Translations under genes and position numbers: made by a program | Notes under the pieces: model-generated | The model's input: only the letters and a program-made list of their open reading frames with translations | What the model was told of the DNA's origin: nothing | The model's database searches: none | Part shown: piece after piece, positions 1-64,000 of the stretch | Layout: each line of letters starts with the position of its first letter | Position numbering within the stretch: the first letter of the stretch is position 1 | Assembly: GCA_965200355.1 (NCBI GenBank) | Contig: OZ241351.1 | Location: forward strand, 1,714,426-1,778,425 | Direction: 5' to 3' | Source of the DNA: an uncultured Candidatus Binatia bacterium | Lineage (GTDB): Bacteria > Desulfobacterota > Binatia > Bin18 | DNA length: 64,000 bases

Positions 1-2
1 GC

Positions 3-350
3 AAGCCGGTCGTTATGCCGCCAGACGAGCAGACGGCCGACTGGCTGTACGTGGCCGATGCCGCAGAGGTCTTTCGCCGGGCGTATCACCTCGAAAACCC
101 CCAATCCCGCGTGTTCAATATGGCCGGCCCCAGCCGCCAGACGGGCGAAATCACAGCCTATCTGCGCGCCTTGCTGCCCGAGGCCAACATCTCAGTCAGT
201 GATACCCCGGTTGCCATGACCTCGCTGGTCAACACCGACCGCCTGCGGACCGAATTGGGCTTCACTCCCAAGTACACGGTTGAGGAGGGCATTCTGGCCT
301 ATTTGAACGATGTGCGGAAGCGCGAAGGAATGCCGCTGGAGCCGCGCTAA
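3..350 (+). CDS. NAD-dependent epimerase/dehydratase family protein, C-terminal fragment (gene begins upstream of window)
   Basis: ORF open to the window edge. The tail ...GFTPKYTVEEGILAYL resembles epimerase/dehydratase C-termini. GC-rich third codon positions. Confidence 0.45.
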   Translation, partial: KPVVMPPDEQTADWLYVADAAEVFRRAYHLENPQSRVFNMAGPSRQTGEITAYLRALLPEANISVSDTPVAMTSLVNTDRLRTELGFTPKYTVEEGILAYLNDVRKREGMPLEPR

Positions 351-411
351 CCGCCCCCGACTACTGCTTCATAACTTCCAATACGCCCTTGATTCGTCTA
401 GGCTGAAAGGC

Positions 412-2046
412 ATGCCTGAAATCGCCTACCTCAAGGACCTCGTCATCGTGCTGGGGGCGGCGGTCGCGGTCGTCATCCTCCTGAAACGGGCTCACTTTCC
501 TTCGATTGCCGGCTTCATCCTGACCGGTGCGTTGGTCGGGCCTACCGGCCTCGGACTCATCAACGACTCACATCATGTCGAGGTCCTGGCCGAGGTTGGC
601 GTGGTCCTCCTGCTGTTCGGGATCGGCCTGGAACTCTCTCTCGACCGTCTCCAGCGTCTCTGGAAAGTCATCCTGCTGGGAGGGGGGTTGCAGGTTGCCC
701 TTACGGTTGCGTGTACGACCGGGTTAGCCGTGTGGTTCGGACTGTCGCCCGGCCCAGCGATATTCTTGGGCTGTGTCGTCGCGGTCTCCAGCACGGCGGT
801 CGTCCTGCGCGCCCTGTCCACGAGTGGGGAACTGGAAGCGCCGCACGGCCGTCTGGCAGTCGGCATCCTCGTCTTTCAGGACCTGTGCGTGGTGCCAATG
901 ATGTTGGCAGTGCCCTACTTGGCTGGAGAGGGCGGCACAATGCGGGAAATTGCCACGACGGTTGGCACCGTGCTCGTGGTCCTCGTCGGGGTGTTGCTTG
1001 CGGCACGCCGCGTCGTTCCACGCCTCCTGGCGTTCGTGGCCCGGACGCGAGATCGCGAGCTTTTCATTCTGAGCGTCTTTCTCGTCTGCTTCGGTACGGC
1101 CTGGGCCTTATCGCTGGCCGGCATATCGCTGGCACTCGGCGCGTTTCTGGCTGGGCTGGTCGTCGCCGGGAGCGAGTTCCGACATCAGGCGATGTCGGAG
1201 GTGATCCCGGCCCGCGAGGTTCTGGCCAGCCTGTTCTTTGTTTCCATCGGGATGCTGCTGGAGGTCTCGGACGTTCTGGCGCATCTGATGCCGACCGTCG
1301 GCCTGCTGTGCCTCATCCTTGTTGGAAAATTCACCATTATTCTCTTCACCGCGCTGATACTCCGACTCCCCTTGCGGGTGGGTATCCTTTCCGCCACGAC
1401 GCTGTGCCAGATCGGGGAATTCTCATTCGTGCTCTTGAACGCTGCTTCTGGAACCGGGCTCCTCACCGCCGTGCTTGCCAACAACCTGCTGATGGCCATC
1501 GCCCTCTCCATGCTGCTGACGCCGATGGCCATTGCCTTTGGCCCACGCCTCGTCGGCAGCGCGGCGCATGTCCCCTGGCTGAACCGACTCTTGGGTGCAG
1601 AGCCCCCCGGCATCGATACGCCCGAGCCGCCCAGCAACCATATCATCGTTGCTGGCTATGGCCTGACAGGCCAGCGCGTCTGTCGGGCGGTTCGGGAGGC
1701 GGGTTTCACCTATGTCGCGGTTGACAGGAACCCTGACAAGGTGCGCGCGGCCCACGCCGCCGGAGACCGGGCCGTCCTCGGGGACATCGCGCAACAGGAG
1801 GTACTGGAGGAGCTCGGTTGCCGGCAGGCCCGCTTGGTGGTCGTGAATATCAACGATACCAGGGCCGCCGAATCCGCGGTCCGGACGGTGCGGACGACCG
1901 CCCCGCACGTCGCGGTGATCGCCCGGGCCCCATACGAGATGGACAAGGACTCGCTGCGGTCCGCCGGCGCCGCCCAGGTCATTACGGCCGAAGCGACGGC
2001 CAGCGAGGCGATAGTGGAAACCTGCCTGGCGGCCCTGCGTGTGTAA
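412..2046 (+). CDS. monovalent cation:proton antiporter-2 (CPA2, KefB-like) with C-terminal TrkA-N/RCK domain
   Basis: ATG at 412 preceded by gaaagg. About 12 hydrophobic segments. C-terminal Rossmann-like GYGLTGQRV...VAVD motif typical of KefB/KefC. Confidence 0.8.
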   Translation: MPEIAYLKDLVIVLGAAVAVVILLKRAHFPSIAGFILTGALVGPTGLGLINDSHHVEVLAEVGVVLLLFGIGLELSLDRLQRLWKVILLGGGLQVALTVACTTGLAVWFGLSPGPAIFLGCVVAVSSTAVVLRALSTSGELEAPHGRLAVGILVFQDLCVVPMMLAVPYLAGEGGTMREIATTVGTVLVVLVGVLLAARRVVPRLLAFVARTRDRELFILSVFLVCFGTAWALSLAGISLALGAFLAGLVVAGSEFRHQAMSEVIPAREVLASLFFVSIGMLLEVSDVLAHLMPTVGLLCLILVGKFTIILFTALILRLPLRVGILSATTLCQIGEFSFVLLNAASGTGLLTAVLANNLLMAIALSMLLTPMAIAFGPRLVGSAAHVPWLNRLLGAEPPGIDTPEPPSNHIIVAGYGLTGQRVCRAVREAGFTYVAVDRNPDKVRAAHAAGDRAVLGDIAQQEVLEELGCRQARLVVVNINDTRAAESAVRTVRTTAPHVAVIARAPYEMDKDSLRSAGAAQVITAEATASEAIVETCLAALRV

Positions 2047-2078
2047 TGCGGACACAGGCCGAAGAATGAACAGCCAGC

Positions 2079-2170
2079 GGTGAAAGCGGCCCAACGGACG
2101 GGGTAAGTGCACCGGAGGGCATAGGGTGAAAGCGGCCCAACGGACGGGGTAAGTGCACCGGAGGGCATAG
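2079..2170. repeat. perfect tandem duplication of a 46-bp unit (2 copies) between convergent genes
   Basis: Unit ggtgaaagcggcccaacggacggggtaagtgcaccggagggcatag occurs at 2079-2124 and 2125-2170 with no mismatch. Confidence 0.9.
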
Positions 2171-2233
2171 CCTGTCTGAGTGACGGGCGGAGGCGTGCCG
2201 GCGACGCGGGAGCCGTGCTCAGGAGGCGTTTCC

Positions 2234-2602
2234 TCAGCTTGCCCCCTGCGGCTGTACCGTTGACCGCTCAGGATGAAGTTGTGTGTCTTCGCAGTCCAAA
2301 TGAACAAATAAGGGATTTGGCTGGTGGTGATAAACAGCCCCTGTTCCGTAGTCTATGAGTCCTCCCAGCACGACTCCTGTGCCGGAAATCGTGGGAATAA
2401 GCGCGGTCGTATGCGCGCGGCAGCCCTCTTTGCGCAGCGTCACTTGAAGGGTCCCCTTTTTCGGCACTTCGATATTGCAGGGGGTCATACAGGTTGACCC
2501 GTTCGACAGTTCGACCTTCGCCCCCACTGGGTCGGTGTTAATAGACACAGATTCCGTTGTGCCGGTTATAATCGTGGCACAACTGCTTAAACCAGCCAAC
2601 AA
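2234..2602 (-). CDS. putative lipoprotein (hypothetical); start codon uncertain
   Basis: Lipobox-like LAGLSSC near the N-terminus. Apparent TTG start. The stop-to-stop ORF extends to about 2758, so the true start may lie upstream. Confidence 0.4.
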   Translation of the reverse strand: MLAGLSSCATIITGTTESVSINTDPVGAKVELSNGSTCMTPCNIEVPKKGTLQVTLRKEGCRAHTTALIPTISGTGVVLGGLIDYGTGAVYHHQPNPLFVHLDCEDTQLHPERSTVQPQGAS

Positions 2603-2927
2603 TAAGACCAGGGCAAGGCTCCTCCTGTAGCAGATGCAAACATGGACTCCTCCTCTACGTGTAGCTGAGCACCCGGCGGTTGTCGGGCCATTGCGAACGC
2701 CACACGGAGTTGTGAGGGTTCCCGCTTATTGACCACAGCGCAGGGAGCTACCCCGCGCCTAGGAGAGGTTTTTGTATTTGGCAGGTGACCCGACTCAGCA
2801 GGTCCCCTTGTGACGTTCGTGGGCGTACCTATACGGGAAATCGCATCGATTGTCAAAAGGGATACGGTCCACTCTGGCTTATTTTTGTCTACTCCGGCAT
2901 TCTGATTGTTATTGAGTGAGGACACCT

Positions 2928-4004
2928 ATGGACTTTGGCGTTGGCTTGCAGTCGCATATTCATAACGGATGGAAACACGCCCTGTTGGCCGAGCAGCTGG
3001 GGTTTACTCATGCCTGGTTTGTGGACTCGCAGCTGCTCACCTCGGACGTGTACGCTTGCCTGGCCCTGGCCGCCACGCATACCACCACGCTCCGACTCGG
3101 GACCGGCGTCACCATTGTGGGCACGCGCATTCCGCCTGTCATTGCCCATTCGATTGCCACTATCAATCAGCTTGCGCCGGGTCGGGTGATCCTCGGCTTA
3201 GGCACCGGTCATACGGCTTGGCGAACCATGAACATGCCGCCGGTTCCGCTCGCCGAGTTCCGGCACGCGGTTGAGGTCTGCCGGGGTCTGCTCCGGGGCG
3301 AGACGGTCGTCTATCGCGAGCGGGGCCGACAGAGCCATATTCGGTTCATGGATATCGAGCACGGCTATATCAACGTGGGCGAGCGGGTCCCCATCTATCT
3401 CGCCGCCTCACATCCCAAGGCCCAGGCTCTGGCCGGTGAGCTGGGCGACGGCCTGTTGACATTAAGCCTGCTCTCGCCCGATTCGCTTAGCCGCAATCTG
3501 GCGGCAGTCGCACCGGGCTGGGAAGACCGGGCCGGCGGGAAGCCGGCGGACTTCAGCGTGGTCACGCTCGGTATCTCCTGCGTGCTGCAAGCCGGCGAGG
3601 CCGTCAACAGCCGGCGTGTCCTGGCGCGGGTCGGCCCACGCATTGCGGTGGCCCTGCACTACGCCCATGAAGTCGCCAAACAGGGCAAAGCAGTACCGCT
3701 TTTTTTACAGCCCTTTCTGACGCCGGCCTACCAACGCTATCTGGACGACCGCTGGGCAGACATCCATGCCACGCACTCACGCTTTCTGCACCCAGGCGAA
3801 GACAAATTTATTACCCCCGAGGCCATTCGGGCCATGAGCCTGACCGGCTCGCGGGATGACATCCTTGAGCGCCTCCATCAGCTTGAAGCCGCGGGGCTTA
3901 CCCAGATGGTGATCTCTCCCCCGTGGGGCCTGATAGAAGAAAGCCTCGTCGAATTCGCCAGCGAGATTATCGGGCCATACAAACAGCAAACCCCTAACCA
4001 CTAG
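2928..4004 (+). CDS. LLM-class (luciferase-like) flavin-dependent oxidoreductase
   Basis: ATG 2928 with gagga RBS. TIM-barrel LLM signatures (GLGTGHTA, ...LGDGLL...); about 358 aa. Confidence 0.75.
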   Translation: MDFGVGLQSHIHNGWKHALLAEQLGFTHAWFVDSQLLTSDVYACLALAATHTTTLRLGTGVTIVGTRIPPVIAHSIATINQLAPGRVILGLGTGHTAWRTMNMPPVPLAEFRHAVEVCRGLLRGETVVYRERGRQSHIRFMDIEHGYINVGERVPIYLAASHPKAQALAGELGDGLLTLSLLSPDSLSRNLAAVAPGWEDRAGGKPADFSVVTLGISCVLQAGEAVNSRRVLARVGPRIAVALHYAHEVAKQGKAVPLFLQPFLTPAYQRYLDDRWADIHATHSRFLHPGEDKFITPEAIRAMSLTGSRDDILERLHQLEAAGLTQMVISPPWGLIEESLVEFASEIIGPYKQQTPNH

Positions 4005-4009
4005 CCCCT

Positions 4010-4031
4010 AACCCCTCCCCAAGGGGTTTGG
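4010..4031 (+). terminator. possible hairpin (aacccc-tccccaa-ggggtt) after the LLM gene
   Basis: 6-bp stem, 7-nt loop, followed only by a short T stretch. Confidence 0.25.
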
Positions 4032-4092
4032 AATCAGCGCCCGAAACCGCTAGGGTAGGCAGCATACTCTCGGAAGGAATAGAGACACGGAT

Positions 4093-4935
4093 ATGACGCA
4101 CGATGAAGCAATACGCTATGAACAGGTCGGCCATATCGGTTGGCTGCGTCTCAACCGGGCGGAAAAGCTGAACGCCATGACTCCCCAGATGTGGACCGCG
4201 CTGCGGGAACTCGGCCAGACCCTTTCCAGCCCAGCGCCTCCACACGAAAACTCGTTGCGGGTGCTCGTCGTGATGGGCGCCGGCCGCGCGTTCTCAACCG
4301 GTATCGACACCTCGGCTTTTGGCGGCGTGGTCTTCAACGGACACGAACGTGAGCCCAGGCCCGCAGCCGCGGCCGATGAGGACCCGCTGGTGTCCAATAT
4401 CCAGGGCTTTCAGGAAGCCTTTACCTGGCTTGAAGAAGCCCCCTATCCGACCATTGCCGCGGTCCGGGGCTATGCCCTGGGTGCCGGTCTCCAGATGGCG
4501 CTGGCCTGCGATATCCGGGTGGTCGCCCGCGGGAGCCGGCTGGGCTTGCTGGAGCACCGCTACGGTCTCATCCCCGACCTGGGCGGCACCCAACGCCTGC
4601 CTCGGCTGGTCGGCACCGGCAAGGCCAAAGAACTCATCTTCACCGCCCAGCAGATTGAGGCCGAAGAAGCCTACCGTATCGGTCTGGCCGAACAGCTCGT
4701 AGACGACGAGGCGTTGGAGGCGAGCGTAACCGCACTCGCCGAACAACTGGCCAGCCAGCCGCCGCTGGCGGTGCGCGCTGCCAAGCGGGCGATTGATGCC
4801 AGCCAGTCTCTTTCGGTCCGGGACGGACTCCGGCTGGAAGCCAAGAGCCAGGCGGTCTGCCTGCGGTCGCAGGATGCCAAGGAAGCGGTGCGGGCGTTTA
4901 TGGAAAAACGGACCCCCCGCTACTCAGGACAGTGA
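4093..4935 (+). CDS. enoyl-CoA hydratase/isomerase (crotonase) family protein
   Basis: Crotonase fold motifs (GAGRAFSTGIDT, GYALGAGLQMALACDIRV). Confidence 0.85.
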   Translation: MTHDEAIRYEQVGHIGWLRLNRAEKLNAMTPQMWTALRELGQTLSSPAPPHENSLRVLVVMGAGRAFSTGIDTSAFGGVVFNGHEREPRPAAAADEDPLVSNIQGFQEAFTWLEEAPYPTIAAVRGYALGAGLQMALACDIRVVARGSRLGLLEHRYGLIPDLGGTQRLPRLVGTGKAKELIFTAQQIEAEEAYRIGLAEQLVDDEALEASVTALAEQLASQPPLAVRAAKRAIDASQSLSVRDGLRLEAKSQAVCLRSQDAKEAVRAFMEKRTPRYSGQ

Positions 4936-4962
4936 GCGCGCGGGGCAGGAAGGAGGCCAATC

Positions 4963-5784
4963 ATGACAGACCACGGCTATGCTCGACCGGATATGCTGGC
5001 AGAGACCCAATGGCTGGCAGCGCATCTCCAGGATGACAATCTGCACGTCGTTGATTGCGATAATCGCGACGCCTATCGCCGCGCCCATATTCCGGGGGCG
5101 ATTCCCGTGCGCGGCCATCATTATCTCAAGGAAAAAGAAGGCGCGCCGCATATCATGGGCCCGGACCAATTCGCCCAGACCATGGGACAGATGGGCATTG
5201 GGGACGACACGCTCGTGGTGGCCTATGACGGCTTCAGCGGGCTGTACGCCGCCCGGCTGTGGTGGGCGCTGCACTATTACGGTCATACCAATGTCAGAGT
5301 ATTGAACGGTGGCTGGGACACATGGCTGGCCGAAGGCCGGCCGATGACAAACGCCTCGTCCCGTCCGGCCAAAGCGACCTTTACGCCCCAGATTCACGCC
5401 GACCTGCTCGCCGGCTGGGAGCAGGTCCGGGCAGCGATTGATTCCGATACCGTCCTGCTTGATGTGCGCTCGGATGCGGAGTGGACCGGCGAGAACAGCC
5501 GGGGCACCAAGCGGGGCGGGCGGATTCCTGGCGCGGTCCATCTCGAATGGCTCAATTTTGTGAACCCTCAGACAAAAAAGTTCAAACCTGCGGCCGAATT
5601 GCGTCCCCTGTTGGCACAGGCCGGAGTCAGACCCGAGGGGGCAGTCGTTACCTATTGACAGGGGGGTATCCGTGCGGCGCACGGACTGTTCACCCTCCGG
5701 CTGCTCGGTTTTGACACTGTGCGCAATTACGATGCCTCCTGGGCCGAATGGGGCAACCGCGAGGACCTGCCGCTGGAAAAATAG
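4963..5784 (+). CDS. two-domain rhodanese / 3-mercaptopyruvate-type sulfurtransferase with in-frame TGA (5656-5658) at the catalytic Cys position; candidate selenoprotein (alternatively a nonsense pseudogene)
   Basis: N-domain ...[11 protein letters not shown]; C-domain ...[13 protein letters not shown]...VVTY-[TGA][32 protein letters not shown]...DLPLEK stop. The frame is continuous through the TGA to TAG at 5782-5784 (822 nt = 274 codons). Confidence 0.6.
5661..5698 (+). other. SECIS-like stem-loop immediately 3' of the in-frame UGA
   Basis: Perfect hairpin ccgtgc-ggc-gcacgg (5670-5684) starts 11 nt after the UGA. An outer gggggt/accctc pairing extends it. Confidence 0.4.
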
Positions 5785-5806
5785 GCCCTGGTGACGCGCG
5801 TCTCGT

Positions 5807-6685
5807 ATGGCTGGCTGTAGACAATTGCTGTGGCTCCTGGCCGCCCTGCTGCCCGGTGTTTTTCTCTCCAGCCACATCTGTCTCGCCCAGCCCCAGGCCG
5901 AACCCCACGGCAGCCTGCTCATCCAGACTCCGGGAGAGCCGGCTCAGACCAGTGGGCTCTCGGCCAGAATCTACCCCCCGACATCCGAGACGCGCCTCAT
6001 CCAAACCCCCCTGAACACGCCGGTCTCGTTGCCCCCCGGATCCTACCGCGTTGAACTCGACATCCTGGGCGGCACGATTTCGCGCGAGCGCGTACTGGTT
6101 CGGTCCGGTCGAACCAGTACGGTCATGCTGAGCGAAGTCGCGGCCCTTCAGGTCAACGTCCTGGATAAAAACGGCCAGGACATCGGCCTCGGGGTCGAGG
6201 TCTATGACGGCGTATCCAACGAACTGCTCGGAGCGTTCCTGAGCGGAGAGATCATCCTGGCGCAACCGGGCCTGGTCGATGTCAAGGTCGCCGTTCCACC
6301 CCAGAGCCAGTGGTGGCGCGATATTGAGCTTTTGCGGGGCGGACTCCGGGAACTGACGTTGCGCGAGCGGGTGCGGGCTGAACTCCTGGTCCATCCCCGG
6401 CTGGCAGGGCAAGATGTCAGCCGGCTGACTCAGGTCATTATTTACGCCGCGGGGACGCAAAAAGAGATTGCCCGCAGCGAGCCCGGCCAGGAACATCGCT
6501 TTGTCCTGGAGACGGGCAGCTATGATGTGTTTGTGGCCAACCCAACGGGACGGGGCAAACCCTTTGTGCTGGAACGCGCGGAACTCCCGGATGAAAAAAC
6601 CGTCGAAAAGGAGGTCCACCTGGATGGACCGGTCAACCCGCCGGCGACACCGCCCCCAAGCCATTCGGAACCGCACGCCCTCTAA
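5807..6685 (+). CDS. hypothetical secreted protein (signal peptide)
   Basis: N-terminal MAGCRQLLWLLAALLPGVFLSSHICLA signal. Strongly GC-biased third positions in this frame, unlike the overlapping antisense ORF. Confidence 0.55.
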   Translation: MAGCRQLLWLLAALLPGVFLSSHICLAQPQAEPHGSLLIQTPGEPAQTSGLSARIYPPTSETRLIQTPLNTPVSLPPGSYRVELDILGGTISRERVLVRSGRTSTVMLSEVAALQVNVLDKNGQDIGLGVEVYDGVSNELLGAFLSGEIILAQPGLVDVKVAVPPQSQWWRDIELLRGGLRELTLRERVRAELLVHPRLAGQDVSRLTQVIIYAAGTQKEIARSEPGQEHRFVLETGSYDVFVANPTGRGKPFVLERAELPDEKTVEKEVHLDGPVNPPATPPPSHSEPHAL

Positions 6686-6703
6686 GCCGGGAGGAGCAAT
6701 GAT

Positions 6704-6958
6704 GTGAAGTCCGTCCATACCGAGCAGTACCGCGAGTTCCGAGAACTCATGGTCGCGGCAAGGAAAGCCACCGGCCTGACTCAGGCGGAACTCGCTAGGC
6801 AGTTAGGCAAACCACAGTCTTACGTGTCAAAATATGAACGTGGTGAGCGCCGCCTTGATGTCGTCGAGTTCCTGACACTCGCCGCCCTGCTGCATGTCGA
6901 CCCTCACGCCTGTATCACCAGACTGAGCGGCAAGTCTCCCAAGCGCGGGGCGTCATGA
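6704..6958 (+). CDS. XRE-family helix-turn-helix transcriptional regulator (84 aa)
   Basis: GTG start 7 nt after ggaggag. HTH_3 signature ...ATGLTQAELARQLGKPQSYVSKYERGER. Lower-GC islet. Confidence 0.7.
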   Translation: MKSVHTEQYREFRELMVAARKATGLTQAELARQLGKPQSYVSKYERGERRLDVVEFLTLAALLHVDPHACITRLSGKSPKRGAS

Positions 6959-7362
6959 AAACGACCAGCGATGTCATCCAAGCGGCCAGTGTCCACCTGG
7001 CAACGCTCACCGGCCATGTTTTCGACCTCCTCACCATTGCCAAACCACGCTCTCCCGAAGCCGCTGTCAACTTGGCGAAAGATGCCTTCTCCTATCAACC
7101 GACGCCAGAATATCAGGCCAAACTTCGAGAACTAATTGCGAGGTATCCGTACCGCCTGGACACAAATTTTGCCAAGATCAATAGAATCAACCAGGCCGAG
7201 ATTGCCGCATTCAAGCATAAGGTGCTCAACGCTGAGCACCACGGAAAAACAATACGAGCATGGGCGCGGCTCCTGGGACGGGGGAACGAAACCGAGCTTC
7301 AAAAAGCACTTGAGGACAACGTAGACATCAGAGCAGCGGATTCTGAAGACAGCGCTCAATAA
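6955..7362 (+). CDS. hypothetical protein (135 aa), translationally coupled to the XRE gene
   Basis: ATGA overlap with the upstream stop. No recognisable domain. Confidence 0.45.
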   Translation: MKTTSDVIQAASVHLATLTGHVFDLLTIAKPRSPEAAVNLAKDAFSYQPTPEYQAKLRELIARYPYRLDTNFAKINRINQAEIAAFKHKVLNAEHHGKTIRAWARLLGRGNETELQKALEDNVDIRAADSEDSAQ

Positions 7363-8420
7363 CGCGCTTCTGCCCAAAGTAGTAATACGTCGGATCAATC
7401 TCGCTGCCAAAGGCCCGCCGCTTGAGGTCATGCGCCGCAATACAGGTCGTAAATAAACCGCCAAAAGGCTCCCACACCACGTCGCCAGCCTCGGTTGAGG
7501 CTTCAATGATTCGTGAAATCAGGTCAAGCGGCTTCTGATTCAAGTGAAGCGCCTTGCCGTTTAAGCCAGGTGTTGTATATCGCTCCGCACCACGCAAAGC
7601 AGGGCGCTCCCATACATTTGTCACACCGTGCGGGCAGTGAAACTTAGAACGGTATCTTTTCCAAGCCTGCGCCGTTGCGGGTCTCTTCCCGTCTAACGAA
7701 AAATATGGTCGGCCTTCCGGTTGGCCATACTCATTCGCATAGCGCTGCATTTTCTCGAACATTTTCGGTGGCGGGTAGTACCACAGGTGGCTCTGGTCCA
7801 GATACTTCCGAACAGCAACGTCTTTGACGCCGCACGCCTCGTTCGCTCGCTTCAGGGGTAAGCCGGTTCGTTTCCATTCCCGATACAGCCATTCCTTCAG
7901 CACCAGCCCATTCACACGGGGCTCAAAAACGTACTGAATGCAGACTTCCGTCACAACGGGAAAACGTCGTATTTTCTTTGTATTCACATTCCCCGCGATA
8001 TGGCCCTTCCCCTTATTCCACACATTGGCGTTCACATAGCGCCACCCGTACTTTTCCAGGATGGGGTGAACAGCCGCCCAGCCGATTTCAGAATTCCAAA
8101 ACCACAGGGTCGTGTCAGGTTTCGCTTTTCGAGCCCAGGCCGCAATGTGTGGTTCCATACCACTCTGGTAAACCCAAATGGTCGGACGTGTCCCCCTCGA
8201 AACCGAGGACACCATACCCGCCGTCTGACACTATGGCGGTCGGCGCTTCCCACGAGTCGTACTGCTCAAGACTGTCGCCTAGCGATATACCGAGTCCATC
8301 CGACCAAATAGACGACTCCGGCGTAAAATCCTCTTTCAACGCTCGTCCTCGCCCTACCGTATTCGTCGGTGTTATTTTTTTCTTCCTTTTGGGCAGCAAA
8401 GGCATTGAGTGAGCTTTCAT
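7328..8420 (-). pseudogene. N4/N6 DNA methyltransferase-like gene (beta class, N6_N4_Mtase family), frameshifted with degenerate catalytic motifs
   Basis: The C-terminal ORF (7328-8215) carries ...LHLNQKPLDLISRIIE...VWEPFGGLFTT... matching the QKP / FxGxGTT region, but with GGLFTT in place of GSGTT. The N-terminal part lies in another frame (8115-8420) with IVSDGGYG where DPPY is expected. The frame switch is near 8150-8170. Confidence 0.55.
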
Positions 8421-8516
8421 GCCCCCATTATTAACCCATTTTAGGATATTGTCAACGCAGCCCCTCTCCTACTCATGTTGAGAGATGTCCCGTTGGTGTG
8501 AAATGAAGCCCCCCGC

Positions 8517-8762
8517 TTACCACATCAGGAGCGGAATGGCCGCGGCGAGGAGCAGCACGCTGAGGCAAATGGCAATGATACCCCAGAAGGTCGGCGGACG
8601 ACGGACCTCCAGGGTGGCCCCGCAGTGGACACACGCGGACAGAAACGAGCCGCCGGTCACATAAACACGGTTCCACTTATGACAGATAGCGCAGCGGGGG
8701 TGAGGGCGGGCACGAAAAAGTGCAGCAAGCTGAGACACGATTTCTTTCCTCTCTTCTTTCAT
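8517..8762 (-). CDS. small zinc-ribbon membrane protein (hypothetical)
   Basis: CxxC...CxxC (CAICH...CVHCG) followed by one TM helix. Confidence 0.4.
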   Translation of the reverse strand: MKEERKEIVSQLAALFRARPHPRCAICHKWNRVYVTGGSFLSACVHCGATLEVRRPPTFWGIIAICLSVLLLAAAIPLLMW

Positions 8763-8803
8763 CCTAACGGGGGGACAGAGGCCGCGTCAACCGGGCAGTC
8801 TGC

Positions 8804-9613
8804 CTACCAACGATTCTTGGCATGATGTCGAGCGGTGAGGCGCGGGGCCACAAGTTCCAAAAGCTGGGTGTGCAGCCGGCCATTGCTGGCAACCACGCCC
8901 TGCAAGAGCGTGGTCGGCTGATTAAAGCGGACCGGCTTCCCGCTGAGGGTCGTGACTCGTCCCCCGGCTTCCTCGACGAGGAGCGTGCCGGCGCAAATAT
9001 CCCACTCGTTCTTGGGCCTCAGTGTAAACGAGGCGTCGGCCTCGCCACTGGCGAGACACGCCAGCTTGTAGGCAATGCTGCCCAGAGGGCGGGCACGAAA
9101 AAGCGAGGTGAAGTCTTTCCACTCCCCCCGTTTAGTCTCCGAGCGACTGGAGAGAATAGTCGCCTCGGCCAAACGCGACGTTGCAGGCACGCGCAAGGGG
9201 CGGCTCCCGCACCACGCCCCTTGTCCGCGGACCGCCCAGAAGAGCTGGTCCAGGCTGGGATGATAGACCACACCGAGAATCGGCCAGCCAGCTTCAATGA
9301 GTCCGATAGAGACCGCAAATTCCGGGATTTTCTGAATGAACTCCTGGGTCCCGTCCATCGGGTCAACCACCCAGACGCGGCGCGTGGTCAGCCGCGCGGG
9401 CGAATCGACCGTCTCTTCCGACAGCCAGCCATAGTCAGGGAAATTCGCGTGGAGCATGGTGTGGATCTTCCGGTTGGCCTCCCGGTCGGCACGTGTGACC
9501 GGACTGTTATCTCCGCTTTTATACTCCACTGTGTAGTTGGTCTCGTAGATGGTGCGGATGATGTCTCCCGCGGCGCGCGCGGCCGCAATGGCAAGGCTTT
9601 TCTCTTTTTCCAT
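8804..9613 (-). CDS. inositol monophosphatase family / 3'(2'),5'-bisphosphate nucleotidase (CysQ-like)
   Basis: IMPase metal-binding motifs (WVVDPMDGTQEF, ...WDICAG...). Confidence 0.8.
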   Translation of the reverse strand: MEKEKSLAIAAARAAGDIIRTIYETNYTVEYKSGDNSPVTRADREANRKIHTMLHANFPDYGWLSEETVDSPARLTTRRVWVVDPMDGTQEFIQKIPEFAVSIGLIEAGWPILGVVYHPSLDQLFWAVRGQGAWCGSRPLRVPATSRLAEATILSSRSETKRGEWKDFTSLFRARPLGSIAYKLACLASGEADASFTLRPKNEWDICAGTLLVEEAGGRVTTLSGKPVRFNQPTTLLQGVVASNGRLHTQLLELVAPRLTARHHAKNRW

Positions 9614-10591
9614 TTACTGTCCCAACACCTGAGCAAAGATCAGCGGGGCGACAATCGAGGCGTCCGATTCAATCAGGTAGCGCGGGGTGTCCACGCCAAG
9701 TTTCCCCCAGGTAATTTTTTCGTTGGGAACCGCCCCGGAATAGGAGCCATAACTGGTCGTGGAATCACTAATCTGACAAAAATAGCCCCATAGCGGGGTG
9801 TGGGTGCGTTTCATGTCCTGGATCAGCATCGGCACCGCACAGATAGCAAAATCTCCGGCAATCCCCCCACCAATCTGAAAAAACCCGATGGAGTGCTGCG
9901 CCGAGACCGTACTATACCAATCGGCCAGATACGTCATGTATTCAACGCCGTGCCGCACGGTATGGACATTCTTCATCAGGCCAGTCATGCAATAGCTGGC
10001 GTACACATTCCCGCAGGTGGAATCCTCCCAGCCGGGCGCAACAATGAGCAGGTCTTTTTCCATAGCGGCATGGACCCAGGAGGCTTTGGGATCAATCTGA
10101 TAATAGGGTTGCAGCATACCGGTCCGCAGGATTTCGTAGAAGGTCTCGTGTGGAAAGGCCCGCCGGCCGGCGTGGTCGGCCCGCATCCACAATTCCTGGA
10201 GGACGCCTTCGACCCGACGCATAGCCTCAAACTCGGGAATGCAGGTATCGGTCACGCGGTTCATATGCCGGTTGAGCAGGCCCTGCTCATCCTGAGGCGT
10301 CAAGTCCCGATAGTGTGGCACCTGCTCATAGTGCTCATGCGCGACCAGATTAAAAATATCTTCTTCCAGATTCGCGCCCGTGCAGGAGATGGCGTGAATG
10401 CAGTCAGCGCGGATCATTTCCGCCAGGGAGAGGCCGAGTTCGGCCGTACTCATAGCGCCGGCCATTGCCAGCAACATCTTGCCGCCCCGGTCGAGATGCT
10501 GCCGATAGGCGGTGGCCGCCTCGACAACGGTGGCGGCATTAAAATGCCGAAAGTGGTGGTGCAGAAAGTCGGTGATGGGTTGACGGCTCAT
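9614..10591 (-). CDS. deoxyhypusine synthase family protein (homospermidine-synthase-like)
   Basis: Full-length similarity to the DHS family (NAD-binding ...SCTGANLEEDIF..., ...GGGIAGDF...). Adjacent to the CysQ-like gene. Confidence 0.75.
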   Translation of the reverse strand: MSRQPITDFLHHHFRHFNAATVVEAATAYRQHLDRGGKMLLAMAGAMSTAELGLSLAEMIRADCIHAISCTGANLEEDIFNLVAHEHYEQVPHYRDLTPQDEQGLLNRHMNRVTDTCIPEFEAMRRVEGVLQELWMRADHAGRRAFPHETFYEILRTGMLQPYYQIDPKASWVHAAMEKDLLIVAPGWEDSTCGNVYASYCMTGLMKNVHTVRHGVEYMTYLADWYSTVSAQHSIGFFQIGGGIAGDFAICAVPMLIQDMKRTHTPLWGYFCQISDSTTSYGSYSGAVPNEKITWGKLGVDTPRYLIESDASIVAPLIFAQVLGQ

Positions 10592-10743
10592 CCTTTGCTC
10601 CTTAGCAATTTTGACGGCTTGCGGGCTTGCTGCTGACTATTGCAAGCATTTCTGCGGAATTGGGGGGTGTTTTTGGTGCGTTTTCAGACCAGAGGGCACC
10701 CCTTTTTTTGGGGAGAATGGGTGAGATTTCAGGCGGTTAGCTC

Positions 10744-11163
10744 CTATTGATTGCTCTCAGACGTGTTCTCAGTCAACTCCGCCGCCTCCCCCCGAAGGTC
10801 CACGTCCGGCAGAATCGACTGCGGCTTGAACGTCACCCGATGGTGATACACGCTCACGTCCGCCGTCTCTAACTGCTCGGCAAAATACGTCACATTGTCC
10901 GACAAGCCCAAAAAATGCTTCACAAAGGCATTCTGGGCCACCCGACACACCACTTCCAGTTGTTCGCGCTGGTGGTCAATAGCGCACTTCCCCTCGATAG
11001 TCAGCATGTAGGCGTCGGTTATGCCGTTATAGAACACAATGCGCCGGTCGATCTCAAAATTATCCGCGGCCTTGGACAGATTCGAGGATGCTATCCTTGC
11101 ATCGTCCATGCAACCAGACAGCAGGGCAAAAAGGCCAAGTAGGATGATTCTCATTTTCTTCAT
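10744..11163 (-). CDS. lipoprotein, hypothetical
   Basis: MKKMRIILLGLFALLSGC signal with lipobox. Lower GC than the surroundings. Confidence 0.6.
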   Translation of the reverse strand: MKKMRIILLGLFALLSGCMDDARIASSNLSKAADNFEIDRRIVFYNGITDAYMLTIEGKCAIDHQREQLEVVCRVAQNAFVKHFLGLSDNVTYFAEQLETADVSVYHHRVTFKPQSILPDVDLRGEAAELTENTSESNQ

Positions 11164-11298
11164 ATCTATTCCTCCTTTTCCGGCACCTCATCCCGATACC
11201 CCGAGCATTCAGCGGATTTACAGATGAGACAGGGCGCACGGACTATATCGAGACCTGGGCAATAGACAATATCTGTACTCTACCCACGGGCATGCTCC

Positions 11299-12969
11299 TT
11301 ACCTCTCAGCCAGCGCTTTCTGAATAGCTTTCAGTTCAGCGTTGGTGATGCTCCATATTTTGGCCGCTGCCGCGTCTATTTCAGCCTCTAATGCTGCCAC
11401 CTTGTCCGTGCCGTTTTGTTTTGCCGTGACATGGCACCGCCGAGAAAGACCGGCGACGCGATTGTGGAGCTTCTCCGTCTTTTTGAACTGAGGAATGGCT
11501 ATGTTCTTCATAATGTGTGGTGACGGATGCAGAACAATATAGGACGCAGCGGCTACATAAGCAGGTGAAGAATTGAGCATTCCGGCGACGAAATAAGCCT
11601 CATCCTCGCTACCGCAAGAAACGGCCACGATTGTATGGTCGGGTAAAGAGGGCTTCACCTTCTCGACCGTTGAGGGACCGGATACGCTCGCACGGACGGA
11701 GTGTCCCACTTCCGGCCAGAGGACTTTCCATTCCTTCATCGTGTAACGTCCGACATTATACATAGAGTAAAAAGGATCACTCGGCTTAAAGTACTGACGA
11801 TAGCCGGAGCGACCGCGCAGGGTGCCATGCTCAGGCTTTTTGGGATCGCCTTCAAACCGCTTCAGGTACGAATATGTTTTCGGCCAGCGCCGCTTCATTG
11901 CGGCTTCGGGAATACCCTTCCGTGTCTCCGGGTCTTGGGCCAGAATGATGTGTGTTGAAGGTGCTGCGTGCCAACGCTGCACGTCTCTTCCGCGTAGCAA
12001 GGGATAGACCAAGGCCGGCTCGATGACGGCCTGTACGTGTTTGACCGGAATTTTCCCAACGTTATGCAGGTTCTCGATCAAGAGTTCCCCGCTGGGAAGT
12101 GTATCTATGATGTTGACCCAGTACACACCATTCAGCCACGTACAGCAGCCAGCATAGGCTTGGTAATCGCTCGGCCCGATGACTTTCTGAAGACCGGGCA
12201 GGGCTGGCGTCGGGGCGGTGAGCCACGGGGACGAGTCCTTTGAAGCCACAACAGGCATGGCTCCTATTTTGTGTTGGGTGGTCGCAGTACGCACGCCGGC
12301 TAACGATTCGTCTTGGGCAAGGCGCGACGGCCCAGCCCACGTCGTATACCGCACAGGATACGTGAAGGGGCGCGTCGTTTTTTCGCAGACAAAGACCGCG
12401 GTCCGATTGGTCGCCCCTTCAAAAACCTGCGTGGCACTCAGATCATGAACAATACGGGGCTTCAGTCGCCACGTTGTTTTTGGTTCTGTCCGGTCGTATC
12501 TGAGTCTACGGAAACCATCGCCCGCGCCTTGGGTCTTGAAGACGCTCTGCGTAATGACGAAACCAAGCCGCCCGCCTTCTTCGAGATAGTTGTCCACGGA
12601 GGAGTAGGTAAACAACATGGAGATGTCCTTCTTGCCGCCGCCCAAGCGACCTGCGGACCCCGATAGCGTGAACAGATTGTATCCCTCCCAGAGGGGTTTC
12701 ATGGCATCGCGGTAGCCGTCGGGCAGGTTCTCCCAATTCACCCAGGGCGGGTTGCCAGCCACATAATCCACTTTCCCGATGAAGAGGGGCGCAAAGGCAT
12801 TTTTGATGATCCGCGCCCAAATACCGTTTTGATTGCTGGCGTCAAGCTGTTGGAGTTTGCCATACAGGTTCTTGTGGAGCGTGGCATCGGTCGTCGGTAA
12901 GGATTCGGCCTCACAGCGTTCGAGGAATTCTTCGGGCGAATAATCATCACGAATGCAAGACTCAATCAC
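11299..12969 (-). CDS. Type IIG restriction-modification enzyme, C-terminal portion (N6-adenine MTase motif IV NPPW plus target-recognition region)
   Basis: ...DYVAGNPPW... near the N-terminus, about 500 aa of TRD-like sequence after it. GTG start overlaps the upstream stop (GTGA). Confidence 0.6.
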   Translation of the reverse strand: MIESCIRDDYSPEEFLERCEAESLPTTDATLHKNLYGKLQQLDASNQNGIWARIIKNAFAPLFIGKVDYVAGNPPWVNWENLPDGYRDAMKPLWEGYNLFTLSGSAGRLGGGKKDISMLFTYSSVDNYLEEGGRLGFVITQSVFKTQGAGDGFRRLRYDRTEPKTTWRLKPRIVHDLSATQVFEGATNRTAVFVCEKTTRPFTYPVRYTTWAGPSRLAQDESLAGVRTATTQHKIGAMPVVASKDSSPWLTAPTPALPGLQKVIGPSDYQAYAGCCTWLNGVYWVNIIDTLPSGELLIENLHNVGKIPVKHVQAVIEPALVYPLLRGRDVQRWHAAPSTHIILAQDPETRKGIPEAAMKRRWPKTYSYLKRFEGDPKKPEHGTLRGRSGYRQYFKPSDPFYSMYNVGRYTMKEWKVLWPEVGHSVRASVSGPSTVEKVKPSLPDHTIVAVSCGSEDEAYFVAGMLNSSPAYVAAASYIVLHPSPHIMKNIAIPQFKKTEKLHNRVAGLSRRCHVTAKQNGTDKVAALEAEIDAAAAKIWSITNAELKAIQKALAER

Positions 12970-14564
12970 ATCGGCATAGCGCCCGATATGCTCTTGGCTC
13001 TCTCAGTCATTTCAGCCGGGATATTGAAATCGCCGGCGCTGGTCTTGATCTGTCGCGTATTGCTCATGCCTCCCGTGAACACGTCGCCGTATGCTGAGGG
13101 GGTCATAATCGAATCGCAGAGATAGACGGGCAATTCGACGGTATCAGCATGACGCAGCAAATCGCGGAGGGCCATCAGGTAGTTCGTCCGGGCGGCCATG
13201 ACCGCCAGCGGATTGAGGTCGAAACCAATAATGTTGCGCAGAATTTTCCGCAGTAGTTCGTCTTCGCCAAAGCCACAGGCGTAGCGGTGCTCGTCATACC
13301 ATGTTTTGACACGGTTCAGGGCCATGACGAGAAAGCTGCCGGAACCGCAGGCGGGGTCGAGCAGGCGTTTGTCCGGGTTGCCGTCGTAGCCGAGTTCGTC
13401 AAGGACCAGCTCGGCCAGCCAGTCGGGCGTGTAGTACTCGCCCAAGTCGTGCCGGACGGACTTGGGAAAAAGTTGCTGGTAGAGCTGTTTAAGCAAATCG
13501 CGCGATTCTGCCGGGTCAACACTGAGGGTGGTCGAATCGAACCGGTCCAGCGACCGGGTGAGGCCACGGACGGCCTGGGCGCAGTCCTCGTTCCAGGCGT
13601 CCAGATACCAGGAGAAGAGGTCGCCTTCGAGAAAATTGCGAATGCCGAGCTGTGACCAGATGCCCCCTTGTTCGAGATTGCGCAGTTCCTCCCGTAATTT
13701 GGCCGGAGTTGGCGCAGAAACGAGTCTTTTGAGGGCTGAGGTTCCAAGAGGAGAAAAGGCCGAGACAATCTCGGCGGCCAGCATTTTCATGAACAGGGCG
13801 TAGTAGGTATGAACGGCAAACAGGAGGGCAGACGGAGAGGGGTGAGACACCTGATAGTGATCGGCCAGTTGCCTGACTTTGGGGTTCTGACCATGAATGT
13901 CATAGCCACACACTTCACCGAAAAGAATCTGCCATTGACGGAAGAACGTCTGCGCCTTCGGGCTGTCTGTCGTGCGGATGAGGTCATGGAGAAGCCGCAC
14001 GCCGTGCTGTGCGCTCTGGGCCTCGGAGCCGAAAGAATCCGTCAGATTCTCGGGGGTAAAGGAAAGGCCCCGCGCGCCCAGGGAGACGAGCGCCCGCAGC
14101 AGGCGTTGGACCGTATACGGCGTGACAGGTTGGGCGTCCTCAGCCTCAAGCTTTGCCCCGCGGGTGCGGACAAAGACCATGCGCGCGCCGTCGCACCCAA
14201 TCCCGAGAATGCGTTCCATGCCGACGTGCTCTTCTGCCTGTAAGTCTCGGAAGCGGCTCTTGATCTGGGTAACGACGGCCTTGAATCCCCGGGCGTTTCT
14301 CTGCTCCGTGATTCTGTCCGACCCCTTGGGGTCTTTGTACTCAATGACCACCCCGCCGTATTTGGAATCAATGCGCCCGCCGGCAAGACCGTATTCATGC
14401 CGGCCCTGGACAGTCAGCCCCGCTTTCTTGATGAACTCGTCAATGAGCTTATTGCACTCGTGGCGAATATCTTCCTCTGAGCCGGCCCATGCGACCGCCT
14501 GCACCATCTGATCGGCCATGAGCTTGGCGTGGTGCGCAATCAAGGCTTCGAGATTCTGACTCAT
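12966..14564 (-). CDS. Type IIG restriction-modification enzyme, N-terminal portion (PD-ExK nuclease motif plus MTase motif I)
   Basis: GGRIDSKYGGVVIEYK (D...EYK nuclease motif) near the N-terminus. ...LLDPACGSGSFLV (AdoMet motif I). The ORF stops about 180 aa before the NPPW found in the next ORF. Confidence 0.6.
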   Translation of the reverse strand: MSQNLEALIAHHAKLMADQMVQAVAWAGSEEDIRHECNKLIDEFIKKAGLTVQGRHEYGLAGGRIDSKYGGVVIEYKDPKGSDRITEQRNARGFKAVVTQIKSRFRDLQAEEHVGMERILGIGCDGARMVFVRTRGAKLEAEDAQPVTPYTVQRLLRALVSLGARGLSFTPENLTDSFGSEAQSAQHGVRLLHDLIRTTDSPKAQTFFRQWQILFGEVCGYDIHGQNPKVRQLADHYQVSHPSPSALLFAVHTYYALFMKMLAAEIVSAFSPLGTSALKRLVSAPTPAKLREELRNLEQGGIWSQLGIRNFLEGDLFSWYLDAWNEDCAQAVRGLTRSLDRFDSTTLSVDPAESRDLLKQLYQQLFPKSVRHDLGEYYTPDWLAELVLDELGYDGNPDKRLLDPACGSGSFLVMALNRVKTWYDEHRYACGFGEDELLRKILRNIIGFDLNPLAVMAARTNYLMALRDLLRHADTVELPVYLCDSIMTPSAYGDVFTGGMSNTRQIKTSAGDFNIPAEMTERAKSISGAMPM

Positions 14565-15595
14565 GTCAGGCTGCCCTTTCCAGGGGGAGCCGGCTGTATC
14601 AGCGCTTGCAGCGCGTGGCCGGTTGGTGCGCCCCGCAGCGCCCGGCCTCTGGAGTCAGGCGTCAGCGCTTGGGTCACTAACTGCTGGAAATCCACCTTGC
14701 GCTCAGCCCAGTCCCGGACGGCGGCAAGGCGGTCGAAGAGCGCCAGACGCACGGCGTAGGCGTCGGTCTCGTCCGGCTGCCCGGTGGCGCTGTCCGGTGG
14801 GGCGTAGGGTCGCGCCTCGGTCAGAAACCGCGCCACCTCAGCCGGGACGTGGGCCGAGAGGTCTGTGGCCCCTCCCCCGGTCTGCCGTATTGCGGTTGAG
14901 GAGAGACCGGCCACAGGCTCGGGCAGGGCCAGGAAATGGATCGCGTCCCGGTAGGGCTGGTTGGCGGGGCGCTGTAACAACTCGTCAAACGCGCGCCGGG
15001 CCATATCGCCCCGGTTGGCAACAACAAGCGAGGTCAGCGCAAAAAGCTGTTCCAGGGCGGCCTCTCGGTCCTGGTAGTAGCGCGCGTCCAGAATCTGCAC
15101 CAGCTTGTCCATACCCACCATAAAAAACAGTCCGACCTGCGCGTCAAAGAGGGCCTGAAATGCCTGGGCTTGCTCAAAATAGAGCCCACGGTTGACCAGG
15201 GCCACGCCGAGCTGTGGCTGCTGTTGGACATGCAGGAGGAGCAACAAGAGGCGGTCCTCCAGACTCATCCCGCTGACCTGTTCCTTATCGACTGTGACCT
15301 TGGCCATCGTGTATAAGAGTTGGTCCAGTTGGAATACGCGGCCGGCGTGCTGGGCGAGCGCGCTGTGGGCCAGGGTGAGCGGATTGAAGGACCCGCACAA
15401 GACGCCCAGCCGTTGCGGCCGCGGGTGCGGTGGTGCGGACAACAGACAGGCCGCCGGCGGCCCGGCACTATCGAGAGACTGAAGACGGTCCCGCAGCGCA
15501 AACAAGCGGGACAAGTCGTAAAATGCGGGTGACATAGCTGACCCGACAGCATACACGACTTCGACCCACTGCGCAGGCCGAGCCGGAGCCAGCAC
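14561..15595 (-). CDS. NadD-like nucleotidyltransferase (nicotinate/nicotinamide-nucleotide adenylyltransferase family) with N- and C-terminal extensions
   Basis: GVLCGSFNPLTLAH (HxGH-type motif with Gly-to-Ala), ...FMVGMDKL..., LSSTAIRQ (ISxT.IR motif). ATGA overlap with the RM ORF start. Confidence 0.55.
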   Translation of the reverse strand: MLAPARPAQWVEVVYAVGSAMSPAFYDLSRLFALRDRLQSLDSAGPPAACLLSAPPHPRPQRLGVLCGSFNPLTLAHSALAQHAGRVFQLDQLLYTMAKVTVDKEQVSGMSLEDRLLLLLLHVQQQPQLGVALVNRGLYFEQAQAFQALFDAQVGLFFMVGMDKLVQILDARYYQDREAALEQLFALTSLVVANRGDMARRAFDELLQRPANQPYRDAIHFLALPEPVAGLSSTAIRQTGGGATDLSAHVPAEVARFLTEARPYAPPDSATGQPDETDAYAVRLALFDRLAAVRDWAERKVDFQQLVTQALTPDSRGRALRGAPTGHALQALIQPAPPGKGSLT

Positions 15596-15681
15596 CCGCG
15601 CGGCCTGTTTTTCTGACAGGACTCGGTTTGCCCGATCCTCCAGGATTGACCGTGAATTTCAGCCCATGCTACCCTCTGGCT

Positions 15682-17487
15682 ATGCGTTTCCCTGCCTTTG
15701 TCGTGAGCGCTTGCCTGCTTTGCGCCCTCATCCCGCTGGCCTCGTGCAGCACGGCTCGCCCCACCCTAGCCCCGGTGCGGAGCGCCCCCCCAGCCGTTCC
15801 CGCTCAGACCAGACCCGCGCCGGCGCTGCCCATTCCGGGCACGCCAGTGGTGCTCGCCCCTGAAGATCGGGCCCTCGGGCATTTCTTCAAAAGCCAAGTC
15901 GCCCTGCATGAGGGCGACGCTGAGACCGCGCTCAGCGAGCTTGAACACGCCGTCTCTCACGACCCTCACACGCCCTTCCTGCGTCTGCGGCTGGCCACTA
16001 TGGCCTTACGCCAGGGCAAGCTGGCCGAGGCCCTGGAACATTGCCAGCAGGTCGTGGCCAGCGAGCCGGACAATGTGACGGCCCAGCGTCTCCTGGCCGG
16101 CCTGCTCTCCTCGACCGGCCAGGAAAACGAAGCCGCTCAGGTCTACGAATCCCTGCTGACGCAGGGTTCTGACGACCAGGAACCGTATCTCTACCTGAGC
16201 GTGCTGTATGCTAAGCAAGAGCGATTTGAGGACGCGATTGGCGTGCTCAAAAGACTGGTCAGCCGTCACCCCCAATCGGTCCTGGGCTATTATTATCTCG
16301 GCCAAACGCACGCCGCGGCCCAGCGGTTTGAGCAGGCGGAAACCTATTATCACGAGGCGCTCAGCCTCAATCCGCAGTCAGAACTGGTCCTGCTCGACTT
16401 CGCGCTCCTGTATGAGCTGCAAAAGAAAAACACCCAGGCCAGAGAGATGTATGAGCAAGCCCTGAGCCTCAACCCGCGCAGTGAGCGGGCGCGGGAGCGG
16501 CTCGGCCGTTTCTATCTGGGCCAGCAGAAGCTTGATGATGCGCTGGACCAGTTTCAGGCACTTGAAAAAATAGAAGCCGACCCGCAGGAGACGCGACTCA
16601 AAATCAGCCTGATCTATCGAGAAAAAGGCGATTACGAAAAGGCCGCCACCGCCCTCAACCTCGTTTTAGCCGCCCAGCCCGAGAATCATCGCGCCCGCTA
16701 CTTTCTCGGCGTCGTGTATACAGAGGCCGACCAGGACACCCGGGCCGCGGTCGAACTCCTGCATATTCCTCGGCAGGCCGAGTATTTTGCCGACGCGCGC
16801 GTCTACTTGAGCTATATCTACCAGCGCCAGGGCAATATCGCCCAAGCCATCACCGCGGTGGAACAGGCCCTTAGCGTGAAAGAGGACGACCCGGACCTGA
16901 TTGGCTTTCTGGCTTCCCTCCATCGCGACAATAATGACCGGGCCAAAGCTGTCGAACTCCTTGAGCACCTCATCGAGGTCGCCCCGGACAACGATCAATA
17001 CCACTTCACGCTCGGAGCGGTCTACGACGAACTCAAACAAAAAGAGCGCTGCATCCAGCATATGCAGAAAGCCATTGCCCTGAATCCCGAGAATGACGCC
17101 GCGCTGAACTACCTGGGCTATACCTGGGCAGAGCAGGGCGTGCATTTAGATGAGGCTGAGCAACTGATACTCCGGGCGCTGGCCATCGAACCCAACGATG
17201 GTTTTTATATTGATAGTCTGGGTTGGGTGTATTATCAGCGCGGCGAGTATAGGGAAGCCATTCAGCACCTCGAACGGGCGGTGGAACTGGTTGATGCTGA
17301 CCCCACCTTGATTGAACATCTGGGGGATGCGTATACCAAAATCGGCCGCACCGCCGATGCCGCCCGCCTCTACCAGGAAGCCATCAAGAACACCTCCGAA
17401 GAAGCCCAACTTGAGCGTTTGCGGACCAAGCTGAACGCCTTGTCTCCGGTGGGCATACACAAGACGAGCGGCAGTGACCTCCAGTAG
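15682..17487 (+). CDS. TPR-repeat lipoprotein
   Basis: MRFPAFVVSACLLCALIPLASC signal with lipobox, followed by about 14 TPR-like repeats. Confidence 0.75.
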   Translation: MRFPAFVVSACLLCALIPLASCSTARPTLAPVRSAPPAVPAQTRPAPALPIPGTPVVLAPEDRALGHFFKSQVALHEGDAETALSELEHAVSHDPHTPFLRLRLATMALRQGKLAEALEHCQQVVASEPDNVTAQRLLAGLLSSTGQENEAAQVYESLLTQGSDDQEPYLYLSVLYAKQERFEDAIGVLKRLVSRHPQSVLGYYYLGQTHAAAQRFEQAETYYHEALSLNPQSELVLLDFALLYELQKKNTQAREMYEQALSLNPRSERARERLGRFYLGQQKLDDALDQFQALEKIEADPQETRLKISLIYREKGDYEKAATALNLVLAAQPENHRARYFLGVVYTEADQDTRAAVELLHIPRQAEYFADARVYLSYIYQRQGNIAQAITAVEQALSVKEDDPDLIGFLASLHRDNNDRAKAVELLEHLIEVAPDNDQYHFTLGAVYDELKQKERCIQHMQKAIALNPENDAALNYLGYTWAEQGVHLDEAEQLILRALAIEPNDGFYIDSLGWVYYQRGEYREAIQHLERAVELVDADPTLIEHLGDAYTKIGRTADAARLYQEAIKNTSEEAQLERLRTKLNALSPVGIHKTSGSDLQ

Positions 17488-18340
17488 CAGCTTGACGCGC
17501 TTCCCACCGTGGCGACCCTCGTCTCTCTCGTTGGCCTGGCTCGTGGTTCTTGCCGGTCTCGTCGTCTGGGGCAGTGGCTGTGCGGCGCGCCGGCCGGCGC
17601 CGCCTGTGCCTGCGCCTCCAGCCGCCCTCCCGTCTCCCCAAGAATTACTGGCCCCGCTCCAGGCCCGGCAGCAGGCTTTCAGCGGCCTGCGCGGCCTGGC
17701 CAAGGTTTCGTACCGGGATACGCACGAAAAGGCGTCTGCAACCCACGCTGTTGCCCTGGCCGCCCCAGACCGCTTTCGCCTCGAGTTGTTCTCACTCCTT
17801 GGTGTCGCCGCTATTCATACCTGTGATGGGCAACGCCTGACCGCCTATTTCCCGCGTGCTCAGGTCCTCTACCGAGGCGTTGCCAGCCCGTTCAATATCG
17901 CCCGTTTCACCCAGGTGCTGCTCTCGGCACGCGAGGTCACCCGCCTGCTGATGGGACTGCCGCCCTTTCTGGTAGACGGTGGGGGCACGCCGGTACGCCG
18001 TGAGCCGGCCGGTGCCTACCGGCTCGATTTTCAGCGCGCGGATGGCAGTCTGGCCACGCTCCGGTTCGACGCGGCCACACAGCGCCTCACCGGCTGGTCC
18101 GTCCGGGATGCGACCCAGACGCTCCAGGCCCAAGGCGAGTTAGGCGACTATCGGCAGGTCCAGGACCGCTTTTTCCCGTTTGCCATCAGTCTGTCCGACG
18201 CCCAGGGAGCCCAGCAGGTCTCGCTCGTCTATCAGGAAGTCTCGGTCGTTCCTGACCCATCCGCGTCGCTCTTTCGTCTGGAGACGCCGGCGGGGGTCGA
18301 AGAGATTGATATTGACGCCTATCGGCTGCACAGCCCGTAA
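17474..18340 (+). CDS. LolB-like / DUF4292-type outer-membrane lipoprotein (start uncertain)
   Basis: ...LAGLVVWGSGC lipobox. LolA/LolB-like half-barrel architecture. Overlaps the end of the TPR gene. Confidence 0.5.
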   Translation: MTSSSSLTRFPPWRPSSLSLAWLVVLAGLVVWGSGCAARRPAPPVPAPPAALPSPQELLAPLQARQQAFSGLRGLAKVSYRDTHEKASATHAVALAAPDRFRLELFSLLGVAAIHTCDGQRLTAYFPRAQVLYRGVASPFNIARFTQVLLSAREVTRLLMGLPPFLVDGGGTPVRREPAGAYRLDFQRADGSLATLRFDAATQRLTGWSVRDATQTLQAQGELGDYRQVQDRFFPFAISLSDAQGAQQVSLVYQEVSVVPDPSASLFRLETPAGVEEIDIDAYRLHSP

Positions 18341-18397
18341 AGCGCGCCGGCAGGTCTCAACGGACTGGTCTACAGAGGACCCCTGTCCTCTTGCGGG

Positions 18398-18849
18398 TCA
18401 GTAGGCGGTCCCGTCCCTTTTGAAGACCACGGCAAAGCCGCGCCGGGCCAAGGAAAACCGACGGTCCGCGGATTGGGCGTAGCGTCCGAACTGGCCTTGT
18501 TTCTGCTGCTGGACCCAATCCGGGAAGGAGTCTTCGATATTCATATGCGCGACTTGCTGAGGGGGCAGTAAGACGACGGCATCGGCGCCTACCTCACAGG
18601 CTTTGTCGCGAATCAGGGCGTTCATACTTTCCAGCCCGTCAATTTCGTTCCCATAGGAGACGATATGGGCAAAGACATCATACGGCTGGGCCGGGGGAGA
18701 GGTCAGCATATTCATGGGGCAATCGACCGGGCGCGCTTCCGGGTAGATAGGCGCAATCCGCTCTTCAATGGCAACCGGTTTTGCCGGGCGCAAAAAACAG
18801 CCGGTGAGAACAATCAGCCCAACACTGAACCACCACAATTGTGTACGCA
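18398..18849 (-). CDS. lipoprotein, hypothetical
   Basis: GTG at 18849 after ggggg. ...WWFSVGLIVLTGC lipobox. Confidence 0.45.
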
Positions 18850-18905
18850 CGTTTTGCCCCCTTGAATGAATAAGCCGGCCACTCTCTTTTCGTCTCGGAT
18901 ATCTT

Positions 18906-20072
18906 TTAGTCTCGGAGCAGCTTGCGGGCAATCACCCACCGATGGACCTCGGTCGGTCCTTCAAAAATCCGCATCGGCCGCAGGCGACGATAGATAAACT
19001 CCAGCGGCATTTCCTTGGACATGCCCATCCCGCCGTGCATCTGCATGGCCCGGTCGGCCACCCGGGTGGCCATTTCCGTGGCAAACACCTTGAGCATGGA
19101 AGCCTCCTGGCGCACATCGTCTCCCTGGTCAAATGTCCAGGCTCCGTGATGCACCATCAGCCGTGAGGCATGAATATCGGTCGCCGAGTCAGCAATGAAC
19201 CACTGAATGGCCTGGCGGTCGGCCAGCTTCTGACCAAAAGTCACACGTTGTTTGGCATACGCAACCATCATGTCCAGGCAGCGCTGGGCCAGCCCTACAC
19301 ACCAGCTCCCCATTTCCAGACGGCGGACGGTCAGGCGGAGTTGCATGGGCGCAAAGCCCTGTCCCACTTCGCCCAGCACCTGAGAATCTGGGAGGGTCAG
19401 GTCTTCAAACACCAGCTCCCAGGGCGCGTGTCCGCCGATGACCGGAATCTGGCGTTGCAGCACAAGGCCAGGGGTGCCTTTATCCACCAGAAAGGCTGTA
19501 ATCCCACCGCGCGCCCCTTTGCCCTTTTCCGTCACCGCCATGACAATAATAAAGTCGGCAATATGGGCGCGTGATATCCAGATTTTTCGCCCGTTGAGCA
19601 CCCACTGGTCCCCTCTTTTGACGGCTGAGGTTTGCATCCCGGCCGGGTCTGAGCCAGCGCCGGGTTCGGAAATGGCAATGGCCGAATGCGCCTTGCCCTG
19701 GGCATACGGGAGGAGGTATTTCTCTCGCTGCTCCGGTGTACAGGTCTGCATCAGCATGTGCAGATTGGGCGCGTCGGGCGGAAAGGTAAACGGCGTAACG
19801 GTCTTATACAGTTCCTCGGTCGCCAGACATTTCGGCAACGCCCCCAGGTTCAACCCGCCAAATTCCTCGGGCACGTCCAGCCCCCACAGGCCGGCTTCCT
19901 GGGCAACGGCCAGCAGACGTTCTTCGGCCTCGGTCGGCACCAGGTCTTCGCCCGTCATGCCTTGCGTATCGCGCTCCAGGACCGTGGTCTCCAGCGGGAG
20001 TAGTTCCTGACGCACGAAGCGGCGCACCGTCTCCTGCAACAGGCGGTATTCTTCGGGCAGCGCAAAATCCAT
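18906..20072 (-). CDS. acyl-CoA dehydrogenase
   Basis: ATG 20072 five nt after aaggagg. ACAD N-, middle and C-terminal domain motifs. Confidence 0.85.
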   Translation of the reverse strand: MDFALPEEYRLLQETVRRFVRQELLPLETTVLERDTQGMTGEDLVPTEAEERLLAVAQEAGLWGLDVPEEFGGLNLGALPKCLATEELYKTVTPFTFPPDAPNLHMLMQTCTPEQREKYLLPYAQGKAHSAIAISEPGAGSDPAGMQTSAVKRGDQWVLNGRKIWISRAHIADFIIVMAVTEKGKGARGGITAFLVDKGTPGLVLQRQIPVIGGHAPWELVFEDLTLPDSQVLGEVGQGFAPMQLRLTVRRLEMGSWCVGLAQRCLDMMVAYAKQRVTFGQKLADRQAIQWFIADSATDIHASRLMVHHGAWTFDQGDDVRQEASMLKVFATEMATRVADRAMQMHGGMGMSKEMPLEFIYRRLRPMRIFEGPTEVHRWVIARKLLRD

Positions 20073-20432
20073 ACAGCCTCCTTTCCGCACCAGACTGCCG
20101 GACAGCCTAGCAGGATCGGACGCAGAAAGGGTAGGGGTGATGGGGTATGGGTTCAGTTTCCCAGCGGTGGTCCTTGTGGACCGCCGGCCCCCTCTCCCTA
20201 ACCCTCTCCCTCCAGGGGAGAGGGAATGCGTCTCGACCGGGGCCTGCTCGACGGGGAGGGAATGCGCCTCGTAGGGGCAACCCCCCTGTGGTTGCCCAGC
20301 TTGCTGACGGCGGAAGAAACTGCCAGCATCAGGATGGGCGGGATGTGAGGATGAGCAGGATGGGAAAAAAGAAATCCAGTATATCCCTTAATCCTGAGCA
20401 TCCTGATTCCGACAGGGGGAAGAGAGCGTCAC

Positions 20433-20510
20433 ATGCTACAAGACGCATTGACCTACCAGATTATCGGCTGCGCGATGAAGGTGCCTCGTGAGAAAGCCAT
20501 GAAAGATTAT
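20433..20510 (+). pseudogene. N-terminal remnant of a GxxExxY-family (PD-ExK-like) gene
   Basis: MLQDALTYQIIGCAMKVPRE... resembles the conserved N-terminus (...IIGCAMEVH...) of that family, then runs into low-complexity sequence. Confidence 0.3.
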
Positions 20511-20517
20511 GGCCTAC

Positions 20518-21825
20518 TCAACCCAGACCGTGCTCGGCCTGCCAGGTCGCCAGGTCTGAGAGCGCCCGGTCGGCCAGGGCCTGCTTTTTCTCACGCCCCC
20601 GCAGACGCCGCGCGAGCCCAGGGAACAGCCCGTAGTTGACATTCATGGGCTGGAAATCCTTGCGCTCGGGGGCGGTCACGTAGGCCATGATTGCGCCGAG
20701 CGCGGTGGTGGGCGGGGGTGTCAACAAGGCTAGACCCTTGACCTGTCGGCCGGCGTTTCTTCCGGCCAGCCAGCCAGCCGCGGCCGACTCCAGATAGCCT
20801 TCCACGCCAACCATCTGGCCGGCAAAAAACAGGTCGTCGCGCTGCCGCAACTGCAAGGTCGGCCGCAGCAGGCGGGGCGACTCGATAAAGGTGTTGCGGT
20901 GCAGGCTGCCGAGACGCACGAACTCCGCGTTGGCCAGGCCAGGAATCGTGCGGAAAATACGGCGCTGTTCCGGGTAGGTCATCTTGGTCTGAAAGCCGAC
21001 CAGCCCCCACAGCGTTCCGGCCCGGTCGTCCTGCCGCAGTTGGACGACCGCATACGGACGTGCTCCGCTGCGCGGGTCGGTCAGACCGACGGGTTTCAGC
21101 GGACCGTAGGCCAGGGTGTCTTTGCCACGCCGGGCCATCTCCTCAATCGGCAGACAGCCCTCAAAGTAGCGACATTGCTCGAATGGTTTTTCCGGGACTT
21201 TTTCCGCGGCCAGAATGTCCGCAACGAGTTGATAGTACTCGGCTTGCGAGAGAGGACAGTTGAGATAATCATCTCCCCCGTGCCCGTAGCGCGAGGCGCG
21301 AAACGCCACCCGCGTGTCTATGGAGTCGGCTGTCACCACGGGCGAGATGGCGTCGTAGAAGTACAGATATTCGCGGCCAAACAATGTCCGCAGGTGTTCG
21401 GAGAGCGCGGGTGAGGTCAACGGACCACTGGCGATGACCGTCGGCCCGGACGGAATGGCCTGGACCTCTTCCCGTCTTACCTCAACCAGCGGATGGGCGG
21501 CCAAGGCGTCGGTAATAGTCTGGGCAAAGACCTGACGATCAACTGCCAGGGCTTGGCCAGCCGGCACCCGCGCCCGGTCGGCCGCGGCCATGACCAATGA
21601 CCCCAGACCGCGCATTTCTGCTTTCAGCAGGCCCACCGCGGCCACCAGGGCAGCACTGCGAAAGGAGTTGGAACAGACCAGCTCGGCCAGTTTGTCGGTG
21701 TGATGGGCGTCGGTGGAACGGACCGGGCGCATTTCGTATAAGCAAACAGGAACGTCCTGGCGGGCGAGCTGCCAGACCGCCTCGCTGCCGGCTAAGCCCC
21801 CGCCAATGACCGTGACTGTCTGCAT
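20518..21825 (-). CDS. trmFO: methylenetetrahydrofolate--tRNA-(uracil54-C5)-methyltransferase TrmFO
   Basis: [19 protein letters not shown]-binding N-terminus. Full-length TrmFO/Gid similarity. Confidence 0.85.
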
Positions 21826-21846
21826 CGTGCGCGTCCGGCTCCCCAA

Positions 21847-24510
21847 TCACGCGACCTGAGACAAGGCATCCGGCGTCGGGGCTCTGGCTGTACGCGGACG
21901 TTTCGTTTTTGTCCGCTCGCGGACTTCCCAGCCGCCATCCCGGTAGTGGGCGCTCCAGCCGGTGGCCTTGCCGTCCACCTCGGAGGCGACGTACTGCTCG
22001 CGACTCTTGCGCGAGAATTTGATCATGGCGGGGTGCCCCTGCGGGTCGGCCTCGGGCGCGCTTAACAGAAAGTGAAACTTGGGGTCCAACTCGGCGGCGT
22101 GGGGCTGCAACTCGGCGACCAGGGGGGCGCGGGTCTCGCGGTTCCTGGGGAACTGGCTGGCGGCGAGAAAAATGCCGGCGGCGCCATCGCGCAGCACATA
22201 GTGATCGTCAACCCTCCGGCACTTGAGTTCGGGCATGGGCACGGGGTCGGCCCGCGCCGGCACCGGCTGACCGTTGCGCAGCAGCTTGCGCGTATTGCCA
22301 CACGTGCTGTTCGTACACCGGAAGTATTTACCGAACCGGCCGCTTTGCAGCCGCATTTCCGCGCCGCATTTCTCGCAGGCCAAGACCGGCCCGTCATAGC
22401 CTTTGAGGCGGAATTCGCCAGCCTCGACCGTCTGTCCAGCGCAGTCCGGCCCGTTGCCGCACAGATGCAGCTTGCGGGCTTCGTCAATCAGATAGGAATC
22501 CATTGCAGCGTCGCAGGTGGGGCAGCGCCGTTTGGCCCGCAGACGCCGGCTTTCTCCCTCATCGTCCGCCTCCGTATCAACCGCTTCCTCTCCAGGGACG
22601 AGATTCATGGTGCGCGTACAGCGTTCCGCCGGCGGTAGCGCGTATCCCGAGCAGCCCAGAAACACCCCGGTACTGGCCGTGCGGACCTGCATCGGACGGC
22701 CGCATTCATCGCACTGGACCGCGGTTGTGATGGGCTGGTTGGGCCGCATCCCTTCCGTGGCCCCAGCGACCTGGAGCCGCTGAGAAAAATCGGCGTAGAA
22801 GGCATCCAGCACGCTGCGCCACTCGCGTTCTCCCAGCGCGATCAGGTCGAGCTCCTGCTCCATGTCTGCGGTAAACGAATAATTGAGCAGATGGCCGAAG
22901 TTCTCTACCAGCCGGTCAGTGACGAGTTCGCCGATCTTCTCTGCCTGAAAGCGCCGCTTGTTGAGACTGACATAGCCCCGTTCCTGGATAGTCGAGATAA
23001 TCGCCGCATAGGTGGACGGCCGACCAATGCCGCGCTTCTCAAGCTCACGCACCAGGCTCGCTTCGTTATAGCGGGCCGGCGGCTTGGTAAAATGCTGCAC
23101 CGTATCGGTGCCGAGGCAGACCAGCCCGTCGCCCTGGACAAAGGCCGGTAGCTCTACCTCGCCTTCCTTACGCGAGGCCGGCGGTAACACCTTGGTGAAA
23201 CCGTCAAACTTGAGAATCCGGCCACGGATACGCAACTCGAACGGTCCGGCCTCGGCGGTGATGGTGGTACTGAGGTATTGGGCGCGCGTCATCTGACAGG
23301 CGATGAACTGGCGCCGAACGAGGTCATAGAGCCGCCCGGCATCCGCGTCCTGATTGCCGAGGTCCGTCGGTTCGACGGTCAGGGCGGTTGGCCGAATCGC
23401 CTCATGCGCCTCTTGGGCGGACGCCTTGCTGGCGTAGACATTCGGCTTATCCGGCAGATAGCGCGGCCCATGCTCGCGCTCGATATAGGTGCGCACCTTG
23501 GTCACGGATTCGCGCGACAGATTGGTCGAGTCGGTCCGCATATACGTAATATGGCCGGCCTCGTATAATTGCTGGGCCAGTCGCATGGTCTTGCGCACCC
23601 CAAAGCTCAGCCGGGTAGCCGCCGCCTGTTGGAGCGTAGACGTGATGAACGGCGCGCTGGGGCGGGCCTGAGTCGGTTTGTCCTCACGGCTGAGGACGGA
23701 AAAATCCTGCCCGGCCAGCCGGGCGGCCGCGGCGATGGCCTGTTCTTCCGTCCCCGGACGAAAGTCCGCTCCGTTCTCTTTTGTGACCTGGAAGCGATAG
23801 CTCGGTTCGTCGGCGCCTTTGGCCAGCTCGGCACAGAGCTCCCAATACTCCTCGGGGACAAAGGCGCGAATCTCCCGCTCGCGTTCCACAATGAGCCGCA
23901 CCGCAACCGATTGCACCCGACCGGCCGACAGGCCCCGCGCCACCTTGGCCCACAGGAGAGGCGACAGCTCGAAGCCGACCACGCGGTCGAGAAAGCGCCG
24001 CGCCTGTTGAGCGTTGACTCGGTTTTCGTCAATGTCGCCGGGGTGCGCAAACGCATCTTGAATGGCGCTTTTGGTAATTTCGTTAAAGACCACCCGCCGA
24101 AAGCGCTCGGGTGTCCCCCCAATCAGTTGCTTCAAATGCCAGGCGATGGCCTCGCCCTCGCGGTCACGGTCCGTCGCCAGATACACCGCGTCCGCGTTGT
24201 GGGCCAGCTTCTTCAAGTCGGCAACGACCTTCTCCTTGCCGGGCAATACCTCGTAACTCGCCGCCCAGTTATTGTCGGGATCAACGCCCATACGCGCGAT
24301 CAACTGGGTCCGGGCGTTCTTGCGGCCCGCCGCCTTTTGCGTCTTTTTGGTGCGCTTGCGGGCGGTCGTCGTCTTGCGTTCGGACTTGCCGCCGGTCGGC
24401 AAGTCGCGCACATGGCCGACACTGGACTTGACCGTATAGTTGCGGCCCAAGTAGCGGTTGATCGTCCGGGCTTTGGCCGGCGATTCGACTATGACGAGGT
24501 TTTTGGCCAT
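21847..24510 (-). CDS. topA: DNA topoisomerase I
   Basis: [14 protein letters not shown]...; Toprim and topoisomerase IA core; C-terminal zinc ribbons (CxxC repeats). Confidence 0.9.
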
Positions 24511-25659
24511 ACCTCCCTCTCCCTTCTCTGGTTTTGTCCGCTGGCGGTGAAATACATGCCGGGCAGTTGCGTTACCACGCCTTTTAATTCCAGTCCAAGC
24601 AGGATTTCAAGGACCCGCGCCGGCTCAAGCCGACTGCCGGTGATGAGGGTATCCACATGCACCGCCTCGTCTGGAAATAATTGCAACACCCTCTCTTCAT
24701 CTGGCTCCAATGGCAGGCTGGGGACGCTGGTCTCGTTGCTCTCAGCGCGGTTTGGCCGCACCAGAGCCGGGGGCGATCTCACTCAGGATGTCCTCAACGC
24801 TTTCGACCAGCTTTGCGCCCTCCTTAATCAGGCGATGCGGTCCCCGGCTCCGACTTGCCGTGCCCGGGCCGGGCACGGCGAACACCTCGCGATTCTGCTC
24901 AAGCGCACATTGGGCAATCAACGAGCCGCTCTTTTCTGTCGCTTCCACCACCACCGTTCCCAGGCTGATACCGCTGATGACCCGATTGCGATAGGGAAAG
25001 TTCCCGGCCTCCGGCCGGCTGCCACAGGCAAATTCCGATACCACCGCCCCACTCTCGGCAATCTGTTCTGCTAGGGCTATATGCTCACGTGGATACATCA
25101 CGTCAAGCCCCGAGCCTAAAACGGCGACCGTTCTCCCTCCAGCTTTGAGGCTGGCTTGATGCGCCTCAGAATCAATGCCGCGGGCCAGACCGCTGACCAC
25201 GCAGACTCCACAGCCGGCCAATTCATGGGCGAGTGCACGGGCCATCTTCCGTCCGTAGGAACTCGCCGTCCGCGCGCCGACGATGGCCAGGGCCACGTTA
25301 TCTTGAGAGGTCAAACGCCCCCGGATGTAGAGAAAGGGCGGTGGGTCGTGAATCTGTCTGAGGCGTTCTGGATACTCGTCATCCGTCTGGGTGACGAGAC
25401 GGGCATTCAGGCGGGTCAGCTGCTCCAACTCGGCTTCAACGTCTTTCCACCGATCAAACGCGGCAATATCGCGGGCAATCCGAGCGCTAATGCCGGCCTC
25501 GGTGAGCCTGGCCGGCGGGGTCCGTAAAATTTTGGGCGGGGACGTAAAGCGCTCCAGCAGGTGCCGGTAGGTGACGTTGCCAACCCCCCGTACCAGACGC
25601 AGGGCGATCCAGTCCCCCCAGTCGGTCTGCGGCGTCCCTTGGTCCGCTCCGCCTTCCAT
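24489..25659 (-). CDS. dprA: DNA-processing protein DprA (Smf); apparent +1 frameshift at a G5 tract (24769-24773) separates the Rossmann core from the C-terminal winged-helix domain
   Basis: Core ...[15 protein letters not shown]...; the C-terminal ...EERVLQLF...[12 protein letters not shown]...[12 protein letters not shown] is in another frame. dprA-topA synteny is typical. Confidence 0.75.
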
Positions 25660-25783
25660 CCGTATTCGCCCTTACCAGAGGCCCCTGCCCGGTGCTTCGT
25701 TCGCGCTCATCTTCTGCTATACCTGAGTCGGTCAGGTGGTAGGTTATTTTCAAAAATCACAGCACAAGTCAAAGGAAGGCAGT

Positions 25784-25815
25784 GGTGAGGGGCGCGTTCC
25801 TGCCCGCCCCTCACC
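25784..25815 (+). promoter_or_regulatory. perfect 11-bp-stem hairpin in the argS leader, 15 nt upstream of the start codon
   Basis: ggtgaggggcg-cgttcctgcc-cgcccctcacc. Confidence 0.4.
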
Positions 25816-25830
25816 CTCATCACTCATCTC

Positions 25831-27549
25831 ATGCCAACAGTCCAACAATTTCTGGAAGAAAAAACGACTCAGGCCATTCAGGCCGCGAGTGGAACGACCG
25901 CCCCGGCGATTGTCAAACCCGCCGCCAACCCCAAATTTGGTGACTATCAGGCCAACGGCATCATGGCGGTGGCCAAGGCCCGGCGACAAAATCCGCGCCA
26001 CTTAGCCGAAGCCGTTGTGGCCCGGCTGAACCCGGACGAGATTCCCGCCCGTTGGGAGATTGCCGGACCGGGTTTTATCAATTTCCGTCTTGACCCAGAC
26101 TGGCTGGGACGCACCCTGCTCGCGCTCGCTCAAGACGCCCGGCTTGGGGTTGACCCTGCCGCCCATCCAGAAACCATAGTGATCGACTTCAGCGCCCCCA
26201 ATGTGGCCAAATCCATGCACGTGGGTCATATTCGCTCCACCATTCTGGGCGACGCACTCAGCCGGGTATTGCGTTTTCGCGGTCATACGGTGGAAACGGA
26301 CAACCATCTGGGCGACTGGGGAACGCAGTTCGGCATGTTGATTGTCGGCTATCGTGCTTTTCTTGACCAGGCCGCGTATGAGCAGGACCCCCTGGCCGAG
26401 ATGGAACGCCTCTACAAAGAGGTCCAAGCCAGGGCCACAACGGACTCGGCCCTGGCAGACCGGGCGCGGGCCGAGCTGGCCAAACTGCAACGCGGAGAGG
26501 CCGCCAATACCGTGCTGTGGAACGAATTCATGCAGGTCTCGCGCCGGGCCTTCGAGCGTATCTACGCGCGCCTGAACGTCCACTTCGATCATTGGCTCGG
26601 AGAGAGCTTTTACAATCCGCGGCTCGCCCAGGTCGTGCAAGACCTGTGCGACAAGCATCTGGCCCGTCCGAGTGAGGGCGCTATCTGTATCTTCTACGAC
26701 GAGGAGAGTGAGCTGGCGGAGACCCCCTTCCTGATTCAGAAACAGGACGGCGCTTTCCTGTACGCCACGACTGACCTGGCCACGATTCAATACCGGGCCG
26801 AGACCTTTCGACCGCAGCGCATCATCTATGTCACGGATGGTCGCCAACAGCTTCATTTTCGGCAGCTCTTTGCCGCCGCCCAAAGCTGGGGATATGGCAT
26901 GGCCCTGGAGCATGTCTGGTTCGGGACTATCCTGGGAGCGGACGGCAAGCCCATTAAAACCCGTGAGGGCCAGCCCATTAAACTCGCTGCCTTGCTGGAT
27001 GAAGCCGAGGAGCGCGCGCGGGCGATTGTCCAGGAAAAAAATCCGAGCCTGTCCGCCGCAGAACAGGCCGCTGTGGCGCGCGTCGTGGGGATTGGCGCGG
27101 TCAAATACGCCGACCTGATGCAGAACCGGACCGCGGACTACCGCTTCAGTTGGGAGAAACTCTTGGCCCTGGACGGCAACACCGCGCCGTATCTGCAATA
27201 TGCCTATGCCCGGATTCGTTCAATTTTTCGCAAAGGGGGTTTGACTGACTGGCAGCCGACTCCAGACACGCCGGTCAGACTGCTGGCCCCGGAAGAGCAA
27301 GCCCTGGCCAAGCACATGCTGCGCTTCGGCGATGTCCTGATTGAGGTGGAGCGCTCATACAAGCCCAATCTCCTGGCCAACTTCTTGTACGAATTGGCCA
27401 CACAGTTTAACCTCTTCTATCAAGCGCATTCCGTTCTCAAGGCCCCGCAGGACCGGCAGCCCACCCGTTTGTTGTTATGCGCCCTCACGGCGCGGTATTT
27501 GAAGACGGGCCTGGACCTGCTCGGCATTGAGACTGTGGAAACAATGTAG
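25831..27549 (+). CDS. argS: arginine--tRNA ligase
   Basis: HIGH motif ...SAPNVAKSMHVGHIRSTILGD. Full-length class-I ArgRS similarity ending ...ETVETM. Confidence 0.9.
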   Translation: MPTVQQFLEEKTTQAIQAASGTTAPAIVKPAANPKFGDYQANGIMAVAKARRQNPRHLAEAVVARLNPDEIPARWEIAGPGFINFRLDPDWLGRTLLALAQDARLGVDPAAHPETIVIDFSAPNVAKSMHVGHIRSTILGDALSRVLRFRGHTVETDNHLGDWGTQFGMLIVGYRAFLDQAAYEQDPLAEMERLYKEVQARATTDSALADRARAELAKLQRGEAANTVLWNEFMQVSRRAFERIYARLNVHFDHWLGESFYNPRLAQVVQDLCDKHLARPSEGAICIFYDEESELAETPFLIQKQDGAFLYATTDLATIQYRAETFRPQRIIYVTDGRQQLHFRQLFAAAQSWGYGMALEHVWFGTILGADGKPIKTREGQPIKLAALLDEAEERARAIVQEKNPSLSAAEQAAVARVVGIGAVKYADLMQNRTADYRFSWEKLLALDGNTAPYLQYAYARIRSIFRKGGLTDWQPTPDTPVRLLAPEEQALAKHMLRFGDVLIEVERSYKPNLLANFLYELATQFNLFYQAHSVLKAPQDRQPTRLLLCALTARYLKTGLDLLGIETVETM

Positions 27550-27576
27550 AGAGCAAAACAACCCAAGGAGCGTTCT

Positions 27577-28401
27577 ATGGCCGAAACACGCCGAACAGCA
27601 GGTCAGGTCTCGATTGCGTACGATATTGCCGGCAGCGGTCCGGTCGTTGTTTTCCTGCACGGCATTGGCGGCAATCGACACAACTGGACCGATCAACTGG
27701 CCCATTTTGGGCGGCGGTTTTGCGCTGTGGCCTGGGACGCGCGGGGCTATCTCGACAGCGACGACTCTCCCCAGCCGCTCCGTTTCAGCGATTTTGCCGA
27801 TGACCTGTGCCGGCTCCTGGACCGCATCAACGCCGAGCGGGCCCACTTGGTCGGACTGTCTATGGGCGGCATGATTATCCAGGATTTCTATGGGCGCTAT
27901 GCCGACCGAGTTGCCACCCTCTCCCTGGTGGATACCTCGTCCGGTTTCGGCGGGGTGCCTGAGGCCGTCCGGCAGGATTTTCTCGCCCGCCGACTTGACC
28001 CCCTGGAAAACGGCCTCACTCCGGCGGACATTGCGCCGGAGGTGGTCAAGGTCCTGGTTGCCGAAAGCGCCGGGCCAGCCGTACGTGAGCGGCTGGTCGC
28101 CTCCATGTCCGCCCTGCGCCCAAAGGCGTATATACAGGCCCTGCACGCCATTGTGACCGCCGATTTCCGCGCCGTCCTGCCGCAGATTGCGGTGCCGACC
28201 CTGGTTATTGTGGGGGAAGAGGATCAGGTCACTCCGCCTTCGGCCTCGGAGTTCCTGGTGCAACACATTCCCGGCGCCGCGCTGGTGACCATCCCGGACT
28301 GTGGGCATCTGTCGAATCTCGAAAAGCCCGCCCGGTTCAATGCGGCCCTTGGGGCGTTTCTGGACCAACACGCCGGACGGGCTTCGACCGTCACCAGCTA
28401 A
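27577..28401 (+). CDS. alpha/beta-fold hydrolase
   Basis: VVFLHGIGGN...GLSMGGMI nucleophile elbow. Confidence 0.75.
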   Translation: MAETRRTAGQVSIAYDIAGSGPVVVFLHGIGGNRHNWTDQLAHFGRRFCAVAWDARGYLDSDDSPQPLRFSDFADDLCRLLDRINAERAHLVGLSMGGMIIQDFYGRYADRVATLSLVDTSSGFGGVPEAVRQDFLARRLDPLENGLTPADIAPEVVKVLVAESAGPAVRERLVASMSALRPKAYIQALHAIVTADFRAVLPQIAVPTLVIVGEEDQVTPPSASEFLVQHIPGAALVTIPDCGHLSNLEKPARFNAALGAFLDQHAGRASTVTS

Positions 28402-28420
28402 GCGCAACCGGCAGGGCTGT

Positions 28421-30457
28421 TCACCAGGGACGACTCCGCCGCTGACGCCCGTCGTCGTCTTCTTCAATGAGAAAAACCGGCTTCAGAATGCGACGCGGAA
28501 TGTCTTCCAGAAAACGCGACGGTTTACTGAGGACCATGCCGGTGGTGCGATCAAAGATATTGATGGGGTACGAAATAAACAGATTTTCTTTCGCCCGGGT
28601 GGCGGCCACATACATCAGCCGCCGCTCTTCTTCGAGTTCGTCGTCCTCTTTATTGTACAGCGAGGGGAAACGTCCCTCGACCGCCCAGATGATAAACACC
28701 GAGTGCCACTCCAGCCCTTTTGCCGAGTGAATGGTCGAGAGGGTCAGGACCCCTTCTTCATCTCGGTCGGTTGCCAGCACATCGCCCACGCTGCTGTTGG
28801 GCGGCTCCAGGGCCATGTCCGACAGGAGTCGGCTCAGGCTGCGGTAGCGTTCGGTCATAATCGAAAAATGCTCCAGGTCTTTCTGGCGCTTGGGATAATC
28901 ATCGCGCTGATTCCGTTTGAGAATCGGGAGATAGTACTGCACGACCAAGTCGATCTGTTCGCGCGGCTGAAGGGTGGGGTCGGCAACAGTCTGGAGCGCG
29001 GCGGCCAGTTTCTGCACCTCAGCCCTGACCGCGCCACGGCCGGGATAGTCGGCCAGGCGCTGGAGCGGGGCGGCTCCCTCAAGCATGTAGTTGAGAATTT
29101 TGTCGCTGCTTTTTGGTCCTACCCCTTCAAGCAGGAGGAGCACCCGGTGCCACGACACCGCATCCTGCGGATTAGCCAGCACCCGCAGATGGGCCAGGAC
29201 GTCTTTGACGTGGGTGGTCTCGATGAACTTGAATCCGCCCCGCTTCACGAACGGCAGGTCGCATTTGCTCAGTTCGATTTCAAGATCAAACGAATGAAAG
29301 CTGGAGCGGAAAAGGACGGCCATCTCGGTCAGGGGCACGCCTTCTTCGCGTAGTTCCAGAATTTTTTGGGCCACAAAGCGCGACTGATAACGCTCGCTGT
29401 CGGCCTCGATCAAGGCCGGCTGAAAGCCGCTGTCTTTTTTGGTGAACAGGTTCTTGGTGTAGCGTTCCTTGGCCTGGAGAATAATTTCGTTCGACAGATC
29501 GAGAATCGGCTGGGTACTGCGGTAGTTTTCTTCGAGCTTGATGACCTTGGTGTCGGGAAACAGGTCCGGGAACTCGAAGATATTGCGGACGCTGGCCCCA
29601 CGAAAACTATAGATAGACTGGGCGTCGTCGCCGACCGCCATGACGTTATTATGCGAGTGCGCCAGCAGACGCACAATTTCGGCCTGGAGCCGGTTCGTAT
29701 CCTGATACTCATCGACCATGATATAGCGATAGACCTGCGACAGGCATTCGGCCACCTCCGGCTGGCTGCGCAGCAATTCACGCAAATGGGTCAGCAGGTC
29801 GTCATAGTCGAGCAGGCTGCGTTCGTGTTTATACTGCCGGTAAGATGCCTCAATCTGGCTGAGGGGGTCGAGTTCAGAAAACAGATGGGGAAACTGCGAG
29901 TCGAGCACTTCCGCCACACTAGTGGTCTTATTGGCCGCCAGGCTGATGATCTCGGCAATGGTCTGTTTGCGCGGGAAGCGACGCGCCTTTTTGTCCAGGC
30001 CGAGGCGCGTGCGGATCAGATTGATCGCATCTTCGGAGTCGCCCCGGTCCAGAATCGTGAAGGCGTTAGCAAAGCCGAGCAGGGAGGCGTAACGCCGCAG
30101 GACGGTATTGGCAAACGAATGAAACGTGCCGCCGGTTACCGCATCACAGCGGCCGCCCATGAGGGCCTCGGCGCGCTGGAGCATTTCTTCCGCAGCCCGG
30201 CGGGTGAAGGTCAGGAGGAGTAAACACGCCGGATCAACGCCTGCTTCGATCATTCGCGCGACCCGAAATATCAGGGTGCGCGTCTTGCCGCTGCCGGCGC
30301 CGGCCAGCACCAGCACCGGACCATCGCGGGTGGTGACGGCCTCATACTGGCTGGGGTTCAGCTCGCGCTGGTAGTCAATGCTAAAGTGCTGCGGTCGCTT
30401 GCTGTCTGCATCCGACCGCAGCACATATTTGACAGGCCGGCTCTCGTCGCGTTCCAC
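28421..30457 (-). CDS. ATP-dependent DNA helicase, UvrD/PcrA/Rep family
   Basis: GTG start. ...LNPSQYEAV...VLAGAGSGKTRTL (motifs I and Ia). SF1 helicase motifs throughout. Confidence 0.85.
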   Translation of the reverse strand: MERDESRPVKYVLRSDADSKRPQHFSIDYQRELNPSQYEAVTTRDGPVLVLAGAGSGKTRTLIFRVARMIEAGVDPACLLLLTFTRRAAEEMLQRAEALMGGRCDAVTGGTFHSFANTVLRRYASLLGFANAFTILDRGDSEDAINLIRTRLGLDKKARRFPRKQTIAEIISLAANKTTSVAEVLDSQFPHLFSELDPLSQIEASYRQYKHERSLLDYDDLLTHLRELLRSQPEVAECLSQVYRYIMVDEYQDTNRLQAEIVRLLAHSHNNVMAVGDDAQSIYSFRGASVRNIFEFPDLFPDTKVIKLEENYRSTQPILDLSNEIILQAKERYTKNLFTKKDSGFQPALIEADSERYQSRFVAQKILELREEGVPLTEMAVLFRSSFHSFDLEIELSKCDLPFVKRGGFKFIETTHVKDVLAHLRVLANPQDAVSWHRVLLLLEGVGPKSSDKILNYMLEGAAPLQRLADYPGRGAVRAEVQKLAAALQTVADPTLQPREQIDLVVQYYLPILKRNQRDDYPKRQKDLEHFSIMTERYRSLSRLLSDMALEPPNSSVGDVLATDRDEEGVLTLSTIHSAKGLEWHSVFIIWAVEGRFPSLYNKEDDELEEERRLMYVAATRAKENLFISYPINIFDRTTGMVLSKPSRFLEDIPRRILKPVFLIEEDDDGRQRRSRPW

Positions 30458-30558
30458 ATGGCGCAGTGTATAGTGGCGAGGGACGAGGGGCTAGGGGTTC
30501 GTGACAAATCGGCACCCTCCACTGGTCACTCACCACTCTGTCCGGTATGTAGGAGGCG

Positions 30559-30801
30559 ATGAGGGGTAAGACCGCACACCTGAACCTGCGGGGCGTCAAA
30601 TGCCCCTTGAATTGGGCCAAGGCCAAGGTGCGGCTGGAATACCTTGACCAGGGCGACCAGCTTGTCCTCGTCATTGACGACCCCAAAGGCCGGCGTGATA
30701 TCCCGCGGGCCGCGGAAGCGGAAGGGTATGCCATTGTGGAGATTGTCCAAACCCCGAAATCGGATACCTCCCAGCAGTGGCGCATCGTGATTGAGAAATA
30801 A
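30559..30801 (+). CDS. TusA-like sulfurtransferase (SirA/YedF/YeeD family)
   Basis: ...LRGVKCPLNWAKAKVRLEYLDQGDQLVLVIDD (CPxN/CPxP-type active site). Confidence 0.65.
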   Translation: MRGKTAHLNLRGVKCPLNWAKAKVRLEYLDQGDQLVLVIDDPKGRRDIPRAAEAEGYAIVEIVQTPKSDTSQQWRIVIEK

Positions 30802-30802
30802 T

Positions 30803-31006
30803 ATGGCAAATGAGGGTACGAAGTTTGACCTCCTCCGGCTCGCCAAAGCGGTGTTTCAGCACCGGCGGACCAAGCACCCTTACGGCTCCAACTATGCGGT
30901 CAGCATCCGTATGGGACATGCCGATATCCAGGATTTTACGGCTATTGCCGATATCCTGCTGGCCGTTGAAGAGCTGGGCTACGAAATGAAAAAGAAGCCG
31001 GAATAG
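30803..31006 (+). CDS. hypothetical small protein (67 aa) immediately downstream of tusA-like gene
   Basis: ATG 1 nt after the TusA stop. No recognised domain. Confidence 0.35.
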   Translation: MANEGTKFDLLRLAKAVFQHRRTKHPYGSNYAVSIRMGHADIQDFTAIADILLAVEELGYEMKKKPE

Positions 31007-31028
31007 GCCAGGGTGAGGGGGGCTTCCG

Positions 31029-32348
31029 TTACACCCGGACCCGGGTCCAGCCGCCGGTCTGCCAACTCCAGACAAAGATCACAGTCTGGAGGATACGGTA
31101 GACGATTCTGACTATCCAGATCGCCAGCAAACCGCATCCCCATACGGCCTGCATGGCAAAGGCGATGGGCAGAAACAGACACCATTGCAGGGTCAGGGAG
31201 ACCACCATCACTCGCCGGCTGTGCCCGGCTCCATAGTGGGCACTGATCAGCACAGAACCGAAGGCTTCGATTGATGTGGCGGCAGCGGAGAGTTGCAGCG
31301 GCAGCCGGGCGAGCGCCAGCGTTTCCGGGTCGTGCAGGAACAGCAGCAGAATCAGGTCGGGCGCGAACAGGAGCGGCAGGGCCAAGCCGCCAACCAACAG
31401 CATGGAGAGGCGAGCCACATACCAGCCCCAGGCCCGTGCCTCCGCGACCTTACCAGCGCCCAGGGATTGGCCGACAAAAGACGCCGCGGCCATACTAAAC
31501 CCATTGGTCAAGAGAAACAGCAGCAGCAGGACGTTGGACAGGACATGACCGGCGGCGAGTTCCGCGGTGCCGATATTGCCCAGAATCCAGAAAAAGGCCA
31601 GCAGGCCGGCGGCAAAGAAGACGTGCTGAATGCAGGCCGGAAGCGAGAGGCGCACCAGGATCAGCAGCGTGGCCCGGTCCGGCCAGCGGGCTAAAAAGCC
31701 CCCGGCACGGGCATGGCGCAGAGCGGTGAGCAGATACGCCGCCGACCCGACATACAAGGCCGTGGTGGTGCCGATACCAGCCCCGAGGACCCCCAGCCGT
31801 GGCGCACCAAGATTGCCGAAGATCAACACCCAATTGAGGAAGATATTGGTGAGATTCATCAGAATAATGGTGCGCATATAGAACTTGGACAGATTGACCG
31901 CGTTCCAGTAGCTGCGAAAGACAAAGTTGGTGCCCATAGCGAGCAGGCCGACCAGACGCGCCTGAAAATAGACCGTCCCGTGGGCGGTGACCGCAGGGTC
32001 CTGTCCGAGGATGGCGAACAGGGTCGGCGCGAGATGAACCAGCAGGGCCGAGGTCGGCAGGCTGAGCACCAGGACGAGTAGCAGCCCGCCATTCAACGGC
32101 ACGGCGACTTCACTCAGGCGACCGGCCCCCAGCCAGCGGGCCGAGGTGGCCTGTACGCCGGTTGCCAAGCCGATGATGAACGCCCCGCAGGTAAAGGTTG
32201 AGAACTGAGCCAGCCCGACCGACGCCAGCGCCTCGTCGCCCAGCGCGCCCAGCATGGCCGTGTCCACCATATTCATGATGTTCTGGGAGATCATGCCGCC
32301 CATGATGGGCAGGGCAAGGTTAAGCGTCCGGCGCAGGCGGGAGGTCAC
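31029..32348 (-). CDS. MATE-family efflux transporter
   Basis: 12 TM segments. MATE N-terminal signature ...LALPIMGGMISQNIMNMVDTAMLG. Confidence 0.8.
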   Translation of the reverse strand: MTSRLRRTLNLALPIMGGMISQNIMNMVDTAMLGALGDEALASVGLAQFSTFTCGAFIIGLATGVQATSARWLGAGRLSEVAVPLNGGLLLVLVLSLPTSALLVHLAPTLFAILGQDPAVTAHGTVYFQARLVGLLAMGTNFVFRSYWNAVNLSKFYMRTIILMNLTNIFLNWVLIFGNLGAPRLGVLGAGIGTTTALYVGSAAYLLTALRHARAGGFLARWPDRATLLILVRLSLPACIQHVFFAAGLLAFFWILGNIGTAELAAGHVLSNVLLLLFLLTNGFSMAAASFVGQSLGAGKVAEARAWGWYVARLSMLLVGGLALPLLFAPDLILLLFLHDPETLALARLPLQLSAAATSIEAFGSVLISAHYGAGHSRRVMVVSLTLQWCLFLPIAFAMQAVWGCGLLAIWIVRIVYRILQTVIFVWSWQTGGWTRVRV

Positions 32349-32382
32349 GGGGTAAGGGTCCGTCCGTGGTGGCCTAGAGCCG

Positions 32383-32520
32383 TTTTCATTCTCATTGCGG
32401 CTGCGTCAGTCCGGCGCTGACACGGACCGCGCTGAGCGCGCGGGCCAGTTCAAACTCCGGCTCCAGCGCGTCGTAGGCGGCCCGATAGTCCGATCCTAGC
32501 TCTATTTCTGGTGCAGGTCT
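32383..32520 (-). pseudogene. truncated XRE-family HTH gene remnant (no start codon; stop directly after ...SAGLTQPQ)
   Basis: Minus-strand translation ...YRAAYDALEPEFELARALSAVRVSAGLTQPQ*, similar in architecture to the XRE N-terminus at 6704-6958. Confidence 0.3.
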
Positions 32521-32534
32521 CTCACCGTGCTCAT

Positions 32535-33659
32535 TTATGGAAAATCCACGCGTAGCTCTTGTCCGAGCGGTCCAGCTATTTGGATCGTTTTATTGATTAT
32601 CTCTCTAATCGTACCAGCGGGGAAATTTTTCCAAAGCCACCATCCTGGAACGACCTCAGTAGAGTGTTTTTCGTTGTATTCGGCGTCTTTTTTAGGATGA
32701 AGCTGGTATCGGTCTCGTGACAAATATCTTATTTCTCGCCCCCGTATCTGATCAGCAAATCTTTCCAGGAACGTCGAATCTTCTTGGTGAAGAAGCTGAA
32801 GAACCTTCTTCAGTGCCCCAATAGCTTTGTCTTCTTGATAAGGTGTCCCTTTGAAAACAATACTGAAGGTTCCAGTTTTTCGGGTACGCGCCTCTTGTGT
32901 GTTCGGTGTTTGTGGGGACGGGTTTTGTGGCAGACTTCGCTCAGACGGGCCAAGCTCTTTAGGGGTGCTTTTCCGTATTGACTCCAGAAATTCCTCACAG
33001 GCGGCAGGTTCCGGTTTGTAGCCGCAGAGATCGGCAACCTTCTCCGCCAACATTTCTAGCAGCAAAGAATCCGGTTCTTCTAACAAGGCATTCCAGGCTT
33101 TCGGGAAAGTTCTCTCTATTTTGCGGTCCTGCACAACATTCTGGTAGTCAGACTTTGCAGCCTCCAGGGCTTCCCCGGAACAGACTCTCTCATAACTGAG
33201 ATACCGATTCAGTCTTTCAACCACCTCATCCGTATCTCTCTCCAATATGTCGAGTTTATACACTCGGCGCTCGTCATAACGCCCTTGTTCACCTGGCAAG
33301 TAGAATATCCATTCTTGTCCGTCGGTCAGGACGGCCATTGGAACTCCAACGTGAAAGACGTATTCAAATAACTGGCGGTCGGCTGCCTCGGATAAGTTTC
33401 CTACTTTTTTCACCTCAACAAAGACACTCGGCTGCCTGGGAGAATGACACAGCGCAAAATCAACCCGGCGATTCTCTACCGAGTATTCAGGAATAACGAG
33501 AGAGGTATCAAAAATGTCCCAGTCTAACCCCTGTAAGATACGACGAAGGATGTCCTGAGAAACCTCTGCCTCCGATTCGAATTTCTTCTGCTGCAAGTCG
33601 GCTTTAACTCTTTCTATCTGTTCCGTGAGAGGCATAGTGCTCCTTCCTCTATCATTCAT
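32535..33659 (-). CDS. hypothetical protein with N-terminal HSDR_N-type (type I restriction enzyme R N-terminal-like, PD-ExK) domain
   Basis: ...SEAEVSQDILRRILQGLDWDI...ENRRVDFALC...PSVFVEVKKVG. The C-terminal ~200 aa are unknown. Region GC is clearly lower than flanks. Alternative start at 33635 (MPLTEQ). Confidence 0.5.
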   Translation of the reverse strand: MNDRGRSTMPLTEQIERVKADLQQKKFESEAEVSQDILRRILQGLDWDIFDTSLVIPEYSVENRRVDFALCHSPRQPSVFVEVKKVGNLSEAADRQLFEYVFHVGVPMAVLTDGQEWIFYLPGEQGRYDERRVYKLDILERDTDEVVERLNRYLSYERVCSGEALEAAKSDYQNVVQDRKIERTFPKAWNALLEEPDSLLLEMLAEKVADLCGYKPEPAACEEFLESIRKSTPKELGPSERSLPQNPSPQTPNTQEARTRKTGTFSIVFKGTPYQEDKAIGALKKVLQLLHQEDSTFLERFADQIRGREIRYLSRDRYQLHPKKDAEYNEKHSTEVVPGWWLWKNFPAGTIREIINKTIQIAGPLGQELRVDFP

Positions 33660-33699
33660 GGTCGCGCCAGCTTTACATCACTGCCCTGCTTTCTCAAAA

Positions 33700-33918
33700 C
33701 TACGCGGACAACAGTCGGCCCCTTGGCTCTGGAAGCGGACGCCCTTGTTCTTCCGCCGTTTCTATCCACTCCCTCATGATCACCTCAACATTGGCGAGCG
33801 CTTTCTTGTAGGTTGATCCATCAGCCATGCAGCCGGGTAGCTCGGGAACTGCGGCAATATAGGCGGCGTCCTCTTCGCTCCAATAAATAAGAATTTCGTG
33901 TTTCCACTTACGGCTCAT
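33700..33918 (-). CDS. HicB-family (UPF0150) antitoxin-like protein
   Basis: ...YWSEEDAAYIAAVPELPGCMADGSTYKKALANVEVIMREWIE...GRPLPEP, a typical HicB N-domain. No hicA neighbour. Confidence 0.6.
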   Translation of the reverse strand: MSRKWKHEILIYWSEEDAAYIAAVPELPGCMADGSTYKKALANVEVIMREWIETAEEQGRPLPEPRGRLLSA

Positions 33919-33944
33919 GATCTCCTCCGGCCAGACGATTTCGC

Positions 33945-34698
33945 CTACCCCCGCCCGATAAACGGCATTTTGGTGGCCATAACAGTCATGAATTGCACAT
34001 TGGCGTCGAGCGGCAGGTTGGCCATATAGACGACCGCCTGGGCGACGTGTTCGACATCGAAGGTCGGCTCGGCTGCGACCGAGCCGTTGGGTTGCGGCAC
34101 ACCGCGTTGCATGACCGCGGTCATATCGGTCTCGGCGTTGCCGATGTCGATCTGGCCGCAGGCAATATCGTATTGACGCCCGTCGAGTGAGGTTGATCTG
34201 GTCAGGCCGGTCATAGCGTGCTTGGTTGCGGTGTAGGGCGCGGAGTTGGGCCGGGGCACATGGGCCGAGATAGAGCCGTTATTGATGATGCGCCCTCCCC
34301 GAGGGTCCTGGTCTTTCATGATCTTGAAGGCTTCCTGGGTGCAGACAAACGCGCCGGTCAGATTCACATCCACGACCGCCCGCCACTGTTCATACGGCAG
34401 TGCTTCCAGGGGGACGGGTGGAGCGCCGATGCCGGCGTTGTTGAATACGACGTCAAGCCGTCCAAAGGTGGTTTTTGTGGTGGCAAACAGGGCACGAATA
34501 GCGTCCGGGTCCCTGACATCAGTGGGGGCAATCAGCGTCTGCGCCTCACCGCCGGCCTCTTTGGCCGTGGCTGCCAACAACTCCGCCCGCCGTCCGGCCA
34601 AGACAACCGCATAGCCTGCCCGGACAAGCGCCAGGGCACTCGCCTTGCCAACTCCAGTGCCCGCCCCGGTAATGAGGGCGACCTTTGTATAGGTGCTC
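33945..34698 (-). CDS. SDR-family oxidoreductase
   Basis: [13 protein letters not shown] (TGxxxGxG); ...YTATKHA (YxxxK). Confidence 0.8.
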
Positions 34699-34779
34699 AT
34701 ATCTCTGCTCTCCTTCACGTGTAGGCCGGAGCACAAAAAACGAAAAACTGCCTACTAAAAACCGACTCCTAAAAACTAC

Positions 34780-35616
34780 CTACTCAACCCCAGTGCGCTT
34801 CCCGAACGCCGGCGCACGCTTGTCCAGGAAGGCGCGCATACCCTCGCGGGCGTCGTCGGACAGAAAGGCTGCTTTCTGGGCGCGGTACTCATAAGCCAAG
34901 GCTTGTTCGAGCGAGGCGGTCGCCCCGAGGTAGACGCCCTCTTTGATGCGGGCCAGGGTCTCGGCCGGACCCGTGGCCAGCGTCCGGGCAAACGTCAGCG
35001 TGTCTTCCCAAAAACGCTCCAGCGGATAGACCTGATTCAGCAGGCCCAAGCGCAGGGCTTCGTCGGCTCTGACCCGGCTGCCAGTCATCATCAGTTCCAG
35101 GGCCTTGGCCGTGCCCACCAGGCGGGACAAAAAGAAGAAGCCGCCCCAGTCGGGCACCAGACCAATTTTGACAAAGCTCTCAGAGAAGAGCGCTTTGTCC
35201 GAGCCGAGCCGCAAGTCGCAGCTTAAGGCCAAGTTAGCACCCGCGCCGGCCGCCGCGCCGTTGACCGCCGCAATAATAGGCTGGGGCATACGCCGCAGCA
35301 ACTGAACGACCTGGCTGCCAAGGGCCATGCGCTGTTCAAGCACCTCGGTCGTGTTGGCGTCCTGGAGCTTGGCCATGCTGGCGATGTCACCGCCGGCGCA
35401 AAAGGCTCGGCCGGCTCCCGTAATGATAATGCAGCGGACGCTCCGGTCTGTGGCCCACTGTTCGAGCTGATTGAGCAGCTGACCGCGCATGGTGTCAGAG
35501 AAGGCGTTCATGACCTCGGGCCGATTCAGCGTCAGAATGCCAATATGGTTGCTCACGGTAGTAAGCACGTGGTGTTCGCTCATGCGGTCCTCCAGTTCGT
35601 TGATGCTATCATCCAA
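34780..35616 (-). CDS. enoyl-CoA hydratase/isomerase family protein (start possibly 35581)
   Basis: Crotonase motifs (GAGRAFCAGGDI, ...AAVNGAAAGAGANLALSCDLRL). Confidence 0.8.
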   Translation of the reverse strand: MDDSINELEDRMSEHHVLTTVSNHIGILTLNRPEVMNAFSDTMRGQLLNQLEQWATDRSVRCIIITGAGRAFCAGGDIASMAKLQDANTTEVLEQRMALGSQVVQLLRRMPQPIIAAVNGAAAGAGANLALSCDLRLGSDKALFSESFVKIGLVPDWGGFFFLSRLVGTAKALELMMTGSRVRADEALRLGLLNQVYPLERFWEDTLTFARTLATGPAETLARIKEGVYLGATASLEQALAYEYRAQKAAFLSDDAREGMRAFLDKRAPAFGKRTGVE

Positions 35617-36973
35617 TCAGCGTCATAAGCTGGGCAATTTGCGGGGCCTCCAGGGTTTCCAGCCGTTCGACAAGCTGAATACATTGCTGCGTGTGTTCTT
35701 CGGTCAGGTGGACGCTGAGGCAGTCTCGAATTTTGACCAGGTGGTCGGTGTGTGCGAGAGGCGGCCGGCCCCAAAAGCCCGGCGGTCCATCACAGCGCGC
35801 CGTCAGGCGTTGGCCGTCCTGGAGTTCGACCGCAACGTCTACCCACATGCTTTCCAAAACGTCAGGAATCGTCCCGTCCTGGGTCAGCCGAGTTCGAGAC
35901 AAAAGGGCTGCCAGAGCGGGCCGGGCGCAAGCGTCGTCCGAGAAGGTCTGCATCGAGACCGCGCCGTCGAGCAGGGCGGCGGCCACCGTATATTGAAAGC
36001 TGAATTTCCCGTCCAGACCACTGTGGAGAGCAGGGAGGTCAACATAGGGCATGACCGGGGCAGTAATATGGACCGCTCGAATGGAGTCGGGACGGGCGAT
36101 TTGCCGGCGGAGCGCCAGCGCGGCCAGTATCCCGAAATGGGTGCCGTACTGACAGGGGAACATCTTCATCACAAAGCCCGGATCAACCATGCGATACGAC
36201 TGCCCCAGGCGCAGCAATTCATCATACTGAAACTGCGCGCCAAAGAAGTGTTCGACATACCCGTTCGGCGCTTCAAAAACCGTTGGGTTGCCGGTAAATC
36301 CACGGGCGGCCAATAAAGCTGCATCCAAACCGGATAGGGCCGCCCAGCCACAGTGGATCGCCTTGGCCATCGTCCCGACATTGGCCATCAGCCCACCCAC
36401 CCGAGACGCGCTAATCCCGAGCGCGTGTTGAAGCTGCTCCTGGCTGAGTCCCAGCAGGTGGGCGGCGGCCACCGCCGCGCCCATGAGACCGAAGCTGCTT
36501 GGCGGATGGACGGTAAACGCGCCAGGCGCGTATTGATGCGAGGCCAGCCGAATATGTCCTTGCAGCTCGCAGCCTTTGACAAAAGCCGTGATGATCTCTC
36601 GGCCCGAAGCCTGTCGCTCTTCGGCCAGGGCGAGAATAGCCGGCAGAGTTGGGGACGTGGCGTGGGTGGGCGGACTCCACATCGGCTCATAGTCCAAGAC
36701 GTGCATGGTGATGCCATTGGCATAGGCCGCCAGAACAGGCGCGGTGCGAAAGCCCTGGCCAATAACGGTTGCCGTTTCTTTTCCGCCCTGACTTTTGACA
36801 TGGGCGGCGGCAATGCGAGGCCCCGACTCGGTGGCTCCGGCCACGGCCACGGCAAGGCCGTCGAGGATGACCTGCTTGGCCACCGTAATCACTGCGTCTG
36901 GCAGCGACGCAAACGTCATTCGGGTCAGCGTCTGACACAAGGCCGCTGTGACGTGAGGCGATGGGTTCGTCAT
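35609..36973 (-). CDS. MmgE/PrpD-family protein (2-methylcitrate dehydratase-like)
   Basis: Full-length MmgE/PrpD similarity. Confidence 0.75.
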   Translation of the reverse strand: MTNPSPHVTAALCQTLTRMTFASLPDAVITVAKQVILDGLAVAVAGATESGPRIAAAHVKSQGGKETATVIGQGFRTAPVLAAYANGITMHVLDYEPMWSPPTHATSPTLPAILALAEERQASGREIITAFVKGCELQGHIRLASHQYAPGAFTVHPPSSFGLMGAAVAAAHLLGLSQEQLQHALGISASRVGGLMANVGTMAKAIHCGWAALSGLDAALLAARGFTGNPTVFEAPNGYVEHFFGAQFQYDELLRLGQSYRMVDPGFVMKMFPCQYGTHFGILAALALRRQIARPDSIRAVHITAPVMPYVDLPALHSGLDGKFSFQYTVAAALLDGAVSMQTFSDDACARPALAALLSRTRLTQDGTIPDVLESMWVDVAVELQDGQRLTARCDGPPGFWGRPPLAHTDHLVKIRDCLSVHLTEEHTQQCIQLVERLETLEAPQIAQLMTLIG

Positions 36974-36976
36974 AGT

Positions 36977-37909
36977 TCAGATATTTCCGCCAACATCGCG
37001 GCGTTTCTGGGCCGGCGGTTTCCTTCCCTGGTCCTGACCGCTCAGAAACCGCTGTTGCCATGCTTGTGCTTCAGCCAGGCCAATCAGCTCCTCTCGTTCA
37101 GCAAAAGAAACCATGTCTGCCGCCATCGCGGCAGTATGGCCGTGGGTGTGCAGTGCGGCTGCGGCCCGCTGCATGGCCCGGATTGCAGCCCGTTGCAGGT
37201 CTGACGGTACAATCATCAGGCGGTATCCAAGGGCGGCGAGCTGCGCGGCTGGAACCAGCGGCGTTTTGCCGCCCCAGAACATATTGATAATGAGCGGCGC
37301 TTTGACTTCCAGGGCTATCCGCTCAACTTCTGCCAGCGAGTGGGGCGCTTCCACAAAAATCATGTCCGCCCCGGCCTCAGCATAGGCATTCCCGCGCGCA
37401 ATCGCTGCGTCCAACCCCAGGCCGGCCCGGGCGTCTGTCCGGGCGATAATGACGAGGGCGCTGTGGTCACGCGCCTCTACTGCGGCCTGAATTTTCTGGA
37501 CCATCTCGGCCTGGTCAACCACCTGGGTGCCCTCATAATGGCCGCAGCGCTTGGGCTCCACTTGGTCCTCAATATGCAGGGCCGCGGCACCGGCGCGCGC
37601 ATACGCCCGAATCGTCCGCCTGACGTTCAGCGTATTCCCATAGCCCGTGTCGGCGTCCACAATCAGCGGGAGGGTCGTGACAGCGCGAATCTCTTCCAGC
37701 CGCTTTTGCATTTCCGTGAAGGTGACCAGACCGATATCGGGATAGCCCATACTGCGCGCAATGGCACCACCGCTCACATATAAGACTGCGACGCCGGCCG
37801 CTTCGGCAATCCTGGCCGACAGCCCATCGTACACGCCCGGAGCCGTAATGAGCTCTTCCTGGGAGAGAAGCGCTCTGAGCTGGGTCGGCCCTTGGGGCGT
37901 TTGCCGCAT
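36977..37909 (-). CDS. isocitrate lyase / PEP mutase family enzyme (methylisocitrate-lyase-like)
   Basis: ...ITAPGVYDGLSAR...IVDADTGYGN...KRCGH... motifs of the ICL/PEPM superfamily. Confidence 0.75.
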   Translation of the reverse strand: MRQTPQGPTQLRALLSQEELITAPGVYDGLSARIAEAAGVAVLYVSGGAIARSMGYPDIGLVTFTEMQKRLEEIRAVTTLPLIVDADTGYGNTLNVRRTIRAYARAGAAALHIEDQVEPKRCGHYEGTQVVDQAEMVQKIQAAVEARDHSALVIIARTDARAGLGLDAAIARGNAYAEAGADMIFVEAPHSLAEVERIALEVKAPLIINMFWGGKTPLVPAAQLAALGYRLMIVPSDLQRAAIRAMQRAAAALHTHGHTAAMAADMVSFAEREELIGLAEAQAWQQRFLSGQDQGRKPPAQKRRDVGGNI

Positions 37910-37913
37910 CGCC

Positions 37914-39434
37914 CTATGCTCCCCGTGCCCAGCGTGCAGCGTGGGTGCCGGCCAGCCGGCCGAAGACCGCGCCGCGCATCAGCCCGGAGCCGCCCGGATA
38001 GTTGCGATAGAAAAAGCCGCCGGTCATTTCGCCGGTTGCGAACAGGCCGGGGATGGGCCGGTCCAGATGATCGACGACCGCGGCCTCGGTGTTGATCCGC
38101 AGGCCGCCAAAGGTGAAGGTGATGCCGAGCGAGACCGGATAGGCATAAAAGGGTGGCCGGTCGAGCCGGGTCGCCCAGTTGGTTTTTTCCGGTTGTAGAC
38201 CCCGCGTCCGCTTGCCGTCTTTGCGGTCAGGGTCAAAAGGGCCGGCTTGGACCGCGGCGTTATAGGTCTCAAGCGTGGACAGGAAAGCCTCCCGGCGAAA
38301 ATCCAAAGCCGCGTAGCGCTCCTCAAGGCGGGCCGCCAGCTCGGTCAGACTGTCGGCGATAATGGGCGTGCCGGTGTTATAGCGCGTCTCCAACAGCGAA
38401 ACCGTCTGCTGGTCAAAGACCTGAAAAATGGTGGCGCTGCGTTGCTGTAAAATGTCACGCCCCATTCTGGCATAGGTGTACAAATTAAAATCCTCGCCCT
38501 CGTCAACAAACCGCTCGCCGTCCAGATTCAGCATGACCGAGAACGGGTAGGAGAGGCGGTTGGTTTTGTCGGTCAGCCGCAGGTCGCCATAGGCCGGGGC
38601 GTCGGCATCAATTGGTGTGGCATGACAGCCGGCCCATTCCCCATAACTCTGGGCCCCGACCGACAGGGCGGCGCGTGTCATCTCGCCGGTATTAAAACGG
38701 CTGCCTCTGACCTTGACGACGCTCCAGCTCGGGCCAAGATAGGCGGTCCGCATCTCCGGGTTGGCCTGAAACCCGCCGCTGGCCAGCACCAGGGCGTGAC
38801 AGGCGACGGTCTGCTGGCCGCTGGGGTCGCGGACGGCCAGACCCGTCACGCGACCATCCGCGGCGGTGAGAATACGCTGGGCCTGGGTTTCGTACCAGAC
38901 TGAAATGCCGGCTTCAGCCGCCAAGCGAAACAGGCTACTGGACAGCCGGACGCCTTCGCCTTTGGCGCGGAGTGCCCCGCCACGGGCGAGTTTGATCTTA
39001 TTGGCCCCGGCAATCGTGACCGGACCGACGGCCCGGTTCAACTCCCAGGCCACGCCCAAGTCGGCCATCCAGCGGACTGTATCGTATGAGCGGGAGATCA
39101 AGGTGTGGGTCAACGCCGGGTCGGCCTGGCCGGCGGTGACGCGGTTGATATCGTGCTGAAAGTCCTCCTGCGTATAGGGCTCGACTGTCACATCGCTCGG
39201 GTCATCGTTGTCGCCAATCAGCGCCATCAAGTCGTCGATACCGTTATAGGTGCAGCGGAACAGGCCGCCGGTAAAGCGGGTATTGCCGCCGCGTAATTTG
39301 GGGGGGGCCTTTTCGAGGACTAGGACCCGGACGCCCTCAGCCCGAGCGGCCAGCGCCGCGGTCAGGGCGGCGTTGCCGGCCCCGACCACGATCACGTCAA
39401 AGGTTGCTGATATGTGCTGCGCCGAATCTGCCAC
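37914..39434 (-). CDS. FAD-dependent oxidoreductase (fumarate reductase / succinate dehydrogenase flavoprotein-like; TcuA/KstD-like)
   Basis: GTG 39434 after gggaggg. FDVIVVGAGNAALTAALAA dinucleotide-binding motif. Confidence 0.65.
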   Translation of the reverse strand: MADSAQHISATFDVIVVGAGNAALTAALAARAEGVRVLVLEKAPPKLRGGNTRFTGGLFRCTYNGIDDLMALIGDNDDPSDVTVEPYTQEDFQHDINRVTAGQADPALTHTLISRSYDTVRWMADLGVAWELNRAVGPVTIAGANKIKLARGGALRAKGEGVRLSSSLFRLAAEAGISVWYETQAQRILTAADGRVTGLAVRDPSGQQTVACHALVLASGGFQANPEMRTAYLGPSWSVVKVRGSRFNTGEMTRAALSVGAQSYGEWAGCHATPIDADAPAYGDLRLTDKTNRLSYPFSVMLNLDGERFVDEGEDFNLYTYARMGRDILQQRSATIFQVFDQQTVSLLETRYNTGTPIIADSLTELAARLEERYAALDFRREAFLSTLETYNAAVQAGPFDPDRKDGKRTRGLQPEKTNWATRLDRPPFYAYPVSLGITFTFGGLRINTEAAVVDHLDRPIPGLFATGEMTGGFFYRNYPGGSGLMRGAVFGRLAGTHAARWARGA

Positions 39435-39593
39435 TGGCCGGCCCTCCCTGTGGCCGCCACTATAGCGTTTCTGGCCGGAGGGTGAATCCCCTGGCTTTTT
39501 CGCCCGCGTCTCTTGACCCCGGGATTCTTCTTGACATAGACAGGAAAAAACAACACTGGCTGTGCCGCCAGGCGACACAGCCAAAGAGGAGGG

Positions 39594-40091
39594 ATGGTTA
39601 TGAACCCACGCGGGATGTCCCATGTTGCCCTATGCACCAAGGACTTTGAGCGCTCCCTGCACTTCTACCGGGATTTGCTCGGCTTCAAGGTCGCTCAGGA
39701 GGGAACCACGGTTGAGGAGGGAGAGTACCAGCAGGGAATTTACAAGAAGAAAAACCAGCAGGTGCAGTTCGCCATTCTGCGCTACGGCAAGAAGGCCGCT
39801 ACGCCCTACGGCCTCAATGAAGATGCGCCGGTGATTGCGCTGATTGCGCCGATGCAGGGCAAACCAACCGGGAAACCCATCCTGGTGGACCAGGTTGGTA
39901 TTTCTCATTTTGGGGTGTGGGTGAAGGGGCTGAATCGAGTCCACAAAGACCTGGTGAGCAAGGGCGTGGAATTTGCCGCCCCCCCGCACGTCCTGGCCAA
40001 GACCAAAGAAGGCACCATCCGCAGCGCCTTTGTCAAAGACCCGGATGGCATCATTATTCAGTTGGACGAAATGGTGCCGGCTCGGAAATAG
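39594..40091 (+). CDS. VOC-family (glyoxalase/bleomycin-resistance/dioxygenase) protein
   Basis: ...MSHVALCTKDFERSLHFYRDLLGF... Confidence 0.7.
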   Translation: MVMNPRGMSHVALCTKDFERSLHFYRDLLGFKVAQEGTTVEEGEYQQGIYKKKNQQVQFAILRYGKKAATPYGLNEDAPVIALIAPMQGKPTGKPILVDQVGISHFGVWVKGLNRVHKDLVSKGVEFAAPPHVLAKTKEGTIRSAFVKDPDGIIIQLDEMVPARK

Positions 40092-40125
40092 CGGTCAGGA
40101 CCGGGGTGGGCCGGGACCTCTGCCG

Positions 40126-40902
40126 CTAATGTCCGACCTGTGTCGGCTGCGGCTGGGCCTGCTTGGTGCGGATGATTCTGGCCCGAGCGGCCATTGCCTC
40201 AGCCTCGTCCTGGCGGCTGAGCTTTTGCAGCAAATCGGTATATTTTTCGAGGAGGGTGGCCACCGCCGGATGGTCCGGGCCGAGTTGCTCCTCGCGGATA
40301 TCGAGCGCACGCCGAAAGAGCGGTTCGGCTTCGGCATACTGACCCCGAGCAAGGGCCAGCTCGGCCAGTCCGCTGAGGCTGGTTGAGACCGCGGGGTGGG
40401 TCGGCCCAAGCGCCTGCTGTCTGATGGTCAGCGACCGCCGAAAATACGACTCCGCCTCAGCGTAGCGCTCCTGGCTCATATAGACCGCGGCCAGATTGTT
40501 CAAACAATTGGTGATACGGTAATGCGTCGGACCCACCAGGGCCTCGGCGATTTTTAAGGCGCGCTGGAGGAAGGTCTCGGCTTCGGCATAGCGGCCGAGT
40601 TCTCGGTACAGCGAGGCCAAATTATTCAGGCTCTGCGCCACCCACGGATGGTGGGGGCCATAGTGTGCCTCTCTGATAGACAAGGCCCGCTCATAATAGC
40701 CAGCGGCTTCGGCGCGCTTGCCCTGATTATGCGACAAGCTGCCCAAGTTGTTCAGGACAACGGCCACGCGGGAATCTTGTGGGCCAAACTTTTCTGCCTC
40801 TTGGAGGGCGTCCCGGAAGTGTTGCTCGGCTTCGACATAATGTCCCTTTTGGTGCAGCCGTGCCCCGGCTCCGTTCTCCGTCTCCCAGTTGATGTCACTC
40901 AT
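40126..40902 (-). CDS. tetratricopeptide-repeat protein
   Basis: About 6 tandem TPRs (...AEAE.FLQRALKI...). Confidence 0.7.
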   Translation of the reverse strand: MSDINWETENGAGARLHQKGHYVEAEQHFRDALQEAEKFGPQDSRVAVVLNNLGSLSHNQGKRAEAAGYYERALSIREAHYGPHHPWVAQSLNNLASLYRELGRYAEAETFLQRALKIAEALVGPTHYRITNCLNNLAAVYMSQERYAEAESYFRRSLTIRQQALGPTHPAVSTSLSGLAELALARGQYAEAEPLFRRALDIREEQLGPDHPAVATLLEKYTDLLQKLSRQDEAEAMAARARIIRTKQAQPQPTQVGH

Positions 40903-40979
40903 GGCGCGCCCTCTTGTCCCGTGGTCTGCACCCGCCTGTCTGCCGCCCCGGTGAAAAGCTGCGAGGCGTTGAGGCAGAC

Positions 40980-42314
40980 TTAGGCGGCTTCCCGAATCAC
41001 CGGCATCCCGTCAGATGGAGCAAAGGTAATACTCCGCCGGATAACCCGCACGGTATGTCCCGGCACTGGCCGGAGTGAGACCCGAGACAATATCTGGGCG
41101 AGGACGATTTTCATCTCATAGGTGGCAAAGGCGGCCCCCAGACAGTGACGGACTCCTCCGCCAAAGGGGAAAAAGGTGTAGGGGTCCACCCGTTTCCCGA
41201 TAAACCGCTCGGGCTGAAACGTCTCAGGCTTGGGCCACAGGTCTGGCCGACGATGGGTGAGGTAGATACACGGCGCGGCGACCCAGCCGGCCGGCAGGTC
41301 GTACTCGCCAATTCGGGCCGGCCGGGCGAGGTAACGAGCGACGACTGGCACTATCGGATTGAGGCGGGCCGTCTCTTTGATGGTCGCATCGAGATAGGTC
41401 AGCTCAGAAACATGCTCGGCCCGGATGGGACCCCCGCCGACCACACTCCGGAGTTCGGCGTGAACTTTTTCGAGAATGTCCGGGTGTTGTAATAAATGGT
41501 GCATGACCCAGGCCAGCGAGGTGGCGGTCGTTTCGTGTCCGGCCAGCAGCATGGTGAGCATCTCATCCCGGAGCTCTTGCGCGCTCAGGGGCTGGCCGTC
41601 CTCGTCTCGGGCTTCGATGAGCAGGGCCATGATGTCGGTGCGTCCGTTTTGGGCGGCGGCTCTCCGCTGGGCAATCTGCTCATGCAGCACGGCGTCGATT
41701 TCGCGGCCGAGCTGACTGATGCGTTGCCACGCGGTGAGCGGCCCCAGGTTGATTTGCAGCCAACGGACGAGCAGCAGGGGGCTGTGCCCCACAAGTCTGA
41801 GAAACTCAATCAGCAAGGAGCGGAGTTTCTGGAGCAGGGCCCCTTCGTCCACACCAAAGACGGTCCGCAGAATAATATCAAGGGTGATCTCCCGCGTGTG
41901 TTGGTGAATGGGAAAGGGCTGTCCCACCGGCCAGGTGTCAATTGATCGGTCGGCAATCTCCCGCATGGTCTCGCCGTAGAGGCGCATACGTTCGCCATGA
42001 AACGGCGGCATGAGCAATTTCCGCTCGCGTTTGTGGCGCGCGCCATCGAGCAGCAGGACCGAGTTTTTGCCCAAAATCGGTTTGAGGATCACATTGGCCC
42101 GGCCGGCCAGGGCGTCTTCGGGCGAGGCGGTAAATATCTGTTGAATGGCAACCGGGTCACTGAAGAACGCAATCGGCGGCGTATTGAGCCAACGCAGGGT
42201 GAAACACTCCCCATACTCTTGGGCATATTTCCGCATGATGGGAATGGGCCGGCGCACCCAATCCAGCGTTTGAAACAGTCGGGGGCGCTTCGGACCAGGA
42301 GGGAGAGAGCTCAT
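40980..42314 (-). CDS. cytochrome P450
   Basis: Heme-binding FGGGVRHCLGAAFA; ExxR (ETARLNP). Confidence 0.85.
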   Translation of the reverse strand: MSSLPPGPKRPRLFQTLDWVRRPIPIMRKYAQEYGECFTLRWLNTPPIAFFSDPVAIQQIFTASPEDALAGRANVILKPILGKNSVLLLDGARHKRERKLLMPPFHGERMRLYGETMREIADRSIDTWPVGQPFPIHQHTREITLDIILRTVFGVDEGALLQKLRSLLIEFLRLVGHSPLLLVRWLQINLGPLTAWQRISQLGREIDAVLHEQIAQRRAAAQNGRTDIMALLIEARDEDGQPLSAQELRDEMLTMLLAGHETTATSLAWVMHHLLQHPDILEKVHAELRSVVGGGPIRAEHVSELTYLDATIKETARLNPIVPVVARYLARPARIGEYDLPAGWVAAPCIYLTHRRPDLWPKPETFQPERFIGKRVDPYTFFPFGGGVRHCLGAAFATYEMKIVLAQILSRVSLRPVPGHTVRVIRRSITFAPSDGMPVIREAA

Positions 42315-42379
42315 AGGGAAAGTCTACGAGACTCTGCGACAAAGGGCAAGGCGTGAACGCGGTAAGGCGGCACGCAGGA

Positions 42380-43576
42380 TCAAATCACCTCGTCGGCCTG
42401 CAACTGGCGAATCTCCACCGCGGACAGACCGAGCAGCTTCCTATACACCAGCTCATTATGTTCGCCCAGATTCGGACTCGGGGTGTCGTTGGGAGGCTGC
42501 TGGCCGTTGAAACGCCACGGCGTGCCGAGCACGGTGACCGGACCGGCGGCAGGATGGTCGATATCCTTGAGGATACCGCGTTCGCGCAGGTGGGGGTCGT
42601 TGAGGACTTCTTCGACCGTCTGGACCGCACCACAGGTGATGTCCGCCTCACCACACCGGCGCATGATCTCGTGTTTGGGCTGGTGTCTGGTCCAGGCACT
42701 GACAAGGGTGTCCACTTCATCCGCGTACTTGGCGCGGGCGCGGTTGGTCGCAAATTTTTCGTCCTGGGCCATATCCTCGCGGCCCATGAGGGTACACAAC
42801 GCCTGCCAACGCTGGTTGTCTGAGGTCAGCAACAAGACATAGCCGTCACTGGCCGGATAGCAGTTATACGGCGAGAAGGCGCGGTTCGGAGCCCGGTTGC
42901 CAGCACGCTCATAGCGGCCGCCCTGGGCGCGGTAGGCTGAGATTTGCGCGGTCAGGGGTCCAATGGCCGACTCAAACAGCGAGGTTTCTAATTCGAGCCC
43001 TTCTCCAGTCCGGTCGCGTTGATGGAGGGCCGCTAATACCCCTGCCGCAAAGTGAATGCCGGCCATGATGTCCATAATCGGTGGCCCGGCCTTCATGGGT
43101 GGTCCGGCTGGGTCGCCCGTCGTGCTCATAATGCCGGACAGGGCTTGGACAATAGAGTCAAAAGAAGGGTAGGCGCTATAGGGGCCGGTCTTGCCGTACC
43201 CCGAACTTGAGGCGTAAATAAGGCGGGGATTGAGGTGTTTTAAGACCTCATAGCCCAGCCCCAACTTGTCCATGGTCCCGGCGGCAAAATTCTCCATCAC
43301 AATATCAACCTGCGGAACAAATTGTTTGAACAGGGCTTTGCCGCGTTCGGATTTCAGATTCAGGGTAATGCCTTTTTTATTCGAGTTGAGCATCACAAAG
43401 GGATAGCTCTGCTTTTCGGTATCCGGGATGGGAAAAATAGTGCGCGCGCGCTCACCGTAGGGCCGCGGCTCGACCTTAATGACTTCCGCTCCCAGCAGGG
43501 CTAACACCTGGGTGGCATAGGGACCGTTAAAAACGTGGGTGAGATCAAGAACGCGGATATCGTCGAGTGCTCGCAT
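42380..43576 (-). CDS. CoA transferase, family III (CaiB/BaiF)
   Basis: ...IRVLDLTHVFNGPYATQVLALLGAEVIKVE... Confidence 0.85.
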   Translation of the reverse strand: MRALDDIRVLDLTHVFNGPYATQVLALLGAEVIKVEPRPYGERARTIFPIPDTEKQSYPFVMLNSNKKGITLNLKSERGKALFKQFVPQVDIVMENFAAGTMDKLGLGYEVLKHLNPRLIYASSSGYGKTGPYSAYPSFDSIVQALSGIMSTTGDPAGPPMKAGPPIMDIMAGIHFAAGVLAALHQRDRTGEGLELETSLFESAIGPLTAQISAYRAQGGRYERAGNRAPNRAFSPYNCYPASDGYVLLLTSDNQRWQALCTLMGREDMAQDEKFATNRARAKYADEVDTLVSAWTRHQPKHEIMRRCGEADITCGAVQTVEEVLNDPHLRERGILKDIDHPAAGPVTVLGTPWRFNGQQPPNDTPSPNLGEHNELVYRKLLGLSAVEIRQLQADEVI

Positions 43577-43700
43577 AACTACTTCCCCTCACCAGCGGTC
43601 AGCTATCAGGCGAGGTCGGGAAAGGCAAGCAAGGCCGGGGGATTTTCTGAGTGGAGCAGAAAGGAGTACAAAGAGGAGGATATACCCAGGGAGGGGGATT

Positions 43701-45137
43701 ATGCTTGATCTCATCATTAGCGGGGGAACCGTTGTGACACCCCACACCGTGGCGGAATTGGATGTTGGCATTGCTGGAGAGCATATTGTTGCCGTGGGCC
43801 AACCAGGCGGCCTGAAGGCCACGACCGGCCGGGTGATTGATGCCACAGGAAAAATCGTCTTGCCGGGCGGGATTGAGCCCCATGCGCATATTGGTATTCC
43901 CGTCCCGCCGGACTGGACCGGCCAGCCGGATGTGATGACCCAGCCGCCTGAAGCGGCCAGTCGGGCGGCGGCGTTCGGTGGGGTGACGACCATTATCGAC
44001 TTTGCCGGCGACCTGTCCCGCAAGGCCCTGCGCGGAGAACGCCGCCGCCCGCTGCTTGAGGTACTTGAACGCCGCCGGGCGGTCTTTCGCGACCACTGCT
44101 ATACGGACTTCGCCTTTCATTACATGCTGGCCGGAGAATGTGGCCACCAGGCCGCCGGCCAGATTGCTGAGGCATTACAAGAGGGCGTGGGCAGCTTCAA
44201 AATTTTTACCACCACGGAGGTCCGCATCCCGTATGGACATCTGTGGGAAATTTTTGCCGAAGTGGCCAAACACGGCGGGATGATGGCCGTTCACGCGGAA
44301 GAGGACGAAGTCGTGAACTATATGCTGGAAAAACTCAAACGCGAGGGCCGCGACCAGGCCTATAATATGCACCTCGTCCACAACAACCTGTCCGAAGACT
44401 TGGCTTTTCGGACGATCATTCGTCTGGCCGAACACACCGGCACCGGGGTGTATTTTGTGCATACCACGGCAAAAGAAGGGGTGCGCGCCATTGCCGAAGC
44501 GCGCCAGGCCGGCCAGCCCGTGTATGGCGAGGCCCTGCATCACTATCTGCATTTCACCTGTGAAGACTATAAAAAGCCGGACGGTATGGCGATTCATACC
44601 TATCCGGCGCTGAAATTTGCCGATGATAGAGATGAACTGGTTGACGGTTTACTCGACGGCCGCCTCTGCACCACGGCCACCGATGAGTATACGACCTATA
44701 AGGGCCCCAAACTGTTCAGCGACCGGATCGAATCCATCTGCGGCGGGCATAACGGCATCGAGACGCGCATCCCGGTGGCCTTCACAAAATGTGTGGTCGA
44801 ACGCAATATGCCGCTCCAGCGCTTTGCCGAGATCATCGCCACCAACGCGGCCAAAATTCTGGGCCTGTATCCGCAAAAGGGGGCCATTCAGCCGGGGAGC
44901 GATGCGGATATCGTCCTGCTTGACCCGCAGTTGACCCCAACGCTGGCGGTGGAGGATTTGCACGCCGACTCTGATTACAGCATTTGGGAGGGCTTTACCT
45001 GCCGGGGCTATCCGGTCATGACGATCTTGCGGGGCAAGGTAATTGTCGCAGACGGCAAGCTGCTCGGCCACTCGACCGACGGGCGCTGGCTGAAGCGCAA
45101 GGTTGGGGGCGATGTTCTGGTGCGGCCGGCGCTGTAA
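43701..45137 (+). CDS. cyclic amidohydrolase (dihydropyrimidinase / D-hydantoinase-like)
   Basis: ATG 43701 after gaggggg. ...GGIEPHAHIGIP... metal ligands. Full-length DHP/hydantoinase similarity. Confidence 0.8.
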   Translation: MLDLIISGGTVVTPHTVAELDVGIAGEHIVAVGQPGGLKATTGRVIDATGKIVLPGGIEPHAHIGIPVPPDWTGQPDVMTQPPEAASRAAAFGGVTTIIDFAGDLSRKALRGERRRPLLEVLERRRAVFRDHCYTDFAFHYMLAGECGHQAAGQIAEALQEGVGSFKIFTTTEVRIPYGHLWEIFAEVAKHGGMMAVHAEEDEVVNYMLEKLKREGRDQAYNMHLVHNNLSEDLAFRTIIRLAEHTGTGVYFVHTTAKEGVRAIAEARQAGQPVYGEALHHYLHFTCEDYKKPDGMAIHTYPALKFADDRDELVDGLLDGRLCTTATDEYTTYKGPKLFSDRIESICGGHNGIETRIPVAFTKCVVERNMPLQRFAEIIATNAAKILGLYPQKGAIQPGSDADIVLLDPQLTPTLAVEDLHADSDYSIWEGFTCRGYPVMTILRGKVIVADGKLLGHSTDGRWLKRKVGGDVLVRPAL

Positions 45138-45158
45138 TGCTCTTATCATGGCCCTGTC

Positions 45159-45950
45159 ATGCCGACCTGGGACCCGCAGCAATACCAGCGCTTTCAAAAG
45201 GAGCGCGCCCAGCCGTTCTTCGATTTAGTGCAGCGTCTGCCAGAGGGGGAGGTGACCACCGTGGCCGATCTGGGCTGCGGACCAGGGACGCTCACGGCAA
45301 CCCTGCCCGCACGCTGGCCACACGCAACCGTGTGGGGGGTGGATCATTCGCCCCAGATGTTGGCCAGAGCCAGGGCGTTGCCGGCGCAGCCCCGACTGCA
45401 TTTTGTGGAAGCCGACCTTGTTGAGTGGTCGCCCCCGCGGCGGCTGGACCGCATCATCTCGAACGCGGCCCTGCACTGGCTGCCCGAGCACCAGGCCGTT
45501 TTGCCGCACTTGGTCAGCCGGCTGGCCCCACACGGCGTATTCGCCGTGCAGATGCCGAACAATCAGACCGAGGCCGCCCACCGGCTGCTGCGCGAGTCCA
45601 CTCAGCAAGAGCCGTGGCGCTCGCTGCTGGCTGGCGCGGAGGAGCAGACCAGCCTACAGTCTCCCCGCTGGTACGCCCACACGCTCCACCGTCTCGGGTG
45701 TACGGTTCAGGTGTGGGAGACGATTTATTATCACCTCTTGTCGGGTGAGAATGCCGTCCTGGAATGGATGAAAGGCACGGCCCTGCGACCAACGCTGGCG
45801 CGCCTGGGCCAACGCCTCGGTCAGGACGGACAGGCCGCCTTTCTGGAGATGTACGGCCAGCAGCTCGCCCAGGCGTATCCAGCTGGCCCGAACGGGACGC
45901 TGTTTCCTTTTCGGCGGTTGTTCTTTATTGCGCAGCGCCCTGCGCCCTGA
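45159..45950 (+). CDS. tam: trans-aconitate 2-methyltransferase-like SAM-dependent methyltransferase
   Basis: MPTWDPQQYQRFQKERAQPFFDL...VADLGCGPGTLT (Tam N-terminus plus motif I). Confidence 0.75.
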   Translation: MPTWDPQQYQRFQKERAQPFFDLVQRLPEGEVTTVADLGCGPGTLTATLPARWPHATVWGVDHSPQMLARARALPAQPRLHFVEADLVEWSPPRRLDRIISNAALHWLPEHQAVLPHLVSRLAPHGVFAVQMPNNQTEAAHRLLRESTQQEPWRSLLAGAEEQTSLQSPRWYAHTLHRLGCTVQVWETIYYHLLSGENAVLEWMKGTALRPTLARLGQRLGQDGQAAFLEMYGQQLAQAYPAGPNGTLFPFRRLFFIAQRPAP

Positions 45951-46056
45951 TACCACTCCGGGCCACCTGGCCGCTCACGTGGGTCTCCCGGAGTCGGTTG
46001 AGCATCGTGTCAGCCGACGGGCGGGCAGATGTCACGAGTGGTGTTGAGAGGCTATT

Positions 46057-47286
46057 GTGTCAGACAGCACGCCCAACCGCGCGATCTTTATTCTGGCCGG
46101 AGCAGTGTTTGCCACCATGCTGGGAAACGGCATGGTGATGCCCTTTATTCCGGTGTATGTCGCGCAATTCGGCCTGGGCGGTCTGGGGGCGGGCTTGCTG
46201 TTCAGCGTTCATGCCGCGACCCGGACCGCCTTGCTGCCGTTCATCGGACGGGCGTCCGACCGCTGGGGCCGGCGTGGCTTTCTGCTGGTCGGGGTGCTGT
46301 TCTACGCCTTGGCGTCCCTGGCCTATCCCCTGGCCGACCGAGTCGCCGCCTTTGTCGGCATTATGGCGGTCCACGGCACGGGCATGGCCATCGTCCATCT
46401 GGTGTCCCTGGCCTATGTCGGCGACCTGGCCCCGCGTGGCGAGGAGGGTCGGTACAGCGGCTATATGAATACCGCCCTGTTGGGCGGGATTGCCGGCGGG
46501 CCGGTCCTGGGCGGAGTGATCCGCGACCTGTCTTCCATGTCGGTCAATTTTCTGACGATGAGCGTCTTGAGCGGCGTGTCTTTTGTGTTGCTGGCAGTTC
46601 TGCTGCCCCCGGTTGAATCCATCCGAACCGGACCAAAACCCCCCCGGCATACACCTGGTGCGCTATGGCAATTGCTGACCTGTCGTCCGGTTGTCGGGGT
46701 GGCGAGCTTTCGTCTCGCCTATGCGTGTACGAACGCCTTGATCTGGATATTTCTGCCGGTTCTGGCCGCCCGGCTGTGGACGTTATCTCCCACCCAGATT
46801 GGGGTGTTAATCTCTGTCAATGTGATGGTCAGCACTGTGCTACAGGCCCCCTGCGGCCGGCTGGCCGACCGCAAGCCGAAGGCGGTGCTGATTGCCCTGG
46901 GCGGGGTGGGCAGCGCCCTGGCCCTGGCCGCCTTTCCGTTGGCGGCCGTGTTCTGGCAGGTGCTGGCCCTCAATATCTGTATCGGTGGCTGCTATGGCTT
47001 GGCCTTCCCGGCCCATACCGCAGTGGGTATGGAGAACGCCGGTTCATACGGCATGGCCACCGTCATGAGCCTGCTGATGATGTCGCATGGCGCTGGCATG
47101 ATGGTCGGGCCGCTGCTGTTCGGCGCCATTGCAGACCAGCTGAGTCTGGCCTGGGCGTTCTGGGCCGGCGGGCTGATCAACCTCGGCCTGGTCAGCGCCT
47201 GCTGGCTCTTGCTGGTCGGCGCGCCGCCCAAGCGGCAAGCCGACCCGCTCCGACCCGCGAACACCGACCCCGTTGAGGCCGACTAA
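46057..47286 (+). CDS. MFS transporter
   Basis: 12 TM helices. Motif A-like ...GRASDRWGRRGFLLVG. Confidence 0.8.
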   Translation: MSDSTPNRAIFILAGAVFATMLGNGMVMPFIPVYVAQFGLGGLGAGLLFSVHAATRTALLPFIGRASDRWGRRGFLLVGVLFYALASLAYPLADRVAAFVGIMAVHGTGMAIVHLVSLAYVGDLAPRGEEGRYSGYMNTALLGGIAGGPVLGGVIRDLSSMSVNFLTMSVLSGVSFVLLAVLLPPVESIRTGPKPPRHTPGALWQLLTCRPVVGVASFRLAYACTNALIWIFLPVLAARLWTLSPTQIGVLISVNVMVSTVLQAPCGRLADRKPKAVLIALGGVGSALALAAFPLAAVFWQVLALNICIGGCYGLAFPAHTAVGMENAGSYGMATVMSLLMMSHGAGMMVGPLLFGAIADQLSLAWAFWAGGLINLGLVSACWLLLVGAPPKRQADPLRPANTDPVEAD

Positions 47287-48380
47287 AAGAATTTAATCAC
47301 GCTGCGGGCCACCCCACCGCCCTCTTTTAAGAGGTCGTAGGCTTCGTTGACCTGTTCGAGCGCGAAGGTCTTGGAGACCAACTCATCGATCTTGATCTTT
47401 TTATCCACATACATGTCGATCAAGCGGGGCATGTCGATACGGGGACGGGTCGAACCGTAGTACGAGCCCTGAATCCGCTTTTCCATCAAACAAAAGATGT
47501 TCGGATTGAGTGAGATGCGCGCGCCGTCGGGCGACACGCCGACCACCGTACACAACCCGCCCCGGCCCGTCATCTTGAAGGCCAGCTCGATGGTCTTGGC
47601 CGTGCTGATGACCTCAAAGGCATAGTCAACACCCCGCCCGTGGGTAAGCTCCATCACCGCCTTGAAGGCGTCGTCCTGGCCGGGATTGATGGTATGGGTC
47701 GCGCCGAAAGTCTTGGCAAACTCCAGTTTCGAGTCGAGCAGATCGACCGCAATCACCTGCCGCGCCCCAGCCAGCGCGCAGCCCTGAATAACGTTGAGGC
47801 CCACGCCCCCACACCCAATGACCACCGTAGAGGAGCCGGGCTGGACATTCGCGGTGTTGACCGCCGCCCCCACCCCGGTCATGGTCCCGCAGCCCACAAA
47901 ACACGCCCGGTCGAGCGGAACGTCGTCTCGAATTTTGATGGCGCAGCTCTCGTGGACAACGGTCTCTTCGGCAAACGAGGCCGTGTACGCAAAATGAAAT
48001 ATCTCCTCATTGTTCTTGCGCAGGCGTGTCGTCCCGTCCACGAGCGTGCCGAGTGCTCTGGGCCGGGTTTCACACAGATGCGGTTTGCCCTGCGTACAAT
48101 AATGGCAGGTGCCGCACACCGGGTTGAACGACAGCACAACATGGTCGCCCTCTTTGACCGAGGTCACGCCAGCGCCCACCTCGACTACCACCCCAGCCCC
48201 CTCATGGCCCAGCACCATGGGCAGCGGCATCCGCATATCGCCGGTCATGACGTGCAAGTCACTATGACAGGCCCCGTTGGCCGCCACCTTGACCTTGACC
48301 TCGCCGGCCTTGGGCGGGTCAAGATGTAAATCTTCAATCACGAGTGGTTTGTTCGGCTCATATAATACCGCAGCTTTCAT
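47283..48380 (-). CDS. zinc-dependent alcohol dehydrogenase (class III / formaldehyde dehydrogenase-like)
   Basis: ATG 48380 after ggaggg. ...GHEGAGVVVEVG... and C..C..C..C structural-Zn motif. The longer 447-aa ORF is an upstream over-extension. Confidence 0.8.
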   Translation of the reverse strand: MKAAVLYEPNKPLVIEDLHLDPPKAGEVKVKVAANGACHSDLHVMTGDMRMPLPMVLGHEGAGVVVEVGAGVTSVKEGDHVVLSFNPVCGTCHYCTQGKPHLCETRPRALGTLVDGTTRLRKNNEEIFHFAYTASFAEETVVHESCAIKIRDDVPLDRACFVGCGTMTGVGAAVNTANVQPGSSTVVIGCGGVGLNVIQGCALAGARQVIAVDLLDSKLEFAKTFGATHTINPGQDDAFKAVMELTHGRGVDYAFEVISTAKTIELAFKMTGRGGLCTVVGVSPDGARISLNPNIFCLMEKRIQGSYYGSTRPRIDMPRLIDMYVDKKIKIDELVSKTFALEQVNEAYDLLKEGGGVARSVIKFF

Positions 48381-48529
48381 GGCCCTTCCCTCCTGTCGAT
48401 ACAAGCTCTCCCGTAGGAACTTGGAATGATAAACGGCTCGACGGGCGCTGTCCATCCGATTCCCACCAGGGCCGGCCAGGCATCGGGCCGGACTTTCACT
48501 GCTCCGACAAAGCAAGTTATAGTGCCGGG

Positions 48530-50765
48530 ATGCAAATCCATCGGAGTAGATCTGAAGGCCGGCTGGCCGGGCTGGTATTGCTGTCCGCCGTGATGCTGGC
48601 GCCGACGCTGGCGCTGGCTCAGCCACAGCACACGCTTGAAGATATGACGGTCACGGCCCGCAAGCAGGAGCAACGCGCCTTTGACGTGCCGCTGTCGCTG
48701 TCCGTGCTGCAAGACGAGGGGCTCAGTCGGCTGCGCTCGTCGGGTATGGACATCCGCTTTCTGAACAACCGGGTGCCCAGCTTACAGGCCGAGTCGTCCT
48801 TTGGGCGCTTCTTTCCCCGCTTCTATATTCGTGGCCTGGGCAATACCGACTTTGATATGAATGCCTCCCAGCCGGTGTCGGTGATGTATGACGGCATTGT
48901 GTTGGAAAACGCCCAACTCAAGAGTACCCCTGTTTTTGATGTCGAGCGCATTGAGGTGTTGCGTGGCCCGCAGGGGACGCTGTTTGGGCGCAACACCACG
49001 GCCGGCTTCATCAAGATCGAATCGGCCCGCCCGACCTGGGATGTCGAGGGATATGGCCGCTTGTCCTACGGGCGTTTCAACAGTGTCAATTTCGAGGGAG
49101 CCCTGTCCGGGCCGTTGATCCCGTCCATACTGGCGGCGCGCGCCTCGGTGTTGGTCCAGCGGCGGAGCCACTGGGTGGACAACACCTACACTGGTGAGGA
49201 CGGCGCTCGGGGCGGCTATCGTGATGTGGCTGGCCGGCTTCAATTTTTATTGACGCCGGTGGAAAACTTTTCTGGGCGGTTCAAGGTGCATATCCGCGAC
49301 TTTGACGGCTCGCCCCGCCTCTTCCGGGCCAATGTGCTGAAGCTGGGCCATACCGACTTGGTGTCGGGCTTCCGCCGCGACAAAATCGGCCATGACGCGG
49401 ACAGTGACGCGCGGGTCAGCGGCCACGGCTTTGCCTCCGAATTGCACTACACGCTTGGGCCGGTCGAGCTCATCTCGCTGACCGGCGGAGAATGGCTCGA
49501 CGGCCTTTCGCGCGGTGATGTGGACGGCGGCTATGGCGCGGTCTTTCATCCGCCCAGCGGGCCGGGCCTGATTCCGTTTCCCGCCGAGACCGCGGACAGG
49601 ATTCCGTCCCTGCGCCAGCTCAGCCAGGAGTTTCGGCTGGAACACACGGCCTGGCAGCGGCTGAACTGGCGGGGGGGGGTCTTCTATCTCCACGAGGAAC
49701 TCGACATGTTCGGCCTCAACTACGATACCCTGGCCGGGAATATCGAGAATGGGCGTATCCAGCATGAGCCAACGGACCGAGGCGTGGGCCGAGTTTACCG
49801 CGGCCACCTTCGCCCTGACCGAGAACATCGAAATCGCCGCCGGGGTGCGCGTCTCCGAGGACGATAAGGAGTACCGTATCGAACGGCTCCGGTCGCCCAT
49901 TGGCGCGGGTCCGCTGGGCCCGCTTCGCGAGGCTCCGCGCGACTTGGTGCCGAGTTGGGACCTGAGCCTGCGCTATCAGCTCCGGCCCGGCATCCAGCCC
50001 TATGTACGGCTGGCCAGCAGCTTTCGTGCTCCCAGCATTCAGGGCCGGCTGTTGTTCAGCGACGAGGTGACGGTAGCGGACACCGAAGACATTCTCTCGG
50101 TTGAGCTTGGTCTGAAGCTGCGGTTGTGGCAGCGGCGCCTGCATCTTGATCTGGCGGCGTATCATTTCTGGATGAACGATCAACAACTGACCGCGGGGAG
50201 CGGGGTGGACAACATCAACCGCCTGCTGAACGCCGACCGCACCATCGGCCGGGGCATTGAGGCCGAAGGAGCCGTGGCCCTGGGCTACGGCCTGCACCTG
50301 ACGGCCGGCCTGAGTTATAACTATACCCGGCTGGACGATGCGGGTCTGTTCGTTCAGCCGTGCGGCGCGGCCTGTACGGTCCTTGACCCACCCGGCCCGG
50401 TTCCGGGCACGGTCTCCATTGACGGCAACCGTTTGCCTCAAGCCCCGCGCTGGATCGCCAGTCTGAACCTGAGCTATACGCGGGTGCTCGCCAGCGGCGC
50501 GGCGCTCATTCTTGCGACCGACTGGGCGTATCGCAGCCGCATCAACTTTTTTCTGTACGAGTCACGCGAGTTCCGCGACAATCATCTGCTTGAGGGTGGC
50601 CTGCGCCTGACTTGGTTGTCGGCTTCGGGCGGGTTGGAAGTGGCCGCCTTTGGCCGAAATATCCTGAACAATGTCTCGCCCACGGGCGGTATTGACTTCA
50701 ACAACCTGACCGGTTTTCTCAACCAGCCACCCGTCTGGGGTATCGAAGCAACGCTGCGCTTGTGA
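48530..50765 (+). CDS. TonB-dependent receptor; single-base frameshift near 49765-49770 splits it into two ORFs
   Basis: Signal peptide. Plug domain (...VLRGPQGTLFGRNTTAG). C-terminal beta-barrel in a second frame (49749-50765) ending ...GIEATLRL. Confidence 0.7.
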
Positions 50766-50814
50766 GTTGGACGAGGGCCGCTGAGGCGTTGGAACCGGGG
50801 AGAGGGCCGACACG

Positions 50815-51522
50815 ATGAAAAACGTTCTTTTGTGGGCACAGCGCTCCGTGATAAGCGCGGCGGTGGTCACGCTCTTGTGGGGTGCGGACGTGGTGTATGG
50901 GCAGGGGAGCGGCTTGTATGTCGGGACGACAGGAGCCTTAGAGCTTGTGGATACCGCGTATGCCAAAACCACCGATAATACCGACCCGCGTAATATCTCA
51001 GCCCACCGTGGCAAGGTGTATCACAATAGCGATGCCGACACGGAAGTCGGTGCTGGGTTCGGCCTGCTGGCCGGTTATCGTGTGTGGATTGGTCAGAGCC
51101 GGTTGTTGCTGAGCGGCGAGCTTGATGTGGCCCTGCACGGCGGGGCGGTGCGGAGTCGGCAGGCCGGCGCTGGAGAGTCTGCCGGCCGCAACCAATACGG
51201 CGAAAGCTGGCCCGATGGCTGGGCCTTTGAGAAGGACTGGAGCTATGGTTTCACACTGAAACTTGGCGGCAGTCCGGCCTGGCTGCACCCCTGGGTCGGT
51301 TCTGATACGAGCGTATACGCCCTGGCTGGCGTCCGTCGGCTGCGGACCCGCCTGCGGCTCGACTACACGGGCTGTCCCTTTGCCACTGCCCTCTGCCCGC
51401 CGGCCGAGTTTACCTCGGGGGCGAACGCCTGGACTGAGCATCTCATCGGCTGGATGGGACGAGGGCCGGGTCCTCCAACATTACGAATCCCAAACGGAGG
51501 AAGAATCGGTGGCGGAAGATGA
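50815..51522 (+). CDS. outer-membrane beta-barrel protein (OmpA-like / porin family barrel), C-terminus uncertain
   Basis: Signal peptide, alternating amphipathic strands. A different frame (51263-51619) may carry the true C-terminus. Confidence 0.45.
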   Translation: MKNVLLWAQRSVISAAVVTLLWGADVVYGQGSGLYVGTTGALELVDTAYAKTTDNTDPRNISAHRGKVYHNSDADTEVGAGFGLLAGYRVWIGQSRLLLSGELDVALHGGAVRSRQAGAGESAGRNQYGESWPDGWAFEKDWSYGFTLKLGGSPAWLHPWVGSDTSVYALAGVRRLRTRLRLDYTGCPFATALCPPAEFTSGANAWTEHLIGWMGRGPGPPTLRIPNGGRIGGGR

Positions 51523-51767
51523 GGCCACGCTCGATGACCCAACGCAAACGGTCATGGAGATTCCTCACGAGTTGGTCCCATCCGTCAGAGCGTTGCTCTC
51601 GAAACACGCCGAGTCGTAGGTCCGTCTTGCAGGGCGGATGAGCCTAGCGTAATCCGACCTGAAGGGCGGGGCCGCGGGCGGTCCGGCTGTGGCGTTTGCG
51701 GTGTTGCCAAACGTGCCGGGCTCAGGCAAAACGGAGCATATCTTACGCAAGGAAAAGGAGAGGTCGC

Positions 51768-52049
51768 ATGATTGCACTGGTGGCAAAGCTGACGGTTCGT
51801 GAAGGTAAGGAGCAGGATTTTATTGACGCCATGAAGGATGTCGTTCCGGCCGTGCGTGAAGAGCCCGGCAATAACGCCTATGTCATGAGCCGTTCAAAAG
51901 AAAACCCGAGCCTGTTTGTATTCTACGAAGAGTATACGGACCAAGCCGCTGTTGATGCCCATCGCAAACATTTGGGTGAACTCGGAGTGGACCTGAGAGC
52001 TATCCTGGCCGGCGCGCCGGCGCTCGAATTCTATGAGAAGGTCTACTAA
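51768..52049 (+). CDS. antibiotic-biosynthesis-monooxygenase (ABM) domain protein
   Basis: MIALVAKLTVREGKEQDFIDAMKD... Confidence 0.7.
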   Translation: MIALVAKLTVREGKEQDFIDAMKDVVPAVREEPGNNAYVMSRSKENPSLFVFYEEYTDQAAVDAHRKHLGELGVDLRAILAGAPALEFYEKVY

Positions 52050-52103
52050 GGCGGATTCCCCGGCTGGAGTCGCCTACCGACCGAAGAGGGACACGCCAGA
52101 ATC

Positions 52104-52880
52104 GTGTCCCTCTTTTCGTTGGTCTGTATGAGTCGTGAATATCGCCTGCTCCTGTGCTCCCTGGTCGGCCTGTCGGTGCTGGCCTGGATTGTCACTGTCC
52201 AGCATATGGGCGGAGCCGGGTATGCCCTGGTGATGGGCAGTATGACTATGGGGATGCCGTTCTCAGTCATCAATATGCTGCTGTATATCGGCCTGTGGGG
52301 GGTCATGATGGTGGCCATGATGTTTCCCGCTATCGTGCCGGTGGCCGGGATATTCGCCTCCCTGTCCAGACGGCAGCGCGCACAACAGCTACCGTCCACG
52401 CCGGTATGGGTCTTTGTGTCGGGCTATGCGGTGCTGTGGACCCTCACCGGCGGCGTTGGCTATGCCGCGGATTTGACGATGCAGACCTTGCCAACCCATT
52501 TCCCCCTGCTGAAGACCCATCATCTGCTTATCAGCGGTGGCCTGCTGATGGTGGCCGGCCTCTATCAACTGACCCCGCTCAAAGACCGCTGCTTGGCGCA
52601 CTGCCGCTCGCCTTTTGCGTTTCTGATGGCACACTGGCGCAACGGCTATCGGGGCGCTTTTCAGATGGGGATGTCCCACGGGCTGTATTGTCTCGGGTGT
52701 TGCTGGAGTCTGATGATGGTCATGTTTATCATGGGGACGATGAATCTGGTGTGGATGGGCGTGCTCAGTATTGCCATCGTGCTTGAAAAGAGTCTGTCTT
52801 GCGGCCCGACCTTCGGCCGCGGGGTTGGGGCCGCCTTGATCGCGCTGGGGATTGCGGTGAGTATGGGCTTGCTGACGTAG
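52104..52880 (+). CDS. DUF2182-family predicted metal-binding membrane protein (start possibly 52128)
   Basis: Six TM helices; conserved H/C residues (...CLAHCRSP..., ...CLGCCWSLMM...). Confidence 0.6.
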   Translation: MSLFSLVCMSREYRLLLCSLVGLSVLAWIVTVQHMGGAGYALVMGSMTMGMPFSVINMLLYIGLWGVMMVAMMFPAIVPVAGIFASLSRRQRAQQLPSTPVWVFVSGYAVLWTLTGGVGYAADLTMQTLPTHFPLLKTHHLLISGGLLMVAGLYQLTPLKDRCLAHCRSPFAFLMAHWRNGYRGAFQMGMSHGLYCLGCCWSLMMVMFIMGTMNLVWMGVLSIAIVLEKSLSCGPTFGRGVGAALIALGIAVSMGLLT

Positions 52881-52918
52881 GGTAAAATCGAAAAGCCACC
52901 CGCAGAACGAGGACCCGC

Positions 52919-53374
52919 ATGATGCTCGACATTGACCCACAGGCCAAACACGGCGTCCAACTCGACCCGGTGACCGTGACGGCTGAGGATATTCGGTCCT
53001 TTGCCGAGGCGATGGGCGACCTGAACCCGCTGTATACGGACGTTGAGGCCGCGCGTCGCGCCGGCTACCAGGACGTGATCGCCCCCCCACTGTTTTGTAT
53101 GCGGATGCGCGGCGGGAAACTCTTGCCCGAGGTGGCGCTGCCGGCCGGCTTTATGAGTCTGCACGCGGGACAGGAGATCGAATTCCACGCCGAGATTATT
53201 GCCGGACAGACCTACACCATGACCGCGCGGGTGGCCGATGTGTATGAAAAAACAGGCCGGAGTGGTCCCATGCAGATCATTGTCCGGGAGTCAACGATTA
53301 CGGATGCCGCGGGGCGGACTATCGTGACGGTCCGCGAGCGCCAAATCGTGCGCTCACCACAAAAGAAAATCTAG
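52919..53374 (+). CDS. MaoC-like (hot-dog fold) dehydratase
   Basis: ...DLNPLYTDVEAARRAGYQDVIAPPLF... Confidence 0.7.
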   Translation: MMLDIDPQAKHGVQLDPVTVTAEDIRSFAEAMGDLNPLYTDVEAARRAGYQDVIAPPLFCMRMRGGKLLPEVALPAGFMSLHAGQEIEFHAEIIAGQTYTMTARVADVYEKTGRSGPMQIIVRESTITDAAGRTIVTVRERQIVRSPQKKI

Positions 53375-53383
53375 CCAGAGCGT

Positions 53384-54358
53384 ATGCGTATCACCTTAGA
53401 CCCCTGGGGGGGCGATTACGGCAGCCAGATTACGACGCCACAGGCGGTCGATGCCGACCATCCCTCCGCCCAAGTGACCGGGCGGCAGGTCGAGGACGGT
53501 CCCTGGCAGCCCCGAACACCAACGCCTGAGCAGATGCCGAAGCGGACCGCGGTGATTGACGGTGTGATGCGGGTTGATGCGCCGGCGGTGCTGGGTGACG
53601 AAGAAACCCGCTTCCTGGCCCTGTTCGGCTCGTATGCGGCTGGAGCGGTCGTGATTGACCGCCGGGTTGAGATTATCGAGGAACAGCTCGACCGCCTGTT
53701 TATTGTCGGCGGTGGGCAATCCGGCCACGATGTGCTGGTGGCGGCCGGGACGGGGGGAAAAATTCCCCTGCGCTACCGGCGCATGAGCGTGTCTGACCTG
53801 ACCCCGGACTCCTTACGAGAGAGCCTGATGACGGCCATGCGACGGACGGAGAACGACCTCGCCCGTAAGCTGTCTGGAGAGGAGCGGCTGGTGCTTGCGG
53901 ACGGGAATCTGACCTTTCTAGGCGACAGCTCTTCTGTGGTCGGGGTCATCAAAACGATCCAGCGCATGTATCTTGCGCCGCCGCAGGCAAAAATCCTGGA
54001 GCGGCTTCAGCCGGGGGAACGGACGCCGCTGTTTGAGTTTTCTGGCAGCAGTCGGCGCAAAGGTTTTGAGGTCTTCACCTGCTATCTACGCCTGATGAAC
54101 CCCCGCCCGATTGAGCATCCCTTTACCGGCCTGGCGCGGCTAGAAGTGAAAGCCGGGCTGGGTATTCAGAAGGCGACCGCGCTGTTGGACCAAGCCGCCA
54201 GGGTAGTCTCGACGCTGGCCTCCCGCGCGCCCAAAGACCCGCGCGCGCCCCAGAATTTGATTCCCATCGGTGGACTGGAGCGGCGGCTGCGGCACCGGCT
54301 GGGCGACCCCAGGCTGGTCCGGCGCTGTATTGAGAAAGCCCTGCTGAACCAGGTATAG
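53384..54358 (+). CDS. nurA: NurA-like 5'-3' nuclease (RNase-H-like fold)
   Basis: ...AVIDGVMRV (DGS-type motif at about residue 58); ...LVLADGNLTFLGD second acidic motif. Sits immediately upstream of herA-like, the canonical partner. Confidence 0.5.
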   Translation: MRITLDPWGGDYGSQITTPQAVDADHPSAQVTGRQVEDGPWQPRTPTPEQMPKRTAVIDGVMRVDAPAVLGDEETRFLALFGSYAAGAVVIDRRVEIIEEQLDRLFIVGGGQSGHDVLVAAGTGGKIPLRYRRMSVSDLTPDSLRESLMTAMRRTENDLARKLSGEERLVLADGNLTFLGDSSSVVGVIKTIQRMYLAPPQAKILERLQPGERTPLFEFSGSSRRKGFEVFTCYLRLMNPRPIEHPFTGLARLEVKAGLGIQKATALLDQAARVVSTLASRAPKDPRAPQNLIPIGGLERRLRHRLGDPRLVRRCIEKALLNQV

Positions 54359-54395
54359 CCAAACGGCCAGGATAGCTAAACGGAAAGGAGAAGGC

Positions 54396-56096
54396 ATGGG
54401 GAGAGTCATCGGCACGCAAGATGCCACGCCGCTCGAATTCTGGGTGTGGCTCGAAGAAGACGAAGCGGTCCAGGTTGACGATGCCATCGTGGTCGAGACC
54501 GACTCGCCACACGGACCGCTGAAATTATTCGGCATGGTCAATATCGTCCGGGCGCGCCATCAGGGTTCGACCTTTGACTCCGACGTGGTTGAAGCGGAGC
54601 GCGGCCTGCCGGTTGAACTGTCTATCGCCGCCCACGTCAAAGTGACCCGCCTGATGCCCGAGTATTATTATCCGCCCATGCCGGGCGACCCGGTGCGCAC
54701 GGTCACGGATGAGGAATTTGACCAAGCCCTGTTTATGGACACTATGGAGCGCAAGTTTCCGCTGGGTCTGTCCCTGTCCGGCAAGGAAGTCGTGTCCGGC
54801 AATCTTGATTTTCTGAATGGCCGCAAGGGCGCGCATATGAATATCAGCGGCGTGTCCGGCATTGCCACCAAGACGACCTATTCCACTTTTCTGTTGCACA
54901 GCCTATTGCACTGCGGGCAGTTGACCGACGCGAAAAATACCCACGCGATTATCTTCAATGTCAAAGGCGAAGACCTGCTGTTCCTGGACAAGGCAAGTAA
55001 CGCGCTCGGTCTCGAAGACGAGGCCCTCTACGCGCAAATGGACTTGCCGGCCGCACCGTTTGATTCGGTCCAATTCTATGTCCCGCCCACGGAAAACGCG
55101 CGGGGTCCGATCATGCCCAAGGTCGGCGCTCGCAAGGCCGATGAAGTCACGCCGTATTTTTGGACGGTGCGGGATTTTTGCCGGCAGCGTTTGCTGCGCT
55201 ATCTGTTTGCCGAAGGTGGGGAAGAAGCCTCGCTCCTCTCAACCCTGATTTATCAGGTCGAGCGTAAGTTGCTGGAAGCCGCGGAAGCCGCGGACAAGGA
55301 AGGGCCCGGACCGGGTGTATTTCTGCAAAGTGAGCCAGACGGCGAAGCCGCACAGCAGGAAACCGCGCTGCCTTCGACCGAGATTCGAGATTTTTCGGCC
55401 CTCCTCCGAACGATGGAGGCCCTGGCCGGTGCAACCAACCATTCGGCCGGCACGGTCGGCGCGTTTATGCGGCGTCTGTACGGAGCGGAAGAGAAGGTTT
55501 CGTATATTATCCGCGACCCGGTCGATTCCGACCCGACCCGCCATGCGATCAACTGGCGCAATAAGCAGGTGACGGTGGTCAGCCTGAGCGGCCTGTACGA
55601 AGTGGGCAAGAGCTTTGTGGTCGGCTCGGTCCTGCAACAGATTCAGGCCGAAAAAGAAGCCACCGGCTCAGCCGAACCCCTGTGCTTTATTGTGGTGGAT
55701 GAGCTGAATCGCTACGCCCCCCGTGACGGCTGGTCGCCCATTCGAGAGCGGCTGCTTGAAATTGCCGAACGGGGGCGGTCCAGCGGCACGATTCTGATTG
55801 GCGCGCAGCAAACCGCCTCCGAAGTAGAGCGGCGGATTGTCGCCAACCCGGCTTTTCGGATTGTCGGACGCCTGGACGCGGCGGAAGCCGAGCGGGCCGA
55901 ATATGGCTTTCTGCCCTCCACCCTGCGCCAACGGGCTGCGATTTTAACACCCGGACGCATGATCGTGTCTCAGCCCGATATTCCGACCCCCGTCCCCCTG
56001 CTGTTTCCCCGTCCGGCCTGGGCCACCCGGGCGGATGAACAGAAACTGCCGCCCCCTAAACTGAAGTTTCGGCGTGTTAGAGAAAGTGAGTATTAG
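54396..56096 (+). CDS. herA: HerA-like (FtsK/HerA superfamily) hexameric ATPase/helicase with atypical P-loop
   Basis: HAS-barrel-like N-terminus. P-loop region reads NISGVSGIATKTTYS. Walker B ...LCFIVVDELNRY. Arginine finger region present. Confidence 0.55.
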   Translation: MGRVIGTQDATPLEFWVWLEEDEAVQVDDAIVVETDSPHGPLKLFGMVNIVRARHQGSTFDSDVVEAERGLPVELSIAAHVKVTRLMPEYYYPPMPGDPVRTVTDEEFDQALFMDTMERKFPLGLSLSGKEVVSGNLDFLNGRKGAHMNISGVSGIATKTTYSTFLLHSLLHCGQLTDAKNTHAIIFNVKGEDLLFLDKASNALGLEDEALYAQMDLPAAPFDSVQFYVPPTENARGPIMPKVGARKADEVTPYFWTVRDFCRQRLLRYLFAEGGEEASLLSTLIYQVERKLLEAAEAADKEGPGPGVFLQSEPDGEAAQQETALPSTEIRDFSALLRTMEALAGATNHSAGTVGAFMRRLYGAEEKVSYIIRDPVDSDPTRHAINWRNKQVTVVSLSGLYEVGKSFVVGSVLQQIQAEKEATGSAEPLCFIVVDELNRYAPRDGWSPIRERLLEIAERGRSSGTILIGAQQTASEVERRIVANPAFRIVGRLDAAEAERAEYGFLPSTLRQRAAILTPGRMIVSQPDIPTPVPLLFPRPAWATRADEQKLPPPKLKFRRVRESEY

Positions 56097-56106
56097 GGGG
56101 GCGGGT

Positions 56107-57285
56107 ATGAGATTCCTCCACACCTCAGACTGGCATGTGGGCCGGACCATTCGTAATCGCTCCCGGCTGGACGAGCACCGGGCCGTGTTTGCCGAGATCG
56201 TTGCGCTTGCCAAGCGCGAGCAGGTTGACGCCGTTCTGGTGACAGGGGACATCTTTCACGAGCGCCGCCCGCCTCTGGCCGCCGAGGAATTGGTAGCGCA
56301 TACCCTGGCCCAACTCGCTCGCGCCAATATCGTCTCGGTCGTCATTCCCGGTAATCACGATGATGCGGCCCGCCTGCGCACCCTGAAACCGCTGGGCGAT
56401 TTGCTCCAGGTGCATATGATGACCGACCTGAGTCCAGACCTTTCGGACCTGATTGTTCCCATTCCCCAGCGGACCGGAGGGGAAAAGGCGCTGGTAGGCT
56501 GTTTGCCCTATCTGCACCCTCACCGGGTTCTCACCACGGCTGAAGGCAGCGACAAAAGTGAGAGTGAACGCCTCAGTACGTATCGGAGCGAAGTGCAGGA
56601 AACTCTGCGCGCCCTGGAGAAGGCGATGGAAAAGATGGACAGCAATGCCGTGTCCATCGTACTCGTCCATGCGCATATTGACGGCACGGAGTTTGGCGGA
56701 GGCGAATGGCGCTCCAGCGTCTTCCCCATTGATCCTGGCAGTCTGCCCAGCGGCGTCCATTATGTAGCCCTGGGGCATATGCACCAGCCTCAGAAAGTCG
56801 GCGGGACAGCAGCGAAAGCCTACTACGCCGGCTCGATTCTGCAAATGGATTTCGGCGAGCGGGGGCAACAAAAAAGTGTGTATCTGATTGAAGCCCCGCC
56901 GGGTAAACCGGCAGAGGTTACGCCCATTGCTCTGACTCAAGGCAAAGCCTTACTGCGCCGAACGGGAAGCGCCGAAGAGATATTGTCGCAGGCCGAAGCA
57001 TTCACCAATGCCTGGGTTGAAATCGTCTTAAAGCCGGAAGGCCAAACGTCCGAACTGATTGAGCAAATCCGAGCGTTGCCGGGCGTGGTCTCAGTCCGGT
57101 TTGCAGAGACACAGGCGAACGATTCCGTCGGCGAAGCGGTCCACAATCCGAACAAGCGCCCCCCGGCGGAACTGTTCACCGACTATTATCAGTCAAAACG
57201 CGGCACAGAGCCTGAGCCGCAGCTTGTCGCCCTGTTTGAGCGCTTGTATCAGGAGGTCAGCACCGCCCGGGATGAGCCCGTCTAA
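56107..57285 (+). CDS. sbcD: Mre11/SbcD family double-strand-break repair nuclease
   Basis: MRFLHTSDWHVGR (motif I), VTGDIFHE (II), IPGNHD (III), VLVHAH (IV), GHMHQ (V). RBS agggggg. Confidence 0.9.
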   Translation: MRFLHTSDWHVGRTIRNRSRLDEHRAVFAEIVALAKREQVDAVLVTGDIFHERRPPLAAEELVAHTLAQLARANIVSVVIPGNHDDAARLRTLKPLGDLLQVHMMTDLSPDLSDLIVPIPQRTGGEKALVGCLPYLHPHRVLTTAEGSDKSESERLSTYRSEVQETLRALEKAMEKMDSNAVSIVLVHAHIDGTEFGGGEWRSSVFPIDPGSLPSGVHYVALGHMHQPQKVGGTAAKAYYAGSILQMDFGERGQQKSVYLIEAPPGKPAEVTPIALTQGKALLRRTGSAEEILSQAEAFTNAWVEIVLKPEGQTSELIEQIRALPGVVSVRFAETQANDSVGEAVHNPNKRPPAELFTDYYQSKRGTEPEPQLVALFERLYQEVSTARDEPV

Positions 57286-57311
57286 GTGCAGTCCCCCTCC
57301 CAATTCTCCCC

Positions 57312-60300
57312 ATGCGTCCACAAAAACTCAGCCTCAAAAATTTCATGCCCTTTCGGGTCACAGGCGATCAGGTTCACGCGGTGGACTTTTCGCAACTTGG
57401 CCTCTTCTCCATTACCGGCCCGATGGGGAGCGGGAAATCTGCGCTCGTCGACGCAATGGTCTGGTGCCTGTATGGCCGCACCGCACGCTATGGATTGGAC
57501 TCAAAAGGCGTGATCTCGACCGGTGAGCAGACGTGCGAGGTCGGGCTGGACTTCACCATTGGTGAGCGTTGGTTCCGAGCGGTCCGCCGGACCGGCAAAA
57601 TCACCGAATCCGGTCTCAGCGAACGCGAGGGCGAAGAGTGGATACAGGACACGTCCGGGTCTGCGTCGCTTACCAGGCGGATTGAAGAACTCTTGGGCCT
57701 CGATTTTGACGGCTTCACCAAAACCGTCATCCTCCCCCAGGGACGCTATGCCGAGTTTCTGACCAGCGAGCCAAAAAAACGGCGCGAGTTGTTGGCGAAA
57801 ATCCTGGAACTTGGGGTGTACACTCGGGTGGCTGACCAGGCCAAACTCGTTGCCGTACAGGCCAAAACCAGGGCGGACACCCTGCACGAAACGCTGGCCC
57901 AATACGCCGGCCTGAGTCAGGAGCATATCGCGCTTCAGAAAGAAGAACTTTCCAAACTCGACCAACATATTGAGCAGCTTGCTCAGCGAGAAGCCGGCTT
58001 GCGCCGTGTGGCCCAACACGTCGAGCACATAGCCGGCTTGCGGGGTCGTCTGGCTGAGCTTCAGGAGGAAGTGCAGGAACGTACCCAAGAGAGAGAGCAG
58101 GCCCAAAAGCAGGTCAACGCAGCGAGCGCTCAGGTTGCCGGTCTGACACAGGAATTGGCAAAAATTGGCCAGGAACGGGCAGCGCTGGGATATGATGCGG
58201 CGCGCCACGAGGATGTGAACCGTGCAGTTGGCCATCTCAAGGAATGGGTGCTCGCCCAACAGGAAGCCCAGCGGAAAAATACCGAGCAGACCCGGGTCCG
58301 GGAAGCAGTTGAAGGGCTTGCTCAAAAAATCGAGTCCCACACGCGCCAAGTCGAACAGGCCCGGTCTCGACACCAGTCTTGCGCCGCCAGGTTTGAGCAT
58401 CTCGTTGCCGAAGCCGGCGACGTGGCCACGCTGACGGAAAAGCTCGGAGCCGCAAAACGCTGGAAAAAACTGCACCACGAACAACAGCGCCTCACCGCTC
58501 GGATAGAGACGCTGGGCCAGGACCACACCGCTACGCAACACCGTCTGGACGACCTGAAACAACAGGAAGGGGGGCACGCCCGGACCGTCCGGGCACTGCA
58601 AGACCAACTCGAACGCACCCAGGCAGAGGAACGGCAAAACCGCGAACAGCGGGCCGAAGCTGAGGCTCTGGGGAGAGAACTCCAGGCAGCGCGCACAGCG
58701 GAAAAACGGTCGCAATCCGACTATGAGACTGCCGGTAGCGGGTTGACCCAAGCCGAACAAACGGCCCAGCACAACCGGCAGGCGCTCGCCCAGGCCGAAA
58801 CGCAGGAGCAGGCCGCTCGCAGCGCGCTGGAAGACAGCCAACGCCGGCACGAAGCCGCCCATCTGCGGGAGACGTTGCGCGTCGGCGATATCTGCCCGGT
58901 GTGTCGGGTCATGGTGCGCGAAATTCCTCTTGCTCAAGAAGGCGGGGAGGATTTGAAGACTCTCCAGCAGCAAACCAAACGCGCCTCACTGACGACTCAA
59001 CACCAACGCGCCGAAGCACAAGCAGCAGCCGCCAGGGTTGCCACCTGTCGGGTGAGACTCGAGGCTGCGGATCGGGGGCTGAAAGACCGTGAGCGCGCCA
59101 GACAAGAAGCCCAGGACCGCTTTGTCGCCCGTTTCCCCGGCCATCCGTCTCTTGCTGAAGCGCTCGGGGCGGTACAGACCCGGCACGCAGCGCTGAGCGC
59201 GGCGCTCAAAGACCTGGAAGCGCAAGCGGCCTCTGCCGAGCAGAAAAAAGTGCAACTGTCCCGCCAACGTGAATCCGCGCAACAAGAGGCCGCCAAGCTC
59301 GCCGAGGCGCTACGCGGGACAACCGAAAGGCTGGAGGCTGATACCCGTGAGTTGGATGCGCTCAAAGGCGAGCTGGCGACGTTTCTCGCCACGAGTGGAG
59401 ACCCGGTGCAGAGTGTGGCCCAACGCCGCGCGACGCTGAGGCAGGCCGAGCAACACATGCAGGAAGCGGAGAAAGCCTTGCATCAACTCGAAGGGGCGCG
59501 CAACTCGTTGCACACCGCCCAGGTCCAAAAAAATGGCGACCTCAGATTGCTCGCCGTCGAATACGAGGGTGCGTTACTCCAAGCCGAGCGCGAAGCGCTG
59601 GCCGTGCGCGCCTGCCTTGGTCTGGCAGAAGACGCGGGGTTGCCACAGACTGAAGACCTGGAAAGTGAACGCAAGGTGCTGTCAGGCCGGCAAACCCGCC
59701 ACGCAGACTTGTCACAACGCGAAGAAAAAGTGCGGGTCAAGCGAGACCAGACGGAACAGCAGGCCAAGGAGGCGCAAGCCGACCTTCAAGCCCGAACGGG
59801 AGTGTTAGAAGAATCCCAGCAGAAACAGGGACAGGCTCAGCACCAACTCGAAAAAGAACGGGACCGGCTTCAGGCGGCGATTGTCCAACACCACCTCACT
59901 GACACGGGTGAGGACGGACAGCAGATCAAACCCCAACTGGAAACGGCCCGCGCCCAGATGATGTCTTGCCAAGCCCAACGCGGCCGCTTAGCGGCTGAAC
60001 ACGCCGAGGCCGAACGGCGTTGGCAGGAAAAGGAGCAGGAAGAAGAAAAGCTGCACGCCGCACAGCGTGAAGAGCGTCTGGCCTCGGACCTGCGCAAGCT
60101 GCTGGGCGCAGAATTTACCGACTTCCTGTCGCGTGACGCCATAAAAGCCCTGATGCACGATGCGTCCGCCCACCTGCAACGCCTCACCCGCGGCCGTTAC
60201 GTGTTTGATATTGCGTATCGGGGCCGGGCGATCACGCTCCAGATTATTGACCACGAAGAGCAGCGTCAGGTTCGGCCGACTCATTCGCTATCGGGCGGAG

Positions 60301-60593
60301 AAACGTTTTTAGCCTCGCTCGCCCTCGCCCTCGCCCTGTCGCAGGGGTTTCGCACCATTGCGACCGGGCGGGCCGCCCAGACCTCAACCGAATGCCTGAT
60401 TCTGGATGAAGGGTTCGGGACACTGGACCGGGAAGGCGTGCAGCTGGTGACGGAAGTCCTGCAAGAATTACGGGGCGAAGAAAGACGGATGGTGGGCATT
60501 ATTACCCATGTCGAAGAAGTGGCTGTGGCCATGCCCATGCACCTGGAAGTCCGCAAAGGTGGCAGGACGAGCGAGATTAAGCTATCAGGCTAG
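57312..60593 (+). CDS. sbcC: Rad50/SbcC family ATPase
   Basis: Walker A ITGPMGSGKSALVDAM. Long coiled coil with central zinc hook CPVC. Signature LSGGETFLASLALALAL. Walker B LILDEGFGTLD. H-loop ITHVEE. Confidence 0.9.
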   Translation: MRPQKLSLKNFMPFRVTGDQVHAVDFSQLGLFSITGPMGSGKSALVDAMVWCLYGRTARYGLDSKGVISTGEQTCEVGLDFTIGERWFRAVRRTGKITESGLSEREGEEWIQDTSGSASLTRRIEELLGLDFDGFTKTVILPQGRYAEFLTSEPKKRRELLAKILELGVYTRVADQAKLVAVQAKTRADTLHETLAQYAGLSQEHIALQKEELSKLDQHIEQLAQREAGLRRVAQHVEHIAGLRGRLAELQEEVQERTQEREQAQKQVNAASAQVAGLTQELAKIGQERAALGYDAARHEDVNRAVGHLKEWVLAQQEAQRKNTEQTRVREAVEGLAQKIESHTRQVEQARSRHQSCAARFEHLVAEAGDVATLTEKLGAAKRWKKLHHEQQRLTARIETLGQDHTATQHRLDDLKQQEGGHARTVRALQDQLERTQAEERQNREQRAEAEALGRELQAARTAEKRSQSDYETAGSGLTQAEQTAQHNRQALAQAETQEQAARSALEDSQRRHEAAHLRETLRVGDICPVCRVMVREIPLAQEGGEDLKTLQQQTKRASLTTQHQRAEAQAAAARVATCRVRLEAADRGLKDRERARQEAQDRFVARFPGHPSLAEALGAVQTRHAALSAALKDLEAQAASAEQKKVQLSRQRESAQQEAAKLAEALRGTTERLEADTRELDALKGELATFLATSGDPVQSVAQRRATLRQAEQHMQEAEKALHQLEGARNSLHTAQVQKNGDLRLLAVEYEGALLQAEREALAVRACLGLAEDAGLPQTEDLESERKVLSGRQTRHADLSQREEKVRVKRDQTEQQAKEAQADLQARTGVLEESQQKQGQAQHQLEKERDRLQAAIVQHHLTDTGEDGQQIKPQLETARAQMMSCQAQRGRLAAEHAEAERRWQEKEQEEEKLHAAQREERLASDLRKLLGAEFTDFLSRDAIKALMHDASAHLQRLTRGRYVFDIAYRGRAITLQIIDHEEQRQVRPTHSLSGGETFLASLALALALSQGFRTIATGRAAQTSTECLILDEGFGTLDREGVQLVTEVLQELRGEERRMVGIITHVEEVAVAMPMHLEVRKGGRTSEIKLSG

Positions 60594-60632
60594 ACATCCA
60601 CTGCTGGAAGCACTCGTTTAAGGAGGACAGAC

Positions 60633-61502
60633 ATGTCACTGCACTCAGCAACGGTCGGCTCGGTTGGACACCCGTTTGTCAGCGAAATCGACGCGCGGTG
60701 GGTCATGTCATACGCGGCCGGACTCGATGACTATTTACCCTGTTATATGGACACCTGCCGACCGGACGGGATTGTTGCCCATCCCCTTTTTCCGGTCTGT
60801 ATTGAGTGGCCGGTGATGCTCGCCCTGCGAGACCGCGCCCTGCAACGCGCAGAAGCCCTGCGGGGCTTCCATGCCACGCACGACCTGGTGATACACCGTC
60901 TTATCCGGGCGGGCGAAAAGCTGACCACCCAGGCCACCGTGGCCGGCGTTGAACGGCGCAAGCCGGGGGCCTACCAGACCGTCCGTTTTGATACCCGCGA
61001 TGCCGCTGGCCAGCCGGTCTGTTCGACCTGGTACGGCACGCTCTTTCGTGGGGTGCCCGTTGAGGGGGACGATATGCCGGTTGCTGATTTGCCGACGCCA
61101 TTGGCCCCGCTCGATACACAGACCGGAGCGCAGGCGGAAATCCCGGTGTCGATTTCCGCAGGGGCGGCCCATGTCTATACCGAGTGCGCGCGTATCTGGA
61201 ACCCGATTCATACTGACCCGGCGGTGGCCGAGCAGTACGGACTGCCAGGGTTGATCCTGCATGGAACCGCAACCCTGGCGCACGGCATTTCCCGTGTGAT
61301 TGCCCAGGAAACCGACGGTCAGCCAGAGCGGGTCAAGCGGATCAGCGGGCGCTTTGGTGCCATGGTGTTCATGCCGTCGCGCCTGACCGTTCGCGTTGTG
61401 TCACGGCAAGCGGGGGCGGAGGGCGACGTGGTGCGGTTTGAGATACGAACTGCGGAGGGCAAGCCCGCGGTGCGGGACGGGGCCATTGTCCTCGGCTCAT
61501 AA
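60633..61502 (+). CDS. MaoC-family dehydratase, double hot-dog (N- and C-terminal domains)
   Basis: Two hot-dog halves (...HPLFPVCIEW..., ...IWNPIHTDPAVAEQYGLPGLILHG...). Confidence 0.7.
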   Translation: MSLHSATVGSVGHPFVSEIDARWVMSYAAGLDDYLPCYMDTCRPDGIVAHPLFPVCIEWPVMLALRDRALQRAEALRGFHATHDLVIHRLIRAGEKLTTQATVAGVERRKPGAYQTVRFDTRDAAGQPVCSTWYGTLFRGVPVEGDDMPVADLPTPLAPLDTQTGAQAEIPVSISAGAAHVYTECARIWNPIHTDPAVAEQYGLPGLILHGTATLAHGISRVIAQETDGQPERVKRISGRFGAMVFMPSRLTVRVVSRQAGAEGDVVRFEIRTAEGKPAVRDGAIVLGS

Positions 61503-61525
61503 AAGACACGGACAAGGAGGGGCGT

Positions 61526-62533
61526 ATGCAACGCGGACTGATTTTTCCCGGAGGCGGGATGTCGCAGCGCGACATGATGGTGGTCGCCAAAGAAGCCGAA
61601 GCCGCGGGGTTTGATTCTCTGTATGTGACCGAAGCGTGGCGGAGCGCGTTTGTCCCGTTGACCGCGCTCGCCCTGGCAACCGAACGGGTCCGCATTGGTT
61701 CCTATGTGCTGAACGCCTACGGCCGTAGCCCGTTTATTACGGGCATGAGCGCGGTTGATGTGGACGAGCTGTCCGGTGGGCGGCTGCTGCTCGGGGTCGG
61801 CAGCGGCAACCGGCATATTAACGCCGAGTGGCAGGGTATCCCGCATGACAAGCCCTATCAAAAGATGACCGAGTATATTGAGAACCTTCAACACATCGTC
61901 CGTACCCCGGCCGGCTCGCGGGTCGCCTACCAAGGCGACATTCACACTATGGACTGGGTACCGGCAGTGACCCCTATTCGCCCGAGCATTCCCATATACC
62001 TGTCCGCCATTTTTCCGCGCATGGTCCGCGTTGCCGGGCGGGTCGCGGACGGCATCGCCCTGGGCGCGATATTATCCGCGCCGTACGCGCGTGAGGTGAT
62101 TCAACCTGCGGCCCGGAAGTCTGCGGTACAAGCTGACCGCGACCCGCACGCCCTCGGTTTTCTGATGGGTTCGTTTGTCTCGGTCCACGCGGAACGTGAA
62201 GTCGCCCGCCAAGCTGCGCGTGAAGCAATCTGTCGTCTCTTCGCTCCACTGCCGCACCCGTATTACGAGTATATGCTGCGTGAGCAGGGTTTTTCGGCTG
62301 CCGCAGACGCGGCCTTGAAGCACGTCCCGGAGGGCAATATCCAGAAAGCGGCGGAGGCCATGACCGACGAAGTGGTTGATACCGTCACCATCGCCGGAAC
62401 GCCCGAGGAGTGCCGGCGGCGGCTGACTGAGTATGAAGGCGTGGTGGACGAGGTGATTTTTGTGAATGTTTCCTACTCATCGGGGGCCGGCGCCGGCATG
62501 ATGGAGGGATATCGAAAGTTATTGCAGGTGTAG
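61526..62533 (+). CDS. LLM-class flavin-dependent oxidoreductase (possibly F420-dependent)
   Basis: ...AEAAGFDSLYVTEAW...LLLGVGSGN... Luciferase-like TIM barrel. Confidence 0.75.
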   Translation: MQRGLIFPGGGMSQRDMMVVAKEAEAAGFDSLYVTEAWRSAFVPLTALALATERVRIGSYVLNAYGRSPFITGMSAVDVDELSGGRLLLGVGSGNRHINAEWQGIPHDKPYQKMTEYIENLQHIVRTPAGSRVAYQGDIHTMDWVPAVTPIRPSIPIYLSAIFPRMVRVAGRVADGIALGAILSAPYAREVIQPAARKSAVQADRDPHALGFLMGSFVSVHAEREVARQAAREAICRLFAPLPHPYYEYMLREQGFSAAADAALKHVPEGNIQKAAEAMTDEVVDTVTIAGTPEECRRRLTEYEGVVDEVIFVNVSYSSGAGAGMMEGYRKLLQV

Positions 62534-62598
62534 GAGCGATTCACGAACCGCCCCTCCACCAACCCTCACGAGGGCTCTGAGCCTTGTGCCGACACCGG

Positions 62599-62979
62599 CT
62601 ACGCGCTCTTGGCCTTTTTCTCGTCGATAGTGTCGAACACCTGTTTGGCGAGGCGCAGCCCATTGACGCCGACCGGCCAGCCGCCGTAGTGGGCGAGGTG
62701 GATCATGACTTCGTTGATCTTGTCCCGGCTGATGCCGATATTGAGCGCGCCACGAATGTGGACCTTGAGTTCCGGGTCGCGGCCCAACACGGTCAGGGCC
62801 GCCAGAGTAATCAGTGAGCGCTCCTGAATGGCCAAGCCGTCCCGGCCCCAGATATCGCCGAACAGATTTTTGACCGTGATATCCAGAAAATCCTCGTGCA
62901 TACTGCCCGGTCGGGGCTCCACGCCGAAGAGTTCTTTCATCTTTGCCGCACCCTTTTGATAGCGTTCGGAATCTGCCAT
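62599..62979 (-). CDS. carboxymuconolactone decarboxylase family protein (AhpD-like)
   Basis: ...ITLAALTVLGRDPELKVHIRGALNIGISRDKINEVMIHLAHYGGWP... Confidence 0.75.
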   Translation of the reverse strand: MADSERYQKGAAKMKELFGVEPRPGSMHEDFLDITVKNLFGDIWGRDGLAIQERSLITLAALTVLGRDPELKVHIRGALNIGISRDKINEVMIHLAHYGGWPVGVNGLRLAKQVFDTIDEKKAKSA

Positions 62980-63104
62980 TTTTGCCTCCTTGTTTCCTTG
63001 TGAGCTACACGCTCCATACCCTTGCCTGGCAGGGGTCCATTGTCTAGTATCAGACCGGCTGTCCGAGAGTCAAAACCGAGAACCCGCATCGAGATAGGAA
63101 CACC

Positions 63105-64000
63105 ATGAACGAACACCCCTCCTCTACGCCTGCTCCCCAGCCTCCGGGCCCCCTGCACGGTATCCGCGTGGTTGAATGTGGTCATATGGTTGCCGCGGCG
63201 TATGCCGGCAAGCTGATGGCCGACCTTGGCGCGGAGGTCATCAAGGTCGAAGAGCCAAGCGGCGACCTGGCCCGGCAGCGCGGACCGTATCCAGGGAATA
63301 CCCCTCATCCCGAGAAAAGCGGCCTGTTTCTGTATCTGAATACGAATAAGCGGGGGGTGACGCTCAATCTGGAAACGGCAAAAGGCCGAGAACTGTTCCA
63401 GCGCCTGGTCAAAGACGCGGATGTTGTCGTCCATAATTATCATCCCACCCAGACCGCCGCTCTCGGCCTGGAGTATGAGACCCTGGCCCAGCAGAATCCC
63501 AACGTGGTGATGACCTCAATCTCACCCTTTGGGCAAACCGGCCCACACCGGGACTATACCGCGCACGATTTAACCATGTGGAGCGCCGGCGGCATTGTCT
63601 TTCTCGGCGGACTGGGTGGCCGCCCGGACCTGCCGCCGCTCAAGGCCGCGGGTCAACAGGCCGGATTCCAGGCCGGGGTCAACGCGGGTATTGCCTTGCT
63701 GGGGGCGCTGTACGCCCGGCTCGGGACGGGCCGGGGCCAGCATATCGACATCTCGGTCCAAGAGTGCCTGGTCGCCATTATGGAGAATAACTATATTGCC
63801 TGGCCATACGACCAGACGACGCCGTCGCGGCTGGGCTTTCGATTGATTCCCCAAGACGTCCTGCCCTGCCGGGACGGCTATATTTATGTACTCGCGGTCG
63901 AAGAGCATCAGTGGCAGAACGCGGTGGCGCTCATGGGCAACCCCGAATGGGCGGACACCGAACTCTTCCAGGATTTTGTGGCCCGCTCGGTCAACTGGGA
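63105..64000 (+). CDS. CoA transferase, family III (CaiB/BaiF); 3' end beyond window
   Basis: Self-translated: MNEHPSSTPAPQPPGPLHGIRVVECGHMVAAAYAGKLMADLGAEVIKVEEPSGD... No stop before the window end. Confidence 0.8.
   Translation, partial: MNEHPSSTPAPQPPGPLHGIRVVECGHMVAAAYAGKLMADLGAEVIKVEEPSGDLARQRGPYPGNTPHPEKSGLFLYLNTNKRGVTLNLETAKGRELFQRLVKDADVVVHNYHPTQTAALGLEYETLAQQNPNVVMTSISPFGQTGPHRDYTAHDLTMWSAGGIVFLGGLGGRPDLPPLKAAGQQAGFQAGVNAGIALLGALYARLGTGRGQHIDISVQECLVAIMENNYIAWPYDQTTPSRLGFRLIPQDVLPCRDGYIYVLAVEEHQWQNAVALMGNPEWADTELFQDFVARSVNW

Follow-up and report, generated by a model that had tools for sequence, protein, structure and literature searches.

Selenocysteine (Sec)-containing rhodanese-related sulfurtransferases (COG2897) were described as a selenoprotein family from the Sargasso Sea metagenome, with a predicted bacterial SECIS (bSECIS) element (Zhang, Fomenko and Gladyshev 2005; PMC1088965). 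Of the five rhodanese-type selenoprotein forms in a 2026 catalogue, two, forms 2 and 4, are named "rhodanese-related sulfurtransferase" and carry the motif UxxG (PMC13188914). The bSECIS model taken from the same source specifies an apical loop of 3-9 nt with G required in the first two loop positions, an upper stem of 4-16 bp, a UGA-to-loop spacing of 16-37 nt, and a minimum free energy (MFE) of -7.5 kcal/mol or lower. That rhodanese-related sulfurtransferases are a known selenoprotein family, as an initial annotation of the DNA studied here had stated, is thus borne out by both papers.

The DNA is a 64-kb stretch (the window) with a rhodanese gene that is interrupted by a single in-frame TGA and was proposed in that annotation as a candidate selenocysteine sulfurtransferase. 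The proposal is supported by conservation of the TGA among relatives, by homologues with Cys at the same position, by constraint on a hairpin just downstream, and by loss of this hairpin in the Cys forms. The ORF very probably encodes one 273-residue two-domain rhodanese-type sulfurtransferase in which Sec is the predicted catalytic nucleophile.

A two-domain rhodanese with UGA at the catalytic position

The rhodanese gene is 822 nt long and contains no further stops or frameshifts. The TGA is in frame with the start codon and the frame remains open up to a terminal TAG, at the coordinates given by the initial annotation (Table 1). Conventional gene calling ends at 5658 and yields a 231-aa product; the codons that follow reach the protein only through recoding of the UGA. 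Pfam finds Rhodanese (PF00581) in two stretches of the read-through protein (E = 3e-37), and phmmer against the PDB aligns rhodanese/SseA homologues over residues 5-273, the Thermus protein 1uar with E = 2e-45. The two tandem rhodanese domains that characterize COG2897-type sulfurtransferases are thus seen both by Pfam and in the full-length PDB alignment.

The initial annotation placed the TGA where the active-site Cys should be, and the alignment is exact: codon 232 matches the catalytic Cys of 1uar, 8k55 and 3hzu (phmmer; e.g., "ivvyCriaerssh"). As in other enzymes of this architecture, the nucleophile position opens a six-residue active-site loop in the C-terminal domain, here UGA followed by QGGIRA. 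The read-through protein ends level with the Cys homologues P0002, P0003 and P0005.

Table 1. Coordinates of the predicted selenoprotein gene and its elements in the window
Feature	Position	Strand	Basis
Shine-Dalgarno sequence GGAGG, 7 nt before ATG 4963	4951-4955	+	read off the sequence
Full-length gene for a two-domain rhodanese-type sulfurtransferase, predicted 273 residues, Sec as residue 232	4963-5784	+	translation, Pfam, PDB, orthologues
UGA (codon 232), predicted to be read as Sec; catalytic nucleophile position in the active-site loop U-Q-G-G-I-R-A	5656-5658	+	PDB alignment, comparative codons
41 post-UGA codons: rest of the active-site loop and C-terminal helix/strands of the catalytic domain	5659-5781	+	conservation
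Putative bacterial SECIS core, 7-bp stem UCCGUGC/GCACGGA, apical loop GGC (5676-5678)	5669-5685	+	folding and comparative data
True stop codon TAG	5782-5784	+	open frame from the TGA onward

Conservation of the UGA and of the codons beyond it

The gene was compared at the DNA level with 80 related loci from species-representative genomes (one per species) of Binatia, Methylomirabilota, Dehalococcoidia and other Chloroflexota, and one Planctomycetota. The closest relatives by DNA are Candidatus Binatia metagenome-assembled genomes, and these reveal the lineage of the source. Of the 80 loci, 55 have TGA as the catalytic codon, and the downstream frame is open and homologous in every Sec-type locus; the architecture in these 55 genomes is the same as that of the window gene. 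TGC or TGT is found at this codon in at least seven of the 80 loci and in four separately fetched metagenomic relatives. The alignment of Sec and Cys homologues that the initial annotation called for gives 56 TGA versus 11 TGC/TGT sequences in a single column, a Sec/Cys pair. Cys-form proteins include, besides the three named above, P0046 and P0061.

Protein databases reflect the same division. About 60 of the best 80 database proteins (63-87% identity) have a length of 230-235 residues and span 85% of the query. The short relatives that were fetched all terminate in ...(V/I)TY, one residue ahead of the catalytic position; full-length relatives, interspersed among the short ones, continue through it. 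The shortened 231-residue product of the window gene is itself recorded from many contigs. The public labels of the relatives are "sulfurtransferase" or "thiosulfate/3-mercaptopyruvate sulfurtransferase", and a cluster look-up of NCBI-sourced relatives returned MGH7962920.1 and MGE0820563.1, both annotated as a 232-aa "sulfurtransferase".

When the codons of 41 Binatia-type orthologues are aligned, the mean frequency of the major residue is 0.975 over the 41 residues after the UGA versus 0.85 over the 231 residues before it. Synonymous variation after the UGA is abundant outside the hairpin. For example, Val253 is encoded by GTC, GTG and GTA in 14, 13 and 13 sequences, respectively. Coding conservation thus continues in the same frame beyond the UGA, as is characteristic of a selenoprotein gene. 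Judged by these codon patterns, the region after the UGA is translated and is under strong purifying selection on its amino acids.

The putative SECIS element

A perfect hairpin, CCGTGC-GGC-GCACGG (5670-5684), had been noted 11 nt past the TGA. It is present and is one U-A pair longer than described. The resulting 17-nt hairpin agrees with the published bSECIS model on every count: the loop has 3 nt (GGC) and opens with G-G, the upper stem has 7 bp, the UGA-to-loop spacing is 17 nt, and the MFE is -9.9 kcal/mol. The claim that spacing and structure are of the SECIS type was therefore well founded. An extendable outer stem (5661-5667/5692-5698) had also been counted as part of the element. It does fold in the window sequence and is specific to that sequence: it is paired in 62% of cells across 47 distinct sequences, and was rejected as a conserved feature.

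Folding alone does not single out the hairpin. In this G+C-rich sequence the hairpin region is not unusually stable relative to dinucleotide-preserving shuffles (z = -0.05). Rfam at gathering thresholds matched no SECIS-like family in the whole window, and a permissive search of 5600-5790 returned only a chance microRNA match (E = 8.5). A single sequence thus cannot settle the matter, and the significance of the hairpin comes only from the comparative data.

These data are of two kinds, constraint on codons and conservation of pairing. The 41 Binatia-type orthologues contain 160 conserved degenerate codon columns, of which seven show no synonymous variation. Six of the seven are consecutive, ATC CGT GCG GCG CAC GGA (5668-5685), and are invariant in 41/41 orthologues; the seventh is the Tyr codon TAT immediately before the UGA. 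Outside the hairpin, 153 of the 154 conserved degenerate codons vary. Codon entropy averages 0 in the hairpin versus 1.15 bits elsewhere (Mann-Whitney p = 2e-5). The flanks vary freely, both at the Gly-Gly codons directly 5' and at the Leu-Phe codons directly 3' of the hairpin.

When 47 distinct sequences of the Sec type are compared, 99.4% of cells in the 7-bp stem are paired. The pair 5670/5684 has undergone two compensatory changes, C-G being replaced by A-U in L057 and by G-C in L062, and three further pairs include G.U wobbles; with so little variation in the stem, covariation is confined to this one pair. All seven pairs are retained in 53 of 56 Sec forms versus 1 of 11 Cys forms, and the mean MFE of the 17-nt hairpin is -9.5 versus -3.3 kcal/mol, respectively. 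Although they encode the same peptide, the Cys forms disrupt the stem by using the codons CGC, GCC, CAT, CAG and AGC/AGT. The hairpin is thus under RNA-level selection only where the catalytic codon is UGA. Vestiges of the hairpin persist in those Cys relatives that are closest to the window protein (72-74% identity), a pattern that looks like recent replacement of Sec by Cys.

Sec machinery and gene neighborhood

No selA, selB, selD or tRNA-Sec was found within the 64-kb window by ARAGORN, Rfam, tblastn, and a Pfam survey of most of the large ORFs. The window contains no tRNA of any kind by ARAGORN and no Rfam match. The tblastn probes were E. coli SelA, SelB and SelD sequences, searched against the window and 1.2 Mb of related loci; ARAGORN covered the window and 60 related loci, and the Rfam screen for machinery covered the window. 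Across the related loci there were only two matches to the machinery. In a Binatia locus (L041) a tRNA-Sec with anticodon UCA lies 1.2 kb upstream of a TGA-containing orthologue and matches Rfam RF01852 with 73.8 bits against a gathering score of 47. In a Dehalococcoidia chromosome (L049) the orthologue has a selD homologue ~6 kb away, in which an in-frame TGA aligns with E. coli Cys17 ("...ECGG*AGK..."). Taken as a whole, the analysis points to the use of Sec by members of the uncultured class Binatia. Three other ARAGORN predictions were considered as tRNA-Sec and rejected: the long "tRNA-Arg" in L007 and L010, which lies inside a luciferase-like gene, and a "tRNA-Trp" in L030, none of them similar to the L041 tRNA-Sec.

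Many Binatia relatives share a conserved gene order consisting of a luciferase-like oxidoreductase, an enoyl-CoA hydratase, the rhodanese, and a secreted 292-residue protein to which no family was assigned. A deoxyhypusine-synthase-like gene is located further downstream on the opposite strand. This neighborhood points to no function for the rhodanese. The window otherwise consists of ordinary chromosomal genes, including topA, a trmFO-type (GIDA-family) gene, dprA, argS, uvrD, sbcCD, genes of acyl-CoA metabolism, and others, and at least one gene elsewhere in it is probably frameshifted.

Two further pairs of same-frame ORFs joined by TGA were considered as selenoprotein genes and rejected, since each pair consists of separate genes: topA and the trmFO-type GIDA-family gene at 21847, and PEP mutase and PrpD at 36977. 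The topA ORF closes with TGA and the separate trmFO-type gene follows. TGA is otherwise a normal stop in the window, and the genetic code is therefore not reassigned.

Alternative explanations

Misreading of a TGC or TGT codon as TGA by a sequencing or assembly error might be suspected in what appears to be a metagenome-assembled chromosome, and indel-type errors in the window were reported by the initial annotation. However, the 822-nt gene, TGA included, is identical in 13 contigs fetched from assemblies of 10 independent SRA runs (SRR33991067-98), a comparison that served as a proxy for a read-level check. With 822/822 bases identical in assemblies from 10 independent runs, such an error is practically excluded; the TGA is also common to orthologues in 55 other genomes, and substitutions are not the usual type of long-read error. 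We give this explanation next to no credence. Decay of the gene after a chance nonsense mutation in the catalytic Cys codon would fit the single in-frame stop, the 231-232-aa "sulfurtransferase" given by gene callers and public annotation, and the presence of a probable frameshifted gene elsewhere in the window. Such a pseudogene is extremely improbable, as had been argued from the position of the TGA: the same TGA is found in species-level genomes of several phyla, purifying selection makes the 41 downstream codons the most conserved part of the protein amid abundant synonymous change, and the gene is intact in every other respect. The chance is just as slim that the 231-residue truncated protein functions as a non-catalytic rhodanese module, the downstream conservation being due to an RNA element or a separate small ORF. 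Rhodanese domains that lack activity do occur naturally and the gene call does stop at the TGA, but a protein ending there would be without the active-site loop and the final helix and strands that the catalytic domain has in PDB homologues. Furthermore, conservation at the amino-acid level extends in the rhodanese frame over 123 nt, whereas RNA-level constraint covers 17 nt only, and the sequence after the UGA shows neither a start codon nor a ribosome-binding site from which a separate ORF could be translated. Amino-acid conservation combined with ordinary synonymous change beyond the UGA thus rules out both the pseudogene and the functional truncated product.

Read-through of the UGA without Sec is very unlikely, though less so than the foregoing. 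The hairpin could aid near-cognate or suppressor decoding (Trp, Cys or Gly), or act in a selenium-independent attenuation, giving a mixture of truncated inactive and full-length protein. Hairpins close to a stop codon can stimulate read-through, UGA followed by C is a weak termination context in E. coli, and no Sec machinery was found within the 64-kb window. On the other side, the UGA is at the catalytic nucleophile position, which is workable only with Cys or Sec and holds Cys in the homologues, and the loop sequence and spacing fit the bSECIS model. In addition, a tRNA-Sec lies beside the L041 orthologue and a Sec-containing selD near that of L049, and selenoprotein catalogues already include the family.

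Proposed mechanism

By analogy with bacterial Sec decoding, the hairpin would serve as a bacterial SECIS during translation. The SelB.GTP.Sec-tRNA(Sec) complex would bind it as the ribosome approaches, and would thereby be positioned to decode the A-site UGA as Sec in place of termination, resulting in the 273-residue enzyme. Rhodanese chemistry suggests that the selenolate would then replace the Cys thiolate in the double-displacement cycle: sulfane sulfur from, for example, thiosulfate would be taken up to form an enzyme-Se-S(-) intermediate, and this intermediate would hand the sulfur on to an acceptor. To our knowledge, no Sec rhodanese has been characterized biochemically.

A more speculative possibility, which we consider unlikely, is that the clade is a selenium-trafficking enzyme rather than a faster sulfurtransferase, with a perselenide or selenosulfide that delivers selenium to SelD or other acceptors, and that horizontal transfer has carried a gene-plus-SECIS cassette between soil and groundwater bacteria that use Sec. 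Weak hints in this direction are that an orthologue adjoins tRNA-Sec in one locus or is near selD in another, and that the hairpin sequence is identical between proteins only ~50% identical. On this view, the near-invariant 17-nt SECIS common to Binatia, Methylomirabilota and Chloroflexota would be the mark of such a cassette. The preferred reading is still that of a sulfurtransferase with Sec in place of the catalytic Cys.

Comparison with known systems

The gene is a new, mis-annotated member of an already known selenoprotein family, from a lineage for which no prior report of Sec was found. A literature search for work linking Binatia to selenocysteine found none; the one co-occurrence of the two terms was an entry in a reference list. 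Knowledge of selenoprotein families is unchanged, the Sec-containing rhodanese-related sulfurtransferases having been described in 2005. A systematic annotation error is corrected, by which public databases give this gene, like dozens of its orthologues, as a 231-233-residue "sulfurtransferase" lacking the active site. The compact bSECIS (7-bp stem, GGC triloop, clear synonymous constraint) could be a test case for selenoprotein gene finders and could serve as a minimal element for recombinant Sec insertion.

The minimal SECIS of E. coli fdhF is a 17-nt mini-hairpin ~11 nt after the UGA, and the geometry here is the same. The element resembles the fdhF and fdnG SECIS elements and the bSECISearch model in being a stem-loop in the coding region just 3' of the UGA, with an early loop G and a spacing within 16-37 nt. 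It differs from these in its 3-nt GGC loop and in having no apparent bulged U in the upper stem, and its sequence is unrelated to that of fdhF. Unlike those elements, it is near-invariant across several phyla and matches no Rfam model.

Other rhodanese-fold proteins that can carry Sec are Rhodanese_LYCAU (NF041203; form 3, motif CxU), ExtH and TsoB; their motifs and architectures differ. The window protein scores 32.8 bits with NF041203 (cutoff 115) and 56.8 bits with ExtH (cutoff 200), and was assigned to neither. Its score with the NCBIfam 3-mercaptopyruvate sulfurtransferase (3-MST) equivalog, 140 bits, is also below the cutoff of 250, and no substrate specificity was assigned.

Similarity to the solved two-domain sulfurtransferases extends over the full length (Thermus, 1uar; Mycobacterium SseA, 3hzu; CysA-type, 3hwi and 3aax; Azotobacter RhdA, 1e0c; bovine rhodanese, 1rhd), with E-values of 1e-33 to 1e-45. 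These enzymes likewise combine an inactive N-terminal with a catalytic C-terminal domain and have a six-residue loop after the nucleophile. The nucleophile is encoded by a Cys codon there and by UGA here, and the loop is QGGIR here versus RIAER/RIGER, RKGVT (bovine TST) or GSGVT (3-MST).

The published examples AACY01016424, MCY3690685.1 and MBM9537886.1 were not among the relatives queried in the cluster look-up. The motif U-Q-G-G together with the COG2897-type two-domain architecture nevertheless fits the published UxxG family, the match being by description. In common with the COG2897 selenoproteins, the window protein has the PF00581 fold in a two-domain SseA/COG2897-type architecture, Sec predicted in place of the catalytic Cys within UxxG, a putative in-frame bSECIS directly downstream, and widespread Cys homologues. 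The present clade differs in its origin from Binatia and Dehalococcoidia, and in its distribution over terrestrial, groundwater and other habitats.

Gene Neighborhood of the Sec Rhodanese

Directly downstream of the Sec rhodanese (the two-domain sulfurtransferase gene with a UGA at the catalytic Cys position) lies a gene for a secreted-type protein, for which no Pfam or NCBIfam match was found. Most Binatia loci have the gene in this place, immediately 3' of the rhodanese, and it also adjoins the rhodanese in three Cys forms (L084-L086), which have TGC or TGT at the catalytic codon. To judge by gene order, the 292-residue protein is a conserved partner of the rhodanese gene.

A block at window 6704-9600 sits between this conserved gene and a deoxyhypusine-synthase-like gene. 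Its four genes are missing from most Binatia relatives; in the related locus L008, three of them (HTH regulator, small ORF and methylase) are present. The GC3 of the block genes is lower (0.56-0.60 vs. about 0.72), and the block looks like an inserted restriction-modification-type cassette.

Features of the window and of loci from related genomes
Feature	Location	Strand	Remarks
Secreted-type protein gene	window 5807-6685		292 residues; signal-peptide-like N-terminus
HTH_3 regulator	window 6704-6958
Small ORF	window 6955-7362
N6/N4 DNA methylase	window 7328-8215	minus
ORF	window 8768-9793		no Pfam match
TonB-dependent receptor, Plug domain part	window 48299-49864	plus
TonB-dependent receptor, beta-barrel part	window 49665-50762	plus
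PLP enzyme	L041 (Binatia contig) 5123-6382	minus	420 aa; about 2.4 kb further upstream than tRNA-Sec
tRNA-Sec	L041 8740-8835		1.2 kb upstream of Sec rhodanese
selD homologue	L049 (Dehalococcoidia chromosome) 16415-17475	minus
Rhodanese homologue	L082 (Planctomycetota) 10001-10792		36% identical

Possibly Split Genes in the Window

Two long overlapping ORFs in different frames occupy 11299-14654 on the minus strand and carry Eco57I-type and N6_Mtase/MmeI-type methylase domains. The pair may represent a single type IIG restriction-modification gene that a frameshift has broken in two, as either an indel error or a pseudogene. A TonB-dependent receptor (48299-50762) also appears to be split, its Plug and beta-barrel ORFs being in different frames and overlapping by about 200 nt. 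Indel-type errors, which the initial annotation had mentioned for the window, or pseudogenes would fit this pattern.

Sec Forms among the Homologues

The Tyr codon directly 5' of the UGA (window 5653-5655 and orthologues) is TAT in all 41 of the 41 Binatia-type Sec forms. Counted over all Sec forms, TAT accounts for 46 of 50 Tyr codons at this position; TAC and TAT are about equally frequent in the Cys forms. The TAT preference may reflect a codon-context constraint on UGA recoding.

The distant Planctomycetota homologue also has TGA as its catalytic codon, but its loop (U-QSGGRS) and the structure 3' of the TGA are different; it may represent a Sec form that arose independently or has diverged strongly.

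Seven records (L024, L031, L032, L039, L040, L043 and L083) bear the title 'uncultured Enterobacteriaceae bacterium isolate binchicken...'. Genes in these contigs show 74-79% identity to the Binatia rhodanese and shared synteny, and the Enterobacteriaceae label on these MAG records looks wrong.

tRNA-Sec and Candidate Sec Machinery near the Orthologues

In L041, both a tRNA-Sec and a PLP enzyme lie upstream of the Sec rhodanese. The enzyme scored 195 bits against the MJ0158 family (TIGR03576), which is related to SelA; this is under the cutoff of 304. At L007 8566-8658, L010 8568-8660 and L030 504-593, ARAGORN called tRNA-Arg and tRNA-Trp genes of unusual length (90-93 nt). None is similar to the tRNA-Sec of L041, those in L007 and L010 fall within the coding sequence of a luciferase-like oxidoreductase, and the three calls are probably spurious.

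Roughly 6 kb separate the selD homologue of L049 from the Sec rhodanese. Where E. coli SelD has Cys17, this homologue carries an in-frame TGA ('ECGG*AGKFSQ'), and its product is probably a selenoprotein as well.

What the first reader, a model, noticed from the sequence alone, without database searches (positions are those of the whole stretch)
11299..14564. Type IIG restriction-modification enzyme split into two ORFs inside the methyltransferase domain
The upstream ORF (12966-14564) carries a PD-ExK nuclease motif (RIDSKYGGVVIEYK) and the AdoMet-binding motif I (LLDPACGSGSFLV), then terminates. The downstream ORF (11299-12969) begins about 60 aa before motif IV (DYVAGNPPW) and continues into a long target-recognition region. 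Together they are about 1090 aa, the size of an MmeI/Eco57I-like fused RM protein.

The split falls between motifs I and IV of one Rossmann fold. The two ORFs overlap as ...ATGTGA.../GTG. Both frames are open only within 12969-13001, so a single-base indel there would fuse them.

Three explanations are possible: inactivation (pseudogene), phase-variable or assembly indel, or an unusual naturally split two-subunit enzyme (the GTGA overlap resembles translational coupling). The locus has lower GC than its flanks and is followed by a lipoprotein gene.
Basis: partly seen in the sequence, partly recalled or inferred. Interest (0 to 1): 0.55.

Follow-up and report, generated by a model that had tools for sequence, protein, structure and literature searches.

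The report
Frameshifted Type IIG restriction-modification gene
The two ORFs are the halves of one ordinary single-chain restriction-modification enzyme gene, broken by a 2-base (AG) insertion; this is a recent inactivating mutation or an assembly error, not a naturally split enzyme.

Summary
ORFs 12966-14564(-) and 11299-12969(-) match consecutive parts of one Type IIG profile, PADLOC PDLC03630: positions 14-526 and 535-1096 of 1100.

More than 100 close homologues (61-84% identity) are single chains of about 1085 aa. Protein and DNA alignments with three syntenic orthologues place the break exactly. The window reads ACTGAGAGAGCC (GAGAGAG at 12998-13004, minus strand) where orthologues have ACT--GAGAGCC. 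This is a 2-nt AG duplication. Removing it restores a gap-free 1087-aa protein reading ...IPAEMTESQEHIGRYADVIESC...

No homologue is split at this point. Of 70 complete loci, 9 are broken, each at a different site. C-terminal fragments in the database start at scattered positions.

The repeat is only (GA)3, there is no slippery heptamer, and there is no Shine-Dalgarno sequence before the GTG. Phase variation, programmed frameshifting and a coupled two-subunit enzyme are therefore all unlikely.

The restored protein shows no decay: it differs at 2 of 370 highly conserved columns, against a family mean of 7. The lesion is therefore very recent or an assembly artefact.

The helicase genes that follow this gene in relatives are missing from the window.

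The finding is ordinary and of low interest.

The parts
12966..14564 (-). 5' fragment of the Type IIG gene: PD-(D/E)xK nuclease, helical connector, and MTase motifs I-III. Residues 1-521 are homologous to the family. The last 11 codons (RAKSISGAMPM*) are out-of-frame read-through.
   Evidence: profile positions 14-526; matches to homologues end at query residue 519-526
14334..14375 (-). PD-(D/E)xK nuclease motif RIDSKYGGVVIEYK. D66, E75 and K77 are invariant in the family.
13326..13364 (-). MTase motif I, the AdoMet-binding loop LLDPACGSGSFLV.
12998..13004 (-). Frameshift site: GAGAGAG where the L002 orthologue has GAGAG. It is a 2-nt (AG/GA) insertion relative to all three syntenic orthologues. 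Deleting it restores ...AEMTESQEHIGRYADVIESC... with no gap against the family.
11299..13002 (-). 3' fragment of the Type IIG gene in the -1 frame: helical insert, motif IV, the rest of the MTase, the target-recognition domain and the C-terminal helices. Homology starts at the first codon after the in-frame TGA (13002), 11 codons before the GTG at 12969 that the ORF finder picks.
   Evidence: (profile positions 535-1096)
12742..12768 (-). MTase motif IV, DYVAGNPPW.
14561..15595 (-). Upstream NadD-like nucleotidyltransferase ORF with an ATGA overlap onto the IIG start. It is fused in frame to the IIG gene in four of five syntenic relatives.
14583..14587 (-). C5 run in the segment where the window is 1 nt shorter than the relatives. 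One extra C would fuse the NadD-like ORF to the IIG ORF.
10604..11292 (-). A 690-bp segment, containing lipoprotein ORF 10744-11163, that replaces the 3.8-kb block of relatives (198-aa ORF plus SNF2 helicase) between the IIG gene and the deoxyhypusine-synthase-like gene.

Best explanation
This is a standard single-chain Type IIG restriction-modification gene of about 1087 aa. Its layout is an N-terminal PD-(D/E)xK nuclease, a gamma-class N6-adenine methyltransferase and a C-terminal target-recognition domain.

The gene has suffered a 2-nt AG duplication in a short GAGAG run at 12998-13004 on the minus strand. The reading frame shifts after residue 521 and translation stops 11 codons later.

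The product would carry the nuclease and the AdoMet-binding half of the Rossmann fold, but lack the catalytic NPPW motif and the DNA-recognition domain. The downstream ORF has no ribosome-binding site. As written, the locus therefore cannot make an active restriction or modification enzyme.

The lesion is the only defect in an otherwise perfectly conserved gene, so it is evolutionarily very recent. It fits a locus in decay, because the accessory genes that follow the gene in relatives (a 198-aa ORF and an SNF2 helicase) have already been lost.

Shown here: gene identity, exact lesion, absence of a conserved split, absence of a repeat tract, and loss of the neighbouring genes. Inferred: that the indel is in the DNA and not only in the assembly, and that both activities are lost.
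For: - **Consecutive profile match.** The two ORFs match consecutive parts of PADLOC REase_MTase_IIG PDLC03630, positions 14-526 and 535-1096 of 1100.
- **Single-chain homologues.** There were 4917 homologues. Most of the best 120 are single chains of about 1085 aa covering 100% of the query, at 61-84% identity.
- **Junction alignment.** The family reads IPAEVTENREHIGRYADTLESC. The window's upstream frame reads IPAEMTE-RAKSISGAMPM*, and its downstream frame, read back, gives ESQEHIGRYADVIESC.
- **DNA alignment.** Three syntenic orthologues (78-91% nt identity across 4005-22496) show a 2-nt gap opposite the window's GAGAGAG.
- **Other genes intact.** All other real genes in the 18.5-kb syntenic block map in one frame. 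That block contains 98 homopolymers of 5 nt or more and 49 dinucleotide x3 runs.
- **Disruption is common in the family.** 9 of 70 complete loci are disabled, each at a different site.
- **Accessory genes lost.** The 198-aa ORF and SNF2 helicase present in L001-L003 are replaced in the window. 2 of 3 other loci with only helicase remnants also have a broken IIG gene (Fisher p=0.04).
- **Experimental precedent.** Frameshifted Type IIG genes in H. pylori (JHP1272, HP1353-HP1354) are inactive until the frameshift is repaired (PMC3936762).
Against: - The restored protein shows no relaxed constraint. It deviates at 2 of 370 columns that are at least 95% conserved, against a family mean of 7.0. All catalytic motifs are intact. 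This is equally compatible with an assembly error or with a still-functional gene.
- The contig is 3.83 Mb, and the closest relatives are long-read MAGs. Small indels in low-complexity runs are a known error type of such assemblies.
- A second small indel in the same operon, at a C5 run at 14583-14587, also sits in a low-complexity context.
- No reads were available.
Confidence: 0.55

Rival explanations
1. Assembly or consensus artefact. The organism carries the intact gene (GAGAG), and the extra AG was introduced by read errors or polishing, or the consensus picked a minority variant. The real product would then be a normal active single-chain Type IIG enzyme, possibly fused to the upstream NadD-like domain.
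For: - The gene is otherwise pristine: 2 deviations in 370 conserved columns, and all motifs intact.
- The window comes from a 3.83-Mb contig, and its nearest relatives are long-read metagenome-assembled chromosomes.
- Both frame-breaking differences in this operon lie in low-complexity runs, C5 and (GA)3. Correcting both yields one 1431-aa ORF that matches the 1412-1418-aa fused ORFs of four relatives.
Against: - A 2-nt insertion in a 3-unit dinucleotide run is not a typical systematic error.
- None of the other 98 homopolymers (5 nt or more) or 48 other dinucleotide x3 runs in the 18.5-kb syntenic block breaks a gene.
- The neighbouring helicase genes are truly absent, which is a structural difference and not an error.
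- 13% of family loci carry real lesions, including nonsense substitutions.
Confidence: 0.33
2. Functional split enzyme. The two ORFs are both translated, the second by termination-reinitiation at the GTGA overlap, and the two polypeptides assemble into an active heterodimeric RM enzyme.
For: - The stop and start overlap (ATGTGA/GTG) in a form that can support coupling.
- The break falls in a turn between helices of an inserted subdomain, between strands beta3 and beta4 of the MTase fold, which is a structurally plausible split point.
- There is no sequence decay.
- Naturally split m5C MTases exist, for example M.AquI (own knowledge).
Against: - No homologue is split here. Among 70 complete loci, broken copies differ in site, fragment N-termini scatter from residue 116 to 737, and the short representative that was checked (P0383) simply runs off the end of its contig.
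- The split arises from a 2-nt insertion that adds 11 junk codons and removes 10 conserved residues (SQEHIGRYAD) from both products.
- There is no Shine-Dalgarno sequence before the GTG, whereas neighbouring genes have AAGGAGG or AAGGAG.
- The GTG is just a Val codon in a variable position of the family.
Confidence: 0.05
3. Phase variation or recoding. Either the (GA)n run is a contingency tract that switches the enzyme on and off, or the ribosome or polymerase shifts frame here to make the full-length protein.
For: - The indel is one repeat unit of a dinucleotide run.
- Phase-variable Type IIG and Type III enzymes are known: Cj0031 with a homopolymer tract (PMC4889913) and MmyCI with 12 AG repeats (PMC3498834).
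Against: - The tract has only 3 units, or 2 in the intact form, against 12 AG units in MmyCI. Tandem Repeats Finder finds nothing at the site.
- Orthologues do not conserve the run. L001 and L003 read GCC--GGGAACC there.
- There is no X XXY YYZ slippery heptamer and no long homopolymer in 13002-12969.
Confidence: 0.04

Closest known systems
Single-chain Type IIG RM enzymes of REBASE as modelled by PADLOC REase_MTase_IIG PDLC03630 (and PDLC03580, PDLC03625)
   Same: End-to-end profile match when the two ORFs are joined. Same order of N-terminal PD-ExK nuclease, gamma-class N6A MTase (motifs I then IV) and C-terminal TRD. Same length of about 1090 aa.
   Different: In the window the gene is interrupted by a 2-nt insertion. 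No characterised member or recognition sequence could be named with these tools.
Solved Type IIG/IIL enzymes BpuSI (3S1S), DrdV (7LO5), MmeI (5HR4); BREX PglX/BrxX (8C45, 9EWZ); solitary MTases CamA (7LNI) and M.BseCI (7QW5)
   Same: The AF2 model of orthologue P0003 matches them by fold: Foldseek E=1e-9 to 8e-17, probability 1.0. The MTase-plus-TRD module is most like CamA and M.BseCI, and the whole chain is most like PglX, BpuSI and DrdV.
   Different: Only 11-15% sequence identity. By sequence only weak hits reach PDB, E=2e-5. The Pfam MmeI_Mtase hit is below the gathering score, 20.6 against 27. There are no BREX partner genes. The family has a roughly 115-aa hairpin-plus-helical insert between motifs III and IV.
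Frameshift-inactivated and phase-variable Type IIG genes of Helicobacter pylori (JHP1272, HP1353-HP1354) and Campylobacter jejuni (Cj0031)
   Same: A Type IIG gene annotated as two ORFs because of a small indel. The H. pylori genes were shown to be inactive until the frame was repaired (PMC3936762; PMC4889913).
   Different: Those indels sit in long homopolymer tracts that switch reversibly. Here the context is a 3-unit dinucleotide run with no contingency tract.
Naturally split DNA methyltransferases (M.AquI alpha/beta, M.EcoHK31I) - own knowledge, not tested here
   Same: A methyltransferase fold encoded as two polypeptides.
   Different: Those are m5C enzymes whose split is conserved and functional. 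Here the split is unique to this one sequence and is created by a frameshift that destroys 10 conserved residues.

Membership tests
Type IIG restriction-modification enzyme (single-chain REase-MTase-TRD) | N-terminal PD-(D/E)xK nuclease motif | tested here: met
   D66...E75-x-K77 in RIDSKYGGVVIEYK. These residues are invariant in 21- and 69-sequence alignments.
Type IIG restriction-modification enzyme (single-chain REase-MTase-TRD) | Gamma-class N6-adenine MTase motifs in the order I (DPACGSG) then IV (NPPW) | tested here: met
   Pfam N6_Mtase E=8e-10 and Eco57I E=2e-7, both above gathering score. Motif coordinates are given.
Type IIG restriction-modification enzyme (single-chain REase-MTase-TRD) | Full-length match to a family profile built from known Type IIG enzymes | tested here: met
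   PDLC03630 positions 14-526 (E=1.7e-134) plus 535-1096 (E=1.1e-166) of 1100.
Type IIG restriction-modification enzyme (single-chain REase-MTase-TRD) | All domains encoded in one uninterrupted polypeptide | tested here: not met
   The frame shifts after residue 521. It is met again if 2 nt are removed. The locus is therefore a disrupted member, not a different architecture.
Type IIG restriction-modification enzyme (single-chain REase-MTase-TRD) | Cleavage at a fixed distance from an asymmetric site, and m6A methylation of that site | not testable with these tools
   Needs enzyme assays or methylome data.
MmeI family / Type IIL | Significant match to the MmeI-specific Pfam domains (MmeI_Mtase and partners) | tested here: not met
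   MmeI_Mtase scores 20.6 bits against a gathering score of 27, and no other MmeI domain is hit. MmeI ranks only 49th by fold.
BREX PglX methyltransferase | Score above the NCBIfam PglX cut-offs, and BREX partner genes (PglZ, BrxC) in the locus | tested here: not met
   The best hit is 47 bits against a cut-off of 400. The gene lists of L001-L003 show no PglZ or BrxC.
Naturally split (two-subunit) RM enzyme | Homologues encoded as two genes split at the same position | tested here: not met
   0 of 70 complete loci. Fragment N-termini scatter from residue 116 to 737, and only the window's own ORF starts at 532. The near-half-length representative that was checked (P0383) ends at its contig end. 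The nearest case, L085, is an independent frameshift 15-30 residues away.
Phase-variable RM gene (simple-sequence contingency locus) | A long homopolymer or multi-unit repeat tract at the frameshift site | tested here: not met
   Only (GA)3. Tandem Repeats Finder reports no array at 12960-13010. The run is not conserved in orthologues.
Programmed ribosomal frameshift | Slippery heptamer X XXY YYZ in the region open in both frames | tested here: not met
   The sequence GAGAGCCAAGAGCATATCGGGCGCTATGCCGATGTGA contains none.

The most novel reading that the evidence does not exclude
The two-ORF form is not dead. Termination-reinitiation at the GTGA overlap yields both halves, which reassemble across the helical insert between MTase motifs III and IV into an active heterodimeric Type IIG enzyme. 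That would be a freshly born, naturally split N6A RM enzyme.
Probability: 0.04. Interest if true: 0.45.

Novelty: already known. Interest (0 to 1): 0.12.

Why it matters
It matters little beyond annotation. The locus should be annotated as one frameshifted Type IIG gene (a pseudogene or a sequence to be verified), not as two genes or a new split enzyme.

It is one more example of the frequent, site-random inactivation of RM genes; about 13% of loci in this family are broken.

The context is more interesting than the frameshift itself. In relatives the gene is fused in frame to a NadD-like nucleotidyltransferase. In about a third of loci across many phyla it is followed by a RapA/BrxHII-like SNF2 helicase. 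Those associations, not the split, may deserve a separate look.

Tried and rejected
- **Exact-sequence look-ups.** Look-ups of both window ORFs and of P0121 found no record. No sister assembly of the same strain could be compared.
- **Metagenome scan.** A scan for either allele of the junction (pattern with N{2,4}) found nothing.
- **Natural split.** I looked for one in the 120 best hits, 83 loci, 112 C-terminal fragments and 150 representatives at 50% identity. None was found at this site. P0383 runs off its contig end. P0123 is a 2x-coverage plasmid concatemer. P0219/L085 is an independent frameshift 15-30 residues downstream.
- **Phase variation.** Rejected: no tract.
- **Programmed frameshift.** Rejected: no slippery site.
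- **BREX, BREX-related (BR) or DISARM membership.** Rejected for the IIG gene. Scores are far below the cut-offs and the partner genes are absent. BR systems require a DUF499 ATPase and a DUF1156 MTase (PMC12839542).
- **1-nt deletion instead of 2-nt insertion.** Rejected, because it would need an extra residue that no homologue has.
- **Low-GC island argument.** Not convincing, because comparable dips occur elsewhere in the window.
- **Protein search with the lipoprotein.** It showed only that the family is huge and highly conserved, and did not bear on the finding.
Full report
**1. Observation**

The ORF listing confirms two minus-strand ORFs: 12966-14564 (532 aa, ATG start) and 11299-12969 (556 aa, GTG start). 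The junction reads ...GGC GCT ATG CCG ATG TGA in the upstream frame and GAT GTG ATT GAG in the downstream frame.

- RIDSKYGGVVIEYK, residues 64-77, at 14334-14375.
- LLDPACGSGSFLV, residues 401-413, at 13326-13364.
- DYVAGNPPW, residues 68-76 of the second ORF, at 12742-12768.

Pfam places N6_Mtase (E=8e-10) on the first ORF and Eco57I (E=2e-7) on the second.

The PADLOC model REase_MTase_IIG PDLC03630 has 1100 positions. The first ORF matches positions 14-526 (E=1.7e-134) and the second matches 535-1096 (E=1.1e-166).

**2. What the intact gene looks like**

A search with the concatenated protein returned 4917 homologues. Most of the best 120 are single chains of about 1085 aa that cover 100% of the query at 61-84% identity.

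The family is unusually conserved, with a mean column identity of 65-72%. D66, E75 and K77 of the nuclease motif are invariant, as are DPxCGSG of motif I and NPPW of motif IV.

An AlphaFold2 model of the orthologue P0003 (pLDDT 77, pTM 0.70) matches several solved structures by fold:
- The MTase-TRD module resembles CamA and M.BseCI.
- The whole chain resembles PglX/BrxX, BpuSI, DrdV, MmeI and LlaBIII.

By sequence only weak PDB hits are found. This is an ordinary, uncharacterised lineage within the Type IIG / PglX-like superfamily. It does not belong to the MmeI family proper (Pfam MmeI_Mtase is below threshold) or to BREX (47 bits against a cut-off of 400).

**3. The lesion**

At the junction the family reads ...SAGDFNIPAEVTENREHIGRYADTLESCIRD.... 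The window's upstream frame follows this as far as ...IPAEMTE and then reads RAKSISGAMPM*. The downstream frame, read back to its preceding stop, gives ESQEHIGRYADVIESCIRD. The shift is therefore right after residue 521.

Three syntenic orthologous loci were fetched: L001, L002 and L003. They share 78-91% nucleotide identity with the window across 4005-22496.

The DNA alignment shows a 2-nt gap in all three opposite the window's ACTGAGAGAGCCAAG (13007 to 12993, minus strand). L002 reads ACT--GAGAGCCGCG at that point.

Removing one AG restores AEMTESQEHIGRYADVIESC with no gap against any homologue. A 1-nt deletion model would need a residue that no homologue has. The event is thus a duplication of one unit in a short run, GAGAG becoming GAGAGAG at 12998-13004.

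tblastn of the restored 1087-aa protein against the window gives residues 1-526 in frame -3 (99.2%) and 521-1087 in frame -2 (100%). In an exhaustive HMMER search, matches of the upstream ORF to 150 cluster representatives end at query residue 519-526. This confirms that the last roughly 10 codons are out-of-frame read-through.

**4. Is it a conserved natural split?**

No. A scan of GTDB genomes gave 80 further loci, from Binatia, Planctomycetota, Latescibacterota, Acidobacteriota, Omnitrophota, Poribacteria and others.

Of 70 loci that cover the whole gene, 61 are uninterrupted once L083's stops, which lie at its natural C-terminal end, are discounted. Nine are broken, each at a different place:

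| Lesion | Position in the restored protein |
|---|---|
| In-frame stops | 272, 287, 704, 814 |
| Frame changes | ~270, ~735, ~775, ~700/~1000 |
| 1.9-kb insertion | 689-698 |

None is at residue 522.

A search with the downstream ORF alone returned many truncated proteins. Their N-termini map to positions scattered from 116 to 737. They cluster only at conserved Met/Val codons (335, 370, 414, 598-601, 649-651) where gene callers restart. Only the window's own product (P0121) starts at 532.

Spot checks gave the following:
- P0383 runs off its contig.
- P0123 sits on a 2x-coverage plasmid concatemer whose gene is in three pieces.
- P0219/L085 is an independent frameshift 15-30 residues further downstream.

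**5. Other mechanisms**

- Phase variation needs a contingency tract. The run here is (GA)3, Tandem Repeats Finder reports nothing at the site, and orthologues do not conserve the run. Known phase-variable enzymes use long tracts: homopolymers in H. pylori and C. jejuni Type IIG genes, and 12 AG units in MmyCI.
- No X XXY YYZ slippery heptamer lies in the 34-nt region open in both frames.
- Translational coupling is not supported. The GTG is simply the Val codon at a variable family position (D-T/A/K/M/V-L/I). The 22 nt before it (GCATATCGGGCGCTATGCCGAT) contain no Shine-Dalgarno sequence. Neighbouring genes have AAGGAGG (lipoprotein), AAGGAG (deoxyhypusine-synthase-like gene) or GGAAAGGG (IIG start).
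- The split would also remove the conserved residues SQEHIGRYAD from both products and add 11 junk residues to the first.

Structurally, the break lies in a turn between helices H518-521 and H524-539. These belong to a hairpin-plus-helical insert between strand beta3 (motif III) and strand beta4 (motif IV). Fragment complementation is not physically absurd, but nothing supports it.

**6. Real mutation or artefact?**

The restored protein deviates from the family at only 2 of 370 columns that are at least 95% conserved. The 101 full-length homologues deviate at a mean of 7.0 and a median of 6, and 97 of them deviate at least as often as the window. There is thus no relaxed constraint, and the lesion is very recent or not real.

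Points in favour of a real lesion:
- All other real genes in the 18.5-kb syntenic block are in one frame, despite 98 homopolymers of 5 nt or more and 49 dinucleotide x3 runs.
- A 2-nt insertion is not a typical systematic error.
- 13% of family loci are broken, some by nonsense substitutions.
- The locus shows a true structural loss. The 198-aa ORF and the 989-aa SNF2 helicase that follow the gene in L001-L003 are replaced in the window by 690 bp carrying a lipoprotein gene.
- Among other loci, 2 of the 3 that retain only helicase remnants also have a broken IIG gene, against 7 of 67 otherwise (Fisher p=0.04).

Points in favour of an artefact:
- The window comes from a 3.83-Mb contig.
- Its relatives are long-read metagenome assemblies.
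- A second frame-changing difference lies nearby, in the segment that holds a C5 run (14583-14587). Correcting both yields a single 1431-aa ORF like those of four relatives.

Without reads this cannot be settled. My estimates are about 0.55 for a real lesion, 0.33 for an artefact, 0.05 for a functional split and 0.04 for phase variation or recoding.

**7. Mechanistic consequence (inferred)**

In Type IIG enzymes the nuclease depends on the MTase-TRD module of the same chain for DNA recognition. Methyl transfer needs both the AdoMet loop (motif I) and the NPPW loop (motif IV).

The first product would have the nuclease and motifs I-III but no NPPW and no TRD. The second, if made at all, would lack AdoMet binding. 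Both restriction and modification should be lost together, which is a safe way for a cell to lose an RM system.

Experimental precedent exists.

**8. Verdict**

This is a correctly observed but ordinary feature: a frameshifted copy of a known kind of gene. Its interest is low.

The surrounding biology may be worth a separate look. That includes the in-frame NadD-like-IIG fusions in relatives, and the recurrent pairing with a RapA/BrxHII/DrmD-like SNF2 helicase in 21 of 59 loci across phyla.

Noticed in passing
window 14561-15595 (-); L002 10001-14257, L003 10001-14245, L009 9020-13252, L021 5877-10121: The ORF upstream of the IIG gene is a NadD-like nucleotidyltransferase. It hits Pfam CTP_transf_like and NCBIfam NadD TIGR00482 (E=1.7e-16, below cut-off), and carries the motifs GSFNPLTLAH and SSTAIR. 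In four of five syntenic Binatia relatives it is one continuous ORF with the IIG gene (1412-1418 aa). It is separated by a TAG in L001, and in the window by a 1-nt shorter segment containing the C5 run at 14583-14587. A NadD-like domain fused to an RM enzyme is unusual.
   Followed up: partly
L001 13350-16915 and equivalents in L002, L003, L008, L009, L015, L050 and about 15 more distant loci; absent from the window: In 21 of 59 loci with enough flank, across many phyla, the IIG gene is directly followed by an SNF2 helicase of about 990 aa. The helicase resembles BrxHII, DrmD and RapA (PADLOC BrxHI|BrxHII E=8e-112; NCBIfam DrmD E=1e-94 and RapA E=3e-63, all below cut-offs). In Binatia and Latescibacterota a 198-aa ORF with weak STM3845/retron-effector and NDT hits lies between the two genes. 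This looks like a conserved IIG-plus-helicase module that fits none of BREX, BR or DISARM.
   Followed up: partly
window 10604-11292, ORF 10744-11163 (-): A 139-aa lipoprotein (lipobox LSGC, strong Shine-Dalgarno AAGGAGG) of Pfam family Phage_VG64 (E=9e-51) occupies the place of the helicase block. The family has more than 7700 homologues, nearly all about 141 aa long and about 70% identical, which is striking conservation for a protein of unknown function.
   Followed up: partly
L004 (stop at residue 287 plus helicase remnants), L030, L021, L037, L040 (1.9-kb insertion at residues 689-698), L006, L051, L057, L063, L077: About 13% of complete loci of this IIG family carry disabling lesions at different sites. 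Loci with degraded helicase genes tend also to have a broken IIG gene (2 of 3 against 7 of 67).
   Followed up: yes
P0036, P0064, P0081; L009 C-terminal half: Some close relatives are about 81-85% identical in the N-terminal half but much more divergent in the C-terminal half: 61% in L009, and only 46% query coverage for P0036, P0064 and P0081. This suggests exchange of target-recognition domains within the family.
   Followed up: no
L002 18189-19167: The deoxyhypusine-synthase-like gene of relative L002 is called as two ORFs (275 + 66 aa, both Pfam DS). Small frame-breaking indels therefore also occur in housekeeping genes of related metagenome assemblies, which bears on the artefact question.
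   Followed up: no

Follow-up and report, generated by a model that had tools for sequence, protein, structure and literature searches.

A probably orphaned hicB and a solitary COG2810-family nuclease with a predicted SeqA-like DNA-reader domain in a toxin-antitoxin and defence gene hotspot of Binatia

The 64,000-nucleotide stretch analysed here (the window), from an uncultured Candidatus Binatia bacterium, carries on its reverse strand a small interval bounded by two conserved genes: on the left that of a short-chain dehydrogenase (SDR; 33945..34736; Pfam adh_short, 5.7e-49) and on the right that of a MATE transporter (31029..32348; Pfam MatE, 4.7e-40). Between them, and on the same strand, lie a 3' remnant of hicA (33908..33943), comprising about the last 11 codons and overlapping the start of the next gene; a hicB gene of 72 codons (33700..33918); a nuclease gene of the COG2810 family (32535..33635; the longest ORF starts at 33659); and the pseudogene remnant of an XRE-family, HigA-like antitoxin (32396..32534), whose Gp49/HigB-like toxin partner is deleted. 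The two ORFs on which an earlier note on this DNA was based, 33700-33918 (72 aa) and 32535-33659 (374 aa), are both present. That note also described the block as AT-rich, and GC content does drop to 0.47-0.52 in the interval against 0.60-0.65 in the flanks, but the dip is essentially that of the nuclease gene alone (0.479, with flanks at 0.62-0.63), with hicB at 0.543 and the XRE remnant at a host-like 0.655. A search for direct or inverted repeats and integration scars flanking the block, which the note had proposed, returned only repeats of 12-18 nt, no better than chance.

The gene hicA (PF07927) usually lies upstream of hicB and overlaps it. The 72-aa protein matches the Pfam families HicB_lk_antitox (PF15919; E 7.5e-8, 33 bits against a cutoff of 27) and UPF0150 (PF21748; E 2.5e-6), in agreement with its earlier identification as a HicB N-domain protein, and it consists of this domain alone, with no RHH or HTH DNA-binding domain. 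Its identity to the HicB of two relatives, L084 and L085, is 89%; in both, hicB is paired with hicA, again between the SDR and MATE genes. The absence of hicA had been recognised before, and no gene is indeed left; what had been missed is a 32-nt 3' remnant at 33908-33939, which blastn aligns at 100% identity with the 3' terminus of hicA in L084, where the gene is intact and its 87-aa product matches Pfam HicA_toxin (7.6e-7). Using tblastn, HicA residues 77-87 are recovered at 33943-33911, and no second HicA match is found elsewhere in the 64-kb window. As the window retains these 32 nt at full identity, its hicB is an orphan, in all likelihood the leftover of an ordinary hicA-hicB pair from which the toxin gene was deleted. 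Its dN/dS of 0.22-0.48 indicates that purifying selection persists after the loss of hicA. The locus thus resembles the type II toxin-antitoxin system HicAB in having a bona fide HicB N-domain protein, whose same-locus orthologs overlap and pair with a HicA_toxin gene, but differs from it in that hicA is gone save for 32 nt and the nuclease encoded downstream is neither related to HicA nor conserved as a partner.

Syntenic loci, defined by the order SDR ... MATE-TusA-UvrD or SDR ... MATE in Binatia-type MAGs, were compared with the window, and synteny of the two flanks is kept in L001 and in L082-L085. In L084 the gene order is SDR-hicA-hicB-MATE, a canonical pair without any nuclease, and L085 has the same order with a frameshifted hicA. 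An intact hicA-hicB pair in L083 is followed by genes for DUF3969, DUF2442, XRE, RHH and PIN proteins, whereas in L082 hicB is followed by a PIN gene and an unrelated 353-aa protein, and in L001 by the nuclease, Gp49 and XRE genes. The 353-aa protein of L082 was also considered as a distant homolog of the nuclease and rejected (BLASTP E 1.5 or worse). A 68-nt repeat of L001 was not found in the window. These gene orders indicate that the ancestral resident of the SDR-MATE locus is a canonical hicA-hicB pair with no nuclease. The cargo of the gap between hicB and MATE differs genome by genome (PIN/RHH, DUF2442/XRE, Gp49/XRE, nucleases). The interval is best seen as a lineage-specific hotspot that gathers small toxin-antitoxin and defence genes and in which they decay.

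One such decayed gene is the XRE fragment, which is 83.6% identical at the nucleotide level to the intact XRE gene of L001. There the complete HigBA-like module consists of a Gp49 toxin gene (Pfam Gp49, 4.2e-24) followed by the XRE gene (HTH_3, 2.2e-11). The window fragment is orthologous to the antitoxin of this intact pair, but neither intact gene is present: the toxin gene is missing, and the antitoxin gene is interrupted by two TAG nonsense codons and a 1-nt frameshift and has lost internal stretches of 7, 68 and 40 nt. Contrary to its earlier description as start-less, the fragment has an ATG at 32534-32532 that abuts the nuclease stop codon. By these lesions the fragment is evidently a pseudogene of the Gp49/XRE module that L001 retains.

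The nuclease gene is best read from M9 (33635) as a 366-aa protein, because homologs and a good Shine-Dalgarno sequence place the start there, so that the gap to hicB is 64 nt and not the 40 nt first given. Its N-terminal assignment as an HSDR_N/PD-ExK domain holds: the 374-aa ORF matches HSDR_N (E 5.2e-7) and HSDR_N_2 (8.8e-6), both above the Pfam cutoff. The predicted nuclease core (33249..33578) retains D67, E82-V83-K84 and Q96xxxY100 (374-aa numbering), which do not vary among the 29 family members aligned, indicating that the PD-(D/E)xK/QxxxY active site is intact. For the nuclease part Foldseek gave only weak matches (E 0.17-2.3) to EcoR124I HsdR, BpuSI and DrdV, which are nuclease-bearing restriction proteins. 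The core is followed by a conserved middle region (32967..33233), helical in the AF2 model with low confidence at residues 177-214; four cysteines are invariant in the family alignment (A1), Cys71 in the core and Cys160, Cys212 and Cys221 in the middle. This alignment has 77 invariant columns, and the order of HSDR_N, helical region and C-terminal domain is common to its members. Earlier work placed COG2810 together with HSDR_N among the predicted type IV enzymes (PMC3424549). More than 2560 full-length homologs with 50-78% identity were recovered, several of them named "predicted type IV restriction endonuclease"; the best cover 95-99% of the query at 52-78% identity, and identity is still 50-58% across phyla (Chloroflexota, Desulfobacterota, Campylobacterota, Cyanobacteria, Acidobacteriota and archaea). 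The window protein therefore shares with the COG2810/HSDR_N family full-length homology, the three-part architecture and the invariant catalytic residues, and departs from it in a divergent C-terminal variant, of the type also found in L081 and P0002. PADLOC and NCBIfam scans of the HicB and nuclease proteins returned nothing meaningful; phmmer searches of PDB sequences with the whole nuclease gave no significant match, the NDUFB10 matches being spurious; and in the literature searched on COG2810 and on SeqA-like or SeqA-domain fusions no family member has been characterised and no biochemical data are reported.

A pattern-limited scan of about 185,000 species genomes yielded 309 confirmed matches to the family. 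Its genes have a GC content below that of their own flanks in 56 of 72 loci. The low GC of the window gene and the scatter of the family across phyla point to import, and support the earlier suggestion of horizontal acquisition as far as the nuclease gene is concerned; it is very probably a separately imported, solitary COG2810-family member. BLASTP clustering across 80 family loci identified no recurrent neighbour. The neighbours are mostly housekeeping genes, and the 105 large ORFs flanking family genes in 57 loci fall into 142 Pfam families, each present in at most three members, with N6_Mtase seen twice. No full-length relatives were detected by tblastn in plasmid and phage collections, where only distant matches to the N-terminal domain occur.

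These data also bear on whether HicB and the nuclease could form a toxin-antitoxin-like pair, with a PD-(D/E)xK toxin in the place of HicA that HicB would neutralise, as the earlier note proposed. The two genes follow one another on the same strand, separated by 64 nt in the window and by 37 nt in L001, with no terminator predicted between them in either genome, and hicB is still under purifying selection without hicA. However, their adjacency is confined to these two syntenic genomes, which inherited it vertically: among the 80 family loci HicB lies beside the nuclease only in the syntenic ortholog L001, while the other 79 have neither a HicB-like neighbour nor any other conserved partner, and HicB-like proteins make up one of 95 upstream same-strand ORFs. 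The closest non-syntenic relative, in L081 (78% identical), is encoded without HicB; the same hicB accompanies a real hicA in L084 and L083; hicA has been lost also in L082 and L085, both lacking a COG2810 nuclease; and the GC contents of the two genes do not match. With an ancestral hicA-hicB locus devoid of the nuclease, replacement of HicA is thus not supported, and a functional pair is very improbable; the comparison indicates that HicB and the nuclease simply lie next to each other and do not make up a new toxin-antitoxin pair. The outcome that the note had itself named as refuting, a lack of co-occurrence of the two genes in other genomes, is what the comparison shows, with the syntenic ortholog as the single exception. 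Of the "defence module" view, the nuclease as a plausible defence gene survives, whereas its toxin-antitoxin-like pairing with HicB fails this comparative test. A promoter and terminator scan between the two genes scored, on the relevant strand, no better than shuffled sequence, and they may be co-transcribed or have acquired some regulatory link. A nuclease in the role of HicA would have been a new toxin-antitoxin architecture had it held, and the comparative data avoid a false "new system" call.

SeqA, the replication-origin sequestration protein of Dam+ gammaproteobacteria, is a reader of hemimethylated GATC. The C-terminal ~200 aa of the nuclease had been left unassigned, but the last ~110 of these (32538..32873) are predicted to be SeqA-C-like. 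In the AF2 model this domain has a pLDDT of 92.8, and its sole confident Foldseek matches are five SeqA chains from four structures (prob 0.97-1.00; TM 0.56-0.64, with the four E. coli chains at 0.62-0.64), the best non-SeqA match having a prob of 0.02. Profile comparison with hhalign also aligns it with E. coli SeqA (E 8.8e-5), pairing the family motifs HGKKRRY and PGWWLGTN with SeqA residues 114-120 and the DNA-binding loop of Asn150, respectively; the alignment takes in the HGRTRVY segment of SeqA. The loop contains Asn152 as well as Asn150, and SeqA with the N150A/N152A mutations does not bind DNA (PMC2691817). The likeness stays below formal family thresholds: Pfam SeqA (PF03925) matches the nuclease at 3.8e-4 and 20.9 bits, under the cutoff of 25.5; the NCBIfam SeqA model, whose cutoff is 185, reaches 17.6; the N-terminus is nuclease and not SeqA_N; and searches of the PDB with the C-terminal profile and a consensus-like sequence gave no significant match, with SeqA chains at E ~0.4. 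The window protein further differs from SeqA in lacking the N-terminal oligomerisation domain, in the fusion to a nuclease, in phyletic distribution and in that Asn152 is not conserved. On the strength of the structural model, the C-terminal third of the COG2810 family can be assigned the SeqA DNA-binding fold, and this putative reader domain is the only new element here, and a mildly new one. The same domain occurs elsewhere fused to SLFN_AlbA_2, Mrr_N and extra copies of HSDR_N, and in up to five tandem copies; such fusions and repetitions are typical of a mobile DNA-reader module.

Between the nucleases of the window and L001, nucleotide identity is 87-88% over the N-terminal and middle regions, but DNA similarity stops at 32834, and the C-terminal domains are 53% identical in nucleotides and 38% in amino acids. 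With L081 this domain shares 81% and 72%, respectively, and the divergent variant is common to L081 and P0002. The abrupt change indicates that the C-terminal domain is swapped between close nuclease alleles; together with the deletion of hicA and of the Gp49 toxin gene and the XRE pseudogene, it bears out the earlier suggestion of decay or recombination at the site. The window allele reads QIRGREIRY where the family has RKHGKKRRY and WKNFPAGT in place of GTNYSRRN, and has lost a near-invariant His; as it deviates at the SeqA-equivalent DNA-contact motifs, its specificity, and even its DNA binding, may differ. These departures from consensus, a dN/dS that is highest (0.59) in the C-terminal domain and the decay of both adjoining toxin-antitoxin modules could mark the nuclease as a decaying, non-functional gene in an eroding locus. 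We consider this improbable: the ORF is intact with all nuclease invariants present, no segment reaches a dN/dS of 1 (values are 0.22-0.59 for those with an estimable dS), AF2 gives a confident model, and the divergent C-terminal allele recurs in the intact gene of L081, on an unrelated (Tara) contig. A status as pseudogene was rejected by virtue of the intact ORF, the retained invariants and the dN/dS.

Taken together, we regard it as reasonably likely that the locus holds an orphan hicB and a solitary imported nuclease, probably modification-dependent, in a toxin-antitoxin and defence insertion hotspot. In all likelihood the locus started with hicA-hicB, of which deletion left 32 nt of hicA and the orphan hicB; a HigBA-like Gp49/XRE module lost its toxin gene, its antitoxin decaying to a pseudogene; and the 366-aa nuclease gene entered independently by horizontal transfer. 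By analogy with SeqA, the C-terminal domain might dock on marked or specific DNA, most likely N6-methyladenine at a hemi- or fully methylated site, whereupon the PD-(D/E)xK/QxxxY domain would cut nearby DNA. The nuclease could thus act, with no need for HicB, in methyltransferase-less, modification-dependent (type IV-like) restriction of foreign DNA, and exchange of reader domains between alleles might retarget it. This mechanism is offered tentatively. Similarly, DpnI and HhiV4I combine a nuclease with a domain that reads adenine-methylated DNA, without a cognate methyltransferase (PMC11037411). The window protein resembles these DpnI-like and winged-helix-fusion type IV/IIM enzymes in pairing a PD-(D/E)xK nuclease with a separate putative reader, and no methyltransferase lies near its gene in the window, but the reader is predicted to have the SeqA-C fold and not a winged helix. 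Depletion of GATC (observed/expected 0.56) was dropped as evidence of specificity, being too weak.

Speaking against restriction are the mostly housekeeping neighbours and the near absence of the family from sequenced phages and plasmids. Along with the predicted SeqA-like fold and the very high conservation across phyla, these features would suit a housekeeping or chromosome-maintenance factor, such as one that processes hemimethylated DNA in the manner of MutH or SeqA, or a structure-specific nuclease of DNA repair. Nevertheless, the family is patchy (the 309 matches of the pattern-limited scan), its synteny does not extend beyond close relatives, its genes fall below their flanks in GC in most loci, its presence is polymorphic at this site among the Binatia relatives, and its reader domain is swapped and duplicated, all of which is typical of accessory or defence genes and not of core functions; we therefore think such a role unlikely. 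Since type I HsdR has HSDR_N as its nuclease domain, and two to three of the 57 family loci adjoin N6_Mtase, ResIII or HSDR_N genes, the protein might alternatively read unmodified sequence and team with an unlinked methyltransferase or motor, as the stand-alone module of a split type I/II-like system. Unlike HsdR, in which HSDR_N precedes an SF2 helicase motor, it comprises 366 aa with HSDR_N only and no ResIII or Helicase_C, with no hsdM or hsdS nearby; linked methyltransferases or helicases are missing from the window and the great majority of loci, and the nuclease has its own predicted DNA-binding-type domain, which makes this alternative a rather poor prospect. The reading of the nuclease as a modification-dependent restriction enzyme is the one we prefer.

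The locus offers a clean, datable case of a small chromosomal hotspot between two housekeeping genes, and illustrates the insertion, recombination and erosion of toxin-antitoxin modules and defence genes. For the family as a whole we suggest, more tentatively still than the mechanism itself, that COG2810 comprises widespread solitary restriction nucleases in which a SeqA-type domain, instead of a winged helix, SRA or PUA domain, reads adenine-methylated, perhaps hemimethylated and freshly replicated, DNA, that their targets have diversified by swapping and multiplication of the reader, and that the window enzyme represents a rare reader allele. The predicted SeqA fold thus provides a concrete specificity hypothesis, methyl-adenine reading, for the very common family labelled "hypothetical / predicted type IV restriction", which could supply new modification-dependent enzymes for epigenomic tools.

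The gap between the SDR and MATE genes of the window holds, on the minus strand, a 72-aa HicB-like ORF (33700-33918; Pfam HicB_lk_antitox, E 7.5e-8, and also UPF0150), a 374-aa ORF (32535-33659) that matches HSDR_N and HSDR_N_2, both over the Pfam cutoffs, and an XRE fragment (32396-32534) that matches the 5' part of the XRE gene of L001, the syntenic nuclease-bearing relative. The two ORFs reported in the earlier note are thus present with confirmed Pfam matches, but homologs and a Shine-Dalgarno sequence put the real start of the nuclease at M9 (33635), giving 366 aa (residues are numbered here on the 374-aa ORF). The AT-rich block described there is likewise real, with a GC of 0.47-0.52 against 0.60-0.65 outside; however, the values by feature show that the "low-GC insertion" is essentially the nuclease gene alone (0.479, falling to 0.438 in its last domain), with hicB at 0.543, the XRE fragment host-like at 0.655 and the flanks at 0.62-0.63.

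Searches recovered more than 2560 homologs of the nuclease. The best 120 align along their whole length at 52-78% identity; they represent many phyla and bear the names "hypothetical", "HsdR N-terminal domain-containing" or "predicted type IV restriction endonuclease" (COG2810). COG2810 and HSDR_N have been placed together among the predicted type IV enzymes (PMC3424549). A one-genome-per-species scan yielded 309 confirmed family loci, 80 of which were fetched; the set includes Binatia, Chloroflexota, Desulfobacterota, Acidobacteriota, Nitrosomonas, Burkholderiales, CPR and Bathyarchaeia. When the window HicB was run by phmmer against these 80 loci, a HicB-like neighbour came up in L001 alone, plus one weak downstream match, so the proposed co-occurrence of the pair does not recur. 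With every ORF that lies within 3 kb clustered by BLASTP, no neighbour cluster extended to more than three loci, and the three-locus clusters were mostly from syntenic Binatia genomes. A Pfam scan detected HicB_lk in one of 95 upstream same-strand ORFs, that of L001, and no HicB accompanies the nuclease in L081, its closest non-syntenic relative (78% identical, on a Tara contig). The 105 large ORFs taken from the flanks of 57 loci yielded 142 Pfam families, each with three members at most; N6_Mtase, ResIII, HSDR_N and HNH_2 occurred twice each. A split system, in which the nuclease works with an unlinked partner, appears improbable to us. The nuclease gene is solitary; it came to lie beside HicB by chance in one lineage, where the arrangement was passed on vertically. 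The proposal that it replaces HicA as the toxin of a HicB-nuclease pair is further countered by two considerations: a constitutive toxin could not persist partnerless in all these genomes, and hicA has also been lost in nuclease-free relatives. We consider such a pair very improbable. The low GC of the gene and the spread of this solitary, horizontally moving family over many phyla uphold the suggested horizontal acquisition.

HicB-N-only proteins of 72 aa make up a very large family, to which the window protein belongs; its closest relatives on long contigs led to the syntenic loci. Four loci on four contigs (L082-L085) share the SDR and MATE flanks of the window, and three of them also TusA and UvrD. 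In L084 the order is SDR, HicA (87 aa; Pfam HicA_toxin, 7.6e-7), an overlapping HicB, and MATE, with no nuclease between SDR and MATE; L085 has the same order with a 1-nt insertion in hicA. L083 retains an intact hicA-hicB followed by DUF3969, DUF2442, XRE, RHH and PIN genes, while in L082 hicA is gone and the cargo consists of a PIN gene and the gene for an unrelated 353-aa protein. Immediately upstream of the window hicB start, and overlapping it, lie 32 nt that match the 3' end of the L084 hicA at 100% identity, and nothing else of hicA was found in the window, in line with the earlier remark that HicA is missing. This remnant and the syntenic hicAB loci establish that the window hicB is an orphan of a canonical hicAB pair. 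At the deletion junction (33925-33945), comparison of the window with the L084 and L001 spacers showed that GAAATCGTCTGG past the SDR stop resembles GAAATATCGTCTGG near the hicA 3' end, a short similarity compatible with microhomology-mediated loss of hicA.

The hicB-MATE gap is a hotspot whose cargo differs in each genome. The 353-aa gene of L082 (6166-7227) lies in it beside the PIN gene on the opposite strand, and its product has a faint PD-(D/E)xK signature (NucS_C 0.021, HSDR_N 0.049; motif RRIDLLAVD...VVIELKR). Just upstream is a second variable spot, where L084 has P63C, IS1595-family transposase and T5orf172 genes (190-3562) between a luciferase-like gene and SDR. A 117-aa DUF3969-like gene occurs both upstream of the nuclease in L081 (1380-1733) and directly 3' of hicB in L083 (5280-5633), which hints that small cassettes move among the same kinds of sites.

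L001, a Candidatus Binatia MAG with flanks 86-88% identical to those of the window, carries SDR, HicB and the nuclease in that order, then 80 nt repeated from the MATE 5' end, a Gp49/HigB-like toxin gene (Pfam 4.2e-24) followed by one for an XRE antitoxin (HTH_3, 2.2e-11), and finally MATE. Its Gp49-XRE module is bounded on both sides by a 68-nt direct repeat, whose copies (7188-7255 and 7955-8022, 97% identical) correspond to the very start of the MATE ORF. This looks like a target duplication or recombination footprint left when a cassette inserted at the 5' end of MATE; the repeat is absent from the window, and a search for flanking repeats or scars around the window block found none comparable. 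The window XRE fragment, 83.6% identical to the 5' part of the L001 gene, is disrupted by two TAG codons, by a 1-nt frameshift and by internal deletions (7, 68 and 40 nt), and the Gp49 toxin gene is gone; the module has decayed. The fragment is accordingly a remnant, as first described, but it is not start-less: it keeps its ATG, which the nuclease stop codon directly abuts.

An alignment of 29 diverse family members shows three parts: a PD-(D/E)xK core, in which D67, E82-V-K84 and Q96xxxY100 are invariant; a conserved helical middle, where the same holds for Cys160, Cys212 and Cys221; and a conserved C-terminal domain of ~110 aa, preceded by a low-complexity linker that varies. Together with the equally invariant C71 of the core, these cysteines suggest a Zn or Fe-S site linking core and middle, a region where the AF2 model is of low confidence. 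The C-terminal region had been called unassigned, but its last ~110 aa match the SeqA fold in the predicted structure. The AF2 pLDDT of this domain is about 90 within the full-length model and 92.8 when it is modelled by itself, and its only confident Foldseek matches in the PDB are SeqA-DNA complexes (probability 0.97-1.00; TM 0.56-0.64, with four E. coli chains at 0.62-0.64; rmsd 3.0-4.0 Å over ~95 residues), the next match having a probability of 0.02. Pfam evidence is weaker than that from the fold, though consistent with it: 8 of the 29 aligned members match SeqA, with E values from 3e-5 to 1e-2, and the window ORF matches it below threshold at residues 275-360. Alignment by hhalign to an E. 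coli SeqA sequence, whose numbering agrees with the published residue numbers, gave E 8.8e-5. It pairs HGKKRRY with SeqA 114-120 and PGWWLGTN with the Asn150-containing loop. In SeqA, Asn150 and Asn152 lie in the DNA-binding loop, and the N150A/N152A mutant does not bind DNA (PMC2691817); the Asn150 equivalent is nearly invariant across the nuclease family, whereas that of Asn152 is not. A profile of the domain matched 1154 representative clusters. The domain can be present as two to five tandem copies, and fusions link it to SLFN_AlbA_2, Mrr_N, DUF7662 and further HSDR_N arrangements; it thus behaves like a mobile DNA-reader module of conflict systems. Tandem copies are seen in the family members P0005 and P0006 (about 500 aa) and P0241 (874 aa). 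Fusions of SeqA, as a reader of m6A, to RAMA domains have been noted (Iyer et al., PMC4738411); no description of a SeqA-like domain fused to this nuclease was found in the literature searched.

Between the window and L001, the nuclease core and middle are 87-88% identical in nucleotides and 84-87% in amino acids, against 53% and 38% in the C-terminal domain, where the window is closer to L081 (81% and 72%); DNA similarity to L001 ends at 32834. As judged from these identities, the reader domain has been exchanged by recombination on a near-constant nuclease backbone. With the losses of hicA and the toxin gene and the XRE lesions, this bears out the decay or recombination first supposed at the site. 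The window allele departs from the consensus at the SeqA-equivalent contact motifs (QIRGREIRY, WKNFPAGT), and hence its DNA specificity may differ. Across the whole window (1-64000), GATC is rarer than expected from base composition (127 against 228, ratio 0.56), CTAG shows strong depletion (0.10) and GANTC none (0.99); as a clue to nuclease specificity this signal is too weak. The catalytic residues are intact, and dN/dS of 0.22-0.59 wherever dS could be estimated (it is saturated between the two reader alleles) indicates purifying selection on the gene; that the window nuclease is a decaying copy seems to us a poor prospect.

We tentatively propose, at a little short of an even chance, that the SeqA-like domain would read a site containing methylated adenine and the PD-(D/E)xK domain would cut nearby DNA, making the protein a methyltransferase-less, modification-dependent restriction enzyme with a logic comparable to that of DpnI and wH-fusion enzymes (PMC11037411). 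A housekeeping or repair role for this widely distributed solitary gene is unlikely. The locus is an ordinary toxin-antitoxin/defence insertion hotspot that holds a member of a known, uncharacterised family of predicted restriction enzymes, and its one modestly new aspect is the predicted SeqA-fold reader domain and the swapping of its alleles.

Follow-up and report, generated by a model that had tools for sequence, protein, structure and literature searches.

The window analysed here, a 64,000-nucleotide stretch of DNA, comes from an uncultured soil bacterium of the Candidatus Binatia and carries, between positions 53384 and 60593, four intact genes that lie on the same strand in the ORF list. 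They are predicted to encode a bacterial-type NurA nuclease of 324 aa with an RNase H-like fold (nurA, 53384..54358, + strand), a bacterial-type HerA hexameric ATPase and dsDNA translocase of 566 aa (herA, 54396..56096, +), a bacterial SbcD-type nuclease of the Mre11 family (sbcD, 56107..57285, +; 392 aa when read from the ATG at 56107) and a bacterial SbcC-type, SMC-like ATPase of the Rad50 family, 1093 aa in length, in which a zinc hook accompanies a long coiled coil (sbcC, 57312..60593, +). For sbcD the longest ORF (56074-57285) starts with GTG and overlaps herA; the SbcD homology found by profile search begins at residue 12 of this ORF, and GGGGGGCGGG precedes the ATG at 56107. With this ATG as the start, 37, 10 and 26 nt separate successive genes, in agreement with the preliminary description, which had proposed four co-directional genes separated by 10-37 nt. 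A ribosome-binding site, GGAGAAGG, lies upstream of herA.

The cluster is closely flanked by MaoC-like genes, one of them (52919-53374) ending 9 nt before nurA and the other (60633-61502) starting 39 nt after sbcC, and an LLM gene follows on the 3' side (61526-62533). All three families were assigned by profile search, confirming the metabolic flanks that had been read from the sequence. Scans for promoters and terminators at the cluster recognised neither, and its GC content (0.59-0.63) equals that of the remainder of the window.

HerA had been expected to match a HerA/DUF87 profile, which it did not: no Pfam or NCBIfam model scored above its cutoff, and the Pfam HAS-barrel family gave a weak match (E 0.073). 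The identification itself held, since the protein is an unambiguous full-length relative of the structurally solved HerA from Deinococcus radiodurans, one half of the NurA-HerA pair DR_0836/DR_0837 (PDB 7F6D, 7WRW and 7WRX). In a phmmer search residues 2-548 matched this protein (7f6d_B/7wrw/7wrx) with E 2.7e-127, and the AF2 model (pLDDT 78.5) superimposed on 7wrx with a TM score of 0.86 and 42% identity in the fold alignment. Both proteins are built alike, from a HAS-barrel at the N-terminus, a RecA-like ATPase domain and an inserted helix bundle, and share a deviant P-loop (NISG-SG-ATKT) and a Walker B DE pair. Specifically, K159/T160 of Walker A align with K175/T176 of the Deinococcus protein, D435/E436 of Walker B with D487/E488, and the E192-D193 pair with D220, the catalytic acidic residue after beta2; across 30 family members all these ATPase residues vary little or not at all.

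The NurA assignment was likewise upheld. The protein matches Pfam PF09376 (41 bits; cutoff 21), and residues 1-322 match D. radiodurans NurA (PDB 7f6d_H; E 2.8e-25), of which it is a full-length homologue; a further match was obtained to TM1739 (PDB 1zup; 6e-5). In an alignment of six diverse family members D59, E156, D173 and D285 are invariant, as is the C-terminal RAPQNL motif (residues 287-292), which the Deinococcus protein also carries, and D59 aligns with the catalytic Asp mutated as D53A in that protein. In both organisms nurA lies directly upstream of herA. With PF09376 identifying the first ORF and the Deinococcus structure the second, the possibility that the two were something other than NurA and HerA is set aside, and both belong to the bacterial, Deinococcus-type clade.

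The two remaining proteins find their best structural-database matches in E. coli SbcCD (PDB 6S6V and others), with which they share the nuclease motifs, the ABC-ATPase motifs and the CxxC zinc hook, although the similarity is moderate (~100 bits). SbcD matches the Pfam families Metallophos and SbcD_C and the NCBIfam model TIGR00619 (172 bits; cutoff 77.65), and among PDB entries scores 102 bits with E. coli SbcD, 86 with T. maritima Mre11 and 55 with P. furiosus Mre11. It had been described as a canonical Mre11/SbcD with five phosphoesterase motifs; the identity stands, and four of the five motifs were found by pattern (DWH at 8, GDIFH at 47, GNHD at 82 and GHMH at 223), while motif IV, consisting of a single His, was not picked out on its own. 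SbcC matches AAA_23, SMC_N and SbcC_Walker_B above the Pfam cutoffs and carries a Walker A motif (GPMGSGKS at 36), a CPVC hook (at 528), an ABC signature (LSGG at 993) and a Walker B motif (LILDE at 1029), which establishes it as the Rad50/SbcC protein originally proposed; A, Q, E, L and R are abundant in the middle of the protein. Its best NCBIfam model is TIGR00618 sbcc, at 231 bits under a cutoff of 478.5, and all the NCBIfam equivalog models fall far under their cutoffs; by these scores it is a divergent protein, though still nearest to bacterial SbcC. The catalytic motifs of the cluster are thus in place. In E. coli itself the sbcDC genes are not known to be linked to nurA-herA.

The four genes were present in the same order and on the same strand in all of the 34 Binatia-like genome loci surveyed, with HerA identities of 74-90%, and at the distant loci among these the flanking genes are gone while the four genes remain. 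At the closest Binatia loci all four proteins are full-length, with identities of ~88% for HerA, ~87% for NurA (83-89% in most), ~83% for SbcD and ~73% for SbcC. Among diverse metagenome loci sbcD follows herA directly in 63 of the 70 that could be evaluated, and all four genes were found in 43. The linkage recurs across bacterial phyla: it was seen in an Acidobacteria-labelled MAG, a Coprothermobacterota MAG and Nonomuraea (Actinomycetota), as well as on a linear Streptomyces plasmid and a plasmid of the cyanobacterium Sphaerospermopsis. Between lineages the order of the four genes takes three forms and the flanking genes are unrelated, and in the neighbourhood survey no fifth gene family recurred beside it. 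The order tracks the HerA clade, which would be expected if the four genes were inherited together, and since the cluster is kept in 34/34 related loci and in most distant relatives it is not a chance arrangement.

The preliminary description had held that bacterial HerA-NurA pairs are usually not joined to sbcCD; this is not borne out, and among the relatives of this HerA fusion with sbcCD is the rule. The module is known, if little described, and the Binatia cluster is an unexceptional example of it. The arrangement nurA-hepA followed by bacterial sbcD and sbcC was already noted in Oceanithermus profundus by Blesa et al. 2017 (Genes 8:130; PMC5448004), who took it to mean that one genus had recruited sbcDC secondarily. 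By that published description the four-gene architecture is the same; O. profundus, however, belongs to the Deinococcota and not to the Binatia, and in this HerA family the linked state is the prevailing one (63 of 70 loci). In Thermus, by contrast with the Binatia cluster and most of its relatives, nurA-hepA stands without downstream sbcD-sbcC (PMC5448004).

Taken together, we favour, with a probability of roughly 0.7, a chromosomal, vertically inherited four-gene module in which bacterial-type NurA-HerA and SbcCD (Mre11-Rad50) act on the same DNA ends. Most likely, judging by analogy with characterised relatives, SbcCD would open or clean the ends and HerA-NurA would resect them. SbcCD may bind a double-strand end, a hairpin or a protein-blocked end and clip it in an ATP-dependent manner, after which the duplex would be pulled through the pore at the centre of a HerA hexamer and delivered to a NurA dimer that docks on the hexamer's HAS-barrel face. 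The strands would split at NurA, the 5' strand being degraded during translocation, and a 3' tail would be left for RecA loading. For the D. radiodurans proteins digestion of the 5' strand is coupled to translocation (PMC9960219), and archaeal Mre11 interacts with HerA (PMC2288612). The nurA and herA genes are adjacent, 37 nt apart, and their products may form a HerA6-NurA2 complex in which the ATPase and the nuclease stimulate each other. Coupling of SbcCD to HerA-NurA, whether physical or functional, and a role in recombinational repair are likewise putative, and with their shared strand and short spacers the four genes may be co-transcribed. Several points weigh against this reading: the D. 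radiodurans deletion phenotypes and the 2026 study of archaeal HerA-NurA described below, the close MaoC-like neighbours, and the loci that lack sbcCD. The pair stands without it in ~10% of related loci, in Thermus and in Deinococcus (in D. radiodurans nurA-herA is not known to be followed by sbcD-sbcC), so that SbcCD is not obligatory for NurA-HerA.

Three other readings have to be weighed against this one. The gene content, four co-directional genes from four functional families, is that of an archaeal operon reportedly described in Sulfolobus and Pyrococcus by Constantinesco and co-workers in 2004, and the same division of labour between Mre11-Rad50 and HerA-NurA has been proposed there. 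The archaeal gene order is herA-mre11-rad50-nurA, which an actinobacterial variant of the module matches, unlike the nurA-herA-sbcD-sbcC order of the window. The cluster had accordingly been called archaeal-type, and the literature treats bacterial NurA-HerA as a transfer from archaea present in a few bacteria only (PMC5448004, PMC12977600). Nevertheless, a recent horizontal acquisition of the archaeal operon by this bacterium is hardly credible and is already contradicted by the present evidence, because all four proteins are of bacterial type. SbcD and SbcC score best with bacterial models (172 bits for sbcd against at most 62 for archaeal Mre11 models, and 231 for sbcc against at most 95 for archaeal Rad50 models) and with the E. 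coli structures, the archaeal Mre11/Rad50 equivalog models giving 38-95 bits against cutoffs of 434-1087; bacterial-type SbcD/SbcC thus take the place of Mre11/Rad50. HerA and NurA are of the Deinococcus type: in structure database searches neither family profile retrieved its archaeal counterparts when matches down to E<=1 were admitted, and archaeal HerA (4d2i, 9x1l) has 13-16% identity to HerA here in the fold alignment, although the fold is common to both (TM 0.57 for 4d2i). The published identity between archaeal and bacterial HerA is below 20%, and in the published bacterial structures NurA dimerises and contacts HerA differently from its archaeal counterpart (PMC9960219). The even GC content and the synteny in 34 related genomes also argue against a recent arrival, as does the depth and breadth of the family in Bacteria, where it forms 304 clusters at 50% identity (E<=1e-30) and several phyla are represented. 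Quite improbable too is that NurA-HerA and SbcCD work in separate pathways, HerA for instance pumping or segregating DNA and SbcCD removing hairpins, and have nothing in common beyond a transcription unit that includes metabolic neighbours. The tight packing with unrelated MaoC and LLM genes would suit such a reading, as would the lineages that have nurA-herA without sbcCD and the apparent co-transcription of Thermus nurA-hepA with a malic enzyme gene (PMC5448004), but the four-family linkage survives three gene orders and full turnover of the flanks across phyla, and no other gene family recurs likewise.

The remaining alternative, that SbcCD and HerA-NurA form an anti-plasmid or anti-phage nuclease system and not a repair system, destroying both strands of linear or unprotected invading dsDNA in a defence role like that of RecBCD, we consider unlikely. 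HerA-family ATPases with nucleases are proven antiphage systems, and the HerA-effector systems (Sir2-HerA/Nezha and DUF4297-HerA) resemble the present cluster in the HerA fold (TM 0.5-0.59) and in coupling a ring ATPase to a nuclease or effector; by fold they are as near to HerA here as archaeal HerA is, both far behind Deinococcus HerA. A 2026 study of archaeal (T. kodakarensis) HerA-NurA found that both strands are cut, questioned resection and proposed antiviral degradation of dsDNA (PMC12977600), and Blackwood et al. had speculated on protection from extrachromosomal elements. Deletion of nurA-herA in D. radiodurans improved MMC and UV tolerance, which misfits a simple repair role and led the authors to call the biological role uncertain (PMC9960219). 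Moreover, the Streptomyces linear plasmid copy adjoins TIGR02680/TIGR02678/DUF2397 genes and an ImmA/IrrE gene, and the cyanobacterial plasmid is conjugative. Against this, the antiphage HerAs have 12-17% identity to the present protein, whose partner is NurA and not Sir2 or DUF4297. No PADLOC v2 system had its models matched significantly, the cluster showing only generic ATPase, SMC and metallophosphatase similarity (24.7 bits for mad8 and 108 bits for LmuB on the SbcC head, and none for NurA). The Binatia site is a conserved core-genome metabolic neighbourhood rather than a variable island, and the four genes stay full-length across the related loci with the high HerA conservation given above. 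Phage genomes contain hardly any members of the family (2 weak matches only), and HerA identities of ~50% between phyla are more typical of housekeeping than of fast-evolving defence genes.

A broader reading may be entertained tentatively, although we regard it as doubtful: NurA-HerA-SbcD-SbcC could be the default, ancient state of bacterial NurA-HerA, the Deinococcus and Thermus pairs being reduced forms, and its products could form a physically coupled MR-HN machine, a third widespread bacterial route for long-range resection or destruction of DNA ends. Were this true, the route would join RecBCD/AddAB/AdnAB and RecJ-RecQ and might be the principal route in Binatia and comparable lineages, and an ancestral four-gene state would overturn the view of bacterial NurA-HerA as a Deinococcus-Thermus curiosity derived from archaea.

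The four genes noted in the preliminary description were present as described, as intact co-directional ORFs on the + strand at 53384-60593. These are nurA (53384-54358, 324 aa), herA (54396-56096, 566 aa), sbcD and sbcC (57312-60593, 1093 aa). For sbcD, the longest ORF runs from a GTG (56074-57285), similarity to the family starts only at residue 12 of this GTG-started ORF, and a G-rich Shine-Dalgarno-like stretch precedes the ATG at 56107, which we preferred as the start. Since sbcD was set to begin there, the spacers are 37, 10 and 26 nt, in agreement with the 10-37 nt first given.

The identity of the first gene as a nurA was borne out by a score above the cutoff of the Pfam NurA model PF09376 (41 bits, cutoff 21) and by an end-to-end alignment with the NurA chain of the Deinococcus radiodurans HerA-NurA structure 7F6D (E 2.8e-25), while Thermotoga TM1739 was also matched in the PDB sequence search. 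Residues D59, E156, D173 and D285 and the C-terminal RAPQNL motif were invariant across six diverse homologues. It had also been proposed to compare both proteins with NurA and HerA profiles, and here only NurA was matched, the second ORF falling in no Pfam or NCBIfam model (best, HAS-barrel, E 0.073). That this ORF is a HerA was established by the match of its residues 2-548 to D. radiodurans HerA (DrHerA) in the PDB sequence search (E 2.7e-127) and by an AlphaFold model built from 30 homologues (pLDDT 78.5), which superposed on the DrHerA structure 7WRX with a TM of 0.86. Both proteins have the unusual P-loop ISGVSGIATKT, whose Lys/Thr correspond to DrHerA K175/T176, while the Walker B residues described for DrHerA, D487/E488, have their counterparts in D435/E436. 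In two alignments of the HerA family (A1 and A3), the deviant P-loop ISG[VI]SG[VI]ATKT[ST], and not GxxxxGK[ST], was invariant.

The third protein matched Metallophos, SbcD_C and TIGR00619 (172 bits, cutoff 77.65), confirming it as SbcD; of the five phosphoesterase motifs claimed for it, four were located by pattern. [quoted passage not shown] The strong AT skew at 58001-60000 (0.359) arises because the sense strand encoding this coiled coil is purine-rich.

The cluster has a GC content (0.59-0.63) equal to that of the remainder of the window, which is otherwise ordinary chromosome. Besides numerous metabolic genes, this remainder encodes topoisomerase I, arginyl-tRNA synthetase, a UvrD-like helicase and GidA; across the whole window neither tRNA nor Rfam scanning gave a match. 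The four genes are embedded in a co-directional run of closely packed unrelated genes. Upstream (52104-53374, +) are a PpoB2 copper chaperone and a MaoC/HadA-like gene, the latter ending 9 nt before nurA, and downstream (60633-62533, +), starting 39 nt after sbcC, are a MaoC-like and then an F420-type LLM gene. Promoter and terminator scans of the window revealed nothing delimiting an operon, the first + strand terminator-like hairpin after the cluster lies at 62597-62614, and the transcription unit may reach past the four genes into their neighbours. A single transcription unit comprising malic enzyme, nurA and hepA (the herA of this genus) has been proposed in Thermus (PMC5448004).

A survey of gene order in related genomes, suggested in the preliminary description, was performed using the single HerA protein as query, and its 34 genome loci cover close Binatia-like relatives only, nearly all titled Candidatus Binatia MAGs (HerA identity 74-90%). 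All the loci long enough to tell keep the four genes in unchanged order and orientation, the nearest retaining also the MaoC-like and LLM flanks and the more distant ones dropping the flanks while retaining the four genes. In the closest loci, all four proteins are complete and conserved, with an identity of ~88% for HerA, ~87% for NurA, ~83% for SbcD and ~73% for SbcC. Five loci (L008, L016, L026, L029 and L034) with Binatia-like synteny and HerA identities of 74-88% have the record title 'uncultured Enterobacteriaceae bacterium' or else 'Thermodesulfobacteriota bacterium', which are probably wrong or outdated MAG labels.

Beyond Binatia, where taxonomy was drawn from cluster names, the labels of MAGs and the records of plasmids, members of the HerA family occur in several phyla, and linkage to sbcDC is their usual state. 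The family comprises >7800 members at E<=1e-5 in a 90%-clustered database and 304 clusters at 50% identity (E<=1e-30). This bacterial NurA-linked family has no Pfam or NCBIfam match, and its members are labelled 'ATP-binding protein' or 'hypothetical' in databases. The order of the window was found in an Acidobacteria-labelled MAG, with overlapping genes and unrelated flanks, and on a conjugative plasmid of the cyanobacterium Sphaerospermopsis kisseleviana. The order herA-sbcD-sbcC-nurA occurs in Nonomuraea gerenzanensis (L038, 7001-13375) and on a Streptomyces linear plasmid (L039, 6878-14447), and sbcD-sbcC-nurA-herA in a Coprothermobacterota MAG; locus L121 (1446-8746) also belongs to this comparison. 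The sbcD-sbcC pair is split in none of these three orders, and that of the actinobacterial clade is also the archaeal order. Cluster names indicate that Euzebya and Deinococcus pimensis carry a family member as well. The PLSDB record 'Nonomuraea gerenzanensis plasmid I' (NZ_LT559118.1), with 11.85 Mb and only 10 annotated features, is evidently a chromosome and not a plasmid.

We then used a five-sequence HerA alignment as query against metagenomes, obtaining 80 loci with 44-79% identity, and scored sbcD adjacency on the 70 with >=600 nt downstream of herA. In 63 of these 70 sbcD lies directly 3' of herA, so the linked four-gene state is typical of the family, contrary to the earlier statement that such pairs are usually not fused with sbcCD. 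All four genes were present in 43 loci (26 with the window order, 17 with the actinobacterial one), and gene order tracked the HerA clade. A nurA-herA pair without sbcCD is the minority state (~10% of the metagenome sample), of which Deinococcus and Thermus are cases. Clustering the flanking ORFs of 85 loci in search of a fifth partner yielded no recurrent family besides the four genes, the extra clusters being antisense ORF artefacts of high-GC DNA. Three loci of the herA-sbcD-sbcC-nurA type have an sbcC-nurA gap of 1.4-2.3 kb (L080 13382-15607, L094 13395-14764 and L083 8020-10307); the gaps of L080 and L094 hold a DUF1707 (SHOCT-like) gene, and that of L080 also a PhoX gene, which lie on the opposite strand and were rejected as module components.

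Two mobile contexts were also recorded. The temperate virus Marinitoga camini virus 1, whose host is a Thermotogae bacterium, has an annotated nurA-like gene and herA without sbcCD (L123, 3879-6587), its HerA, one of only two weak matches in the phage collection, being 33% identical to that of the window. On the linear plasmid of Streptomyces sp. BB1-1-1 (L039, 1-6313), Wadjet-like TIGR02680/TIGR02678/DUF2397 genes and an ImmA/IrrE metallopeptidase gene adjoin the module, and this neighbourhood, in contrast to that in Binatia, looks like a defence island.

What is established is that the four enzymes are intact and their catalytic residues conserved, and that their linkage persists through order changes and full flank turnover across phyla. 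Our reading is that the four genes constitute a jointly acting DNA-end processing module (probability roughly 0.72), the physiological purpose of which is less certain than the joint action. Judging from homologues, SbcCD would recognise and clip blocked or hairpin ends, the HerA hexamer would push duplex DNA into the NurA dimer, and NurA would digest the 5' strand as translocation proceeds, so that a 3' tail remains for RecA. The digestion of the 5' strand with translocation draws on work in D. radiodurans (PMC9960219), and in archaea Mre11 contacts HerA (PMC2288612).

Set against this persistent linkage, a fortuitous adjacency of the four genes is poorly supported and improbable. Even less credible is a recent transfer of the cluster from archaea, which we rejected as poorly supported. 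SbcD scored 172 bits on the bacterial model versus 38-62 bits on archaeal Mre11 models, SbcC 231 versus <=95 bits on Rad50 models, and the PDB entries closest to them were E. coli SbcD (102 bits, followed by Thermotoga maritima Mre11 with 86 and Pyrococcus furiosus Mre11 with 55) and E. coli SbcC. The HerA and NurA family profiles recovered only Deinococcus structures, plus Thermotoga NurA, from the PDB, and neither archaeal HerA (4D2I) nor archaeal NurA was recovered even at E<=1. By fold, DrHerA is far nearer to the window HerA than are the archaeal HerAs (TM 0.57 for 4D2I and 0.50 for Thermococcus kodakarensis 9X1L) or the antiphage Sir2-HerA and DUF4297-HerA, which tie with the archaeal proteins at 12-17% identity. 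Bacterial and archaeal NurA-HerA have been reported to share <20% identity (PMC9960219). The gene identities of the preliminary description were sustained, while its archaeal type and the unusual character of the fusion were not.

The main rival, that the module destroys foreign DNA, is unlikely but carries more weight than either of these. It is favoured by the existence of antiphage HerA systems, a 2026 T. kodakarensis study (PMC12977600), Deinococcus deletion phenotypes (PMC9960219) and the plasmid location and Wadjet-like neighbourhood in Streptomyces; however, the core-genome location is conserved in Binatia, the family is nearly absent from the phage collection searched (2 weak matches), and PADLOC found only generic ATPase or SMC similarity in the cluster and no system match, for which reason we did not class it as a defence system.

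As regards previous work, in the literature searched the bacterial four-gene linkage appeared only in Blesa et al. 2017, who described sbcD and sbcC downstream of nurA-hepA in Oceanithermus profundus and read this as an archaeal-like architecture (PMC5448004), although an earlier comparative-genomic mention may exist. Bacterial NurA-HerA has been said to be restricted to a few lineages, Deinococcus-Thermus among them (PMC4663267, PMC9960219, PMC12977600), its role has been termed uncertain (PMC9960219) and its connection to sbcCD was left open (PMC4663267). The window locus itself is an ordinary instance of the module, with an architecture already known from Oceanithermus, and one data point of a broader pattern, a multi-phylum HerA usually linked to sbcDC, that experimental papers have yet to take up. 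Together with its relatives it provides strong genomic-context evidence for a functional partnership of SbcCD with HerA-NurA in bacteria, and organisms with the full four-gene set are better experimental models than Deinococcus for distinguishing repair from foreign-DNA degradation.

Elsewhere in the window, three patches on the - strand (7328-8215, 11299-14564 and 32535-33659) have a lower GC content (0.535-0.58 vs ~0.61) and carry restriction-modification-like genes, namely an N6_N4 methylase, an Eco57I-like gene beside an N6_Mtase gene, and an HSDR_N-like protein; each patch is probably a small island gained by horizontal transfer. Finally, a TonB-dependent receptor at 48344-50765 (+) is divided between two overlapping ORFs (Plug domain, 48344-49867; beta-barrel, 49749-50765), suggesting a frameshift that marks either a pseudogene or an assembly error.
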